The position numbers and the translations under genes were made by a program. Below are positions 1 through 64,000 of a stretch of 64,000 nucleotides of DNA, piece after piece. The notes beneath the pieces are model-generated. The model searched no databases and was not told the DNA's origin. It saw nothing but the letters and a program-made list of their open reading frames with translations. Numbering within the stretch: position 1 is the stretch's first letter; each line of letters opens with the position of its first letter. This stretch comes from Bugula neritina (Eukaryota > Animalia > Bryozoa): the NCBI GenBank assembly GCA_964035545.1, contig OZ037770.1, positions 5,404,729-5,468,728 of the forward strand, in the 5' to 3' direction.

Positions 1-872
1 CTTTCCCAACTTCATAGATATCTTTGTTAGAAGATACTATTCCCATTGAGTCATTAAAATGTTTAATTTCTGCAAATTCACCGTCTAGGCCTTTCTCTTC
101 TTCAAGAATTTCTTTGCACAGCTGATCAGATACTTGGAAAAATTTCTTGTGAAGCTTCGAAAACTGTTCTTTCTGAAATTTATCTTTGTGCGTCAAGACA
201 AGCTTTGGTGGGCCAATATATGGATGGGCGAGATAGAGGTGAGACATGTAATCAAAAGCCAACTTCCTGACAGCCTCTCTGTCTGTAGACGATTTTGAAA
301 TCTGATCATACTGCTCCATGTTGACTACAATTACTGGTACACAATTCTGTCTCAGTGTCAAATGATAGGTGATATGGTAGACCTCCTGGCCTCCCATATC
401 TATGAGACGAAGAGTTGTACCATCCACCTTCACCTCTTCCACATTAAACACTTTTGTGGTTTCATCATGCTCTGCATTAGGACTTCTGTCAGTCAGAACT
501 CTCTTCTTGTCAGTGCTCTGTAATGTTCTGATCAGACTGGTTTTACCTGCCATGGTGTTCCCCAACACTGCTATTGTAGCAAATGGCAAGTTTCTACCAG
601 TGCCCTTAGCCAAATCTGTGTAGTATTGTCGCACAGCATTTAATCCTCTCCGACAAACTTCTAGTGGAGGAGATGTAAGAGCATCGCAATAATCTATATT
701 CAGTGTGTAAAGACGGGTTAGCTGTAGTATCTCAGGGTTCAAGGATGTCATGAATTTGTTGAAGAAAAGATTCAGTGTGTGCAGATTACTCAATATGCAC
801 ACTGACGATGGTAGACAGGTGAAGCAATTCATTGATAAGTTTAGTGTCTGTAGCTCCTGTAGATTCTGTATC
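1..872 (-). CDS. Roco exon: last LRRs, PPxE cap and Roc GTPase domain (runs off window)
   Basis: Open frame with P-loop GNTMAGKTS, G3-like DMGGQ and G4-like THKD; acceptor ttattag at 873-879. Confidence 0.92.
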
Positions 873-3800
873 CTAATAAAATAGTATATTTCTATTACCA
901 GCACACATATGTAGAAAAGAGAATAAAACATGATATCAGAAGAGTACCCAAGAGGACATTCGAAAGTAAGAGAAATCAAGGACACCCAAAGCATAGATGG
1001 CAGGAGACAATCAGAAATGATATCCAGTCACGTTGCATGAGAGTCACTATAATAAACTCATATAAAATTCTTTGAAGCCGTACAGTACATAGATATGTAT
1101 CCAAAAAATCACCTTAATAGTAACTACAAGTAGGTATAGGCTAAGCTACAATTATTATATTACATACTGTATGTAAAAAGGTGTTATATGGTGAGAGTAG
1201 ATACAACATAGAACGAAGATTGAAAAACTGGAAGAGAAAATTAGTGGATGTCCACCTAAAAGTCAGCGGGTCTAAAACTGAGTACCTATCACCACAGAAG
1301 GCAGCAATGACATCAGATTGAGATAATAAATTCTTTGGATGGCTTATCAATGGTCCAGCTTTCTAGTGCCAATGTCAATAACTGGACCTTCCTTTGGCCC
1401 AAAGAAACTTTCACTTTTTTATTCAACGAACATATTAAGATGATCAAATTTTTATGGTTATTAGGCTTTATACAGGCATTTGTTGTTTCTGGGTGGAGTT
1501 TCTCTCTCTCTATACTTGCAACTGTGGCAATCTTCTTAATATTGACCTCCTCCACCTGATTCTGATTTCTTTTCCCAAGTTCACTCTACTGGATGGGCTG
1601 ATTTTTGGGGCTCTCCTGGTATAATTTTACTCCTTTGAATTGTAAAAACTGAGAGAAACTTTAAAAAAGCTGAGCTCTCAGAATACTTTAAGGAAACTAA
1701 AAGTGATGGATTTCTTCAAGTTGAGAAGGAAGCACAGACAGTGAACAATGGAATAACAGGGTTGAGAGTTTTTCCCTTCATTTGAAAGCTGCAAAAATCA
1801 GCCCATCTGGTAAAGTGAACTATAGGAAAAAAACGGAAGAAAGTGGAGGAAGCCATTACTGAGAAGGTGGCCACAGTGTTGAGTTTAGATGAAAAGGAAC
1901 TCATCCCAGAAGCAACAACTGTCTGTATAAAGCCTAGTGATCATGAAGATTTGAACAAATTATTATTATTCCTCGAATAAGAACGTGAAAGTTTTCTTGC
2001 AACTAGAAAAAGTCCAGTTATTGACATTAGCACGGAAAGCTGGACCACCGATAGAACAGCCACAGAACTTGGAGCAAACAATTACCTGGCTCAGTAAGCA
2101 AGAAAACTGTAAAGAGAAACCTGTTTGAACCAGATGTTAAAGTTGGACGACCCCTCGTTGACTTAATTCGGCCTGTTGGGTTCAGGGCCATGGCACTATA
2201 TTTGAGCATGTTTCTTAGTTTTTTAAAGCCACCCTTGCTTCAGCTACTTAATGTACTTGATTCCAGCAAGATTCCAGCTGTTTCACACCATTCACTCACA
2301 TAAATAACAATTGCTACCTGAAACTTATTGGGAATATCATATAACGCCAATCGGCAGAACTTCTCTTACAATATTGCACACAAATCAGAATTCACTGTAA
2401 CTTTCAGTAGATTTGACAGATATAGGAATCATATATGTATCTACTTGATACTTCGACCAATATGAATAATAAAAATTGTATGATCCCAACATATTATAAT
2501 GAAAATTTGCATTTGTCAATGTTTGTACGCATACCATTTTGATGTGCGATTTATGTTAAGTTTAGGCAATATAAGGACGTTCAAACTTATGAATCTATAA
2601 AATACACTAAATGACCTTACAGAAAATGCTTGTTTGAAAAATTTTACTGTATTTAAACATCGGGTTACATCCTTGTGAAGTTGAGCAATTTTTCAGGTTT
2701 TCTTATGTTTGGGTATCTATATCTAGGTAAATATGATTTTCAAAATTACACAAACGAAGGAGTGTAAAGTCAATATAATCAACTATTTATGCTTGAAAAT
2801 TTATGGAAGTGAAATAAAAATTATCGATTTTTGTGATGTGGCTAATATTCGATAGTTTTCAAAATTTACAAAAATATGTCAATATTCAATGGCCTAGCAT
2901 ATATGCAGACAAAGAATTCTGTAGCATGTGTTACTACTGGTGCAAATTGACAGGTGCTATCAAATCACACAGCAAAATTTAAGGCTCAGTCTAAAAAAAT
3001 GATTGAGATATAAAGTTGATAAAATGGTCTAAAAGTAGATATCACCAATTTTCATCAACAATTTTCCAACCTTTGTTCAATTTTTTCTGTGTCAGGCCAG
3101 AAATATTCAAAAATAGTACTCAGGACATGTGTAAGTCCATTCGGTGTAAATATGAACAAAATCTGAGACGCAAAGGCGTGGGACTTTCTGAAATTTGGTT
3201 GATTTGACATGGAATGACCCTGTTACAATACACAGTCAAAGCAAACATACATCATGAATAGAAACTCAGTGAAAGTTTTGTAAACCACAAGAGGCTGTTC
3301 CATTATTAAATACAAAACATTTTACTACAGAATGATATATTATGGCATAGCTTACAACTGTGTTACTTTAAGGATATGACAAACTACTACATGGCTTTGA
3401 AAAGTTCACTTAACATTTTTAACCACAGCAATATATAATATAATATACTTTAATATTACTTGATAAGCATATAAGTATATGAATGTCTGAATTTTTGAAA
3501 ACATACCATAACACTAGTGCACTTACAAAACAACTAAAGAGAAAATACGAGAGTGCTATAGATAAACTCAACAAATGCAGTTTGTTAGCATGACAATATA
3601 CGATAGAATACATCAACACTGTAGTGTTGAGTTTACCCAGTGCCCCATGGTGTAATGATTAGTGTATCTGCTTAAGGTTTGGAGTTCAAAGCCCAGTTGG
3701 GGCAAAAGTTTGATAAACACCATTCAGTGAGCATATAAATATGTGAATTATTGAGTGCTTGAAACAATACAAAATCTATGAAACACAAACCTCTCAGGTA

Positions 3801-6800
3801 GAGTAGATAATTTACATCTCTGCATATCCAACTCTTTAAGTGATGTGAGTGATGACACAATTTCTGGTACTGTGTTGAGAGGATTCCATTTTATGTCTAG
3901 TTTCTCTAACTGAGTCAGTTGACACAGACTGTAATATATAGTGTGTGATATGTGTAGTCTACTGTATAAGGATAATATATATTATATACTGTATCATAAC
4001 AATATAGTTATAAAGTGTGTGATATAATGTGCAGTCTACTGCATCATAATAATATAGTTGTCACAAATTCTTCTTTATAAATTCTTATAGTATATATCAC
4101 TCTCTTTTGTTATTTAGCCTACACTTGTGATTAGTATGACACACAAGCCTATGCAAGTATTATTGAGCAATAATTGTTTACATTTTTAGTCACTTTCTAT
4201 TGGCTAATGAATATTGCCTATTCTGCCCTAGTCATGCACAGTGTGGAATGTGGTAGTATTTTCTAGAATTATCAATTTAGTATTAAAGCAGATGCTTTAC
4301 TTGTAAAAGTCAGTTCATTTTTATAAGTTGTTCTATGCATATCTTACGGGAGAATAAAATTCTACTTTTATTCACAACTCTTTTTACTCTCAACTGAATT
4401 AGCAAGCTGTATGCTACTTGTCTATACACTTTTGACTACATGACCTTTCGAACTAGTCACACTACAACCATAGTATTGTGACAACAATATACTGATACAC
4501 ATTGCTTGTGCATTCAACCAGGTGATATATAAAAACTAATTTGGTTGGGCAAAAGATAGTCAAAGCAATCAAATCACAAAGCTATGAAGCATACAATACC
4601 TAGTTTTACTAGTAAATGACTGTTTCAATAATTAGAAAACTTTTAAAGCATAATAATATTCTGTGGCATACTATCAAATTAAATCTTTTACAGAGTATAA
4701 CCAACTAATATAGATAACCTCAAAAATGCAGTTTTTTAGCATAACAATATATGTTAGGATATATCAACACTGTAGTGTTGAGTTTACCCAGTGTCCCCAT
4801 GATGTAATGATTAGTGTGCCTGCTTGCAAGCTGGAGGTCTTGGGTTCAAATCCCAGTTAGGGCGAAAGTTTGACAAACACCATTTGGTGAGCATATAAAT
4901 GTGTAAATTATGGAGTGTTTGAAACAATACAAAATCTGTGAAACACAAACCTCTCAGGTAGAGTAGATAATTCACAGCTCCCCATATCCAACTCTTTAAG
5001 TAATGTGAGTGATGACACAACTTCTGGTACTGTGTTGAGAGGATTCCCTCCTATCTTTAGTTTCTCTAACTGAGTCAGCTGGCATAGACTGTAATATAAA
5101 GTGTGTGATACATGTGGTCTACTGTATAAGGATAATTTATATACTGTATACATTTATTGTGCATTCAAACCAAGTAAAAATTTCAAGTAATGCACTTACT
5201 GTTATCAGACACTACAAGAGGCCGTTCCATTATTAAATACAAAACGTTTTACCACAGAATGATAGATAATGCCATAGCTTTCAACTGTATTACTTCAAGG
5301 ATATAACAAACTATTACATGCCTCTGAAAAGTCCACTTTGTATTTTTAACCACAGCAATATATAATATAATGTACTTTAGTATTACTTGATAGGCATATA
5401 AGTATATGAATGTCTGAATTTTTGAAACAAGGAAAGCATACCATGATACTAGTACACTAACAGAACTACTAAATAGAATTTAGAACTCCAATCATATTTC
5501 AATAGAGCATTAAATTTTCATATGCACTATAAAAGCCACCCAAAAAAAGTAACTGAATACAGAACAATCAGCCTAAAGAGTTTTGTTGTAACCAAGTTTT
5601 TTAGAAGATGTGAATTATTGAGTGCTAGAAACAATAGAAAATATGTGACACACAAACCTCTCAGGTAGAGTAGATAATTCACAGCTGCACATATACAACT
5701 CTTTAAGTGATGTGAGTGATGACACAACTTCTGGTACTGTGTTGAGAAGATTACTTTCTATGTTTAGTTTCTCTAACTGAGTCGGCTGACACATACTGTA
5801 ATATAAAGTGTGTGATATAATGTTTAGTCTACTGTATCACTATAATATAATATACTGTACACATTGCTTGTGTATTCAAACGAGGTAAAAAATTCAAGCA
5901 ATACACTTATTATTACAAGACACAGTCAAAGCAAACACACAAAGGGAATAGAAATTCAATGAAAATTTTGTAAACCATTAGAGGCTGTTTCATTATTAAA
6001 TACAAAACGTTTTACTGCAGAATGATATATAATGCCATAGCTTACAACTGTGTTACTTGAAGGATATAACAAACTATTACATGCCTTTGAAAAGTTCACT
6101 TTATATTTTTAACCACAGCAATATATAATATAATATACTTTAATAATACTTTATGAGCATATAAGTATATGAATGTCTGAGTTTCTGAAACAAGGAAAAC
6201 ATACCATGACACTAGTACACTAACAGAACTATGAAATAGAATATACGACATTACTACATATAACTTCGACAAATGCAGTTTGTTAGCATTTCAATATGGT
6301 TGGATACATTAACAGTGTAGTACTGAGTTTACCCAGTGTCCTTATGGTGTAATGATTACTGATTAGTGCTCTTGTTTGTAAGCTAGAGGTACTGGGTTCA
6401 AATCTCAGTTGGATCAAAGTTTGATAAACACCATTCAGTGAACATATAAATATGTAAATTATTGAATGCTTGAAACAATACAAAATCTGTGACATACAAA
6501 CCTCTCAGGTAGAGTAGATAATTCACAGTACCACATATCCAACTCTTTAAGTGATGTGAGTGATGACACAACTTCTGGTACTGTGTTGAGAGGATTCCCT
6601 ACTATGCTTAGTTTCTCTAACTGAGTCAGCTGACATAGACTGTAATATAAAGTGTGTGATATATCTAGTATACTGTATAAGGATAATATATATATACTGT
6701 ATACATTTCTTGTGCGTTCAAACCAAGTAAAAAGTTCAACAAATATACTTATTGTTTGTTAGCATTGCAATATGGTGGGATACATCAACACTGTAGTACT

Positions 6801-8616
6801 GAGTTTACCCAGTGTCTCATGGTGTAATGATTAGTGTATCTGCTTGCAAGCTACAGATCTTGGGTTCAAATCTTAGTTGGATCAAAGTTTGATAAACACC
6901 ATTCGGTGAGCATGTGAATTATTGAGTGTTTGAAACAATACTGAAACTGTGACACACAAACCTCTGAGGTAGAGTAGATAATTCACAGCTCCACATATCC
7001 AACTCTTTAAGTGATGTGAGTGATGACACAACTTCTGGTACTGTGTTGAGAGGATTCTCTTTTATGTATAGTTTCTCTAGCTGAGTCAGCTGACACAGAC
7101 TGTAATATAAAATGTGTGATACATGTAGTCTACTGTATAAGGATAATTTACACTGTATACATTGCTTGTGTATTCAAACCAGGTAAAACATGCAAGAAAC
7201 ACACTTATTGTTGCATAGAACAGCAAAGAGGCTTTGCTATATTATGTTGTAGGTGAGGAGAGGAAGCTTCATTATGCAAGGTCAGCTGTTAGCTTATAGT
7301 ACATGAGGCCTCATTCTACACGCTAAGTAAGTTAATCTGATGACTAAATTGTAATGTAATATATTTGTAGTTTATGACATAAAGTAGCCTTTTCTATACT
7401 ACTATAAACTGTGAATTACTTCAGTTTTCAGCTACATAAAACATGTTTTATTTAATGCTATCAACTAGCAGTACAGGCAGTTTTACACTTCCTAGTTTCT
7501 ACAACCAGCTTACTTGGTATAGGTACAATGTTGCACATAACACTATGTTAATGTATATGCATTTTATTATTTAATAAATAAGACAAATGAACTCATTTAA
7601 CATTTACACAGCTATTTTAATAGACACTCACTTGTCCAGACTTGCTCTGTCAGTCAGGTTATAAACACGTAGACACAGGGCTCTACCAGCAATCTCTCCG
7701 ATGTTACTTGGAATTGTTCCCTCCAGTTTGAGATCTATGATATCATAACTCCCAACTTCACGTTTCACCTCAGCAGTAGTATATGACTGGGTAGCAGCCC
7801 ACCATACATCTGACCAGCTCACAGGAGGCTGTCCAGAATGTCTGAACCAGATTCTCATACTCTCTGTAACATAATACAGTGATAGTGTGATTATTACACA
7901 GTGCTGACAGGTGATGTCTATCATTCTGACACCTGCCATCTACGGTTTGAATATATTTATTATATGGTGGATGTCAATATTCATATCTATAACTAAATTA
8001 CACATATTTTAATGAGTAGCTTTAGACTCTTCATAATCAGTCATTTTGTGCATAATTTCCAGAGCAGTGTTGATTACTTTGCGATAAGACAACTTTAACC
8101 AAGCTGCTTGCTTTATTTTACATATTATATAATTTTTCAAAGCATTAGGTTGATTGTTGACATAAACAAGTAGAGGATGTAGTGATAATATGTTAATCAG
8201 TATCCTTTAAATTGTAGTGGCTTAACATCTACATTCACTTATCTGTTACCTTTCATACGTCAAAGTTTACATACATGTACTAAAGAGTTGGACATACAAA
8301 CATTACATACAGATGAAGATAACAATGAATAGTGATGTATACAACCAAACATATGCATGTTCTTCACATTAGTATTTGATGGAGAAGCTATTATTCACAC
8401 AATAATAATCTGACATTACTTTTACATCTAAAACTAGAGCTTGATATATTACTCATATATGAATAATATAATGATGTAATATAACATAAATATAATATTC
8501 AACATTACACAAAATTTTATAATAATTTGCATGCTATTATCGGTGTTGAAGTGTTTTTATTGTCCAGAAAGAAATAAATAAAATAGTTGTTAAATTCACT
8601 CACCACCAGTAGCCAT
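1..8616 (-). CDS. Roco-family protein (N-terminal region + LRR array + Roc GTPase; MFHAS1/MASL1-like), spliced, 3' end outside window. Coding exons: 8604-8616, 7632-7863, 6962-7099, 6502-6639, 5658-5795, 4951-5088, 3791-3928, 1-872
   Basis: All exons have GT..AG flanks and compatible phases: accATG GCT ACT GGT G|gtgagt (phase 1), exon 2 ends GAC AA|gtgagt (phase 2), five 138-nt phase 2-2 LRR exons, then tag|G ATA CAG. The joined frame is open for about 602 codons: MATGESMRIWF...LDN-LRRs-...SPPLEVCRRGLNAVRQYY...VLGNTMAGKTSLIRTL...LIDMGGQEVY...LVLTHKD. Confidence 0.9.
900..1325 (+). mobile_element. Degenerate RTE-like LINE fragments in Roco intron
   Basis: Remnant translations SKRNQGHPKHRWQETIRNDI and LKNWKRKLVDVHLKVSGSKTEYL resemble the RTE-clade ORF2 C-terminal and post-RT motifs. 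Confidence 0.45.
1330..3220. mobile_element. Decayed DNA-transposon remnants (possibly Sola2-like): two opposite-orientation copies of one ORF fragment plus a terminal-repeat-like end
   Basis: Minus 1335-1555 (KKIATVASIEREKLHPETTNACIKP...KVQLLTLALESWTIDK) is homologous to plus about 1840-2110 (EKVATVLSLDEKELIPEATTVCIKP...VQLLTLA/ESWTTDR). TTTGACATGGAATGACCC ends at 3220, where cassette intron sequence resumes. Confidence 0.45.
3791..3928 (-). CDS. LRR cassette exon 5 (2 x 23-aa LRR)
   Basis: LCQLTQLEKLDIKWNPLNTVPEIVSSLTSLKELDMQRCKLSTLPE; ttacag| and |gtttgt flanks. Confidence 0.88.
4056..4486. mobile_element. Solo LTR in Roco intron
   Basis: Terminal inverted repeats (a)GTTGTCACAA...TTGTGACAACA, flanking ATAT 4-bp TSD (4052-4055, 4487-4490), internal AATAAA; absent from sister cassettes. 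Confidence 0.65.
4794..4864 (+). repeat. tRNA-derived SINE-head-like element; copies also at about 3642-3703, 6338-6415 and 6814-6883
   Basis: A-box-like TGGTGTAATGATTAG (consensus of copies) and B-box GGGTTCAAATCCC with an anticodon-arm-like CCTGCTTGCAAGCTGG; degenerate, duplicated with the LRR cassettes. Confidence 0.6.
4951..5088 (-). CDS. LRR cassette exon 4
   Basis: LCQLTQLEKLKIGGNPLNTVPEVVSSLTLLKELDMGSCELSTLPE (within ORF 4908..5153); canonical splice sites. Confidence 0.88.
5658..5795 (-). CDS. LRR cassette exon 3
   Basis: MCQPTQLEKLNIESNLLNTVPEVVSSLTSLKELYMCSCELSTLPE; canonical splice sites. Confidence 0.85.
6502..6639 (-). CDS. LRR cassette exon 2
   Basis: LCQLTQLEKLSIVGNPLNTVPEVVSSLTSLKELDMWYCELSTLPE; canonical splice sites. 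Confidence 0.88.
6962..7099 (-). CDS. LRR cassette exon 1
   Basis: LCQLTQLEKLYIKENPLNTVPEVVSSLTSLKELDMWSCELSTLPQ; canonical splice sites. Confidence 0.88.
7632..7863 (-). CDS. Roco exon 2, N-terminal region
   Basis: Part of ORF 7628..7939; acceptor gttacag (phase 1) and donor gtgagt (phase 2) match the neighbouring exons. Confidence 0.8.
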
Positions 8617-9459
8617 GGTTACCAACTAGTAGATAGTCTTTCTTGGTAATAAGTTTTAGCTAAAATCTAGCAGTTCCACCTAAAACAGATATTAAATATA
8701 AAGTAAAATAATATGATTACTCATCATCTTTATTATATTCTTATAGTATATTAATATTTCTAAATATAATGAATATCTGGCTAAACAATACACCAGATCA
8801 TCAAATGTTTCACAACTTCCTGAAATAAATGTGGGCAGCTATTAAATATAAAGTAGTAGAATATAATTACTTGCTATTTTCACCCTTTGTAAAGTACACG
8901 GATATTCCCAAACAAGAGTCCAGATCTGACTGAGCAATACACCAGGTGAACAGATTTGAATCAGAACATTTGACAACTCTCTCAAATACTTATACATTTA
9001 AAACATATATATATACGTACATATAATCATTACTAAAAATAGTATTCCTTTGCTTCAAATGCTTGAAAGTTGAATAAGTTGTGACTTAAGCAGACTAAGG
9101 ACTTTAATTTTTTATTTGACTTGACACAGTTTGGAGTATGAGTAGAACTTATCTCAAAAAACTTTTTGAAATATTTATTTTCACACAGGCCCGATAGTTA
9201 TAATAGTGTAACAGCAAAATCCAAAACTGCATTCAGCAATTCCTCAGAGGGGGAAATGTTACAAAATATTCTACTCCTGGACAAAGCTGTATCAAATAAT
9301 CATCACCCAGCAATTTACATACTCTTATATAAATAAACCAAGTACTATAACATGACTATAAACACAGGGTTATGTTTTCTGAAGAGATGTAGGAAATTAG
9401 TAAAACATGGAAATCGCATGACTAACTCTACAAGCTGACTGACCTCTACTAGCTGCAGT

Positions 9460-10045
9460 GTAGAATATTAGTGCAAGGTAGAATATTAGTGTAAGGTAGA
9501 ATATTAGTGTAAGGTAGAATATTGATGTAAAGTAGAATATTAGTGTAAGGTAGACTATTAGTGTAAGGTAGAACATTAGTGTAAGGTAGAATATTAGTGC
9601 AAGGTAGAATATTAGTGTAAAGTAGAGTATTAGTGTAAGGTAAAATATTAGTGTAAGGTAGAATATTAGTGCAAGGTAGAATATTAGTGTAAGGTAGAAT
9701 ATTAGTGTAAGGTAGAATATTGATGTAAAGTAAAATATTAGTGTAAGGTAGACTATTAGTGTAAGGTAGAACATTAGTGTAAGGTAGAATATTAGTGCAA
9801 GGTAGAATATTAGTGTAAAGTAGAGTATTAGTGTAAGGTAAAATATTAGTGTAAGGTAGAATATTAGTGCAAGGTAGAATATTAGTGTAAGGTAGAATAT
9901 TAGTGTAAGGTAGAATATTGATGTAAAGTAGAATATTAGTGTAAGGTAGACTATTAGTGTAAGGTAGAACATTAGTGTAAGGTAGAATATTAGTGTAAGG
10001 TAGAATATTAGTGTAAGGTAGAATATTAGTGTAAGGTAGAATATT
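9460..10045. repeat. 18-bp minisatellite (GTAAGGTAGAATATTAGT)n, about 32 units, with a 198-bp higher-order period
   Basis: Read directly; variant units recur every 11 units (66-aa period in spurious ORF 9397..9972). Confidence 0.95.
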
Positions 10046-12444
10046 CACAGTGATAATCAGTCGAGTCAGGAGTTGAATAAATAGTTTAAATACACATACC
10101 CAGAGATCTACCAGTTGGAGGCTAAAGCAGCAGATTTGACATCTTATTTCACATCCAAACACATACAGTTATCTATAAAAACAACAGGATTATTTCTGAA
10201 AAAAGCAAAACATGAACACAAAAACAGTCCAAGTATGTAATGGGTGAGCCTAGCAAATATAGCTGACTAGTAATTGATTTATGCAAATAAAACATCTTTA
10301 AATCAAATGTTTTCTGTGACAGATACATACGGATTAATGAAGCAAGTGGATTGAGCATTCCATTCAGTATATTAAATATAAAAAAAGACAATATTTTACG
10401 TATTAGCTATTGATGAAGTAATATTCTCCACATTAGAAGTAAACAAAGTAATATTGTAAACACTGTTTAAAAACCAAAAAGTTTACTTTCAGCAGCATTA
10501 CATCATGCTAGAAAATTATCAGATTATTTATAATTTGCTATTTCTGTAATGAAGGGATTTGTAGTATTTCATAGGCTAGCGACTAGTTAACCAGATGTGG
10601 TTTGCTGACTGCCCTAAAAACATTCAATTACTTGTTAGGCTTGACTACTAGGAGGAATGTAAAAAGAATGCAATAGAGGACTTAAATCCAAACTTTCAAG
10701 TTAGCCAAAAGTCTATTTAACAATAATATCAAATTAATTTTTAATGCCATGGTGTAACTTAGTTACAACTATTAATCGTATTCGCTAATGGCTGTCACTG
10801 TTATTACTGTAGTTGCGCAGATCAACTATAAAGTAATTAGCATAGTGATTATATATAAAATATATAAATAGTGAAGCTAATCATTAGCAGAGCAATAGTC
10901 ATTAATTATTATCAGCATCAGAAAATACTATTGCGATGCATACTACTACAAACATCACATGAATATATCACAAAATATCATATTCATACTGATTTTGACA
11001 ATTCACAATTATATTTAAATTGTGTATTACATTATAATTACAATCATGGATTTATGATAAGGATTAAGATTAACATAAAATTACTGTACACCCATATTCG
11101 TATTGACATTTACATTAAATTATCATTAGATTTACTATCAGTACTACTAATTTATAGTTTTAGCAGCACTAATTATTAAACGGATAAATACTTTAATGGA
11201 AATCATTAATGGTTCTGCTATTGACACATTATGATGAAAAAAAACATATTACCACTATCATTTGATAGATATCACTATAACTATAGGTAATCACCCTTAA
11301 CTTGAAGTTAATGGTTATCATTACATTTAAAATTATATGCATCTCAATGGTAATGCCATATTACCATTGAGATGCATATATATTAAATTTAATATTCATA
11401 TATATATTTACAAAGTCAAAGTGATTATCCTTATGATTATCATTACGACAATGGTTATTATCATGATGGCAATCTAAACCATAGTGATAATTATAATCAT
11501 ATTGATACACTTATAGTTGCAGTCAGAACCCATAATGGATAATAAGAATGATAAACTCATAGTCAGTCATAAAATTTGAAGTTGAATTTTAACGTAAAGA
11601 AAACATTGACTGACAATAAAAACCAGTACGTGGCGCTAGATATCATCACAATTTACTACTATGTAGCCTAATTGTTTTACTACATGTTATTATGGCTAGT
11701 AACTTAGCAAAACGTTAATAAAACTACGATAATGAGAAATGGTGGCTGTAATTAGGTAGCAATTTGGTAACGATCTGCTCAAACTAGGAAGTGAGTCGGA
11801 AACGGAAAAGAAAAGCAAATACTCGCGTTGGCAAAAAGTCATGCGATGTCTATTGCTTGCGCTGTAGAGTTTTCTTCTCACGGCTAAAATTAGTTTTTGT
11901 TGCTTTCATTTTTGTGTCAATTATAGATATTAACAATGATAATATATTCATATTGTAATATTCACTGAGTTGTATATCTCGTTCCAAATTTTGAGTGTGA
12001 GTGTGCGTGCGTGCGTGCGTGTGTGTAGTATGTTTATCACAAATAATATGAATTGAAAAGGTATACAATTTATGAAAATTAGTTGATATTTATACATATT
12101 GTAATGGGATTATGTAGCATAATAATGGGGTCGTCCCCTCCTGCGTGGAATAATTATAACCATGTTCTACTATCCAATCAAAAGGACCGGAAGGCAAGGT
12201 TCCGGTCAAGTGACTGTTCGCGGGTTAGCTAGCAGAAACCATGTGTTGTTGAGAGCAGGGGCTCGTAGTAGTAACATGTGTTTATAATTGATTGATGTAT
12301 TGTGGTTTTGATGTGATGTTATAATTATGTTTATCGAGTTAAATAAAGGTTATCGTACGCAAGCTCTGCTAGTAATTGCTAGTTAAATTGAAACTAAATA
12401 CGCAGGCAATCCACGCTTAATAATTGCACTAAAACTCACAACAG

Positions 12445-12462
12445 TGGTGGCAGCAGTGGGAT
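12445..12462 (+). promoter_or_regulatory. Primer-binding site, tRNA-Leu type
   Basis: TGGTGGCAGCAGTGGGAT just after the LTR; near-complement of the tRNA-Leu 3' end (..ATCCCACCGCTGCCACCA). A similar PBS starts at 46979. Confidence 0.75.
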
Positions 12463-15400
12463 TTCGCGTATATCAAGATGACAGAAAGAGACACAGAGCT
12501 ACCCATTCGGAGGAATGAAGGTGAGGAAGATAACGTTGCTATACCTATAGAACCAGAGGGGAGAGTGCATAGGGAATGTTATGAGGAGAAGTACCACTGA
12601 GGGTGCCCACCTTCTCAGGTGAGGAGCCGGTGGAGCAATTCGTCTAAGAATTCCAAGATGTAATGGAGGTTGCACAGTGGCCACCCAGAATAGCATTGCT
12701 CAAGCTCAGGATGGCACTGTCAGACACGGCCTAGCCATACGGAGTAGGACCAGACATTGACGGAATCTTTGTTTCCCTGCGGGCCCGTTTTGGCATCTCC
12801 GCCGTAGACGCGCGGGCCCGTCTCCAGATATTACGGCGTGATCCTCACACGCCGCTACAAGAGCACGCTACCACGGCAATGATGCTGGCACAGATCGCGT
12901 TCTGCAACCTGCCGCAAGTAAACCGTGAGAGGTACACCTATGATGCCTTCGTGCAGTCCATCAACGACTTGGGACTCCATCACCAACTCCTGGCGAGGGG
13001 AGTCACCACGGTCGAAGGTGCGTTTGCAGAAGGGGAAGCTTACCTTCTGGCCAGTCAGCTGCACCGGAGTCGTGTGACTTTTCGTCAGGTGGACATGGAG
13101 CCCTCCGCTGCTCCTACCGCTTCTAACGCGGAAACCATAGCGGTGGCCAAGGTGACGCAGATGACGGTGGCATCGAAGGTCGCACAAATGACCGACATGC
13201 TAGTCGAACTGGTCTCTGCCTTTGCTCCTCTCAGCCAGCTAGACGCTACTCATGAGCTTGACGGGCCACTGGTCCAGTCACCTGGTAGAGGACACCCTTT
13301 CTTGCTGGGAGTGCAGAAGACCAGGACACTTCCAGAAACACTGTCCACGACTTAAACCAGGGTTAAACTACGACGGCCCGCGGATGCTCCCACATCCGGC
13401 GGGCTGCCGATAAATTCCCAAGAGAGGACACAGTGGCGTCCGCCACGCCGGACACCCGTCCGGAACCTCGCGGAACGGCCACCAGGATGGCAAGCAGGCT
13501 GTACAAGCCGCTCGCCGCCGCTGTTCTCAATGCCACCCGCAACAGGTTCGACAAATGACGGACTGCAGAGTCTGCGAAAGGAAAAGCCCAAGCGCTGCAA
13601 GGCGTGGCGCCATCCCCTCAGCAGCTGGTCCCCAGTCGTCGTCAGAAGCCTAACTCCTTCCCCATGGCGAGGGAAATGAGGTCACACAAGATACCACTAC
13701 ACCCCCACGAGAGCAGCCTGTTTCTACCAGGACGGATAGCCGGCAAGCCTGCCAAATTCCTGCTAGACACGGGCTGCACCACCAACCTTCTGGGTCGTCG
13801 ATTCTTTGACACACTCAGCGCTCAGATCCGAAGCAGGTTGAGGCCGTACGAAGGCGATCATGGCACCCTGGCAGACCGGTCGTCCATCTCCTTCTACGGT
13901 GTCATTGAACTCCCTAGGAGCGTCTGTGACCAGACCATCCAGGAGACGTTTATTGTTGGACAACTCTAGGAGGACGCCATCTTTGGGATGCCATTCTTAC
14001 AACGACACGGATGCCGCATCAATTTTGGTAAATCTGCGATGATTATGGGCGGCCGAGAGCTCGCCTGTGTCGATAAGTTTGGCCATCCCCTAACGGGAGA
14101 AGAGCCGGTAGTACGTACTTGTGCTATGCCCGGCCACTCCCGGGACACCGTCCACCGCCAGGTAGACGGTGGCCGTACCTCCAGGCCTGGAGCTGTAGAG
14201 AGCGCGCACCCGAACATCCCACCTATCTGCAGCTCTAACCAGCTGACACGGAGAAGAAAGACCTCGGTGCCATGCCTCCACTCCCCCTCGGAGACGGTGA
14301 ATCTACCACCCACCTCTCCACAAAGCTGTACTTCTTCTGTTCAAGAAGATAACAGCAGACCATCGCGGGAAACCACGATGGGAAGTCCTCTAGAGAACCT
14401 GCTCCAGGGCGAAAGACTTCCTCACCCCACACCCCACACAGCCTGGGGACTCGTGGGGGAGAACTAGACGATTGCGTAGATAACGAGAAGCGCCAAGAGA
14501 CGGCCACGTTACTACATAAAACCGAGGCAACACCTCACCTTGGGGACCGTGACATGCCCCCAGAGGTGGCACAGGACCCCCACGCCGAACCCATCTCAAC
14601 CGATGGCGTCAAGGAGCTAGGACACCTCCAGGAACATATTCCGGGGGTGGTAGCCGACGTCTATCGAATGAAAAGGAAAGGGCGACGACCCAGTGACAAA
14701 CAACGGAAGCAGGGCTGCGCCGAGTGGCAGCTGTACTGCCGACGTTGGAACGCACTGCGGATCGGGCCGGATGGTCTATTGACCATATCTTTGGCCGCTA
14801 ACCACAACCAGCCAGACCCGGAGAGGACCCTCTGTCCTGCAGCCATTCGCCGGGAGTTGATAGAAGAGGGACACCAGCAGGCTCTTGGGGGAGCCCAACA
14901 GGTGCTCACCGAACTACAACTCTGGTGGCATTGGCCTAAAATGGAGCGTGAAGTATGACGCAGAGTTAGGCAGTGCGGAGTCTGCCGGGCCAGTAAGCAC
15001 GGCCGCCCTCCTGGCAGAGTGGGGCGGCAGAGGCAAAGTGCAAAAGAGCCCGGGCAGACGGAGACTGCTGACCTGGTCGACAAAACGCCCAGGATGCAAC
15101 CCAAAGCTGTGGTGAGGCAGGAAAAGCCACACCCGTTCAGGGAAGTGCGCTCACCGCGTTCAGCGTGCAAGCTGCCACCGCCACTTCCTAGGTCAGAAAC
15201 CGACCTAGAAGTGCAAAACCCCCCCACTGGAGGGGGTTCGTGCGGAGATGTTAGGAAAGCTCCATTTGTCACAAACTGGCTGAAAGCACCACCCATGAGA
15301 CGTGACTATCCACGGGTGCGTAAACCGCCCTGGTTGGTGACAACACCTCGGAAACGGTGTTCTAGACCAATCCCCGCGTATTGCAAGGACTTACCACGTG

Positions 15401-15641
15401 CCGTTCAGGGCGCGGTCAAACGTCCTACGAGGCGCCGTACGGGGAAGAGAGCAAGGCGTGGGAGTTGTGAACACCACGAGAATATCAACTTTTGCTTCGG
15501 CGGAATCTCAAACAAGATTCATACGCCGGAAGTAATAAGTCTTAGCCACGTTTCACAACCACGCTGCTCGCTATTTCATCACATTAATACAGCTTTGAGT
15601 AGACGTACGTAGAAATCATAAACATACCACTCTCATTCACA

Positions 15642-16670
15642 ATGGCTTGCCAAGAATCGAGAGGTGAGTTAGTTATGTTTTTGGTACGAGGGCTAAACTG
15701 TATTAATCAGCTTAACTGTAACAGAATAAGCTGGAGACTCGGTAAGGATTTTTAGTGGTGGGAACTCACATTGACTCTAAGACTGAACAGTCCGTTACAG
15801 CAGTGTGTGTTTTCGATCAACTATTCATTAGCTGAGTCTGATGAGTGTCTAATTGAGTTAAGTACCCGCCAGGCTATATACACCGGTTGTACTCAGTGTA
15901 CCCTCTTACACTGTTATACTCTTGCAGATCACACTCGATTGACCAACTCCGGGTCACAAGATCTACACTCTCTCTCCTCCTTGGATAACGGACCGGAAAT
16001 GGACAACGGACTGCCCGCGGTGCTGCGTCGAAGACACAGATGGGTGTCGCGACGGACGGAGCGACAAATTGAAGAAGCCTGGGGACCGAGTAGGTCACAA
16101 CACACCTGCCATGTGTGTTACGAAGAGCTTCCTTCCCACCAAGGACTACGGCTGCATGTAAATGCACACTTCCTGCTACGTTTCTGTCCGTGTGGATTTC
16201 ACGACGTATACCCATACCCCGTCGTGGCTCATATGATGGACTGTTTCGCGGGCGAGGGCTATGTAGTGGACGCGGACAACTATGACCAATATCTAGAAGC
16301 TGTCAGACTAGTGGTTAAGAAGGCTTTGACCTGGGCCGCATTATCCTCCGGATTTTAAACACTACTAACAGCCACCCGTCAGAAATCCCCCATGGTAAAA
16401 ACGGTCGCTGCAATAATACTTCGGCCGGACAACACCCCCATGGAAGCATCAGACTCTCCAGAAGAAGCGACGCCAACTCTAACCAGGCCTAACAGACTAG
16501 CCACGGTTGAGGAAAGACTCCTACGACTGCAGGATGAATTCACCCAGTTGGCCCCCAACTTACTCAGCACTTCAATGAGCCTTAGTGAACTAAAGGGCTC
16601 AGTGGGACGCCTTAAGCGTAGATTACGTGCACGGCAAGCACGACACCGAATCCAGTCCCTGAAAAACTAG
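15642..16670 (+). pseudogene. Retrotransposon ORF3, spliced (15642-15663 + 15928-16670): C2H2-type zinc finger, CPCG Cys/His motif, coiled coil; one in-frame stop
   Basis: ATG GCT TGC CAA GAA TCG AGA G|gtgagt ... ttgcag|AT CAC ACT is in frame with ORFs 15771..16358 and 16392..16670. TAA at 16356-16358 aligns with CAA in the sister element. Confidence 0.8.
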
Positions 16671-18281
16671 GAGCTAGAAGTTGACAGTTCCACCCCACAT
16701 GTCCTCGGGGTACTACATTGTGATCATGTAAATGCTTGATCTGCTAACGACCTACGATCCAGGTCTCTCTCTCTGTGGCTGACCAGCTGTGTGTTGGCCG
16801 TCTGTTATCTTACTTATATGTCTATATATGTTGTACATTTGATATTTTTCTTCTTTCTCTTTGTGGATTTTCTTTACTTATGTTATTTTTGCATTATTAT
16901 ACTATTTTTGTTTTATCAGAAAGTGGGGCTTTCTGCTGGTGGGGGCGGTGTAATGGGATTAAGTAGCATAATAATGGGGTCGTCCCTTCCTGCGTGGAAT
17001 ACTTATAACTATGTTCTACTATCCAATCAGAAGGACCGGAAGGCAAGGTTCCGGTCAAGTGACTGTTCGCGGGTTAGCTAGCAGAAACCATGTGTTGTTG
17101 AGAGCAGGGGCTCGTAGTAGTAACATGTGTTTATAATTGATTGATGTATTGTGGTTTTGATGTGATGTTATAATTATGTTTATCGAGTTAAATAAAGGTT
17201 ATCGTACGCAAGCTCTGTTAGTAATTGCTAGTTAAAGTGAAACTAAATACGCAGGCACTCCACGCTTAATAATTGTGCTAAAACTCACAACAATATGTAG
17301 GCTATTGCTAACAACCTCTTAGACTAAAGTAATCTGCTAACAGGATAGTAGGGTTTTATAGCAATCTTTAAATCAAGTACAGTGTTCACCTTCATACAGA
17401 ATGGCAATAAATTGCATACGCATGAACTAGAATGTTGATAAAATGGTGTAGTGAATTTCCTAATTCACAATATTATGTGGGTCAACTTAAACAAAGCTAC
17501 TACACCAGACTATTTACGTTAAAACAAGTTTATTATTGTAGTGAGTCATGCAATGTACTAATATGAGAATCGTCCTCTCTCCGTTCTAGGAATACTAAGG
17601 CCCCTATGTAGTAACCAATCAGCAGCACCGGAAGATATGCTTCCGACTAATGTGACAGTTCCCGGGCAATTGACATTGATCACGTTGTTGTAAGCGAGGG
17701 CTTGAAGTAGAAACATGTGTTAGTAGAGGACTGATGTTATAGCGTAATTTGATGTAATGTTTGCTTTGTATTGTATTGTGGATAATAAACGTAAGTACTC
17801 GACAGCTACCTTAGTAATTGCTAGAAACTATCTCGCAGACCACCAGAAAACCAGACCATCCGGTCCGAATAGCTGCCGCTACCGCTAGCCCTTCTTTGGA
17901 AACCGAGGTCGACTGCTTGATGACTAAGCTGAGACAATTGGTAGCGACCATAACATACAGGAACCCCAGGGAGTACAAGAGACCAACCATAAAAACTCCC
18001 AGACCAGCTATACGTTGCTAGGGATGTGGCACCCGGGGACACCGCCGCTCGAGCTGCCCATGACCTAGAAAGCAGCAAAAACCCCATGATCCCCGGGAGC
18101 CCCCAAAGCTCCGCGGGCCAAAGCAGAAAAAAAAACGGGGTGGATATCGCCAGCAGTCCGTACGGACCCAGCGGTATGCCCCCCCCACCAGTGGCAAACA
18201 CCTCGGCAAACCAGCCAACCAGGACGACCACAAGAACCTTTCTCTCTGCCTCTCACTAACCACTTCGGTCCGCTACCAGAA

Positions 18282-21200
18282 ATGGAGCCGACCAGCGAGG
18301 CCCCTACAGGCATCGGAGGGGATCAATACACTCCTCTGCAAGGAAAATCTCACCGGCCCCGCAAACCGCGGAACAAACGGGCACAGCCCCAGTCAGCCGA
18401 GACCGAGCACGCTGGGGGAGTACGGGTACAGCCTCACGGAGGTAGCTACTTTTTGCCAGGGAAGGTGGCTGGCAAAGCTGTCACCTTTCTGTTAGACTCC
18501 GGGTGTACCACTAATCTCCTCAGCCGTCGGGTCTTCGACACCCTCCCCTCTAGGGAGAGGGGAGCCTTAGGTCCCTATACCGGGAAACCAGGCACCCTAG
18601 CTGACGGGTCACGGATTCCATCCTACAGTATTATAGAGCTGACTGGGCGCGTCCGCGACCAGGCCATCCAGGAAACCTTCGTCATCAGCCAACTCGAAGA
18701 GGATGCTATACTGGGAATGCTGTTCTTGAAGAGACACGGTTGCCGCATTGACTTTAGCAAGTCAGCCATGCTGATGGCCGGCAAGGAACTCGCCTGTGTC
18801 GACAAGTTTGGTCGTCCCCTAGTGGGAGGCGTGCAGGTAGTACGGAACTGTACAATACCCAGCCGCTCCCGGGCTGCCGTTCACTGTAGAGTGAACAATA
18901 GCCAACTCTCGGGGTTGGGAGTTGTCGAAGGTGCGCACACGAGAATCCAACTCGCCAGCAGGCTTAACCGGCTGACTGACCGAGGAGAGAACTTGGTGCA
19001 GTGTGTCAACCCTTTCTCCGAAGCGGTACAATTACCGTCAGGATCCATGCTGGGCCGCTTCCACTCCATCCAGGAGGAGGATATAAGGCCGTTGCTGGGA
19101 GCTGCGACGGAAGGGCCTCAACAGAGCCGGTCAGTTAGGCGAGGGACCGTCCCACCACACGTTCAAGAGCTATACCAGGCAGCGTGTGACGGCTGGACGG
19201 GCAACGGAGAGCGCCAGGCCATGGCTCAGTTGCTACGTGACTATAGTGAAGTGTTCAGCAGCGGGGACCATGACGTCAGCCTGACCACGGCCGTCCGTCA
19301 TGAGATCACGCTGGCTGCAGGGACTGCCCCTATCCGACAGCCCACTCAGAGACTGGGACCCAAGAAAGAAAAGGAGGCCAGCCAACAAGTCTGGGATTTT
19401 TTGGACCGCGGTCTCATAGAGCCAGCACACAGTGCGTGGAGCTCGCCGGTCGTCCTGGTCCAAAAGAAAGACGGCAGTTGGTGGTTCTGTGTGGATTATC
19501 GCAAACTAAATAACGTGACCATACAGGACGCCTACCCCTTATCCAGGATCGAGGAATCTCTGGTCGCCTTAACCGGCAGCAAGTACTTCAGTTCGCTAAA
19601 CTTGTTGAGCAGCTACTGGCAGGTCCCCCTCAGTCCCGACGCCCAGGAGAAAGAGGCGTTCATCACGCGGGACGGCTTATGGGAGTGGAAAGTCCTACCC
19701 TTTTGCCCGCCTTCCGCTCCCGCCATCTTCCAGAGACTCATAGAACAGGTCCTCAGTGGACTCCACTGGAAGACACTGCTGGTATACCTTGATGTTGTCA
19801 TCATGATCTCCCCAGACTTTCAGACACACATCAGTCGTCTGCGGGAGGTCTTCAAACGACTCAGAGGTGCCAATCTGAAGCTCAAACTTTCCAAGTGCGC
19901 TCTCTTGCAGCCAGAGGTGAAGTACCTGGGGCACATCGTCGGCCATCACGATGTGGCGACGGATCCTGAAAAGGTACGAGCTATAGAGGATTGGGTCACC
20001 CCCCAGGATTTGACCGGGCTACGGGCTTTCCTGCGGCTGGTAGGGTATTACCGGCAATACATACCAGACTTTGCGGGGGTAGCGCAGCCGTTAAATCGGC
20101 TTACCGCAAAGGGGGTGACCTGGCAGTGGACTTCTGTCGAACAGAGAGTGTTCGACTGCCTCAAAGGCCGCCTACTAGAGGCCCCCATCCTAGTCTACCC
20201 AGACCCTGCCCTGGAGTATTTCCTAGATACTGACGTCAGTGACCAAAACGTCGGCGCTGTGCTGTCCCAGTTGCAGGAGGGCCGCGAAGTAGTCGTGGCC
20301 TACTACAGCAAGTCTCTCTCACCCACCGAACGAAATTACTGCACTACCCGAAAGGAACTGCTGGTAGTAATCAAGTCGGTGAAGCACTTTAGACCTTATC
20401 TATACGGCAGGGAGTTCCGCTTGCGGACCGACCGCGCTTCCTTGATTTAGTTGTGCAAGAGAGCAGAACCGTCCAGCCAAGTCGCCAGGTGGCTCGAGGT
20501 CCAGGCCAAATTCTCTTACCGGATCGAACATCGGCCAGGTAAGAAACACGGCAATGCTGACGAACTGAGCCGGCGGCCGGACGAGGGGTGTACAGAGGAT
20601 AGTTAAGAGCATCCTCACTAAGAACATCATAAATTTCTCTCAAAATGTAGTTTGGGTTCTTGAATAATATTGCTCTGCGGATGGCATGCATGTTGCCTAC
20701 TTGCAATTGTTTAGCCTAAGATCAAACTACAACCAATAAGCAGCAACCTTCATTAGGGCTGTGTTATCTATCAACATTTTATTATGGATGCTACATAAAC
20801 AAAGTACAAAGCAAGCTATTCATTATAGCCTGCCAGCTAACAAGCCTGTAATTAGCATGTACGCGCCAATATCTTCTCATCCATACGTGCTCATTGAAGC
20901 GTGAAGTACTGCGTGCTGCTAGTTTCTTATGAAAAAATATGGCATTTTTAGTGTATAAATCACCAATTTGTGGGCAATCTAGAAGATTTATTGGAAAAAG
21001 AAAAAAAATTACCCTGGAAAAATATCTCAGGATTCCAGCAGTGCAATTTTTATTCAGATATCATGCTTTGCTGCTGAGATATTTTACTGGTACTGAAAAG
21101 TCAGCTTTTCAGGAAAAATTGGCCAAAATTGGGGAGTTTTTTGTCTATAACTTTGCAAAAAAAATGAAAATTGAAATTTCCAAAAAAGTTACCCTGGAGA

Positions 21201-23428
21201 ATAAAAAGATCTACAGCATAGTTTTTAAATTTTGACTTAAGCACAATTAGGTGAGATTTTATTTTACTGGTGCTGAATTCTTATATGATTACAATGCAAA
21301 CCTCAGCAAGGCAGTCGCAGCTAAAAGGTTGTCCTTAACTATCCTGTGTCTCCCAAAATCCGAGTTGGAAAAGAGTATGACTGGGACCAGGGTCAATTCC
21401 TACAGAAGGCTGATACGCCCCCGGAGACTATCCAGAGTCTCCGCGCCAATCATGTCTCGACTGATAACGTCAGAGAGCTACGAAGACTCCAAGATGACCC
21501 CCCAGGGGTAGCAGCCGACGTGTATCGGACCAAGAAGGAGGGGCGACGACCCAGCGAAAAACAACTGCGGCAGAGATGCGCCGAGTTACGGCTGTACTGC
21601 CAACGTTGGGACTCCCTGCCGATCAGGCCAGATGGTCTGCTGACCATCACAGTGGCCACCTACAACAGCCAGTACGGGAAAGAGAGGGTGATCTGCCTAG
21701 CCGCCATTTGCCGAGAGTTAGTATGGGACACCCACAAACAGGCTCACGCCGGGGTCAAAAGGGTGCTCGCCAAATTACAGCTCCGGTGGTACTGGCCCGG
21801 CATGTGGCGTGACGTACGGTTTAGAGTCAAACAATGCGAAATCTGCCAAGGCAGCAAGCATGGCCGTCTCCCTGGCGAAGAGGGACGGCGTAGGCTATAT
21901 GCTGGAAGGCCATGGCAGGTGGTAGCTGTCGACCTAGTCGGACCCACGCCTCTCACCCCCAGAGGAAACAGTTGGATACTAGTATTAACCGACCACTTTA
22001 CCCGGTGGGCAGACGCTCTGGCTATTCGAGATGCGTCCGCCCCGACAGTGGCCAGGGTGCTAGACCAAAATGTATTCTGCTACCTCAGACTACCCGAGCA
22101 GATACATTCAGATCAGGGGGCTCAATTCTAGTCTCAACTGTTGAGCGACCTCTGCCGCCTCTGGGGAGTAAACCAAAGCAGAACCACTCCATACCATCCT
22201 CAGGGCAACGGGGTGGTAGAACGCAACAACCGCATGTTGGGCGACGCACTCCGCTGTCTGCTCCTCGGCCGGGGTCAGGAGGAATGGGATACGGTACTAC
22301 CGCAAGTCATGTAGGCCTATCGTAGTACACCACATACCAGTACGGGGGAAACTCCTAACCTCCTGATGCTTGGTCAAGAGACACGAGTGCCCGACCACCT
22401 CACATACCACATCCCAGAACAAGACTATACCATCCACGAGTATGCTCACAAATTGATAGAGAACCTGAGGGCCGCACACGAAATACTGCGAGCAAAGCAG
22501 TGGCAGGTACGGCAAGAGGACTCTCAGAAATCACCCCTCTATCGAACTGGGGACTGGGTGTGGATGATCAACTACCGTAGGCGTCGAGGACAAGCGGCTA
22601 AGCTCCAGCCTAAGTTTGTGGGACCCTACGTGGTAGTTGAGGCTATGCCCAATCATACGTACAAGTTGGAGCGCTCTGGACAGGTCTCTGTCCAGAATGA
22701 GGCCCGCTTGAAACCATATTGGGCTAGCCCAGGAGCAGCAGGAAAATTATCCCCCCCCCCCCGTTGTTGGAACCCAGGAGGTAGACAGCAACGCGCGGGC
22801 GGCAACGGCATGGACCAGAGTACGAGGTGGTTGTGCCGCGGGAGGAGGACTTGGTGAGGCAGGAAAGGCCACTTCCATCAACGGAAGTGCGCCCACCGCC
22901 CCCAATACCAAGTTTACCCACACCACTTCCAGATCCCCATCCGTGTCCGGAAGTGCAAAACCCCCCGTGAGAGGGGCTCCATCCGGAGACAATGGCGGAG
23001 AGGGAAATACCATCACCAATGACAGGCCAGAAACATCACAGGTGGAGCAAAATAGCCCAGCAGTGAGTACACCGTCCCCGACCAACAACCACATCCCCTC
23101 CCTAGCTAGTACGTCACTTCCCTTGGAACAGAGACAGCGTACTAGACAACCCCCAGCATACTTGAAAGACTTCGTATGTGACCGCGTTACAGACGGCAGT
23201 TACGAAAGTCTAGCTGGGCACCGTACAGAAAGATTTGCAGCAAAATGTGGGAGCTGTGAACACCACGAGAATACTAACTTTTGCGAAGGCGGAGTAGTAA
23301 GCAAAACTACTACGCCTGAGGCGAATAGTTCTAGCTGTGCGCAACAACCACGCTGCCTAACCTTTTCATACGCTGACGTTGTCAAGGGCAGACGTATCCA
23401 AACTCGATCTACTGACATCCAAGCTTGA
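18282..23428 (+). pseudogene. pol: Gypsy pol polyprotein (protease, RT, RNase H, integrase), disrupted
   Basis: LLDSGC protease; RT motifs FCVDYRKLN and YLDV (YLDD mutated); RNase H DTDVS...ERNYCTTRKEL; integrase HKQAH..C..C, VAVDLVGP, IHSDQG, GPY, RQPPAYLKDFV; several stops and a 756-bp insertion. Confidence 0.92.
20593..21348 (+). mobile_element. Non-autonomous DNA transposon with CACAGGATAGTTAAGG-type TIRs, inserted in pol
   Basis: Left CAGAGGATAGTTAAGAG, right CCTTAACTATCCTGTG; AT-rich interior; second copy at 61678-62536. No clear TSD and superfamily uncertain (CAC termini). Confidence 0.75.
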
Positions 23429-23437
23429 ACGCTGCGT

Positions 23438-24169
23438 ATGATTACAAATACCGGGTTCCCAGGTAAGCTTGCTTTGACCCAACATTCTCACTAATGGAAT
23501 CAGGTCTAACATCCGTTAGTTCTGATTTAATCGCTCTGATTGAATCAGAACTACTGGGGACCAAGTGGAACCCACCGAACCTGCCAGGTCTGTTTCGAGG
23601 AGTGCCCGTCACACCGCTCCCTGCGTCTGCATGTAGATGCACACTTCCTACTACATTTCTGCCCATGCGGGTTCCACGATGTATACCCGTACACTGTGAT
23701 TGTCCATAAATTGAGCTGCTTTGCCGGAGAGGGCCACATCGTAGATGAGGACAGCTTCTCCCAGTACCTAAACACCATCAAGCCGGTCATCAAGAAGGTT
23801 ATAACCCTGGCCGCACTAGCGTCAGGGTTCCAAGTACTGCTGTTATCCGCCCGCCATAAGTCTCCTATGGTTCAGGGCCCATCCACTACCCTCGTCAACC
23901 CTAGCAACACCCCTGAATCAGAAAGAACAACGATACCCCCAATATCAGAGACTGCTACAACCCCACCAAGGCCTGGCCGATTGGCTAGTGTAGAAGAGCG
24001 GCTTGTAAGACTACAAGCCAAGTTTACGCAACTTGCCCCTGACCTGCTGGATACGACGACAGGCCTATACCAGCTGAAGGACTCAGTGGGGCAACTGAAG
24101 AGGCGGCTACGTGCCCGACAGGCTCGACACAGATCACGCTCGCTACAAGAGTCAGAGTCCACCCAATGA
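23438..24169 (+). pseudogene. Retrotransposon ORF3 (zinc finger/coiled coil); exon 1 at 23438-23462, acceptor and start of exon 2 apparently deleted
   Basis: ATG ATT ACA AAT ACC GGG TTC CCA G|gtaagc; ORF 23540..24169 CQVCFEECPSHRSLRLHVDAHFLLHFCPCGFHD...RLASVEERLVRLQ...LKRRLRARQARHR is homologous to 15928-16670. Confidence 0.78.
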
Positions 24170-25086
24170 GTATGCCTGGGGTAGGCACCTTTCGGTGAAC
24201 TGTATCCTCGTCTGGAAAGTGACGAGTGCACCGACATTGGCCCGCGTGCTGGTAAGCACCCTCTCTCTTTATAGCTGACTAGATGTGTGTGTTCGATCAC
24301 CCTGTTTACTTCTGTATATAAATGTTTGTGTACTCAACTATTTCTCATCTTCCTTTTTGTGGGTTTACTTATGCATTCTTTTTTCTTGGATTATTGTATT
24401 GTTTTTCTTTATATGTGTTTTTTTTCGTATTGTGTTATCAGAAATTAGGGCTTTCTGCTGGGGGGGGGGGGGCGGTGTAGTGAGTCATGCAATGTATTAA
24501 TACGAGAATCGTCTGCTCTCCGTTCTGGGAATACGAAGGCCCCTATGAAGTAACCAATCAGCAGCACCGGAAGATATGCTTCCGACTCATGTGACAATTC
24601 CCGGGCAATTAGCATTGATCACGTTGTTGTAAGCGAGGGTTTGAAGTAGGAACATGTGTTAGTAGTTGACTTATGTATAGGAAAATTTGATGTAATGTTT
24701 GCTTTGTATTATATTGTGGATAATAAACATAATTACTCGACAGCTACCCTAGTAATTGCGAGTAGAATAGCCAACTAAATACGCAAGTAGAAACTCACGC
24801 ACAGTAATTGCATGAATTACTACAATCTTTAATGATACACAATACAGAAATTTATTTTGAAATCAAGCAAAGAGCATCCAACTCAGTCTTTTTTTAACTT
24901 TGCTAGTTCAAACAAAGAGTTGTTTGGCAAGGTAATATATGCAAATATATGGGTATTTGAGCAAATTATGACATAACGAACTATTGAACTAACTAAAAAA
25001 TGCTGCTATAATTCATTCGTGAAGCCTAAATTGATTGTATGTGAATGTGTGTGTGTGTGTGTGTGACTGAGTGGGTATATATATAT

Positions 25087-25559
<473 letters not shown>

Positions 25560-25733
25560 TTTGCAATGCTCGTGACTCCTAGAGTCACTTGAGCACTCTG
25601 GCTTGAGTTTACACACCTTTTAAATATGCTTTAGTAAAACTATAAGTTTCTACTATTGCGAAGGTGTGGGCCATGGTACTCTGTTCTGTGCTGATGAGGG
25701 GACAAATGCCGAAACAGCTGTTGTCCACAGATT

Positions 25734-25782
<49 letters not shown>

Positions 25783-25784
<2 letters not shown>

Positions 25785-27380
25785 TTCTGGCGGATAATGG
25801 CATAGGTCCTACTAAATCCAACGCCAAAACTTGCCACGACCACCCAAAGTACAGCTGGCGTTGACTAGTGGTTTCCGTGGAGCGGCCATGACTGCTAGCC
25901 TGGCAAACTTTGCATTGCGGTCTTTGTAGTCGCATGTACTAACTCAACACTAGCGAATAGCATGACAGGTTACATGAAAGGGTTGATTCATTGGACAAGA
26001 AGCTCCCCCCTGCAATCTAGTTGATTTAGACTGTTTGCCAGTTAAATCTTCCTATGTATTCCTTCTATCACTCCCAACTCCTCTTGCAGTTGACCCTGCG
26101 TCAAAGGGTAGCCTAGGACCGTCTTTGTATCGTGCAGTCTTTTACTACCTGGACTTCGCCCACAAAAGGCCAGCCAAACTTTCTCAACGCCAATAAGTTC
26201 CTTCCCAGCTATCACCACTTCCAACTTCTGAAAATACATGTGGCACTGATGCTTCTCTAAGAATGGCATGCCCAGGATGGCGTCCTATTTTAGGTGGCTG
26301 ACAATGAAAGTCTTGTGAATCACCTGATCATGGACTCGTCCAGGTAGTGTGATGGTGCCATAAAAAGGAATACATGATCCATCTGCCAACGTACCATGTG
26401 CACCTTTATACAGCTTGAGACACGCCTGCTCGTAGGCGTCATGAGTGTCGAAGACACGTTGGCCTAACAGGTTTGTGGTGCACTCAGTGCCTACTAGGAA
26501 AGTGGCTGTTTTAACCGCAATCTTTCTGGGTAGGAAGTAGCTGCGCCTGTATGGCTGAGCGCTCCTGGAGCAGTCAGCCTATGAGAGAGACATTTTTTAG
26601 TTCCTCACAGCAGCCTCCTTTTTGTTTTTATGACATTGGTGGCTTTGTGAGGTCTGGAGGATAATTTGGGAAACTCTGGTGATCAGGCTTAACCCTCCTC
26701 CAAAACATTTTTTCGGGCAACCTTGCAAACCGGCTGCTGAGTGTCCATGCAAAAAAGTTACGGTAAACCTTGCGGTCTCCGAAATCTCCGGGGTGCCTGC
26801 CACCCAGCGTCATGAAGCTCTATCCAAGTGCTAAAATACTGGACAGAAGGTTTAGGCAGGTCTTTTGAGCTACAATTTTGATGTGTCTGTCCCTCAGCGT
26901 CTGCAGATACCATTGACGCCCTCCTTTTTCTAGGTCTCTCCCCGGGTAGGGTGTGCTTTGGCCCTTCTCCAAAAATGGAGGTGGCAAAAGTTACTGTGGG
27001 CTTTGGGGTTTGGGTTTAAAAAGACCCTCCCTTCTCGGGGACAGCGCCGGACATGTGTCCCGAGACTCCACACCCCCACAGGTAAGGTGTGAAGGCCTGA
27101 CAGTGTTGTCCAAAAATCTGGGTGTCTGCTTGTCAGCCTGACTGGGATGCATCTTTATCATTTCTGCTTGTATGCCTTTCACCAAGTCAATCAGTGTGGT
27201 GAACTGTGTGGGGGTCGCTGATGTTGTGGTAGCAGCCGCAACTTAAGGTAAGCGTGGCTACCTCTCCTCTCTCTCCCTCAACTCGATTGACAGTAAATTT
27301 TGCACTTTTGGGTCTCTCTACTTGATAATAGGCCTTTCCATCTCTACTGCCACATCATGGAGTCCATCTCAGCTGCCAAG
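25783..27380 (-). mobile_element. Degenerate Gypsy fragment (gag end, protease, integrase N-terminal piece)
   Basis: CKVCQASSHGR...WQVLALDLVGPMPLSAR and MPFLEKHQCHMYFQKLEVVIAGKEL are homologous to the pol at 18282-22131. Confidence 0.85.
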
Positions 27381-30334
27381 TAGTTGCGTTGCAATTTTTT
27401 ATGTATTTCCAACCAAGAATCCAGGATTTTTTCAATTATTCTATTGCATGCTGCATCTCTCCTAATATTGGTTTATCAGAGCCTAAGTTTTAGTTCAATG
27501 TTCAGTAACCAGTTGGTACACATACAGTATGCAGTCCATGCAGTTGTTGTATTATGTTCTAAAATTGAAAGAGATTTTGCTGCCACTGCAATATTTTTAC
27601 CAATCAACCCTATTATACATGTGTAGGACTGCCATAAATAAATGACTTCAACAGGTTGTTGTACCTGAATCTCTGTTTTGCATATTACAATGCTCTCTAA
27701 GTTGCTACTCCACAAAGGCTATACTAGCACTATTGATAATTAAATGGGTAGCTGTCATTTCATCACATAAGCAACAGCTGGAAAAAAAGCTATCAGGTTA
27801 GTCTGTCAAACTGTTGACCAGCAGTGGTTAAACAGTTTTGTTTCAAGATTGTTAAAATAGCTTATGCTGCTGTTTTTGATGGTTATGACTACTGAAGTTA
27901 CTAGCAAAGCTAACAACTTTGAGTAAATAACCCAACAGCAAAAACTAATTATAGTTTGTATAATATGACTAAGGCGCAATAATACAGTGTAGGTTTAAAC
28001 TAGCATAGAGAAACATGATTTTGTTTACCATACATGTAGTTGGTAAATGTGGTGCTAAATAAAACTTGAACTAAAAGATAATAAACAAGTTTACTATATA
28101 AGTATATATAGTATTATGAAACTGTGAGTTGTCCTCTGGAACCGACCACGTTAGTTGCGTGACTCTCAGCCTCTTCAACATTGTTATTGCTCAGTGAAGG
28201 ACCTGCGGTCTGTCATATTACTATTTTGTTTTGTCATTTATTAGAATAGTTACATTGTTATATCTAATTAGTATTGTCTGTAGGTAGTTATTTCTTTGTG
28301 TACAATAATAGTCTAGTTATTGTTAGTCTTTCTTATTTGTAGTTTTCAGTTTAGTTGCCTACCAGTAAAGATGTACTGGTAGGGGGCTACTAGTGTAATC
28401 GTAAGTGTGTACTGCTTAGCAGTTTGGGGAGCCAAACTGCGTTGGCTTGCGTGGAGAGAGTCGAGGTAGTGCTTGGTGTGACGCAGGGGTGGCAGCTGCC
28501 GGCTATTATAATTATAGAACAGAAACTGAATCTGAGGAAAACGAGACGCCCAAATCAAACTTTCAATTGTTATTTTCTCCACACATATGGGACATATTAT
28601 TTAGCATTGTCGTATAATAATAATTATTGTCATATAATTATTTATGAAGCCCATAACTCACGTGTGAAGGTAGCAATTCAATTTGAAACTAAAAAAGTTT
28701 ATGGCTTAGTAAACTTAAATATGTATTTAAGGTATATTATGGAGAAATATTTAGGTTTGGTAGTCTATTCCTACTGCATTCCAAAAAGATCTATAAAAAG
28801 GTTAGACACACTTGACTTAGATGATCAGTATAATAAAATCCTAAGTGTCAGTGATGAAATAATAAAAGTATTGTCATCACAGAAACAGTGTATAGAGAAG
28901 GAGTTTTCTATATCTATATGTTTACTATAGTTCAAGGAGAAGCAGCAGGCTGCAGTTATGTATCTCTCCAGCAACTAATAAATTGCAATCTAACTGCTTT
29001 CATAAAGAATATAATTAAGTACATAAGTTAGAAGTACAACATAGGCTGTTACCTAACAGCTTATGACACTTTGATTTTGGAAGGGTAGCACTTGTACAAA
29101 ACAAGTAATTAGTGAACGCCTTGACTCAGATGCACTCTAACATAGTACAATAAAGCCATTCAATACCAGGAAGGTACATATGTGCAGGCATATAAATGAG
29201 GGCTTGTATTTGCAACATGCGGTAAATTAAAATAAATACTTCTAAAAGCAATTAGAAAGTCTATCGGAGAACAGGGATTACTCTGTTTGTGATCTATTTT
29301 TTGTATTTCTGACCCGCATCCTGTATCAGCTATCACAAGAATAATGTGTTATATAATACATATAGCAGCTAGAAACATGCCAAAACCTAAAAGCATGACC
29401 TCAAACTACTTGTGTACAAATAGATTAAATGGTACTACCACAGTATTTGATTTAACTTTAAAAGTAATGAAAGAGGGAGTTCTAAAGGCAAAACGAACAC
29501 CTCGGGAGCAATATGTTTTTTAAATAGTCACTACCACGCTTTCCTTTTGGAGTAAAACTTTAAACACCAGCTAATTCATGGAGGAACACAATGTAGGGCT
29601 ACTGAACATACATCATTGACATCATTTAATCGGATAATAATCAGATCCTATTACATAATGAGAGTAAAACTATTACCCATGGCATTTTATTTCAAGAATC
29701 GAAACCATATTGAAGTAAATTATGTGGCAGTGGAGCAAACTATACAGAAAATGATTAGCCAACACAGAAAATCGTCTTCAACTTGCTTGAAAATATCCTC
29801 TCATTATAAGAGCAAAATTTATAGAACTAATAAATCTATTCATATTGTGTGCAGAAAACTCTGCAGTAGATTGCAAATAAGCCTAAATACTACTTCATAC
29901 AAAACTATATACAAGTATGTGCATAAACATACACGTATATACCCAATTATATACATATATACACAACCGTAGAAGTATATGCATAAACATGCAAGTATAT
30001 ATCTACAAAACCATAGAAGGACAGGCAGTATAGTAACTAGTTTAGTAATTGTTACAATGTGTTTTGATTTTATTAAAAGATTAGTTGAATGATGCGCCTG
30101 CAGCTATAGAAATTTGTTTCTCTCCTAATTCAGCAACAATTGTCACATCATTCCATTCATCACTTCATAAATTTGATGCAATTCATACAATTTTCAAGGT
30201 ATGCAGAGAATGCTTCATTTATAGAAAGTAAAGACTTGAACACAATAAAAACTTTTTTCAGGGGTACAGATTTCACTTCAATTATACAATATTTTACCTT
30301 AACTCTGTGCATCTGCATGACAAACTTATTTTAA

Positions 30335-31103
30335 AGGATTGCTCTATCTTGTTTAATAAATGGCCATTTAGGTCAAACACACATAATATTGTGTTTTTCT
30401 AAGCATGCATTGACAAAAAGCATTTGACCAAAGGTAGAAAAAGTTAGTTGAAGTTGAGGGTGTAGATTGGTAACAGCCAAAACGCCGATTTTGAAATGAG
30501 CTGGGAAATGTGACGTAACAGCACCAGCATTCCTGCTGGTCATGTGACTATACAAATGAATAACTATAGAAATATGACTGTGAGATGTGATCTTTCAGCT
30601 CGTAATTTGTATATTTATTGAAGTGCAAAAGTGAATTATCTCAATCTATAGTTTTTTGACATTTTAAAAAATAAGTATGTGATAACATTAGGCCATATTT
30701 TGCTTGTAAACATTAGAAAAAAGCATTGCAAAAACATGCATTCTTTAGGATGAATGCCTGCGATCGGTCTAAACTAGGTCAGATTGTGCAATATTACGGG
30801 CACACCAAAGCTGACCTATATAGCGCACTGTAACTGCTTGAGCGTTATTGGTTGATGTTGTGCCCAGCAACCTTGAATACTAGCGTTATAGTTAGCACGC
30901 GCAGCAAAGTTACTGGCGTTCACACGTCACGTATTACGCTATTCTTTTTCGTGGCTGAAAATTTTACCTCCCTCTAAATTGGAATTTTGAAAAGCTGTTT
31001 TCTAGGCACATATCCCTTTGCAAAGTCACAATTGTTTGCATACACATTAGATTATAGTTCATAATTATAATGTAATTGTAATAAACTAAGATTGAGCAAT
31101 CCT
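30335..31103. mobile_element. Kolobok-like non-autonomous DNA transposon
   Basis: TTAA TSD (30331-30334, 31104-31107), TIR AGGATTGCTC..GAGCAATCCT; exact empty site CTTATTTTAAAGCTGAG in copy B near 39930. Confidence 0.85.
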
Positions 31104-31509
31104 TTAAAGCTGAGATACTGAGTGTGCTTATAATGTACCATATGATTTACTCCACAATAATATATTTACCAATGACAGCAATTGCATGAGCACAGAAGTA
31201 ATTGAGTATTATTTCGAAAAGTTCACCGAATCTATGGCATCATAATTCTTGTCAACAATTACTCAACCTACCTTTTATAGCTGTTCCTTTGTATATGATT
31301 TCCAGCAAAACCAAAATCTTTTCATCTAGGTGGAAATTGATGAGGATGATGGGAAGATATGCATTTTTATTGGTGATTTTCTTTCTCTGTGTTTTTGGGC
31401 TAAGAGACGGCAGACAGAGTGTTGAATAAGTTCTGTGTATTTATGTTAAAGTCTTGATCTGAGTGGATCCTGGAATAAAAATAATAATTTCATTATAGTA
31501 TATAGAGAA

Positions 31510-31700
31510 CAGCCGAGATTCAGGGGTTAGACCGTTTGCTTAGTGAACACGAAATCATGAGTTCACACCGGCAATGGCCAGTGGTGATGTCAGAGAGAGT
31601 ATCCAGTCATAATTGTTTCTGTGCCTCATCTGAATATAGGCCATTGGCCTGATCTATCAAAAACCTCTTCCGTCAAGGGTTTCCCACAGGGATAGTAACT
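31510..31700 (+). repeat. Possible degenerate tRNA-derived SINE (also about 40335-40520)
   Basis: GGTTAG A-box-like and GAGTTCA(C/A)ACC B-box-like motifs followed by a SINE-core-like segment. Confidence 0.35.
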
Positions 31701-33371
31701 ATAATTTTGCATGAAGTTTTATATTACTTCCATTAGCTTAATGAATATATATTATAATATGTACAGTCTCAAATAAGTAGCATTGTTTTATCAAAGTATA
31801 AAGCGATTGAAGCATGTTTGTGGTTTTATTGTGAAGCTAAATTAAAATGAGCAGTATTTGTAAAGTATAAGTTAGCTTTATTTGAAAAGTTTTAGATAGG
31901 TTGACACTGACAATTACTTAGAGTATAGCTGTAGGACAAACTATATAGTGAAACCTTTTATTATATATATATTATTTTATATTCTGTTACTTGGTCAGAA
32001 TAATAGTCATTCAAAAATATAAAAATTAAATGATGAAAGATAAAATTTAGATCAGATTTAATTATGTTTCAGTAAATCTTCCCCAAGCAAGCAAAAAGCA
32101 CAAACACAATAACACACATGCACATATGCATACACAAAGTGACACACACAACACACACAACATAAATAAAACACTTGCATGATGTACAGGCATACGTGCA
32201 AACTATATATTTTAATTTTATGCAGTATATAAATGTGCACTAAAGTTCAAAGCATTAGTTTGATATCTATAACACATACCTGAATAGTCTATAAAGTACC
32301 ACACATGTGATGGTACGGCATTTTAGCAGAGGAAAAAATCTTTTCACAAAGTAGCATGTTTAGCCTCCTATTTGATTGCTGAGAAATAATGATGTGATTC
32401 ATAACCCAGTGAACATGTTTCTTTGCCGGATTAATCAAAGCGAATTGAATGAAAAGAATTTGTTGAAAAGCTAGAAATGCTGGGTGTGTCTTGCTGCTCT
32501 TTTCTCACTGTATTGTATTAGGAGCAATTTAGTCAGTTCAAAGAACATACCTAATGTTTCAAGAGAGAATTTACAGTTGAATAGTATTTTATAATGTGAT
32601 TTGATTTCACTGATAACTTTCATCAGTGTCTTTTGTTTGTAGCTTCAGCACAGAATTCTTGGTATCCATTCCTTTGGTAATGCTGTGTAATTCATATACA
32701 CTGAGCAAGTCATGCTGAGCTTGCTTCATTTAACAAATACAATACTCAAAACACAATGTGGTTCTTTAGATACATATACATATTTTACATAGTAGGTATA
32801 ATGTGTCTTGTTCAGTGAACTGCATCAGGTGACCTAGTTTCATAGCAACATGTTGTTTATCTCTCTGTAGATTTCCATATATGCTTGAAAAGCTACTAGA
32901 ATATCACATTTTCTTGCTCAAATATTGCTCTAATACATATTGTATGAAATAAATAGATTATAAAGAAATTAAATGTACAGTAATAATTGTATACTGTATG
33001 CCCATACACTAAACTAGTATGTACTATGTCCACAGTACATATACTAACTTACGGCAGGTTTAATTTACCTTACAATTAGTCATCTCAAAGTGTGATCTAA
33101 AGTCTAAACCAAGTGTATGAGATACAATATAGTTGGTCAGCTGAGGAAATCAAAGTAGGTTCATTACTTTCAAACCACAATATTAACACGATAGAATATT
33201 TTATAATGTAGAGAGGTTTATTAGCAAGTTGAGCGAAAATTACTTGAGGCGCTTGTTATTCGTTGATTTTTAAATGTTTTAAAGAATAAACAATCAGTCT
33301 ATTATTCTCATAAATTTCAAACTATCAACACAATATGTAGTGAGCACAGTTTATTGTATACTTTAGTATGT

Positions 33372-36300
33372 CTAGTGTATATAGTATGTAGTCTATACAG
33401 TGTATAGTATATAGTCTACACAGTGTATAGTATATAGTCTACACAGTGTATAGTATATAGTCTACACAGTGTATAGTATGTAGTCTACACAGTGTATAGT
33501 ATATAGTCTACACAGTGTATAGTATGTAGTCTACACAGTGTATAGTATGTAGTCTACACAGTGTATAGTATTTTATAGTCTGTACAGTGTATAGTATGTT
33601 ATATTCTGGTTGGTTTATAATAATATATAGTATACACAGTGTATAGTATATAGTCTACACAGTGTATAGTATATAGTCTACACAGTGTATAGTATGTAGT
33701 TTACACAGTGTATAGTATATAGTATACACAGTTTATAGTATATAGTCTACACAGTGTATAGTATATAGTCTACACAGTGTATAGTATATAGTCTACACAG
33801 TGTATAGTATGTAGTCTACACAGTGTATAGTATGTAGTCTACACAGTGTATAGTATGTAGTCTACACAGTGTATAGTATGTAGTCTACACAGTGCATAGT
33901 ATGTAGTCTACACAGTGTATAGTATATAGCCTACATAGTGTATAGTATATAGTCTACATAGTGTATAGTATGTAGTTTACACAGTGTATAGTATATAGTC
34001 TACACAGTGTATAGTATATAGTCTACACAGTGTATAGTATATAGTCTACACAGTGTATAGTATGTAGTCTACACAGTGTATAGTATATAGTCTACACAGT
34101 GTATAGTATGTAGTCTACACAGTGTATAGTATGTAGTCTACACAGTGTATAGTATTTTATAGTCTGTACAGTGTATAGTATGTTATATTCTGGTTGGTTT
34201 ATAATAATATATAGTCTACACAGTGTATAGTATATAGTCTACACAGTGTATAGTATATAGTCTATACAGTGTATAGTATGTAGTTTACACAGTGTATAGT
34301 ATATAGTCTGCACAGTGTATAGTATGTAGTCTACACAGTGTATAGTATATAGTCTACACAGTGTATAGTATATAGTCTACACAGTGTATAGTATATAGTC
34401 TACACAGTGTATAGTATATAGCCTACACAGTGTATAGTATGTAGTCTACACACTGTATAGTATATAGTCTACACAGTGTATAGTATATAGTCTACACAGT
34501 GTATAGTATATAGTCTACACAGTGTGTAGTATATAGTCTACACAGTGTATAGTATGTAGTCTACACAGTGTATAGTATGTAGTCTACACAGTGTATAGTA
34601 TATAGTCTACACAGTGTATAGTATATAGTCTACACAGTGTATAGTATATAGTCTACACAGTGTATAGTATATAGTCTACACAGTGTATAGTATATAGTAT
34701 ACACAGTTTATAGTATATAGTCTACACAGTGTATAGTATATAGTCTACACAGTGTATAGTATATAGTCTACACAGTGTATAGTATGTAGTCTACACAGTG
34801 TATAGTATGTAGTCTACACAGTGTATAGTATGTAGTCTACACAGTGTATAGTATGTAGTCTACACAGTGCATAGTATGTAGTCTACACAGTGTATAGTAT
34901 GTAGTCTACACAGTGTATAGTATGTAGTCTACACAGTGCATAGTATGTAGTCTACACAGTGTATAGTATATAGCCTACACAGTGTATAGTATATAGTCTA
35001 CACAGTGTATAGTATATAGTCTACACAGTGTGTAGTATATAGTCTACACAGTGTATAGTATGTAGTCTACACAGTGTATAGTATGTAGTCTACACAGTGT
35101 ATAGTATATAGTCTACACAGTGTATAGTATATAGTCTACACAGTGTATAGTATGTAGTCTACACAGTGTATAGTATATAGTCTACACAGTGTATAGTATA
35201 TAGTCTACACAGTGTATAGTATGTAGTCTACACAGTGTATAGTATGTAGTCTACACAGTGTATAGTATATAGTCTACACAGTGTATAGTATATAGTCTAC
35301 ACAGTGTATAGTATATAGTCTACACAGTGTATAGTATATAGTCTACACAGTGTATAGTATATAGTCTACACAGTGTATAGTATGTAGTCAACACAGTGTA
35401 TAGTATGTAGTCTACACAGTGTATAGTATTTTATAGTCTGTACAGTGTATAGTATGTTATATTCTGGTTGGTTTATAATAATATATAGTATACACAGTGT
35501 ATAGTATGTAGTCTACACAGTGTATAGTATGTATTCTACACAGTGTATAGTATATAGTCTACACAGTGTATAGTATATAGTCTACACAGTGTATAGTATG
35601 TAGTCTACACAGTGTATAGTATGTAGTCTACACAGTGTATAGTATGTAGTCTACACAGTGTATAGTATGTAGTCTACACAGTGCATAGTATGTAGTCTAC
35701 ACAGTGTATAGTATATAGCCTACACAGTGTATAGTATATAGTCTACACAGTGTATAGTATGTAGTCTACACAGTGTATAGTATGTAGTCTACACAGTGTA
35801 TAGTATGTAGTCTACACAGTGTATAGTATGTAGTCTACACAGTGCATAGTATGTAGTCTACACAGTGTATAGTATATAGCCTACACAGTGTATAGTATAT
35901 AGTCTACATAGTGTATAGTATATAGTCTACACAGTGTATAGTATATAGTCTACACAGTGTATAGTATATAGTCTACACAGTGTATAGTATATAGTCTACA
36001 CAGTGTATAGTATATAGTCTACACAGTGTATAGTATATAGTCTACACAGTGTATAGTATATAGTCTACACAATGTATAGTATATAGTCTACACAGTGTAT
36101 AGTATGTAGTCTACTCAGTATATAGTATGTAGTCTACACAGTGTATAGTATATAGTCTACACAGTGTATAGTATGTAGTCTACACAGTGTATAGTATGTA
36201 ATCTACACAATGTATAGTATATAGTCTACACAGTATATAGTATATAGCCTACACAGTGTATAGTATATAGTCTACACAGTGTATAGTATATAGTCTACAC

Positions 36301-36372
36301 AGTGTATAGTATATAGCCTACACAGTGTATAGTATATAGTCTACACAGTGTATAGTATATAGCCTACACAGC
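33372..36372. repeat. 23-bp satellite CAGTGTATAGTAT(A/G)TAGTCTACA, about 130 units
   Basis: Read directly; recurring interruption (..TTATATTCTGGTTGGTTTATAAT..) near 33600, 34185 and 35460. Confidence 0.97.
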
Positions 36373-39300
36373 GTATATAGTATGCATTCTGTATAGTTTA
36401 TTGTCTTTAGTCTACACCAGCTAAGCAAAATTGCCAAAAGAAACTTCGACTGATCTTTGACCGAAGATGGAACACTTTCGAACTATCAGAGCAAAAAAAA
36501 TTCTGATTGACAGTTGGAAATTTTTGGAACTAGCTGGGTGGCTCGACACTACAACTTGCCGATCTTCCGTCGGAGACCGGCTTACACAAGGAAAAACAAT
36601 TAACGATAAATATAAATACGCAAGCTTATAAATAAAATAAAACAGAAATGACAATTCTTAAAAGCTATACTACTATAGTAAGTCGACTTTCGGTTTCTCT
36701 AATCCATGAAAAATTTTCAATTAGAATAATATTTTTAATTTTTAGGAACTTTCATGAAGCATGAGTACTTAAAACATTTCTTAGCAGTATCAAAAAGCTA
36801 TTTTTTACAAAACTACTAGTAACTTAACTCTTTGCCATAAAATGCATTTATAATGATTTGGTTATTCTTTTTCCTGCTTGCAGGTATTTTTCTATTGCAA
36901 GAGGAAATAGGCTGTGAGCAGCTGGCTTCAATTTTGGCCCTTAGGTGCAGTAACTGCACCTAAGAGCTGGGCATTAACTGGGAAGCTGCAATAGCCAAAG
37001 TTTTCTCATCTTCTTGAAAAATTTAGCTAGTGATATCAAAAGAATGCAATTTTTTTAATGTATTTCTAACCAGAAATCCAGGCTTTTCTCAATTACTCTA
37101 TTGCATGCTGCATCTCTCTCAATATTGATTTATCAAAGCCTAAGGCTTAGTTCAGTGTTCAATAGCCAGTTGGTACACATGCAGTCCATGCAGTTGTTGC
37201 ATTATATTCTAAAATGGAAAGAGATTTTGCTGCCGCTGCAATATTTTTACCAATCAACCTTATTAAACATGTGTAGGACTGCCATAAATAAATAGATTCA
37301 ACAGGGTGTTGTACCTAGATCTACGTTTTGCATATTTTAATGCTCTCCAAGTTGCTACTCCACAGAGGCTATACTAGCACTATTGATAACTAAATGGGTA
37401 GCTGTTATTTCATTACTTAAGCAACAGCTGGAGAAAAAGCTATCAGATTAGTCTGTCAAACTATTGACTAGCAGTGATTAGGCAGTTTTGTTTTAAGATT
37501 GTTACAATAGCTTATGGCGTTGTTCTTGATGGTTATGACTACTGAAGTTACTAGCAAAACTGATAAGTTTGAGTAAATACCCCAACAGCAAAAACTAATT
37601 ATAGTTTGTATAATATGACTAAGGCACAATAATACAGTGTAGGTTTAAACTAGCCTATAGAGAAACATGATGTTGTCTACCATACATGTAGTTGGTAAAT
37701 GTGGTGCTAAATAAAACTCAAACTAAAAGATAATGAAAAAGTTTATATATGTATGGATAATATTATGAAACTGTGAGTTGTGTGTTCCGGTTGAGCGGTC
37801 ATGTTGCGTGACTCTCGGCCTCTTCAACATTGTTATTGCTCAGTGAAGGACCTGTGGTCTGTCATATTATTATTATTGTTCTGTCTTGTCAATTATTAAA
37901 ATTGTTATATTGTTATATTTAATTAGTGTTGTCTAGAGGTTGTTAATTTTTTGTGTGAATTAACAGTCTAGTTATTGTTAGTCTTCTTCATTTGTAGTTT
38001 TCAGTTTTGTTGCCTACCACTAAAGAGGTACTGGTTATAGGGAGCTGCTAGTGTAGTCCTCAGTGTGTACTGCCGAAATCAAACTTTCAATTGTTATTTT
38101 CTCCACACATATTGGACATATTATTCAGCATTGTCGTATAATAATAATTATTGTCGTATAATTATTTATGAAGCCCATAACTCACGTGTGAAGGTAGCAA
38201 TTCAATTTGAAACTAAAAAATTTCATGGCTTAGTAAATTTAAATATGTATTTAAGGTATATTATGGAGAAATATAAAGCTTCAGTAGTCTATTCCTACTG
38301 CGTTCCAAAAAGGTCTATAAAAAGGTTAGACACACCTGACTTAGATGATTATTATAACAAAACCCTGCGAGTCAGTGATGAAATAATAAAAATATTATCA
38401 TCACAGAAACAGAGAAGAATATAATTAAGTACATAAGTTAGGAGAAGGATTTTTCTATATCTATATGTTTACTATAGTTCAAGGAGAAGCAGCAGGCTGC
38501 AGTTATGTATCTCTCTAGCAACTACTAAATCGAAATTTAACTGCTTTCATGAAGAATATAATTAAGTACATAAGTTAGAAGTACAACATAGGCTGTTACC
38601 TAACAGCTTATGAGACTTTGATTTTGGACAGGTAGTACTTGTACAAAACAAGTAATTAGTGAACACGGTGACTCAGATGCACTCTAACATAGTACAATAA
38701 AGCCATTTAATGCCAAGAGTGGATATATGTGCAGGCATATAAATGAGGGCTTGTATTTGCAACATGCTGTAAATTAAAAAAAAAGACTTCTAAAAGCAAA
38801 TTTTAGAAAGTCTATCGGAGAACAGGGATTACTCTGTTCATGATCTATTTTTTGTATTTCTGACCTGCATCCTGTATCAGCGATCACCAGAATAATGTTT
38901 ATATAATACATATAGCAGCTAGAAACATGCCAAAACCTAAAAACATGACCTCAAACTACTTGTGTACAAATAGATTAAATGGTACTACCACAGTATTTGA
39001 TTTAACTTTAAAAGTAATGAAAGAGGGAGTTCTAAAGGCAAAACGAACACCTCGGGAGCAACATGTTTATTAAATAATCACTACCACGCTTTCCTTTTGG
39101 AGTAAAACTTTAAACACCAGCTAATTCGTGGAGGAACATAATGTAGGGCTACTGAACATACATCATTGACATCATTTAATCGAGTAGTAATCAGATCCAA
39201 TTACATAATGAGTGTGAAACTATTACCCATGGCATTCGATTTCAAGAATCGAAACTATATCGAAGTAAAGTATGTGGCAGTGGAGCAAAGTATACATAAA

Positions 39301-42266
39301 CTGATTAGCCAACACAGAAAATCGTCTTCAACTTGTTTGAAAATATAATTCATCATGAAAGCAAAAAATTTATAAAATTTATAAATCTATTCATATTGTG
39401 TGCAGAAAACTCTGCAGTAGATTGCAAATAAGCCTAAATACTACTTCATACAAAACTATATAGAAGTATGCGCATGAACATACACGTATATGCCCAATTA
39501 TGTACAAATGTATACATAATTTTTAGAATGATATGCACATCCATACAAGTTTATACACAACTGTGGAAGTATATGCATAAACACGCAAGTATATATACAA
39601 AACTAAAGAAGGATAGGCAGTACAGTAACTATATAGTTCAATAATTGTTACAATGTGTTTTGATTTCATTAAAAGATTAGTTGAATGATGCTCTGCAGCT
39701 TTACAAATTTGTTTCTCTCCTAATTCAGCAACAATTGTCACATCATTCCATTCACCACTTCATGAATTTGATGCAATTCATACAATTTTCAAGTGATGCA
39801 GAGAATGCTTTATTTATAGAAAGTAAAGACTTGAACACAATAAAACTTTTTTCAGGGGCCGGTACAGAGTTCACTTCAATCATACAATCTTTTACCTTGA
39901 CTCTGTGCATCTGCATGAAAAACTTATTTTAAAGCTGAGATACTGAGTGTGGTTATAATGTACCATATGATTTATTCCACAATAATATATATACCAATGA
40001 CAGCAATTGTATGAACACAGAAGTAATTGAGCATGATTTCGAAAAGTTTCTGAATCTATGGCATCATAATTCTTGTCAAAAATTACTCAACCTACCTTTT
40101 ATAGCTGTTCCTTCGTATATGATTTCCAGCAAAACCAAAATATTTTCATCTAAGTGGAAGGTGATGAGGATAATAGGAAGATATGCATTTTTATTGGTGA
40201 TTTTCTTTCTCTGTATAGTTGGGCTAAGAGACGGCATGCAGAGTGTTGAATAAGTCGTGTGCATTTATATTAAAGTCTTGATCTGAGTGGATCCTGAAAT
40301 AGAAATAATAATTTCATTACAGTATATGGAGAACAGCCGTGATTCAGGGGTTAGACCGTTTGCTTAGTGAACACGAAATCATGAGTTCAAACCGGCAATG
40401 GCCATTGGTGAGGTCAGAAAGAGTATCCAGTCATAATTGCTTCTGTGACTCATCTGAATATAAGCCATTGGCCTGATTTAACAAAAACCTCTTCCGTCAA
40501 GGGTTTCTCATAGGGATAGCAACTATAAACTTGCGTAAAGTTTTATATTACTTCTATTAGCTTAATGAATATATATTATAATATGTACAGTCTCAAATAA
40601 AACGCATTGCTTTATCAAAGTATAAAGCAATTGAAGCATGTTTGTGGTTTTATTGCGAAGCTAAATTAAAATTATCAGTATTTGTAGAGTATAAGTTAGC
40701 TTTATTTGAAAAGTTTTAGAAAGGTTGACACTGACAATTACTTAGAGTATAGCTGTAGGACAAACTATATATAGTGAAACCTTTTATTATATACAATATT
40801 TTATGTTATGTTACTTGGTCAGAATAATAGTCATTCAAAAATATATTAATTATATGATGAAAGATAAAATTTAGATCAGATTTAATTATGTTTCAGTAAA
40901 TCTTCCCCAAGCAAGCGAATAACACAAACACAATAACACACGTGCATGCACCTATGCATACACAACGTCGCAAAATAACACAAAATGACACACACAACAC
41001 ACACAACATAAATAAAAACAATTACATAATGTACAGGCATACGTGCAAACTATATTTAATTTTATGCCGTATATAAATGTGCACTAAAATTCAAAGCAAT
41101 AATTTGATATATATATAACACATACCTAAATAGTCTATAAAATACCACACATGTGATGGTACGGGAAGGTAGCAGAGGAAAAGATCTTTTGACAAAGTAG
41201 CATGTTTAGCCTCCTACTTGATTGCTGAGAAATAATGATATGATTTATAACCCAGTGAATACGTTTCTTTGCCGGATTAATCAAAGCGAATTGAATGAAA
41301 AGAATTTGTTGAAAAGCTAGAAATGCTGGGTGTGTCTTGCTGCCCTCCTTTCACTGTATTGTATTAGGAGCAATTTAGTCAGTTCAAAGAATATACCTGA
41401 TGTTTCATATGAGACTCTTTAGTTGATTAGTATTTTATAATGTGATTTGATTTCACTGATAGCTATCATTAGTGTCCTTTGTTAGTAGCTTCAACACAGA
41501 ATTCTTGTTATCTATTCCATTGTTAATTCTTTGTAATTTATATACACTAAGCAAGGCATGCTGAGCTTGCTTCTTTTAACAAATACAATACTCAAAACAT
41601 AATGCGGTTCTTTAGACACATATACATACTTTACATTGTAGGTATAATGTATCCTGTTCAGTGTACTGCATCATGTGACCTAGTTTCATAGCAACATGTC
41701 GTTTATCTTTTTGTGGATTTCCATATATGCTTAAAAACCTACTATAATATCGCGCTATCTTGCTCAAATATTGCTTTTGATACATACTGTATGAAATAAA
41801 TAAATTAAAAAAATTAAATACATGCTTAAATGTATATTGTATGCCCATACACTAAATTAGTATGCGCACTGTCTATAGAACATATTTACTTAGAGCAGGT
41901 GTAATTTACTTTACAATTAGTCATCACAAAGTATGATCTAAACCAAATGCATCAGATACAATATAGTTGGTCAGCTGAGGAAGTCAAAGTAGGTTTATTA
42001 TTTTCAAACAACAATATTAACACGATAGAATATCTTATAATGTACAGAGGTTTATTAGCAAGTTGAGTGAAAATTACTTGAGACGCTTGTTATTCGTTGA
42101 TTTTCAAATGTCTTAAAGAATAAACAATCAGTCTATTATTCTAATAAATTTCAAACTATCAACACAATATGTAGTGGGCACAGTTCATTGTATACTTTAG
42201 TATGTCTAGTGTATATACTATGTAGTCTAAACAGTGTATATACTATGAAGTCTAGGCAGTGTATAT

Positions 42267-42687
42267 GGGTCATTTTACTTAATTTAGTACACACTGAAGA
42301 TTTCCAGTTTTTAGCTATTTTTCACAATTTAGCTGCTAATGAACAAAGGTTTTTGCCCAAAACTAGTTAAATGTCAATCAACACACATAAATAATCGAGG
42401 TCCTTTTTAATTTTGATTAATTTTTCATGTTTTTTCCTAATTATTCAGCTACTTTTGATTGTAGACCTTTACGAAAAAACCATAACGGTCTGCAATCAAA
42501 AGTAGCTAAATAATTAAGAAAAAACATGGAAAATCAATCAAAAATAAAAAGAACCTCGATTATTTATGTGTGTTGATTGACATTTAACTAGTTTTGGGCA
42601 AAAACCCTTGTTCATTAGCAGCTAAATTGTGAAAAATAGCTAAAAACTGGAAACTTGCGGTGTGTACTAAATTAAGTAAAATGACCC
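42267..42687. mobile_element. Palindromic MITE, 421 bp (GGG termini, 4-bp TSD, Sola2-like)
   Basis: GGGTCATTTTACTTAATTTAGTACAC...GTGTACTAAATTAAGTAAAATGACCC, about 200-bp inverted arms, ATAT TSD; the empty site GGCAGTGTATATTATAATCT is seen at 42911 and 44911. Confidence 0.88.
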
Positions 42688-42709
42688 ATATTATAATCTG
42701 CGAAATGTA

Positions 42710-45064
42710 TAGAATGTAGTCTACACAGTGTATAGTATGTTATATTCTGCTTAGTTTATAATATATAGTCTACACAGTGTATATTATGTAGTCTACACAG
42801 TGTATAGTATATAGTCTACACAGTGTATAGGATATAGTCTACACAGTGTATAGTATATAGTCTACACAGTGTATAGTATGTAGTCTACACAGTGTATATT
42901 ATGTAGTCTAGGCAGTGTATATTATAATCTACGCAATGTATAGTATGTAGTCTACACAGTGTATAGTATGTTATATTCTGCTTAGTTTATAATATATAGT
43001 CTACACAGTGTATAGTATGTAGTCTACACAGTGTGTAGTATATAGTCTACACAGTGTATAGTATGTAGTCTACACAGTGTATAGTATATAGTCTACACAG
43101 TGTATAATATATAGTATACACAGTGTATAGTATATAGTCTACACAGTGTATAGTATATAGTCTACACAGTGTATAGTCTACACAGTGTATAGTATATAGT
43201 CTACACAGTGTATAGTATGTAGTCTACACAGTATATAGTATGTAGTCTACACAGTGTATAGTATATAGTCTACACATACATAGTATGTTATAGTCTGTAC
43301 AGTGTATAGTATGTTATATTCTGCTTAGTTTATAATATATAGTCTACACAGTGTATAGTATGTAGTCTACACAGTGTGTAGTATATAGTCTACACAGTGT
43401 ATAGTATGTAGTCTACACAGTGTATAGTATATAGTCTACACAGTGTATAATATATAGTATACACAGTGTATAGTATATAGTCTACACATACATAGTATGT
43501 TATAGTCTGTACAGTGTATAGTATGTTATATTCTGCTTAGTTTATAATATATAGTCTACACAGTGTATAGTATGTAGTCTACACAGTATATAGTATGTAG
43601 TCTACACAGTATATAGTATGTAGTCTACACAGTGTATAGTATGTAGTCTACACAGTGTATAGTATATAGTCTACACATACATAGTATGTTATAGTCTGTA
43701 CAGTGTATAGTATATTATAGTCTACACAGTGTATAGTATATAGTCTACACAGTGTATAGTATGTAGTCTACACAGTGTATAGTATATAGTCTACACAGTG
43801 TATAATATATAGTATACACAGTGTATAGTATATAGTCTACACAGTGTATAGTATGTAGTCTACACAGTGTATAGTATGTAGTCTACACAGTGTATAGTAT
43901 GTAGTCTACACAGTGTATAGTATATAGTCTACACAGTGTATAATATATAGTATACACAGTGTATAGTATATAGTCTACACAGTGTATAGTATGTAGTCTA
44001 CACAGTATATAGTATGTAGTCTACACAGTGTATAGTATGTAGTCTACACAGTGTATAGTATATAGTCTACACAGTGTATAATATATAGTATACACAGTAT
44101 ATAGTATGTAGTCTATACAGTGTATAGTATATAGTCTACACAGTATATAGTATGTAGTCTACACAGTGTATAGTATATAGTCTACACATACATAGTATGT
44201 TATAGTCTGTACAGTGTATAGTATGTTATATTCTGCTTAGTTTTATAATATATAGTCTACCAGGGTTGGGGTAATTGTAATTTGTAATTATAATTGGTTG
44301 TAATTAATTACATTTTTTCAAGTAATTGAATGTAATTTGTAATTGATGTATAAAAATGTAGTTGTAATTGTAATTAATTACATATCTAATGTAATTGATT
44401 TTTACAATTACTTTATAATTACATGTCAATTACTTCAAACTTTGAAATCCTAAAAATTTCATACTTTTCCTACCATGCCTACTGTTAAATAACAAATTCA
44501 GATTAATTGTCAATGTGGTATAGTATCACTGTTGAGTACAAAGGAGGTTCAGCACTGTCAAAATTGCCCCTGCTAGTTGGACCCTAGAGGTGAAATTGCA
44601 TAACTTTTATTTATCTCTTGCGAGAACAAAAGTAATTGTAATTGTAATTAATTACATTGTCATGTAATTGTAATTATAATTATTTACATTACTATTTGAC
44701 TGTAATTATAATTGTAATTGTAATTGACAAATTGTCATGTAATTGTAATTGTAATTAATTACATCCACATGTAATTGACCCCAACCCTGTAGTCTACACA
44801 GTGTATATTATGTAGTCTACACAGTGTATAGTATATAGTCTAAACAGTGTGTAGTATGTAGTATACACAGTGTATAGCATGTAGTCTACACAGTGTATAT
44901 TATGTAGTCTAGGCAGTGTATATTATAATCTACGCAATGTATAGTATATAGTCTACACAGTGTATAGTATGTTATATTCTGCTTAGTTTATAATATATAG
45001 TCTACACAGTGTATAGTATGTAGTTTACACAGTGTATAGTATGTAGTCTGCACAGTGTATAGTC
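42710..45064. repeat. 23-bp satellite array of copy B
   Basis: Same unit as 33372-36372 with a different interruption variant (TTCTGCTTAGTTTATAAT). Confidence 0.95.
44261..44789. mobile_element. hAT-type non-autonomous element, 529 bp
   Basis: TIR CAGGGTTGGGG..CCCCAACCCTG, 8-bp TSD TAGTCTAC, dense subterminal GTAATT/AATTAC motifs. Confidence 0.9.
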
Positions 45065-46597
45065 TAGAAGCAGTTGCGTTGAAAGAAAAATGTAACAGAA
45101 ATCCATTTGAACAGTTCCTTCGGGAAAAAAGTCCTTTTTGCATTACAACATGTGCAGTTTAGAAACAAACTCTCTTCGAATAAACCAGATGAAACGTTCT
45201 TTGGCGGATGCAGAGATTGTGGATTGTTGTGGAACATAATTATGAGGCGTATACAATAATATATGTCAAAGCCTTTGCTAAATTGCAGCTCATTCCGAAA
45301 CAATTTGAAATATTTTAATTAAGTTACCTGCTATTATTCAGGTTTATAATTACTAATCATTTTCTCTAAGCAAAACCGTCTAAAAAAATCAATTGGCAGC
45401 TATTTTTGTTTTGAAAATTTAAATTACTCTTTAATTTACAAGCTGTTAACTAATTTAGGGTTTCATTAGTTTATGCTTTAATAATGAAAAAATGACTCAT
45501 AGTTTTTGCATGTGATAGATTTAATCTAGCAAACATTGTGGCAGAAGCAGCAATGGTGTTGTCATTGGCCGTTGCCACTTGCAAAATGTTGGTCATATTA
45601 TTGACTTACATTTTAATGCAAACATTTTGATTGAAAAAGAGTTCCCTTCTTTTTCAAAAAAGACAATTTTTTATGAATTGCATTGGAGTGCAAGTTGTTG
45701 GTCACTGTAATTTTTACATGTATTCATACGGATTCATTTGATTCCATGAAAACGCAGTAATAATGCTATTACTTTTTTATCAGGTCTATGAATTAGGGTT
45801 CCACTCTCTAACTTCTTAGCAAAATGCATTTATGTAATTCTGACCAAATAGTTGTGTACTTATGTCTAATCTATACCACTAAATCATTCGATTCAGAACT
45901 CTAATACGAACAAGTGGTATAGAGCGTGGAAGTACCACAAAATAAATACCCTCAGTGTAGAGGTGATTCTTATAGCTAGACAGCTTCACAGTGTGATGTT
46001 TCAGCTTGTCTGTCTGTTCACTGCAGCTTAGCAACCAATAGAATTTGAGCCTTTTTGCGAGCCCGCACATTAACAGCTGCATTGAGAAGCTTTCTTTCCC
46101 CCAATGTGAAGTGCTGCTTCAGTTTGCTTTTCCAACTCATGCGATCAATTCAAGATTTTTTTTCAGAACACTATATCTATGCTGACAGCTTCTATATTTA
46201 TATATTCTTTTCACAAACATCTTTGTAGCGAAGCCTGGGTTGCCCGTGACTTCAGCTATTGCTGGTTAGTTCAGTATTGAGAATGTCTCTGGGAATGTGT
46301 CTGCACATGACCAAACCGGCGCACTTTTTGTTGCTTCTGCAACTTAAAAAACTTTTTTCTCATATATTTCTTATAACCCGTGTCGTGTGACCCTACGTTC
46401 ACTAAGTACTCGTATGTTATTAACTTATTATGAAGAAAGCTGCCAGAGCCAGAGTAGTTGATGAAAAGCTGTTATATAGTCAAAGCTCTTGATGAAATAT
46501 TTTGATGAAAGCTTTTTCTGAAAGTCTTTGTAAGACCTTTTTAAATTTTACGTTTCTTGTTGTGTTATGAGTCAGTGCAGCTTAAAATTTGAAATAG

Positions 46598-49500
46598 TGT
46601 AGGAGTTTTATCCTTTTGTATATCAAACAAGCAATTCCAAGCATATCCCTCTAGTGTTCCAAGTCTTCTAGGGAGCATACATCTAGCCCAGTACGACACC
46701 AACTAACTCTCAGACAATGGACTGAAACTTACGACATACAGGAGGCTGGCTAATTAGAGTTGGTTGACAGCACACTTGGATAAGCGCAGTTGAGTAGTGG
46801 TGTTGAATTAGATGAGTCATGTTCTGCTATCAGTAATTATGTAATGTTTTTCTTGCTTGTGTAGTAGTTAGGTACTTGTGTATCTTTTGCAATAATAAAA
46901 TCTTTCTTACTCTAATCTTGACAACATTGCATTAGCTCTAAACAATCTGTTACTAGTGAATGCGTAAATTCACAACAGTGGTGGCAGTGGTGGAATTAAT
47001 TGAAAGCTAATGCTTCTGGCTGAGGAGTAGAAGAAAATGGCCGACAAAAGAGGCATTCTCCGTCTGGATCAGATTAAACCGGTGGCTATAAAAGATGTCA
47101 CAGGTGGCCTATCGCTGCCTGTGGACAGGTATCATTTGCTGGTTTCACCCTTTCAGGAGAAAAAGATGTGGAGCAATTTATCACTGAGTTCATCGATAGG
47201 GCAGCCATCTGTGGATGGCCTGCCTTAGTTACTCTGATCCAGCTGTGATTGTGCCTGATGGGATCGGCCAAACCTTATAGTATTGGTCAGGATAATGACA
47301 ACATCTTCGATGCGTTGAGAGCCCGGTTTGGTCTCACAGCTCTAGATGCAGGTGTGCAACTCCAAGAGCGTAGGAAAGATCCTAAGACTTCCTTGAGAAA
47401 ACACGCGACCGTGGTGGAACGGCTGGCATAAATTGCTTATTGCGACTTGCCTGCAGAAGGCTGACAGAGATTGGCACTAGATGCCTTCCTTCAGTCTGTC
47501 AACAACACAAGCTTAAAAAAGTACTTGCTTGTAGCCAAAGTGGAGACAATGAAGAGGGCTCTTTGGCTGAGTAATGCCTATTTCCAAGTCGACAATACAT
47601 GCCAGCCTGAGATGGCTGTACAGTAAGTAAAAACCGACAAAAGTGTTTCGCCGTTGTCGGCTAGGTCAGCCATTAAGCCGACCCGTTTAACCACAAGCTT
47701 GGTTCAAAAGCTGCTGGCCGAAACCAGGCATCTCCGCCAACAGTCAGCAGTTGAGCGACCAGCTAGGTCGCCGACAACTGCCATTGGCAGGTGAACCCCC
47801 GTATGTTGGAGTTGTGGTAGTGGTGGGCACCTCCTGAAGAGCTGCCCCTACGATGGGAGAAAACAGTTAACTGACATTGGCCCCCTTGAAGAATTGCCTG
47901 ATAAGGCAACATACATAGAGTTGGAGCAGGACCAAAATTTCCCTCGGCTGCCCATCTGTTAGCAGGACCTAGTTTTTACTCAACTGCCCGCGTGCAAAGA
48001 AGGTTGAGATGTCATCCGGCTGCCCACTGCTTAAACATTGAGCGCAGGAATGGTACACCCCTTGCTCGGACGTGAAGGAGCAGTTAGGGGAAACAGGTAT
48101 ATAGTGAAATTGGTGGGAGTTTGTTTAGCTAGCTCAGCTATCTCAGCTATATTAATCACACTTGAAGAAAAGCTTTCTACAGCCTAGTCAGTGCTACCTA
48201 ACAAATCTCTGGCACATGATAACAGCAAGAGCTAGTGAACTAGTTGATATTTGTAGAGAGCAAAAATAAGTTAGTCATTTATTTTAATTATATTGTTTCT
48301 TTTTGTGGATTACAGCTGTTTGTAGTTTTCATATTGTTTCTATATATTTATGCTGATATTATGTAAGTTTTGCATTGAAATTGTAGTCTTGACAAGGTCA
48401 ATCGATGTCAATTACCGTAAAATGATGTCAATCAAAGTAATGTTAAAATAACAATACAACAAAGGATGTCAATGAGGATTTATTGCCAAAATCACAGCCC
48501 AGTTTACTACAAAGTGTATACAGCTGAGAGGAAGGACAACTATGGTTCGAACCCTTCTTTGAAACTGTCAACACCATTTATGCAAGCCCGACACTACTCC
48601 GGTAATTCGGGAGCTAAGTAGGCTCCAAGCCACGCTACCTGGGGTGGTAGCTGACTAAGTCCGAGCCAAAAAGGAGGGATGGCAGCCTAGCGAAACAGAA
48701 CAGCGGGTCAAGTGTGCAGAATTCAAGTCTTTCTGCAACCGCTGAGACTTATTCCAGTCCAGATGGTGATGGGTTGTTAAAGATAACGTTGGCGACCGGT
48801 GTGAATCACCAAAAGCTCTTCGCCGGGAGCTGATCTGGGAAACCCATAAACAAGCTCATGCTGGAGCCGGACGGGTGACTAGGTGTCTTCAGCTCCAGTG
48901 GTACTGGCCCGGATGCGGAAATGTGAGATATGCCAGGCTAGTAAGCATGCCCGCTCTACTGAGACTGCGGGAAGGCGCCGCCTTCATGACGGTCGTTCAT
49001 GGCAGATAGTTGCCGTAGATCTGCTGAGCCCAATGCCCATGTCTGTGAGAGGTAATAACTTGATACTAGTACTAACTGACTACTTTAGGCAGTGGGCTGA
49101 TGCTCAGGTTATCCAAGATGCTTCGCCCCTATGGTGGCTAGGGTCTTGGATCAAAATGTGTTCTGTTATTTCAGCTTGCCAGAACAAATTCTGACCATTC
49201 TGACCTAGGCGCCTAGTTTCAGTCACAACTTATGATTGATTTCTGTAAGATGTAGGGGTTAATCCAAGTCGGACGACCCCATATCACTCGTAAGGGAATG
49301 GGGTTGTGGAGCCGAACAACTGTATGTTAGGCAACTATCTGAGAAGTCTACTACTGGGTAGGAGTCAGAAAAAGTGGGACTTGGTGCTGCTGCAAATCTT
49401 GAGAGCCTACCGTAGTACCCCTTACTCTAGCAGGCTGGAGACCCCTAACTTTCTCATGCTGGGTAGAGAAACACGAATTCCTAAAAATTTAACTTACCAT

Positions 49501-51267
49501 GTTCTGACTCCAGAGAGCAATGCCCATGAGTACGGGGATGAGCTCATTTCATGCATGAGGAAAACTCACAAGGTGTTACGTGAGCAGCAAAGGCATTTAA
49601 AGAGTGGTGACTCCGACGACCCCCCCCCCTTGTAAAAAATTGGGCAACTGGGTCTGAATAACCAGTCACCGCCGGCAACGCGGACAGGCGGCCAAGTTGA
49701 AGCCAAAGTTTGTTGGTCTTTATTGCATGACAGAGGTGATGCCAAATCACATTCCTAAAGTGGAACCTTCCGACCGAATGTCGGCCCAGAATGAAGCATG
49801 ACTGAAGCCGCACCGGTCGAGTCTTGATGCAGCAGCGCAGGCCCCACCACTACTGGTACCTATGCGCCGTTTCATCATAAGGAGATGGGGTAGGGTCGAC
49901 AAGGAGTTAGAGGTGGTGCTGCAAGATCAGGAAGATGGGTGCAACGCGCCGACTGACCAACCTCGGCTGCCCCCACCTCCGGAAGAGGCTGTCAACAAAC
50001 GGGCAGACCGGCCTGGGTCGGCCTAACCACCAGTAGAGTCGTTTGACACACCTGTTTTCCCTAATGAGATGAAGACTCCTCAAACTCATGAGGAAGATAT
50101 AGCTAGGGAGAAACCACCCGTAGTGGTGGAGTCACCGGTGGCAGCAGCTCCCCAAGTACTGTTGGAACGTAGCCAATGTACTAGGGCTTCCCCATATTAT
50201 TCGAAAGACTTCTTGTGTGACCTAGTTGACATGCATAGTATAGTATAACTTGTCAATCAATACAAAAGAAGTATGGAGGGCAGCAACAGAGAGTTGTACT
50301 TCCCAGTGGCATATAGATTAGGTCAGCTGGGGGGTCAGTAGGGCGAAGCCAAATCGCTAGCGAAAAAGGTATTTTGCAATTACACTCAGCTGTGTAGAGC
50401 ACCCTTTTCAATAGCAACCAGCAGAAGGACAGCATGTCTTTTTTTTAACATTGGCCACTACGAGCCCTAAATAAACAGATAAGTAAACAGCATGGCTGAT
50501 ACAGCACCTGTTTTGGAGGGTAAGTCTATCAGTCTAATTCTATTTAATAATCAGAATTTAATCTAGTAGCCGACTTCAATCTCACTTGGTCATAATGACA
50601 AAGTTGAACTCTTGATGTCAGGTAATTTTTTGCTGATTACTTCGAGTTGAGTAATCACCCAGATGGTTAATAGAAATTAGGAGGTTGTTGATTGTTGTTG
50701 ACCAACTTAGCCACCGTGTCGTACTGATTAGGTGAGGTCTCCCTATAGTAGAGTGTGATTCGATAACTGTTTAGTGATTATTGCAGGTAAGACTGCGCCT
50801 GTATCTCTCTGGATGCAGGTTTTACTAGACACACCAACTACACAGCGAGAAGACATCTCTGACACCGGCTTGGATATGCTGTTGGAACTACACTTTATCC
50901 CCTCTCCACCGATGGAGCAGCCGACCACCAGCACGGATGTAAGCACCACGCAAGTAGATACAAGTGACCAACTAGAATTACTCCAAGCCTTACTGCGACG
51001 AACTAATTGGACAACCCGCCGGACCATGACATTGATTCAAGCACTTTCTCTACACTTAAAAGACTCAGGGTTCATTTACCCCAACATTTTACTGTGATAT
51101 TCTGCCCCTGTGGGGTACACCACTTTTACAAGGATGCCATCCTACGTCACCAGCAAATTCAGCAATGCTATGTCGGCCATCTATACGAGGTCGACGCAGA
51201 ATCCTACCCTGAGTTTAGGGAGCTGATACTACCCCATTTAACCTCCCATGATTGCAGAGAATTTTAG
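46598..51267 (+). mobile_element. Old degenerate Gypsy element (5' LTR about 46598-46977, PBS, gag, integrase, ORF3), 3'-truncated; PR/RT/RH missing
   Basis: ..CACAACA GTGGTGGCAGTGGTGG PBS; gag IFDALRARFG and CWSCGSGGHLLKSC; integrase WQIVAVDLL, YRSTPYS; ORF3 homolog. The LTR start is approximate. Confidence 0.82.
50492..51267 (+). pseudogene. Retrotransposon ORF3 homolog, spliced (50492-50519 + 50787-), frameshifted and truncated
   Basis: ATG GCT GAT ACA GCA CCT GTT TTG GAG G|gtaagt ... ttgcag|GT AAG is in frame with ORF 50774; LQALLRRTNWTTRRT and LRVHLPQHFTVIFCPCGVHH..H..C..YEVDAESY align to ORF3. Confidence 0.72.
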
Positions 51268-52606
51268 CGATGGTCACTATTTTATGAGAAAACAACTCAA
51301 AACTTAATTCGCTGACTGCGTATAAAAATATCAATAATAGAAGTCATGTTCTCCTTTAGATTTTTTGTTGAAGTTAAACAAAGACGTAACTATTGTATAT
51401 TTTTCACTGATATTTACTATTAATTCAGTCTTATTTGCATTCCCAACTGATTATAAACACAGAATTCACTCAGCTAATACTTTCATTTGTTTTATCTTTT
51501 CTACATAGAGTAACATTATGCCCACAATAGTTGACAGTTTCTAGAATTTTATACATCTTTTGCTGTTTTGAAGTGTCAGTAAGTAAGACAGTTCCTACTT
51601 CCTTCGATCTTAGCCTTAGTTCTAAGATATTAACTCATATCAGCTTTGTACACCACGAGTCATGCTAGAACAGCATCTCTACTCACTAGACAGCTCCATG
51701 CATGAGAGTAGCTAACATACTATATTAACATGTTATATTGTTTTGTATATGCTGCAGGTACGGAGCAGTATAACTAGCAGTGTTGATGTACTCAAAAAGG
51801 AAATTGGTGCTGCTTGAAATCACTATGCACAGCCCTGCACTGTTAAAGGGGTGTTTCGCATCGTCTCTAACACTGAATCTAAGGGAATGAGTTAGTTTTA
51901 AGTCTGCCCGCTAGTTCTATTATCAAGCAATTTTTGTCCGTTTTCCATTTTAAGCCCCACATTAAGTCTGTTTGTGATAATGAAAATGCAAATTCTACAG
52001 CTACAGAAGGGGGGGGGTTATTGTGTACACTCCAGCTAGTGCTTTTTACAAACATCAAATATTTGCATGCATGTGTATGTGTGCATGTATACACATATAT
52101 AATTATATACATGCATGTATATATAATCTAAAAATGAAATACTTACCAAAATCTACATATAGTTCCCCATATAAAAACAAGTTAGAATACTGGTGTAATC
52201 TGTATCTATCAGCAATATCTTAATGTTATTGGCAGTTGTTTTAGCCTATCAGCTTCAACTGCTTAGCTATTTAATTTACTAAAAATCTATGCTGAATGGT
52301 CAACTTTAAAAATCATTGGTGTGTGTAAAAATACCAAAAGAAACTCGTATATATTAGGATTAGATTTTAAAAATAACAGTTATGCATCTATAATTATTAG
52401 GTTTCAGAGCTGCTACACATAAACGATATTGACAAGAAAACACTAGCTAAGTAAGCAGCCTGATTATATAGACATACTTTTTTTGCATTATATAGCTGTG
52501 TAAATTTTTATCCACATCATTTAAATTGTAGGAAAATTTTAGTACTGTGGTGCATTTCTAGCCGCATGTTGCACCATCTTCTCCACTGCAGATCAGTCAT
52601 ACAACC

Positions 52607-55600
52607 ATGGGTCTTCTGAGTATTACTCTTCTGTGTGCTTACTTTCTGGTGTCTCTGCAAGCTGCAATTTCTGGTGAGTTACTCGAATTTTAGAGATATA
52701 TTAGTTTTAAAATTTCCTTAGACAAAATATGTGCTTTTTGGCACACCTAAGGAATTTTTGTTTCTAATTTTTAGCTCCTCAAATACAAACCCATAGTTTT
52801 GATGAGAATTCTGGAGAACTTCTACAATCTGCAAACATATCATGTTCACAAGATTCAGTGATAGAAATTCTATCACTAGAATATTACTCAAACTCTGCGT
52901 ATTGTGTTCAGCTGGTCTGTCCAGAATATCGTAACTCTAGATATCTAGATGGGCAACACAGTGTTTGTCAGAATGAAGACAGAATCAGAGCCAACTGCTA
53001 TGCTAAACAGAACTGCTTCATAGGACCTCGTGCAATAAATATTACAGTACCTAAAGAACAGTGTGAAACTGGATATCCTAAAGCTAATCAGCTGAGAGTG
53101 AAGTTTTCCTGCATCAAATCTGGTATTGATTTGGTTTTTCTAATTTTTTAGCTTAGCTTGATATTTAATATGCTAGATTATACATATATTTAATTCCAAA
53201 ACTTTTTGATATGCTATAGTACATGTTATTAATATATTCTATTACAGTAATTTATGTTGGAAAACTTCATAGTTCAGCAAACTGTAACTGTTCATGATGG
53301 TGCTTTTATCTTTTCTCATTCCAGTGCTTTGGATATTCATAAGCTTTATTTATACTTGTGTTTGATAAACATATAGATAATTGAATTCATCATAAATAGA
53401 CTATATATAACTATTGCGTATTACACAGTTTTGTTTATTTTGTTTAGACTACACCTTGGATATATGTGAAGACAGATATGAGACTATACCTTCCAGTCAG
53501 TCTGTATTTCTAACCACTCCTTCACCTGACACAGCAGCAGGAAAGGCATCTTGTTCATGTGACTTCAAACCAGCCAATCAGCAGTTGTTTACACAAAACA
53601 TAACTCTTATTAGACAGAGAATGGCTCATTTCTTTGCAGATGAGGCTTTCTTTTATAATCCAGCTGATCAAACTGGCTGGGTTGACACATATCCAAACTC
53701 TCCTCATTATTTATCAATGAACAGAACTCTTAAATTTGGTGTGAATCTTAATATGTTCAGAGTTGTGTTTGTAGACAATAATCAGCTGAGTAGTCAGTCT
53801 AGGGTCTATGTGAAGCTAACATCAAGTGAGCTTATTTATTAGTATTCATTTATCTGCTGGCTGAATTTTCCTAACTATTGCATCGCATAATATTATGGCT
53901 TATTCTGTTGTATAATGTATTTGAGTAATTTGAATATTTGCAGATGACCCAATGGAAATGTTGTGTAATGATGCTATTACCAATCCAGAAATGTATACCA
54001 AAGTATATACTAGTTCATCAACCAGAAGTAAGTATTTCTGTGTATAGACCCTTTTTTTTTCCGTGTGTCTCTCTGCATGGTTTTTGTGTCTTATGTGTTA
54101 TTTGAGTAAACCTATTTGTAGCTTTCTGTAACCTCAGCTATTATTATCAACTGTAGGGGTCTCAAATACGTCACCTGTTGGTTCAACCAATACTCTGCCA
54201 TCAGTTCAAACTACATTCTGGAGAAATGAGAAATATAATGCTCCTGAAGGTTAGTCCATATTTTTTTCTAATATTCTATCTTAAGTTTGTTTTAAGTGAT
54301 TTATTCCAGATGCTTCTACTTTATTCCATGATTGCAATCATTTTTACTACAGGTAGCGGAGAGTGATTAGATACAATAAAGTGTCAACATCTATAGTTGG
54401 TGATTTTATAGGAGTTCTCTCAATCAGATAAATATTCAATTTTACAGTATTCTGTTATTTTCATATTTTTGTTTGCAATGATTTTAGATGTATCAGAAGT
54501 AGTTACATATTCAACTAGCAATGGACTTATAGGTACTCATGAATGCCTAACTCAAATTAATATGATGATTATCGGACTGGCTGGAACACTGTGTGTTCTC
54601 AGCATTGTGCAGGTAGTGATGCTCACCTGCATCCTTTGTTGCAAAAGGTAAAATATTTTTGTTTTCACACTCATGTTAAATTGCTTTATTTATCTTATTT
54701 GTGGAGGTTGATTACAGTACTAATATCACACTCAGAGCTTCCTGTAGCAAAATATTTCACTTAACATCCCACTGAGTATTCTTCGACTAGAGTAGTTCCT
54801 GTTGCTAATACCTACAGTGTACGACCTTTCTATTTGTTGAGTATTGTTTTGAGTTTTGACCTAAATACTTAGAGTGTTTTGTTGAGAATGTTTTCTATTT
54901 ATTATTTGGTAAAAAAACTTTACCCTTTGTGCAGAAAATACCTTTGATGCTTTTCAAAGTTTATAAATTTTTGGCTAAGAGCTGCTTATCTTAGCTGCTC
55001 AATTAGTTTTGCCTTGTCTACCTGATAACATTATCGTCCTCAAGTCCATGCAAAAGCACGAATACCTATTTTTGTGAGGTTTAGTTTCTTTTGACCAGAA
55101 AGAATTCTGGATCTGCCCGTCAATTTATTACTCAGTTAATTTTCACTGGGACATTTATTCATCAAGACAAAATTTTTATAACCTCATCTTTACCAAAAAC
55201 CTTTTAGATGCCACCTGAGCTTTCATATAAGAGCTCCTTTAATAAATACAATTTAATAAACGATGGCTTCGAATGTTCATTGAGATCAGAACCTTAATTA
55301 GTTTGAGTTTATTAGATGTGATTAGCAGCAGGCATTGTCCCAAACTATGTAACCAACAATTGAAACCATTTGGCATTAAACTGGACTGAATTGCTTACCA
55401 AATATAATACCTAATCGTTACAATTTATATAAAAAATTTTAAAGATTTAAATTGTTCAACTTTTAATTATGCACGCAATATCAATTTATATATCTAAAAC
55501 TCAGAAGCTTTTAAATTATTCGAAGTTTATGAAGTATTTGCTTTTAAACTTGAACTTTTTAGGTTTGTAAATGTACTCTTATGGGAGAAAAATTTACTAT

Positions 55601-56797
55601 ACACTCAGTCGTTTCTCATAAATGATTTTTCACCTTTCTCCGCCATTTTCTGATCGAGTGGCGAGCTTTGCATACAACATATCAAACTACAAAAGTTAGT
55701 GGTGTGGCAGTTAGGCTAAAGGAAATTAAAAAAACTGGTGTATATTGTCTCGCTTGATAACCTTTTAAATAAGTTTTAGTCACCCTTATCATATTGGCTG
55801 TCAAAAGATCATAATGATAGTTGCAAGTCATAGAGCCTAGAATGATGAACAGTATAGTGGTAGTAGTATACATTAATTGTGATCATGAATCTCACTAATA
55901 GATTCTACTGCTAAACAGTGAAATGTTAAAAGCGTCTTTTTAATAAAGACCAGTTGATCAAAGGTAATACTGATTTTTTAACTTTATTTGCTTCCCGGTT
56001 GTTGTATTTGCATGTAAATTTAGAAATTATTAAAATTATTTTATTTAATACTCATACGCAAGCTATTTTCTATAAGATGCATCTAAAATTATATTAGAAA
56101 AGTTTATTACGATGATCTAAAGAAACACAGCTGTCTCGGCTAATGATATGCTTCATTGAATACTGGTTAAATACAACTATTAATGTGCAGGCACCTCTGA
56201 TGAAATTAAGTGATGGCTAAATGATTATCATGTCATGAATGCCAAATAGATTTGTTCACTACAAGCCACAACCCATCTATTCTATGCTACATCTCTTATC
56301 TATTTGGCTGCCAGATTGAAAATTTTGATTAGTAAAACTGATTTGAAAACTAAGAATATAATGTCACAATTGATTTGTGGGTGTGAGAAAATAGAGGATC
56401 TCTATTTTAATATATCCCACCCAATGACTAGTTGATTTTTTATTACGGGTAAATATATACAGTTATTTTCTAGTCCTTCAGTTTTGATAATGCTGTTATA
56501 TAACAAACAAAATTTTAACAGATAAAATAAATTTATTGAAAACACTTGAGTCACGATCAATGCTGCTATGACATCTACTTGCTAATTTAAACATTTAGGC
56601 AGGCTGCATTGGCTTGTACAGTAATTGTTTTGTATCTATTGCTGCTCAGCTTAACTGGTGCCGAATCATAAATAATTTTAATTGATTACCAAACATTCAT
56701 GTTGTTAAACAAAATTGCTATGCCTAAGTTCTTCAATTGCCCTAAATTGCCTACTTGTCTCTTTATCCACACCCACACCCACACACACACACACACA

Positions 56798-56841
<44 letters not shown>

Positions 56842-57622
56842 CACACCCACACACGCACGCACGCACGCACGCACGCACACACGCACACACGCACACACGC
56901 ACACACACACATATATATGTCAGTCACAATTTTTCATTGCTTTTCGAAAGAGGAAAAATTGAAAGTCAACATTTACGAAAGGGGGAATGGTATAAAAGAC
57001 GTAGGAACCCACTGGTTTAAAGAATTTAAAAATGTCACTGATTCAAAGCTCCGTAAACTTTTGACAGCTTAAAGTCAACAATATCTATCAATTTATAAGA
57101 TAATTTCTGCAGGAAAAGAGGAGAGAAGAAGAGGCAGTTTGAGAAGATAAAGATGTCTAACAATAAATCTAGAAGACTTCCTAGAGTTGGAGTAGAACAC
57201 TATGAGTTGGCACAACCTAGCAGTTATGATGTCATTACAGATATCAATGTATATTCAGGTGCGTCTGTCTGTGTTTCTGTCCCTGCATTATGTCTGGTAA
57301 TCTAAACTTAAGTATGTTAACCCATAAGTGAGTTCTGTTTTTAGAGGTTCTGTCAATCCCTAACTGTACTAGTCAGTAGCCCTTAAGTAGTATAACCTAG
57401 GTACAAAATGTGGTGGTTTATCCTTCATGATACTCGCAGTTAGTCAATTTACTTTTTAAAAGATGACGTTTGGTTGTAGATCCTCATGAAAGGACCAGAG
57501 AAAACTATGAAGTTGCTCAAGGTACACTTTCCGTATTAGACAGGGGCGTCCTTTCTGCCCCTCGCCCTTACAGAAATATGTCTCAATCAGCTCAGCTAAC
57601 AAGCAGACAACTTTACCAATGA
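52607..57622 (+). CDS. Type I membrane protein, 472 aa: signal peptide, SUEL/Gal-lectin-like domain, CUB-like domain, S/T stalk, TM helix, Tyr-motif tail. Exons: 52607-52673, 52775-53122, 53448-53825, 53944-54027, 54157-54249, 54488-54647, 57113-57258, 57480-57622
   Basis: accATGG start; all GT..AG junctions phase-compatible (1,1,1,1,1,2,1); 1419-nt open frame. Signal [19 protein letters not shown]; Cys pattern ISC..VIEI..Y..C..C..C..NC..NC..C..LRVKFSC; [29 protein letters not shown] followed by KRKR. Confidence 0.85.
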
Positions 57623-59926
57623 TGTTCAACTATACTTACTATGAGCAGGAAACATTGAAATGTTTATTATAATTGAAGCTTCTTTATTAATGCAATTTTT
57701 TTCTTATCAAGTAGCTCAAATTTAATCATATGCTATCAGTTTTACAATATTGTTTTTTTCCCATTCTGCCAGAACCTTGTATATTTGCTAATTGTTCTTT
57801 GAATCTATGTCTTGATCAGTTACAGAGTTTATTTATGTTAATTAATTTTTCTATTTTTATTTAAATAATAAAGACATGGTATATTTATCAAATTAATAAA
57901 ACTATATTCCATAGTATTTTTCAAAGATTTAGCAATGTGAGATAGGCAACTTACAAGTGGTGCTGATAAACAACAATTCATATACAACAACATATGTAAC
58001 ACGATTCTTAGGAAAAGTTTCGAAAAGTAACCCAATACTTGATAGAATTGCACGAGCCGTGTTTATTCATTTAGGGTAATTCCGCAATCCAGTTGTCATT
58101 AGATTTCTTTGGAACTACATGGCTAAAAATCAGATTTCTATGAAGGAAAGTATAACAAATAGTTCATTTCAATCTTAGCTGGTTGCTATTATAGCAGTTT
58201 ATCGCTTGTAAAGATCTACAAAAAAGCTCTTTAGGATCAAATCTGTTTCAGCAGTTTTTTTTCTCAATCAAAAAATTACGAAGCTTCAAGTTGGTTTTAC
58301 AGTTCATCTAGCCCCCAGATACCAGAGAATAACTTGGCAAAGCAGCTCGGCGTGACAACTATTAACATATGTTTGAACATACGTTTGCAGCTAACATTAA
58401 AGAACGTGCATAGCACACACTCTTTAACATACAAGACAACTGCAAAATAAACATGCATGCAAATAATTTTACAAGGCAAGGTACTGCAAAAAAAGTAAAA
58501 ATGATGAAACGCAGGCTATAGAAATTTATTGGTTAAGTAATAACAATTACTATTGTAAACTGAATTCTTCTTTTTATAATTCAATAGCTCTAAGGGTAAG
58601 ATAACAAGCAACATTTGATGAAACTTTGACAGGGCAAAACATCAGCTTTCCTTTGATTTTATATTTTAGCAAATGTAAAAAAGACATAATGTTAGATTAC
58701 TTTTTACATATGTAGAAGAGCATGTACAGTAAATAAACTGTAACTGTAGAACTAACTGAAACGAACGATTCATGAAAGCAAGCAAAAGAATTTATATTTG
58801 CTATAAAAGTCAATTAATGGTTCAAATTATATAGCACAAATACTTTTGTTCCAACTAGTTATATACAATACGGTTGCTACAATAGCAGCAATTCATTATT
58901 AGCTGTTTGTTATCTTCAGAACAGTAAGATTTGCATAATTTTTACTTATCTCAACTTTAAAACATAATCAATAAACTTTGCTCTTCCTTTGCTCTTCCTC
59001 CGCCAATGGATGAGGAATAAACTATTTATTTCAAAAGCTCTATTTATATTATATCAACTATAGCTGGATTTTTTTTGCAAGCAACAGCAGCTGGAGCAAG
59101 TTTGGAGTTACTCTTTCATAAAACAGACCTTCTTATAGTTGAGTTGAAAAAAGAAATGCATTAATAAAGAAGCTTCAATTATAATAAACATTTCAATGTT
59201 TCCTGCTCATAGTAAGTACAGTTGAACATTATTGGTAAAGTTGTCTGTTTGTTAGCTGAGCTGATTGAGATATATTTCTGTAAGGGCGAGGGGCAGAAAG
59301 GACGCCCCTGTCTAATACGGAAAGTGTACCTTGAGCAACTTCATAGTTTTCTCTGGTCCTTTCATGAGGATCTACAACCAAACGTAACTTTTTGAAAAGT
59401 AAAATGACTAGCTGCGAGTATCAGGAAAGATAAACCTCTACATTTTGTACCTAGTTTACACTACTTAAGAGCTACTGACTAGTACAGTTAGGAATTGACA
59501 GAACCTCTAAACTCACTCATGGGTTAACATACTTAAGTGTAGATTACCAGACATAATGCAGAGACAGAAACACAAACAGATGCACCTGAATATACATTGA
59601 TATCTGTAATGACATCATAACTGGTTATAGGTTGTGCTAACTCATAGTGTTCTACTCCAACTCTTGGAAGTCTTCTAGATTTATTGTTAGACATCTTTAT
59701 TTTCTCAAACTGCCTCTTCTTCTCTCCTCTTTTTCTGCAGAAATTATCCTATAATCTGATAGATATTGTTATCTTTAAGCTGTCAAAAGTTTACGAAGCT
59801 TTGAATCAGTGGCATTTTTAAATTCTTTAAACCAGTGGGTCCCTACGTTTTTCATACCATTCCCCACTTTCGTAAATGTTGACTTTCAATTTTTCCTCTT
59901 TCGAAAAGCAATGAAAAATTGTGACT

Positions 59927-59996
<70 letters not shown>

Positions 59997-60735
59997 TGCA
60001 AGCGTGCGTGCGTGCGTGCGTGCGTGCGTGTGTGGGTGTGTGTGTGTGTGGGTGTGGGTGTGGATAAAGAGACAAGTAGGCAATTTAAGGCAATTGAAAA
60101 ACTTAGGTATAGCAATTTTGTTTAACAACATGGATGTTTGGTAATCAATTAAAATTATTTATGATTTCGGCACCAGTTAAGCTGAGCAGCAACAGATATA
60201 AAGCAATATTACTGTACGTGCCAATGCAGCCTGCTTAAATGTTTGAGTTAGTAAGTGGATGTCATAGCAGCATTGATCGTGACTCAAGTGTTTTCAATTA
60301 ATTTATTTTATCTGTTAAAATTGTGTTTGTTATATAACAGCATTATCAAGACTGAAGGACTAGGAAAACCATTTATAAAATAACTGTATATATTTACCCA
60401 TATTAAAAAATCAACGAGTCATTGGGTGGGATATATTAAAATAGAGATCCTCTATTTTCTCACGCCCACAAATCAATTGTGACATTTTATTCTTAGTTTT
60501 CAAATCAGTTTTACTAATCAAAATTTTCAATCTGGCAGCCAAATAGATAAGAGATGTAGCATAGAATAGATGGGTTGTGGCTTGTAGTGAACAAATCTAT
60601 GTGGCATTCATGGCATGATAATCATTTAGCCATCAATTGATTTCATCAGAGCTCACTGCACATATATATTTGTACTTAACAATTAGTATTCAATGAAGCA
60701 TATCATTTGCCTAGACAGCTGTGTTTCTTTAGATC
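56113..60735. repeat. Inverted duplication: about 56113-57700 vs about 59150-60735
   Basis: Reverse-complement match includes exons 7-8 and the (CA)/(CGCA) microsatellite (56768-56910 vs 59958-60062). Confidence 0.93.
59229..59734 (-). CDS. Last two exons (59586-59734, 59229-59371) of a paralog of the lectin-like receptor; upstream exons not in window
   Basis: Intact splice sites and open frame [14 protein letters not shown]...[33 protein letters not shown]...PYRNISQ...LYQ*. Confidence 0.6.
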
Positions 60736-61670
60736 AGGGGTGTCCAACCTTTTCAGACCGAGGGCCAGTCTGCAAGTTTCAGCTTGGGCCAAGGGCCACA
60801 AATTTTACTCTGTTTTAAAAATCAATTTTCAAGATTCATTAAACATCTGCAGGCTATATGTATTATTATAATTATAAGCGATGGCTAGGCTTTGCATGTT
60901 TATTAAAATCGTAACGTATTTAAATAGATATATATTACTTGTGTGTGTGGGTGTGTGTATGTAGTTAATTAAAATAGGTAAGAAGAAACATTTCATTTTT
61001 ATTACTTTAATAATCAATAATTATAAAGCATTTATGTTTGTGTATAAAAAATTATACATATATACATACAAAGTATATATTCATGATTGCACTTGCAAAT
61101 TTAAACAAGATGCGCCAGTGCTAAGAGTCTGTACTCATACTGGTATAGTTGTATTTTACAACCATCAGTGAGACACTTGTGAGTACACAGTGAGTACTGT
61201 TTGCCTTGAACAATTCTGTTAATATCTAGTTTTGTATCAGAACATGCAACTCTTAGTTGCTGGACTAAGTGCTGATTAGTGAGTGAAGTGTAGTATCTAT
61301 TTTTGTGTATTTCATTTGACTGAAAATTGAAAGTTCAATGTTCAAACCTTCAAGCAGTCTTAATGCAGCATCTAACAAGCAGTCAAAGGTCAAGGCGATT
61401 ACAAATCCCAAATCATTTCAGTACATACTCGGACAAAATTCATTATAAAACAAAATTGTTTAGGCATCTAACCTTAAAACAGTATGTAATTCATGAAAAC
61501 GAACATATACACAATAATATTTTAGTACTGCATAAGTGCATGAAGTGTGTCAGGGATTCTTCAATTACTCATCTTTCACAATACAATCAATAAAAATTAG
61601 ATCTTAGTTATACTTTCAAAAAGTGTTGTTTCTATATATGGCCAGTCCTGATAAAATGTCTTTAAAATAT
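60735..61670 (+). mobile_element. hAT (Charlie/Buster-like) element end, truncated
   Basis: CAGGGGTGTCCAACCTTTT terminus starts where the inverted duplication stops; preceded by CTTTAGAT (central TA). The right boundary is uncertain. Confidence 0.55.
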
Positions 61671-61677
61671 CTGTCTG

Positions 61678-62536
61678 CACAGGATAGTTACAGGCAACTT
61701 TTTAGCTGCAACTGCCTTGCTGAGGTTTGCATTGTAACTGTGTAAAAATTCAGTACCAGTAAAAACAATCTCATATGATTGAAGGCTACTAGAATTAAAA
61801 TTTAAAAACTATGTTGTGAATTTTATTTTTCCCAGTGCAACTTTTTTAGAATTTTTTCATTCTTTTGCAAAGTTATAAAAAATACTACTCACGGAGCACA
61901 GTTTGACTGGGACCAGAGTCAACTCAAGCAGGCGGTTGACGAGTCCCAGAGGTTGTACAAAACCTCTTCGCCAACCCTGTTTTGGCTGATAATGTCCGGG
62001 AGCTGAAGAAGCTTCAGGAAGAGCTGCCTGGAGTAGTGGCAGACATATATCTCAGCAGCAAAGCATGATATCTGAATAAAAATTCTACTGCTGGAATCCT
62101 GAGATATTTCTCCAGTGCAAGTTTTTTTCTTTTTCCAATAACTCTTCTAGATTGCCCATAAATTGGTGATTTATACACTGAAAATGCCATATTTTTTCAT
62201 GGGTAATTAGCAGCGCGCAGCACTTCACGCTTCAATGAGCACGTAGGGATGAGAAGATATTGGCGCGTACATGCTAATTACAGGCTTGCTAGCTGGCAGG
62301 CTATAATGAATAGCTTGCTTTGTACATTGTTTATGTAGCACCCATAATGGAATGTTGATAGATAGCATAGCCCTAATGAAGGTTGCTGCTTATTGGTTGT
62401 AGTTTGATATTAGGCTAAACAATTGCAAGTAGGCAACACGCATGCCACCCGCAGAGCAATATTATTCAAGAACCTAAACTACATTTTGAGAGAAATTTAT
62501 GATATTCTTAGTGAGGATGCCCTTAACTATCCTGTG
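61678..62536 (-). mobile_element. Second copy of the CAC-terminal DNA element, carrying an internal Gypsy pol fragment
   Basis: Reverse complement of 20593-21348; 61891-62047 instead matches pol at about 21370-21530. Confidence 0.8.
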
Positions 62537-64000
62537 TGGATGATGTGCTCCGGAGTCTACTCCTCAGACGCAGTCAGGAAGAATGGGATACGGTACTGCC
62601 ACAAGTCATGCCCGCATACCGTAGCACCCCACACACCAGTACTGGTGAGACCCCAAACCTTTTGATGCTCAAGAGAGAGACTCGGGTCCCTGACCATCTC
62701 ACCTACCACATTCCAGAGCAAGACAGCTCGATTCACGAGTATGCCAGCGAACTAATGCAACGGATGAAGGTCGCACACAAAAGGCTGCGGGAGAAGCAGT
62801 GGCAGGTGCGACACGAGGATTCCAAGGAACCACCCCTCTATCAGACAGGAGATTAGGTGTAGCTGGTCAACTATTGTGGGCATCGCGGGCAGGCAGATAA
62901 GTTACAGCCTAAGTTCGTGGGACCCTACGTGATAGTCGAGGCTATGCCCAACCATACCTTTAAGATCGCGCACTCAGGACAAGTGTCCATCCAAAATGAG
63001 GTTTGCTTGAAGCCATATTGGGCTAGCCCAAACACAGTGGGAGAAGCCCACCCCTGTTGTTGGAGCCCAGGAGGCAGACAACAACGTGTGGGCAACGGCG
63101 GCATGGACCCGAGTATGAAGTGGTCATTCTGCTGGAAGACGACTTGGTACGAGACGAGCGACTGCTTCTACCCACAGAAGTGCGCCCGCCGCCTCCTATA
63201 CCAAGTCTGATACCATCACTTATAGAAACCAAGCCGGTTCCGAAAGTGCAAACTCGCATGGATGGAGGGGCTCTATCTAGAAAATTAGAAGAAATGGTCA
63301 CTACTGGGGAATTGGAAGCGCTGTCAGTGGCACTTACTAGTCCACCGATGAGTGCGCCGCCTCCCCTAGAGCGAGGACAGCGTAAAAGACAACCCCCAGC
63401 CTATCTAAAGGACTTCGTATGTGACTGCGTTCAGAGCGGCACATATGAAAGTTTAGAGGGGAACCGTACGGGAAAAATATCGAGCAACTGTGGGAGTTGT
63501 CAGCACGTCGGAAATATCAACTTTTACATCGGCGGAAATAAAATTCATCCGCCAGATGTGCAAAGTCCTAGTCACGCACCCCAACCATGTTGCTCGATCT
63601 TTTTTTACGCTGATGCAGTCAAAAGCAGACGTGCCTCTAGTCACTAGTACAAACCATACGCAAACATTCAGTATGTCATACAATACCAGATCGTGGGGTG
63701 AATTAACTATGTTCTTGGTATGGAAACTAGATTGCATCACTCAGCTCCGACTCATCTGAGTCAATTGAGCTGGAGATAGGTTTGCGAACTACAGTGTTAG
63801 GAATACAAATTGATTCAGAGATTTCATAATCTCGTTTCAGTATGTGTCCTTTTCCAACTACTCACTAACAATAATCTCTGTGAGTGTTTAACCAAACGAG
63901 CAGTTGTCAGGCTGTCTAAGGCCGACATAACTACAGTGTATTTTACTAACGCTGTTGAAACTCTTTCAGGTTACACTCGACCCGCCATGACCAGTGTACA
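62537..64000 (+). mobile_element. Gypsy element 3' part (integrase C-terminus, start of spliced ORF3), runs off window
   Basis: YRSTPHTSTGETPN, GPY, RQPPAYLKDFVCD; ORF3 exon 1 at 63673-63697, intron 63698-63969. Confidence 0.88.

Follow-up and report, generated by a model that had tools for sequence, protein, structure and literature searches.

A bryozoan family of LRR-Roc-COR-caspase genes with modular LRR cassette exons and seven hypervariable codons: candidate intracellular receptors in Bugula neritina

Introduction

Humans have four Roco genes, and to our knowledge animals are thought to hold only a handful, the brown algae having been called, as far as we know, the richest in ROCOs. The LRR-ROCO genes of brown algae (Ectocarpus, Saccharina) are described as containing short, symmetric-phase LRR exons that have been duplicated and shuffled (Teng, 2024, PMC11378527; Zambounis, 2012, as cited there), each exon being 72 nt long and encoding one LRR. 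The same account gives 9-47 genes, which are clustered, show positive selection at a few positions of the concave face and have been proposed to be immune receptors (PMC11378527).

Here we analyse a locus on chromosome 6 (C6) of Bugula neritina (assembly tzBugNeri2.1) that extends past the start of a window of 64,000 nucleotides (OZ037770.1, 5,404,729-5,468,728), the whole stretch of DNA under study. An earlier note, made from the letters alone, had read positions 3791-7099 as a Roco GTPase with an array of LRR exons varying mainly at ligand-facing codons, and had inferred an innate-immune receptor diversified by cassette turnover, splicing or gene conversion under positive selection. Our results support this interpretation overall with one correction of place: the gene does have a Roc domain, but the interval itself holds only LRR exons, and Roc lies in the next exon (872 to beyond the window start). 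None of the note's proposals was contradicted, although a cytosolic location, an immune role and alternative splicing are inferences only. We found no paper describing an LRR-Roc-COR-caspase cassette family.

Results

Gene Model and Cassette Exons

The five cassettes and the Roc exon are parts of one intact gene, encoded on the minus strand. The start exon (7632..7863, minus strand) was defined from the sequence and from an alignment with six paralogs, in which the ATG, acceptor and donor are conserved. Its acceptor ag is at 7865-7864 and its ATG at 7858-7856; 75 codons follow, and the exon closes with two bases (AA before the donor gt), so that it forms an in-frame junction with any cassette. 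The product is an N-terminal cap plus a first LRR-like stretch, for which a Pfam search returned no match. The start exon shows no sign of a signal peptide or membrane span, and a cytosolic location of the protein is only an inference.

The cassette exons, all on the minus strand, follow at 6962..7099, 6502..6639, 5658..5795, 4951..5088 and 3791..3928, the last adjoining a 2.9-kb intron. Each is 138 nt long, with ttacag directly upstream and gtttgt directly downstream; the first base completes a codon and the last two are AG, giving phase 2-2, and the 45 stop-free codons encode two 23-residue LRRs. Borders, frame and translation thus bear out the exon structure proposed in the earlier note. 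The third cassette is intact and carries three unusual framework residues (M1, P4, L16); its borders were set by the reading frame and the ag/gt sites, the BLAST placement being two bases off. The start exon, the five cassettes and the Roc exon all share phase 2, so that any subset of cassettes stays in frame, as had been argued from the symmetric phase. All exons that were checked keep an open reading frame, and the splice sites of each cassette are intact.

Among these five cassettes the framework is 96.4% identical, against 62.9% identity at seven hypervariable codons (11, 13, 14, 34, 36, 37 and 39); 16 of the 26 variable nucleotide columns fall within the 21 bases of these codons and the other 10 within the remaining 117 bases (Fisher p = 2e-10). 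The residues previously listed for the x positions of the repeats (Y/S/N/K/D; KE/VG/ES/GG/KW; D/D/Y/D/D; WS/WY/CS/GS/QR) are exactly right, and so is the description of a nearly invariant framework with change at those positions. To these we add codon 39, which reads E/E/E/E/K in the five cassettes and counts as a seventh variable position when the family is taken as a whole.

The 2.9-kb intron (873-3790) was searched for extra exons and yielded only cassette-intron repeats and an inverted repeat; nothing else in it is conserved with the other family loci compared. A 75%-conserved block at 7416-7546 was considered as an exon and rejected as not coding. A tRNA-like SINE segment lies at 3582..3700 (strand not assigned; repeat families D5, D6 and D8), with further copies at 4733-4860, 6278-6410 and 6754-6880 in duplicated intron units. 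With ARAGORN and Rfam neither a tRNA nor any other RNA family was detected in the window, so that the SINE-like label was given by eye only.

Roc-COR and Caspase Exons

The first 872 bases of the large Roc exon occupy 1..872 on the minus strand (acceptor ag at 874-873), the first base, G, completing a split codon. Its open frame extends past the window start to C6:5403515 and comprises 747 codons. Paralog alignments stop near residue 670, where we infer from the sequence a donor to the caspase exons and hence a probable coding part of ~670 codons. About three LRRs are followed by Roc and then by a COR-like region, so that, together with the five cassette exons, the LRRs are N-terminal to Roc, as in Roco group-1 architecture.

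The Roc domain scores 30.1 bits against PF08477 (cut-off 27) at residues 112-204, and a P-loop GxxxxGKT, a switch-II DxxG and a THKD motif resembling the G4 motif of LRRK2 can be read directly in the translation. The exon matches the solved Roco Roc domains 3dpu, 6hlu, 8r4b and 4wnr (E 1.5e-8 to 3.5e-8), and among solved structures its sequence similarity extends only to the Roc domains of prokaryotic Roco proteins and of LRRK1. COR-A (PF16095) is weak but in the right place: it scores 20.3 bits, below the Pfam cut-off of 35.3, at residues 328-394 after Roc and over profile positions 1-68. This cut-off is passed at more remotely related loci on chromosomes 1 and 7 of the genome, and homologs carry precomputed PF16095 or PF25497 matches. 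Pfam detected only Roc, MMR_HSR1 and Arf-type GTPase signals in the large exon, with no NACHT or NB-ARC. The Roc matches uphold the earlier assignment to the Roco proteins.

Downstream on the same strand lie caspase exons, with Peptidase_C14 scores of 37.7, 27.8 and 17.8 bits. The window gene keeps the His (THGG) and has Ser in place of the catalytic Cys (EASSG for QACRG), and its caspase is, judged by these residues, catalytically dead; one paralog keeps QACSG, and a homolog on a metagenome contig reads HACSG. Dead-caspase paralogs are often regulators, and because of this Ser the window copy may act as a non-cutting partner, a regulator or a decoy.

Family Size and Cassette Turnover

The genome contains at least 64 Roc-COR exons (271 candidates), and all 64 of the scored large exons are 60-84% identical over their full length. 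There are at least 150 intact cassettes among 812 candidates, each of the 150 scored ones being full-length, which rules out the single-copy gene that would have counted against the earlier reading. The cassette exons are the only stretches more than 90% identical across the family, and hundreds of potential donor cassettes lie inside one 3.7-Mb cluster. An orthologue was placed at C1:22.7 Mb. A second cassette subfamily, with the same layout and the same variable positions, occurs in independent metagenome contigs: BLASTN with the cassette gave no match to three of these contigs, but a protein-profile search did recover cassettes in them, of the different subfamily. By protein-language-model features the nearest named clusters are Roco proteins of the MFHAS1/MASL1 type (scores 0.95-0.98).

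Duplication of exon and intron as a unit, as the earlier note had it, is evident from repeat families D2-D8, which cover exon-plus-intron units with flank identities of 70-95%, and from the tRNA-like SINE segment found at the same offset in four of the five units, so that exon and intron must have been duplicated together. Cassette turnover is likewise borne out by the numbers per gene, from 3 to about 13 among paralogs (counts that rest on match coordinates), by a recent four-cassette block duplication at C6:4.092-4.097 Mb, and by a near-identity tract that stops at the 3' end of the cassette at C6:4802494-4802631, a recombination breakpoint at a cassette exon. Exchange restricted to exons is supported by the absence of any correlation between intron and exon-framework distances (Spearman rho = 0.000, 1911 pairs), and by pairs whose introns are 100% identical over 300 nt on each side of an exon that differs at 6-14 positions. 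None of the 86 sampled cassettes is an exact match that could have served as donor of a converted exon, so that gene conversion is inferred from mosaic patterns and not from donor-recipient pairs. The copies at 4.80 and 5.10 Mb are almost exactly 300,041 bp apart; this pair could be a retained haplotype, in which case its exon differences would be allelic.

Excess Change at Seven Codons

For the site-wise analysis we used 86 cassettes, a similarity-biased sample from one chromosome region. As the earlier reading required, variation is not spread evenly across codons but is concentrated at seven: entropy is 2.0-3.1 bits at codons 11, 13, 14, 34, 36, 37 and 39 and at most 1.1 elsewhere, and parsimony assigns 31-58 nonsynonymous changes to each hypervariable codon against 0-15 at other codons. 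The residues G, D, N, K, W, E, R and S account for 84% of those at the hypervariable codons, and in codons 11 and 34 the second base stays A. At the seven codons pN is 0.43, as compared with a framework pS of 0.096. However, framework synonymous sites have a pi of 0.077 against about 0.40 in introns and are thus roughly four times less diverse, so that dN/dS measured against the framework is inflated, and of the neutral proxies only the intron comparison avoids this. The median pairwise intron distance is about 0.29, as compared with 0.06 in the framework and 0.38 at the hypervariable codons; across deep pairs the p-distances are 0.29-0.30 in introns and 0.38-0.44 at the hypervariable codons. 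In three recent duplicate tracts mismatches number 48/4519 in introns, 23/1170 in the framework and 27/210 in hypervariable codons, that is, 12.9% in the last as opposed to 1.1% in introns (odds ratio 13.7, p = 2e-18).

These comparisons support the proposal that the seven codons have been changing faster than neutral, relative both to interleaved synonymous sites and to flanking introns, and agree with the excess of change previously suspected at the x positions. They should be interpreted with caution, given that the paralogs recombine, the tree was itself inferred from these 138 nt, the evidence does not come from a likelihood site model, and the seventh codon and the exact set of sites were defined on the data that were tested.

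Structure and RNA Evidence

Solved LRR proteins with 23-residue repeats, among them SHOC2, LRRD1, VLRs and repebodies, can be aligned in register to the cassette profile. AlphaFold places strands at residues 9-13 and 32-36 of one 45-residue cassette with moderate confidence (pLDDT 73). On this model the seven codons are predicted to lie in and just after the two beta-strands, on the putative binding face, for which there are no ligand or protein data.

Transcripts that splice cassettes, which the earlier interpretation called for, are found for the family and not for the window gene: RNA-seq contigs contain exact in-frame cassette-to-cassette junctions that are absent from the DNA run, and these derive from paralogs. 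The RNA data are short assembled contigs, so that adjacent joins and exon skipping cannot be told apart. No RNA contig matches the Roc exon of the window gene at 97% or more, which leaves expression of this copy unproven. The DNA run contains no rearranged DNA joints involving cassettes.

Discussion

We suggest that the interval encodes the sensor arm of a single gene in a very large germline LRR-Roc-COR-caspase family, diversified at seven codons, and that the protein is a candidate intracellular receptor; we put the probability of this joint explanation at roughly 0.72. The arm is assembled from a variable number of symmetric-phase 138-nt exons with two LRRs each, which multiply through tandem duplication of exon-plus-intron units and whose histories are uncoupled from those of their introns; we infer that ectopic recombination and short gene conversion between cassette exons cause this uncoupling. 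The same conversion may homogenise the framework and carry variant codons between genes, with selection for new binding surfaces maintaining diversity at the seven codons. In a signalling scheme inferred from domain order, binding of a ligand on the concave LRR face would change the state of the Roc-COR GTPase and signal through the C-terminal caspase. The family might comprise intracellular immune, cell-death or allorecognition receptors, although no ligand, phenotype or protein data bear on this; the pattern is what a rapidly evolving family of receptors for immunity or self-recognition would be expected to show, the function itself being inferred only.

That the seven codons are merely unconstrained surface sites under neutral drift, the rest being held constant by purifying selection and concerted evolution, seems to us distinctly unlikely. 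It draws some support from deep pairs, where the hypervariable distance exceeds that of introns only ~1.5-fold, with partial saturation of both, and from the inflation of classical dN/dS by constrained or homogenised framework synonymous sites. Yet in recent tracts the mismatch at hypervariable codons is 12 times that of the surrounding introns; residue use at these codons is non-random; and they share 138-nt stretches with the homogenised synonymous sites, so that neutral codons there should have been homogenised too. A rather unlikely proposal is that diversity arises mainly at the RNA level, cassettes being skipped or chosen alternatively. The common phase would keep any such choice in frame, and alternative splicing of LRR exons has been reported in Ectocarpus (PMC11378527); against this, the only RNA evidence consists of short contigs from paralogs in which skipping is not distinguishable, and the hundreds of distinct germline cassettes suffice to explain the diversity.

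The window copy might also be a decaying or non-functional member whose cassettes reflect the past of the family, which we regard as unlikely but a real possibility: its caspase has lost the Cys that a paralog keeps, its Roc exon is without an RNA contig, cassette 3 has three odd framework residues, and the last intron carries an inverted-repeat insertion. On the other hand, its exons are open, its cassette splice sites and 747-codon Roc-COR frame are intact, with P-loop and DxxG kept, and dead-caspase paralogs are often regulatory. Somatic rearrangement or conversion of cassettes in the manner of lamprey VLRs, giving cell-specific receptors, is barely credible: although a near-invariant DNA framework around hypervariable codons would be an ideal substrate for templated copying, and hundreds of possible donors lie in one cluster, the gene stands complete in the germline, its splice sites canonical and its frame open, where that of VLRs is incomplete, and neither rearranged cassette joints in the DNA run nor evidence of any other kind points to somatic change. 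We consider very unlikely, too, a wider joint proposal in which the near-invariance of framework DNA, synonymous sites included, is kept as a homology substrate for continual templated exchange of binding-face codons, and exchange or combinatorial splicing also proceeds within the colony, in somatic or germline stem-cell lineages, to yield colony-specific repertoires for allorecognition or symbiont control.

Bugula neritina is clonal and lives in colonies, shows biology of the allorecognition type and relies on a bacterial symbiont that is passed on vertically, so that a family of this kind is an obvious candidate for self/non-self or symbiont sensing. In this one bryozoan genome there are at least 64 LRR-Roc-COR genes, and there may be several hundred, with sensor arms of modular, fast-evolving exons and with caspase C-termini. 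If they do encode receptors, they would form a new class of animal intracellular receptor combining sensor, switch and executioner in one chain, and would offer a natural setting in which to ask what is sensed by a Roc-COR switch, a question that bears on the biology of LRRK2.

Among described systems, the closest parallel is that of the brown-algal LRR-ROCO genes, which share the LRR-Roc-COR order, the short symmetric-phase LRR exons, the duplication and shuffling of exons within and between genes, the clustering of the genes and, with the caveats given above, positive selection at concave-face sites. The bryozoan family differs in its animal host, in exons of 138 nt and two LRRs as opposed to 72 nt and one, in family size, which is several-fold greater (64 or more genes, perhaps about 270, as opposed to 9-47), and in adding a caspase domain. 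The two expansions are presumably independent. Animal Roco proteins of the MFHAS1/MASL1 type, which lack a kinase, share the LRR-Roc-COR core, but MFHAS1 is single-copy and has no cassette-exon arm, hypervariable face or caspase. The VLRs of lampreys and hagfish resemble the bryozoan cassettes in their invariant LRR framework and hypervariable concave face, and VLR and repebody structures match the cassette profile; VLRs, however, arise by somatic insertion of flanking cassettes into a germline gene that is incomplete, and they are secreted or membrane-anchored, whereas the bryozoan gene is complete in the germline and spliced normally, with no somatic process indicated. With the NLR/STAND proteins of animals and plants the family shares a three-part layout, in which a C- or N-terminal sensor made of LRRs is combined with an NTPase switch in the centre and an effector of the death-fold or protease type; each group is large, clustered and fast-evolving and has hypervariable LRR faces. 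In the bryozoan proteins the switch is Roc plus COR rather than NACHT or NB-ARC, the LRRs are N-terminal, and the caspase that serves as effector is fused to the protein instead of being recruited. If our reading is true, the family would be convergent with the brown-algal ROCOs and analogous to the NLRs.

Structure of the Window Gene

The five LRR cassettes of the window gene lie on the minus strand at 6962-7099, 6502-6639, 5658-5795, 4951-5088 and 3791-3928 (cassettes 1 to 5) and were delimited by reading frame and splice borders; the BLAST placement of cassette 3 was two bases off, and its position was fixed by frame and splice sites. All five are bordered by ..ttacag upstream and gtttgt downstream, and in each the first base completes a split codon and the last two bases are AG, so that every intron is in phase 2. 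Translation yields 45 codons without a stop, corresponding to two 23-residue LRRs, in 5/5 cases. An earlier note made from the sequence alone had described five 138-nt phase 2-2 exons with two 23-aa LRRs each, which frame, borders and translation bear out, and its list of variable residues proved exact on translation of the five cassettes. Its proposal that each cassette was duplicated together with its intron also holds: the cassettes in the window are accompanied by repeats of three families (300, 278 and 81 nt), flanks are 70-95% identical between cassette units, and a tRNA-like SINE segment sits at the same offset in four units (repeat families D5, D6 and D8), indicating that exon and intron were copied as one unit. 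The stretch 3791-7099 had been called a Roco GTPase as a whole; the LRR cassettes are indeed there, but Roc itself is in the next exon, from 872. Within this stretch, the intronic segment 4230-4459 stands out by its summed contig depth, which is very high both in two RNA-seq runs (6,089 and 16,699) and in the DNA run. It probably represents an abundant repeat that is expressed, and it is not an exon of the window gene.

Start exon E0 (7863-7632, minus strand) is conserved in six paralogs, including its acceptor and its ATG at 7858-7856. It has 75 codons, and two bases remain before the donor (AA|gt), which allows in-frame joining to any cassette. Upstream of E0, at 9334-10143, lies a minisatellite with an 18-nt unit in more than 30 copies and a higher-order period of about 198 nt. 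The large exon carrying LRR, Roc and COR-like sequence starts at 872 on the minus strand, where a single base completes the split codon, and its open frame runs past the window start to position 5403515 of chromosome 6 (C6), the contig containing the window. It encodes about three more LRRs followed by a Roc domain that passes the Pfam cut-off (30.1 bits, threshold 27) and has the motifs GxxxxGKT, DxxG and THKD; COR-A is matched at the expected place behind it, but at 20.3 bits the score stays below the cut-off of 35.3. Among proteins of known structure, the Roc region matches Roco of Chlorobium and Methanosarcina as well as LRRK1, and the nearest named clusters by language-model features are MFHAS1-like LRR-Roc-COR proteins and bacterial Roco. 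Since paralog alignments end near residue 670 and the sequences diverge just past a conserved ..ALIHPC motif, a putative donor is inferred there. All searches were made exon by exon, without a joined spliced protein.

Comparison with the family revealed no further conserved exon in the 2.9-kb intron downstream of cassette 5, which is longer than in the paralogs because of an inserted inverted repeat of about 260 nt (arms at 1345-1607 and 1792-2053, 77% identical), probably a foldback or MITE-like insertion. The AT-rich receptor gene is adjoined by GC-rich (52-57%) copies of a Gypsy-type LTR retrotransposon at 12000-24300 and 62000-64000, and also at 296-3155 of L054, the locus with the caspase exons of the window gene; these encode protease, reverse transcriptase, integrase and a further conserved Cys/His-rich ORF, and some are broken by stops. 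Two plus-strand ORFs about 10 kb apart (28424-28930 and 38065-38424) encode closely similar peptides and represent copies of a repeat or gene fragment of unidentified nature.

The caspase exons lie farther downstream on the same strand as the large exon (Peptidase_C14: 37.7, 27.8 and 17.8 bits). Active caspases carry QACRG at the Cys motif. In the window gene (L054:6925-7155, minus strand, about 2.8 kb before the window start) the catalytic His is kept and the Cys motif reads EASSG, as opposed to QACSG near 9437 of the paralog L052 (C6:4.74 Mb) and HACSG near 5627 of the metagenome-derived member L058. Judged by these motifs, both potentially active and dead caspase copies occur in the family.

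Variation at the Predicted Ligand-Facing Codons

Seven cassette codons (11, 13, 14, 34, 36, 37 and 39) are hypervariable, and all others are treated here as framework. Among the five cassettes of the window gene, 16/26 variable columns fall within the 21 bases of these codons (Fisher p = 2e-10), identity being 96.4% in the framework and 62.9% in the hypervariable codons. Amino-acid entropy across 86 intact cassettes is 2.0-3.1 bits at the seven codons and at most 1.1 at every other. Pooled Nei-Gojobori estimates give pN 0.43 at the seven codons, against a framework pS of 0.096 and pN of 0.054, while parsimony on the tree places 31-58 nonsynonymous changes at each hypervariable codon versus 0-15 elsewhere. 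Omega in the framework is 0.58, and dN at the hypervariable codons exceeds the global dS by a factor of 3-6. The sampled cassettes overrepresent relatives of the query and a single chromosome region, the choice of sites was refined with the very data on which it was then tested, and the tree-based counts are approximate because the paralogs recombine.

As framework synonymous sites are far less diverse than introns (pi 0.077 vs. about 0.40), the introns served as a second neutral reference. Pairwise distances have medians of 0.29 in introns, 0.06 in the framework and 0.38 at the seven codons. Change beyond the neutral level is seen most clearly in three tracts of recent duplication (97.6-98.8% identical), where mismatches number 48/4519 in introns, 23/1170 in the framework and 27/210 at the seven codons, an excess at the latter with an odds ratio of 13.7 (p = 2e-18). 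One cassette pair has introns that are 100% identical for 300 nt on each side, yet shows six exon differences, 5/6 of them in hypervariable codons and including four changes within six bases. The suggestion that variation is concentrated at the predicted ligand-facing codons, and not spread evenly, is supported by entropy (86 cassettes), pN/pS and the intron comparison.

LRR proteins of known structure with 23-residue repeats (one from Leptospira, SHOC2, LRRD1, VLRs and repebodies) align in register with the cassette profile. When a single cassette was modelled with AlphaFold (pLDDT 73), strands were placed at residues 9-13 and 32-36; codons 11, 13, 34 and 36 lie in these strands, where they alternate with L10, I12, L33 and M35 of the core, and codons 14, 37 and 39 follow directly after them. 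By established LRR geometry, the seven codons are predicted to form the concave surface together with its rim. Eight amino acids (G, D, N, K, W, E, R and S) account for 84% of the residues found there.

Inferred Exchange Between Cassettes

Intron distance and exon-framework distance are uncorrelated (Spearman rho 0.000, 1911 pairs), framework pS stays at about 0.09 at any intron distance, and in the recent tracts framework mismatches occur about twice as often as those in introns (p = 0.018). In addition, identity between the copies at 4.80 and 5.10 Mb is only 60-70% up to the 3' end of one cassette exon and rises to ~100% beyond it. Taken together, these patterns point to recombination or short gene conversion, with cassette exons providing the homology. 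Conversion among cassettes remains an inference, as no donor-recipient pair could be identified among the sampled cassettes. Such exchange would homogenize the framework; that the seven codons remain diverse despite being interleaved with it argues for selection on those codons.

Distribution in the Genome and Transcripts

The B. neritina assembly tzBugNeri2.1 is based on PacBio HiFi reads (QV 53.7) and comprises 216.00 Mb in 320 scaffolds plus the mitochondrion, with nine chromosomes, of which chromosome 6 spans 16.05 Mb; gene families were not analysed in the genome note (PMC11480708). A first look at the genome gave 271 candidates for the Roc-COR exon, and all of those scored (64/64) align at full length with 60-84% identity and mostly open frames, so the count is at least 64. 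The cassette profile search returned 812 candidates, and the 150/150 scored are full-length without stops, nearly all on chromosome 6 between 2.5 and 6.3 Mb, giving at least 150 cassettes. Copy number differs between genes, with five cassettes in the window gene, five in its neighbor at 5.54 Mb, at least nine at 4.09 Mb, and about 13 between a start exon at 4.794 Mb and a Roc exon at 4.809 Mb. A second subfamily is present on independent metagenome contigs: its five cassettes belong to another sequence type, vary at the same positions and precede Roc and caspase exons. One of the contigs is collinear with chromosome 1 at 22.72 Mb (91% identity).

The gene copies at 4.80 and 5.10 Mb (C6:4801552-4804689 and C6:5101593-5104730) are separated by almost exactly 300,041 bp and match at ~100% over 2 kb; either segmental duplication took place very recently or the assembly retains a second haplotype there. 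Small contigs (C66, C101, C110, C230, C160, C42, C204 and C307; loci L041-L050) hold the assembly's best Roc/Rab-like GTPase matches, which contain several in-frame TAA/TAG codons but no TGA; this suggests residual sequence of a cobiont or contaminant that uses a ciliate-type genetic code.

Expression was assessed in two RNA-seq runs of a symbiont metagenome, kept as short assembled contigs. These cover cassette exons and little intron sequence, and they include in-frame junctions at which one cassette's 3' end is followed immediately by the first bases of another (..GAGAG|CTTGTGCCAG.. and ..GAGAG|TTTGTGTCAG..); no cassette-to-cassette joint was seen in the DNA run. Because the first junction letters differ from the exons of the window gene, the junction contigs come from paralogs, and no contig of the two runs covers its Roc exon. 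Splicing at the predicted sites is thus shown for the family and not for the window copy, and the contigs cannot reveal exon skipping. Transcripts splicing the cassettes, as the earlier reading had implied, exist for the family in the form of in-frame junction contigs, with none from the window gene.

Relation to Known Systems

A full-text literature search found no paper linking bryozoans and Roco proteins, and the function of the family is inferred from its architecture alone. Of the systems described so far, the brown-algal LRR-ROCO family comes closest; in it, each LRR is encoded by its own 72-nt exon of symmetric phase and these exons are shuffled (PMC11378527; also PMC4104024), with four concave positions under positive selection and 9-47 genes per species (PMC11378527). 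The bryozoan family follows the same logic, but differs in belonging to an animal host, in encoding two LRRs per 138-nt exon, in being several times larger, and in carrying a caspase.

Follow-up and report, generated by a model that had tools for sequence, protein, structure and literature searches.

Four Gypsy Elements Are Present in the Window

The locus raises the question of what is encoded by the gene that follows pol in four Gypsy retrotransposons of Bugula neritina, how this gene (ORF3) might be expressed, and what it might do for the element. The window, i.e., the whole 64-kb stretch of DNA that was analysed, is AT-rich (GC about 0.3), and four GC-richer islands on its plus strand correspond to the Gypsy elements E1 to E4. 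E1 carries the marks of an LTR retrotransposon, namely TG..CA LTRs, a primer-binding site, a polypurine tract and a target duplication. The pol of E2 runs protease-RT-RNase H-integrase by Pfam, i.e., in the Gypsy order, and the solved structure nearest to its RT/RNase H is that of Ty3 (E 6e-75). E1 to E4 are Ty3/Gypsy LTR retrotransposons, with E3 representing a distant family. E1 and E2 are laid out as follows:

12100..12443, plus strand: 5′ LTR of E1, 344 nt at 97% identity to 16949-17292, with TG..CA ends and a 4-nt target duplication
12445..12463, plus strand: primer-binding site of E1, a TGG-starting tract adjoining the LTR; a similar E3 tract lies near 46978
12597..13352, plus strand: gag core of E1, assigned by position, with stops and a frameshift near its start
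13700..15612, plus strand: pol remnant of E1 (protease, integrase zinc-binding part and tail; Pfam Asp_protease_2 and a weak Integrase_H2C2), collinear with E2
16941..17292, plus strand: polypurine tract and 3′ LTR of E1, the LTR itself at 16949-17292
17537..24762, plus strand: E2, with LTRs at about 17537-17824 and 24476-24762 that are 91% identical

We take the primer-binding site of E1 to be of the tRNA-Leu type. RT and RNase H are deleted from the E1 pol, and the E1 gag core, which gave no Pfam match, shows 39% identity to the same region of E3.

A Mini-Exon, Donor and Acceptor Follow pol

An earlier, sequence-only reading had claimed that pol is followed in each element by an ATG, 7-9 codons plus one base and a GT donor, and that three elements retain a phase-1 acceptor. 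The layout was indeed found in 4/4 elements, in phase 1 throughout, and the acceptors are in place after 264 nt in E1, 267 nt in E3 and 272 nt in E4:

15642..15663, plus strand: local mini-exon of E1 (ATG, 7 codons and a G), donor GTGAGT at 15664
15664..15927, plus strand: intron of E1, 264 nt, GT-AG, non-coding
15928..16670, plus strand: ORF3 exon 2 of E1, stop codon at 16668-16670
23438-23462, plus strand: mini-exon of E2 (ATG, 8 codons and a G), donor GTAAGC at 23463
50492-50519, plus strand: mini-exon of E3 (ATG at 50492, 9 codons and a G), donor GTAAGT at 50520, followed by the intron (50520-50786) and a broken, truncated ORF3 to 51264
63673-63697, plus strand: mini-exon of E4 (ATG at 63673, 8 codons and a G), donor GTGAAT at 63698, followed by the intron (63698-63969) and the first 10 codons of exon 2, to 64000, where the window end cuts the element

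The mini-exon ATG is aligned across E1, E2 and E4. When the GT sites within each element were ranked with a generic donor matrix, the local donor came first of 266 in E1, first of 373 in E2, second of 287 in E3 and fourth of 85 in E4, where its score is weak (1.2 bits); the acceptors ranked 1/26 in E1, 2/17 in E4 and only 9/33 in E3. An ATG with 7-9 codons plus one base precedes 3/3 post-pol donors scoring at least 4, as against 1/31 of the other plus-strand and 1/32 of the minus-strand donors of that score (Fisher p 2e-4, a post hoc value on elements related to one another). Directly after the E3 acceptor lies the top donor-like site of that element (rank 1/287; 50784-50792), giving an AG/GT arrangement like that of a recursive splice site.

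The same reading was silent on damage: all four copies in the window are broken or cut off. Exon 2 of E1 is interrupted by an in-frame stop at 16356-16358. In E2 the acceptor is gone, together with about 50 codons from the N-terminal end, leaving a remnant within 23438..24169 on the plus strand. In E3 a deletion/frameshift near 51035-51050 takes out most of finger 1, and the ORF ends near 51264 without the coiled coil. ORF3 of E4 runs off the window end; by eye, its flanking translation is like the full-length homologs P0136 and P0132. We infer the ORF3 splice from the DNA together with one protein record, described below.

The Local Intron Is Non-coding

In the read-through frame, the intron contains one stop in E1, five in E4 and eight in E3. 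The intron lengths of E1 and E3 are multiples of 3 and that of E4 is not; in the E1/E4 alignment, 12 of the 14 gaps are not multiples of 3, and the mismatches show no codon bias (p 0.20). Only the E1 and E4 introns can be aligned (z 17, against 1.6 and 3.2 for pairs with E3 and 0.7 and 2.3 with E2), although length is kept at 264-272 nt. Homolog P0003 was translated from the donor region straight into exon 2, and its donor frame differs from that of E1. ORF3 as one continuous frame through the intron was ruled out by the stops, the length of 272 nt in E4 and the frame-breaking gaps. On these alignments the local intron is non-coding.

ORF3 Is Conserved as a Gene

Over 194 codons, ORF3 of E1 and E2 shows 61% identity, with differences by codon position of 64/40/118. 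The dN/dS check that had been set beforehand gave purifying rather than neutral values: pN is 0.24 against a saturated pS of 0.80, and omega in the finger region is 0.12, vs 0.11 in the protease control. By this codon-level comparison, ORF3 exon 2 is a real gene under purifying selection. Searches for homologs matched 127/775, 115/2486 and 175/7991 candidates, from which the best 120 of 127, all 115, and the best 120 of 175 were listed, amounting to more than 140 distinct homologs overall. These are unnamed proteins; they carry no Pfam domain, come from environmental or read assemblies, and show 42-89% identity among the matches listed. At 70% identity the 102 rows of the alignment form 13 groups, and the ORF3 of E3 joins the family as a distant member (hhalign probability 98%, E 1e-13). 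None of the pattern matches in metagenome contigs (0/134 and 0/210) or in viral contigs (0/85) was an ORF3 locus. The one candidate from prokaryote genomes (1/53), a bacterial stretch without the ligand pattern, was dismissed as chance.

No publication on this protein was found in the open full-text literature; a curated repeat entry (Repbase/Dfam/GyDB) could already record it. A zinc-finger ORF3 is not described in the accessible parts of PMC13524379, PMC8220671, PMC8556966 and PMC11952523. ORF3 is apparently an undescribed protein family with possible two-route expression, and accessory third genes and both expression routes already have precedents.

A First Exon at the gag Start Is Joined to Exon 2 in One Homolog

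The second of the two possible routes begins near the start of gag:

12478..12520, plus strand: gag-start leader of E1, 14 codons and a G, a likely LTR-driven first exon of ORF3
12521..12526, plus strand: gag splice donor of E1, GTGAGG, phase 1, rank 3/266 GT sites, matching the P0016 junction

Thirty-six of 148 ORF3 homolog proteins extend as far as the start of exon 2. In 35 of them, the residue before exon 2 is Ser (30) or Leu (5), which is what unspliced DNA with a YAG acceptor would give; these 35 come from unspliced copies. The remaining one, P0016, has a gag-like leader of 14 residues, 10/14 identical to the E1 start at 12478, that runs straight into exon 2. The leader ends at the exact position of the phase-1 donor at 12521, and the protein resumes exactly at the acceptor. 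This exact in-frame donor-acceptor join, in a single protein record, is best read as spliced RNA or its retrocopy, and suggests that the ORF3 acceptor is reached from the gag donor as well, in the style of env. Since P0016 starts at gag and skips gag-pol, ORF3 is not simply a self-contained two-exon gene. Of the two-exon gene proposed earlier, the use of the acceptor in splicing is borne out by P0016, and the join of the local mini-exon to exon 2 was found in 0/36 homologs. A Met precedes the first conserved motif in 33/36, and the three homologs that have none need an upstream exon. The local mini-exon is likely a second first exon of ORF3, with conservation as the only pointer to its use; that it goes unused, a possibility compatible with any proposed function of ORF3, strikes us as unlikely.

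The three best donors of E1 are the local donor at 15664 and the gag donors at 12619 and 12521, whereas the gag start of E3 is without a strong phase-1 donor (rank 40/287). The donor at 12619 (phase 1, rank 2/266) would, if used, give a longer Gag-ORF3 fusion. In the X1 contigs, which are of unrecorded kind and look like high-copy DNA, 0/15 listed joints of 60, and 0/15 listed in E1, lie at splice sites; these joints are uninformative on splicing because the contigs drop rare forms.

The ORF3 Protein Has Zinc-Finger Motifs and Is Unlike Env

The motifs, length (about 254-255 aa) and coiled coil with basic tail that had been described from the sequence are present. From its N-terminus, ORF3 consists of an acidic/polar segment, an Arg/Trp motif, a C2H2 finger, a CxC-12-H-3-C finger and an amphipathic helix, followed by a Pro/Thr linker, a coiled coil with a leucine heptad, and a basic tail with 10 K/R in the last 25 residues. 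The predicted fingers read C-x2-C-x12-H-x3-H and C-x-C-x12-H-x3-C. Their eight predicted Zn ligands are kept in 88/90, 86/92, 90/100, 97/102, 98/102, 96/102, 101/102 and 97/102 rows, i.e., in 90-99% of the covering rows. The C-x2-C-x12-H-x3-H pattern occurs in 74/102 rows, and the Pfam C2H2 match is below cut-off (E 0.13). Beyond the canonical ligand sets, two more histidines are strongly kept as well (91/97 and 96/102 rows), and a non-standard metal site in ORF3 is possible.

Structure prediction gave a long C-terminal helix with confidence. The first model as a whole was poor (pLDDT 64, pTM 0.33); for the finger domain, the best of five models reached pLDDT 75 and the other four 45-52. The nearest folds by Foldseek are mostly tandem DNA-binding C2H2 factors, all non-significant (E 1.7 or worse). 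The top match, 5b3h (E 1.7), is an entry in which a finger pair is bound to protein. VIA-align of the ORF3 model gave a best Z of 4.0, which is not significant, the viral fold library gave nothing under E 0.5, and PDB sequence searches nothing under E 0.6. Pfam on 56 aligned members returned weak coiled-coil/finger matches only (ATG16 in 16/56, best E 0.005), and the Atlas search generic C2H2 leads only. The predicted finger fold is like that of IDD10/JACKDAW, HIC2, CTCF and SALL at a query TM-score of 0.2-0.35 and Foldseek E 1.7 or worse, so this likeness to C2H2/C2HC finger proteins is a lead, not a relationship. The CxC-12-H-3-C spacing presumably recalls IDD finger 4.

The Pfam, PDB and Foldseek checks thus left ORF3 without a significant family or fold match, and none to env. 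As had been proposed, it is also without a signal peptide or TM helix: by inspection the N-terminus is polar, the median best 19-residue Kyte-Doolittle hydropathy is 1.24, and 4/39 full-length homologs exceed 1.6. The hydropathy peak is the mid-protein predicted amphipathic helix, with internal Lys/Arg, and neither E1 nor E2 ORF3 has an N-glycosylation sequon. An env-like trait is the splice from a donor near the gag start in the P0016 record. On these features ORF3 is a non-env third gene.

A Conserved Block Precedes the Mini-Exon ATG

Upstream of the mini-exon, a block is conserved at 66-71% identity with no third-position bias:

15450..15620, plus strand: pre-ATG block of E1
23240-23410, plus strand: pre-ATG block of E2
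63480-63650, plus strand: pre-ATG block of E4

Fourfold sites are identical at 6/7 in the block vs 19/63 in exon 2 (p 0.007); this stretch of 150-170 nt is conserved at the DNA rather than the protein level. The block may serve as an internal promoter or as an RNA element. No TATA or Inr common to the four upstream regions was found, and Rfam gave no match. Folding of the block is stronger than that of its shuffles (z -1.8 to -3.1), with a covariation term of only -0.32 over three sequences. By this measure an RRE-like fold does not stand out from the element background, where 20/76 other windows also reach z -1.8.

ORF3 as a Candidate Regulator of Genomic RNA

Although the donors at the ORF3 splice sites are top-ranked, the inherited copies are unspliced, and the genomic RNA must therefore escape splicing. 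Given this need, a finger protein that is basic, prone to oligomerise and a product of the spliced RNA would be a natural feedback device. Spliced RNA is likely the sole source of ORF3, and a nuclear regulatory role of the protein is likely. As its function we tentatively prefer, short of calling it probable, a Rev/CERV-like regulation of genomic-RNA splicing and export. By default, the strong gag donor of LTR transcripts would be spliced to the acceptor, which would yield ORF3. The ATG mini-exon and its intron would belong to another, short transcript that likely starts at an internal promoter at the pol end. The Arg-rich motifs would carry ORF3 to the nucleus and the coiled coil would oligomerise it, while the fingers, along with the basic segments, would bind a feature that only unspliced RNA retains, for which the pre-ATG block and the length-conserved intron are candidates. 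Accumulating ORF3 would then tip the balance toward genomic RNA that can be translated into Gag/Pol and packaged, as a feedback switch.

Counted in favor of this role are the P0016 join, the three homologs that need an upstream exon, purifying selection, ligand conservation, the basic tail and the leucine heptad, as well as the required escape from splicing and the precedent of CERV in a Gypsy element. Counted against it, splicing rests on one protein record, with the mini-exon join at 0/36, and many homologs would be translatable without either first exon, given the internal Met in 33/36. Further, E3 combines a weak acceptor with the lack of a strong gag-start donor, the intron is alignable only between E1 and E4, no described domain layout is common to ORF3 and CERV, and the nearest folds, C2H2 DNA-binding factors, fit a transactivator at least as well. 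That this Gypsy lineage is a 'complex' retrotransposon with its own zinc-finger regulator, independent of CERV and of Rev/Tat/Tas, and with two routes in one element that form an early-to-late switch, is a more doubtful extension; if true, the switch would be like that of complex retroviruses.

A close rival, which we regard as possible, is that ORF3 is a DNA-binding transactivator or anti-silencing factor, made first from a basal internal promoter, then binding the LTR and the internal promoter and turning on genomic transcription, in the manner of foamy-virus Tas. Tandem C2H2/C2HC-type fingers, an acidic N-terminus and a leucine heptad with basic tail would suit it, the weak fold and feature matches are C2H2 proteins, and the DNA-level conserved block sits at the expected place of an internal promoter. 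A mini-exon with its own ATG would make most sense if ORF3 is expressible without the LTR, and internal promoters at the pol end are documented for Tor env in the accessible part of PMC4402516. However, the four upstream regions have no TATA or Inr in common, the fold matches are non-significant, and two fingers offer little DNA specificity. A transactivator alone also leaves unexplained how genomic RNA with top-ranked donors stays unspliced.

We consider it improbable that ORF3 is a spliced accessory protein at work in the cytoplasm or the particle, as a partner of Gag, a cofactor of integration targeting or an antagonist of a host restriction/piRNA protein, with fingers that bind protein. 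Such a protein would fit the first 14 residues that the gag-spliced form has in common with Gag, the protein-bound finger pair of 5b3h (E 1.7) and the coiled coil, but the strongly basic motifs point to import into the nucleus or binding of nucleic acids, and Pfam and PDB searches gave no enzyme or known antagonist domain.

It is very improbable that the gene is real and the local intron is not, i.e., that ORF3 uses a continuous frame or an internal Met start, the mini-exon layout is coincidence, and the gag donor, if any, is the only one in use. Such a view could call on the E1 and E3 lengths in multiples of 3, the single read-through stop of E1, the internal Met in 33/36 homologs, the mini-exon join at 0/36 and the weak E4 donor. 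It is opposed by the 5 stops in E4 and 8 in E3, the E4 length of 272 nt, the 12/14 frame-breaking E1/E4 gaps, and the constancy of ATG, phase, donor and intron length between families with unalignable intron sequences. Least credible of all is a degenerate env or small fusogen, since the post-pol position, the env-style splice from the gag donor and the 4/39 full-length homologs with a 19-residue window above 1.6 are set against a median maximum hydropathy of 1.24, a peak in a predicted amphipathic helix with Lys/Arg, no sequon in E1 or E2, a polar N-terminus, a zinc-finger Cys/His pattern and no env match.

Relation to Known Third Genes

The means by which LTR retrotransposons avoid splicing of their genomic RNA, export it and escape silencing are known for few elements. 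Among small regulators of retroviruses, foamy-virus Tas is made from spliced RNA, is also the product of an internal promoter, and switches on LTR transcription. HIV Rev, in the portion of PMC10309623 that bears on it, is a small regulatory protein from spliced RNA that controls expression of its own element. Rev lets the full-length HIV RNA evade splicing and exit the nucleus. Rev and Tas belong to Retroviridae and are unrelated to ORF3 in sequence, and an export signal and response element of ORF3 are only hypothetical.

In the literature covered here, the one Gypsy/Ty3-encoded export factor that has been tested is CERV of the C. elegans element Cer1, a precedent for both layout and logic (PMC10309623, accessible part, here and for what follows on CERV). 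It is spliced from gag-region exons to a post-pol ORF, has a Cys finger and leucine zipper, and is required for genomic-RNA export. Five exons encode the 517 aa of CERV, which include a candidate C4 finger beside H, M (Cys loop) and G-protein-like domains; the protein is reported there as lacking homologs beyond nematodes. Compared with CERV by description, ORF3 is half as long (about 255 aa), has C2H2 and C2HC-type fingers, carries a coiled coil toward its C-terminus and has a local ATG mini-exon in addition, and neither models nor searches gave a G-like domain in ORF3. The expectation that extra ORFs at this place are usually env understates the known non-env cases, i.e., CERV and the ORF3s of bdelloid LTR elements. 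The latter, as far as the available text of PMC5408684 describes them, are family-specific non-env ORFs after pol (GDSL, DEDDy, coiled-coil and TM). They are like the present ORF3 in being non-env, of 200-odd residues and after pol; neither zinc finger nor intron is mentioned for them in that text.

The third gene of Oikopleura Tor elements is either spliced from a donor near the gag start (Tor3a) or, in Tor3b/4b, expressed from an internal promoter that lies within pol or downstream of it, according to the portion of PMC4402516 at hand. There, the Tor product is a membrane glycoprotein, unlike ORF3 here, and the two modes occur in different lineages with internal-promoter transcripts unspliced, whereas here a single element appears to combine both routes. 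If the Rev/CERV-like role is true, ORF3 would be a second, unrelated regulatory gene, selected across many families, and retrovirus-like regulatory genes would have arisen more than once in retrotransposons. With two donors, one acceptor and a 255-residue protein, ORF3 is a small testable system, and its profile can find intron-split ORF3s overlooked by ORF-based annotation.

Other Features of the Window

The 3′ untranslated regions of E1 and E2 (16671-16948 and 24170-24475) share 69% identity (z 10.9) despite saturated synonymous sites, and non-coding parts of E1/E2-type elements seem generally constrained. The strongest folding windows of E1 (z -3.8, -4.1 and -6.0) lie at 13300-14490, over the gag-protease junction and the deleted-pol region. 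The E2 pol carries an insertion after RNase H (20592-21348), of which an inverted copy (94%, 491 nt) and a second piece (79%) lie near E4 (61678-62537); it is probably a small mobile element. Host DNA includes a LRR-Roc (ROCO-type) gene, seen as an open frame at 2-1027 on the minus strand (Roc E 3e-7, plus LRR matches). A 23-nt satellite is repeated in about 200 copies from 33220 to about 38200. A further hairpin of 209 nt lies at 42263-42691, and a long interrupted inverted repeat, with arms of about 1.5 kb at 77-94% identity, occupies 56161-60685.
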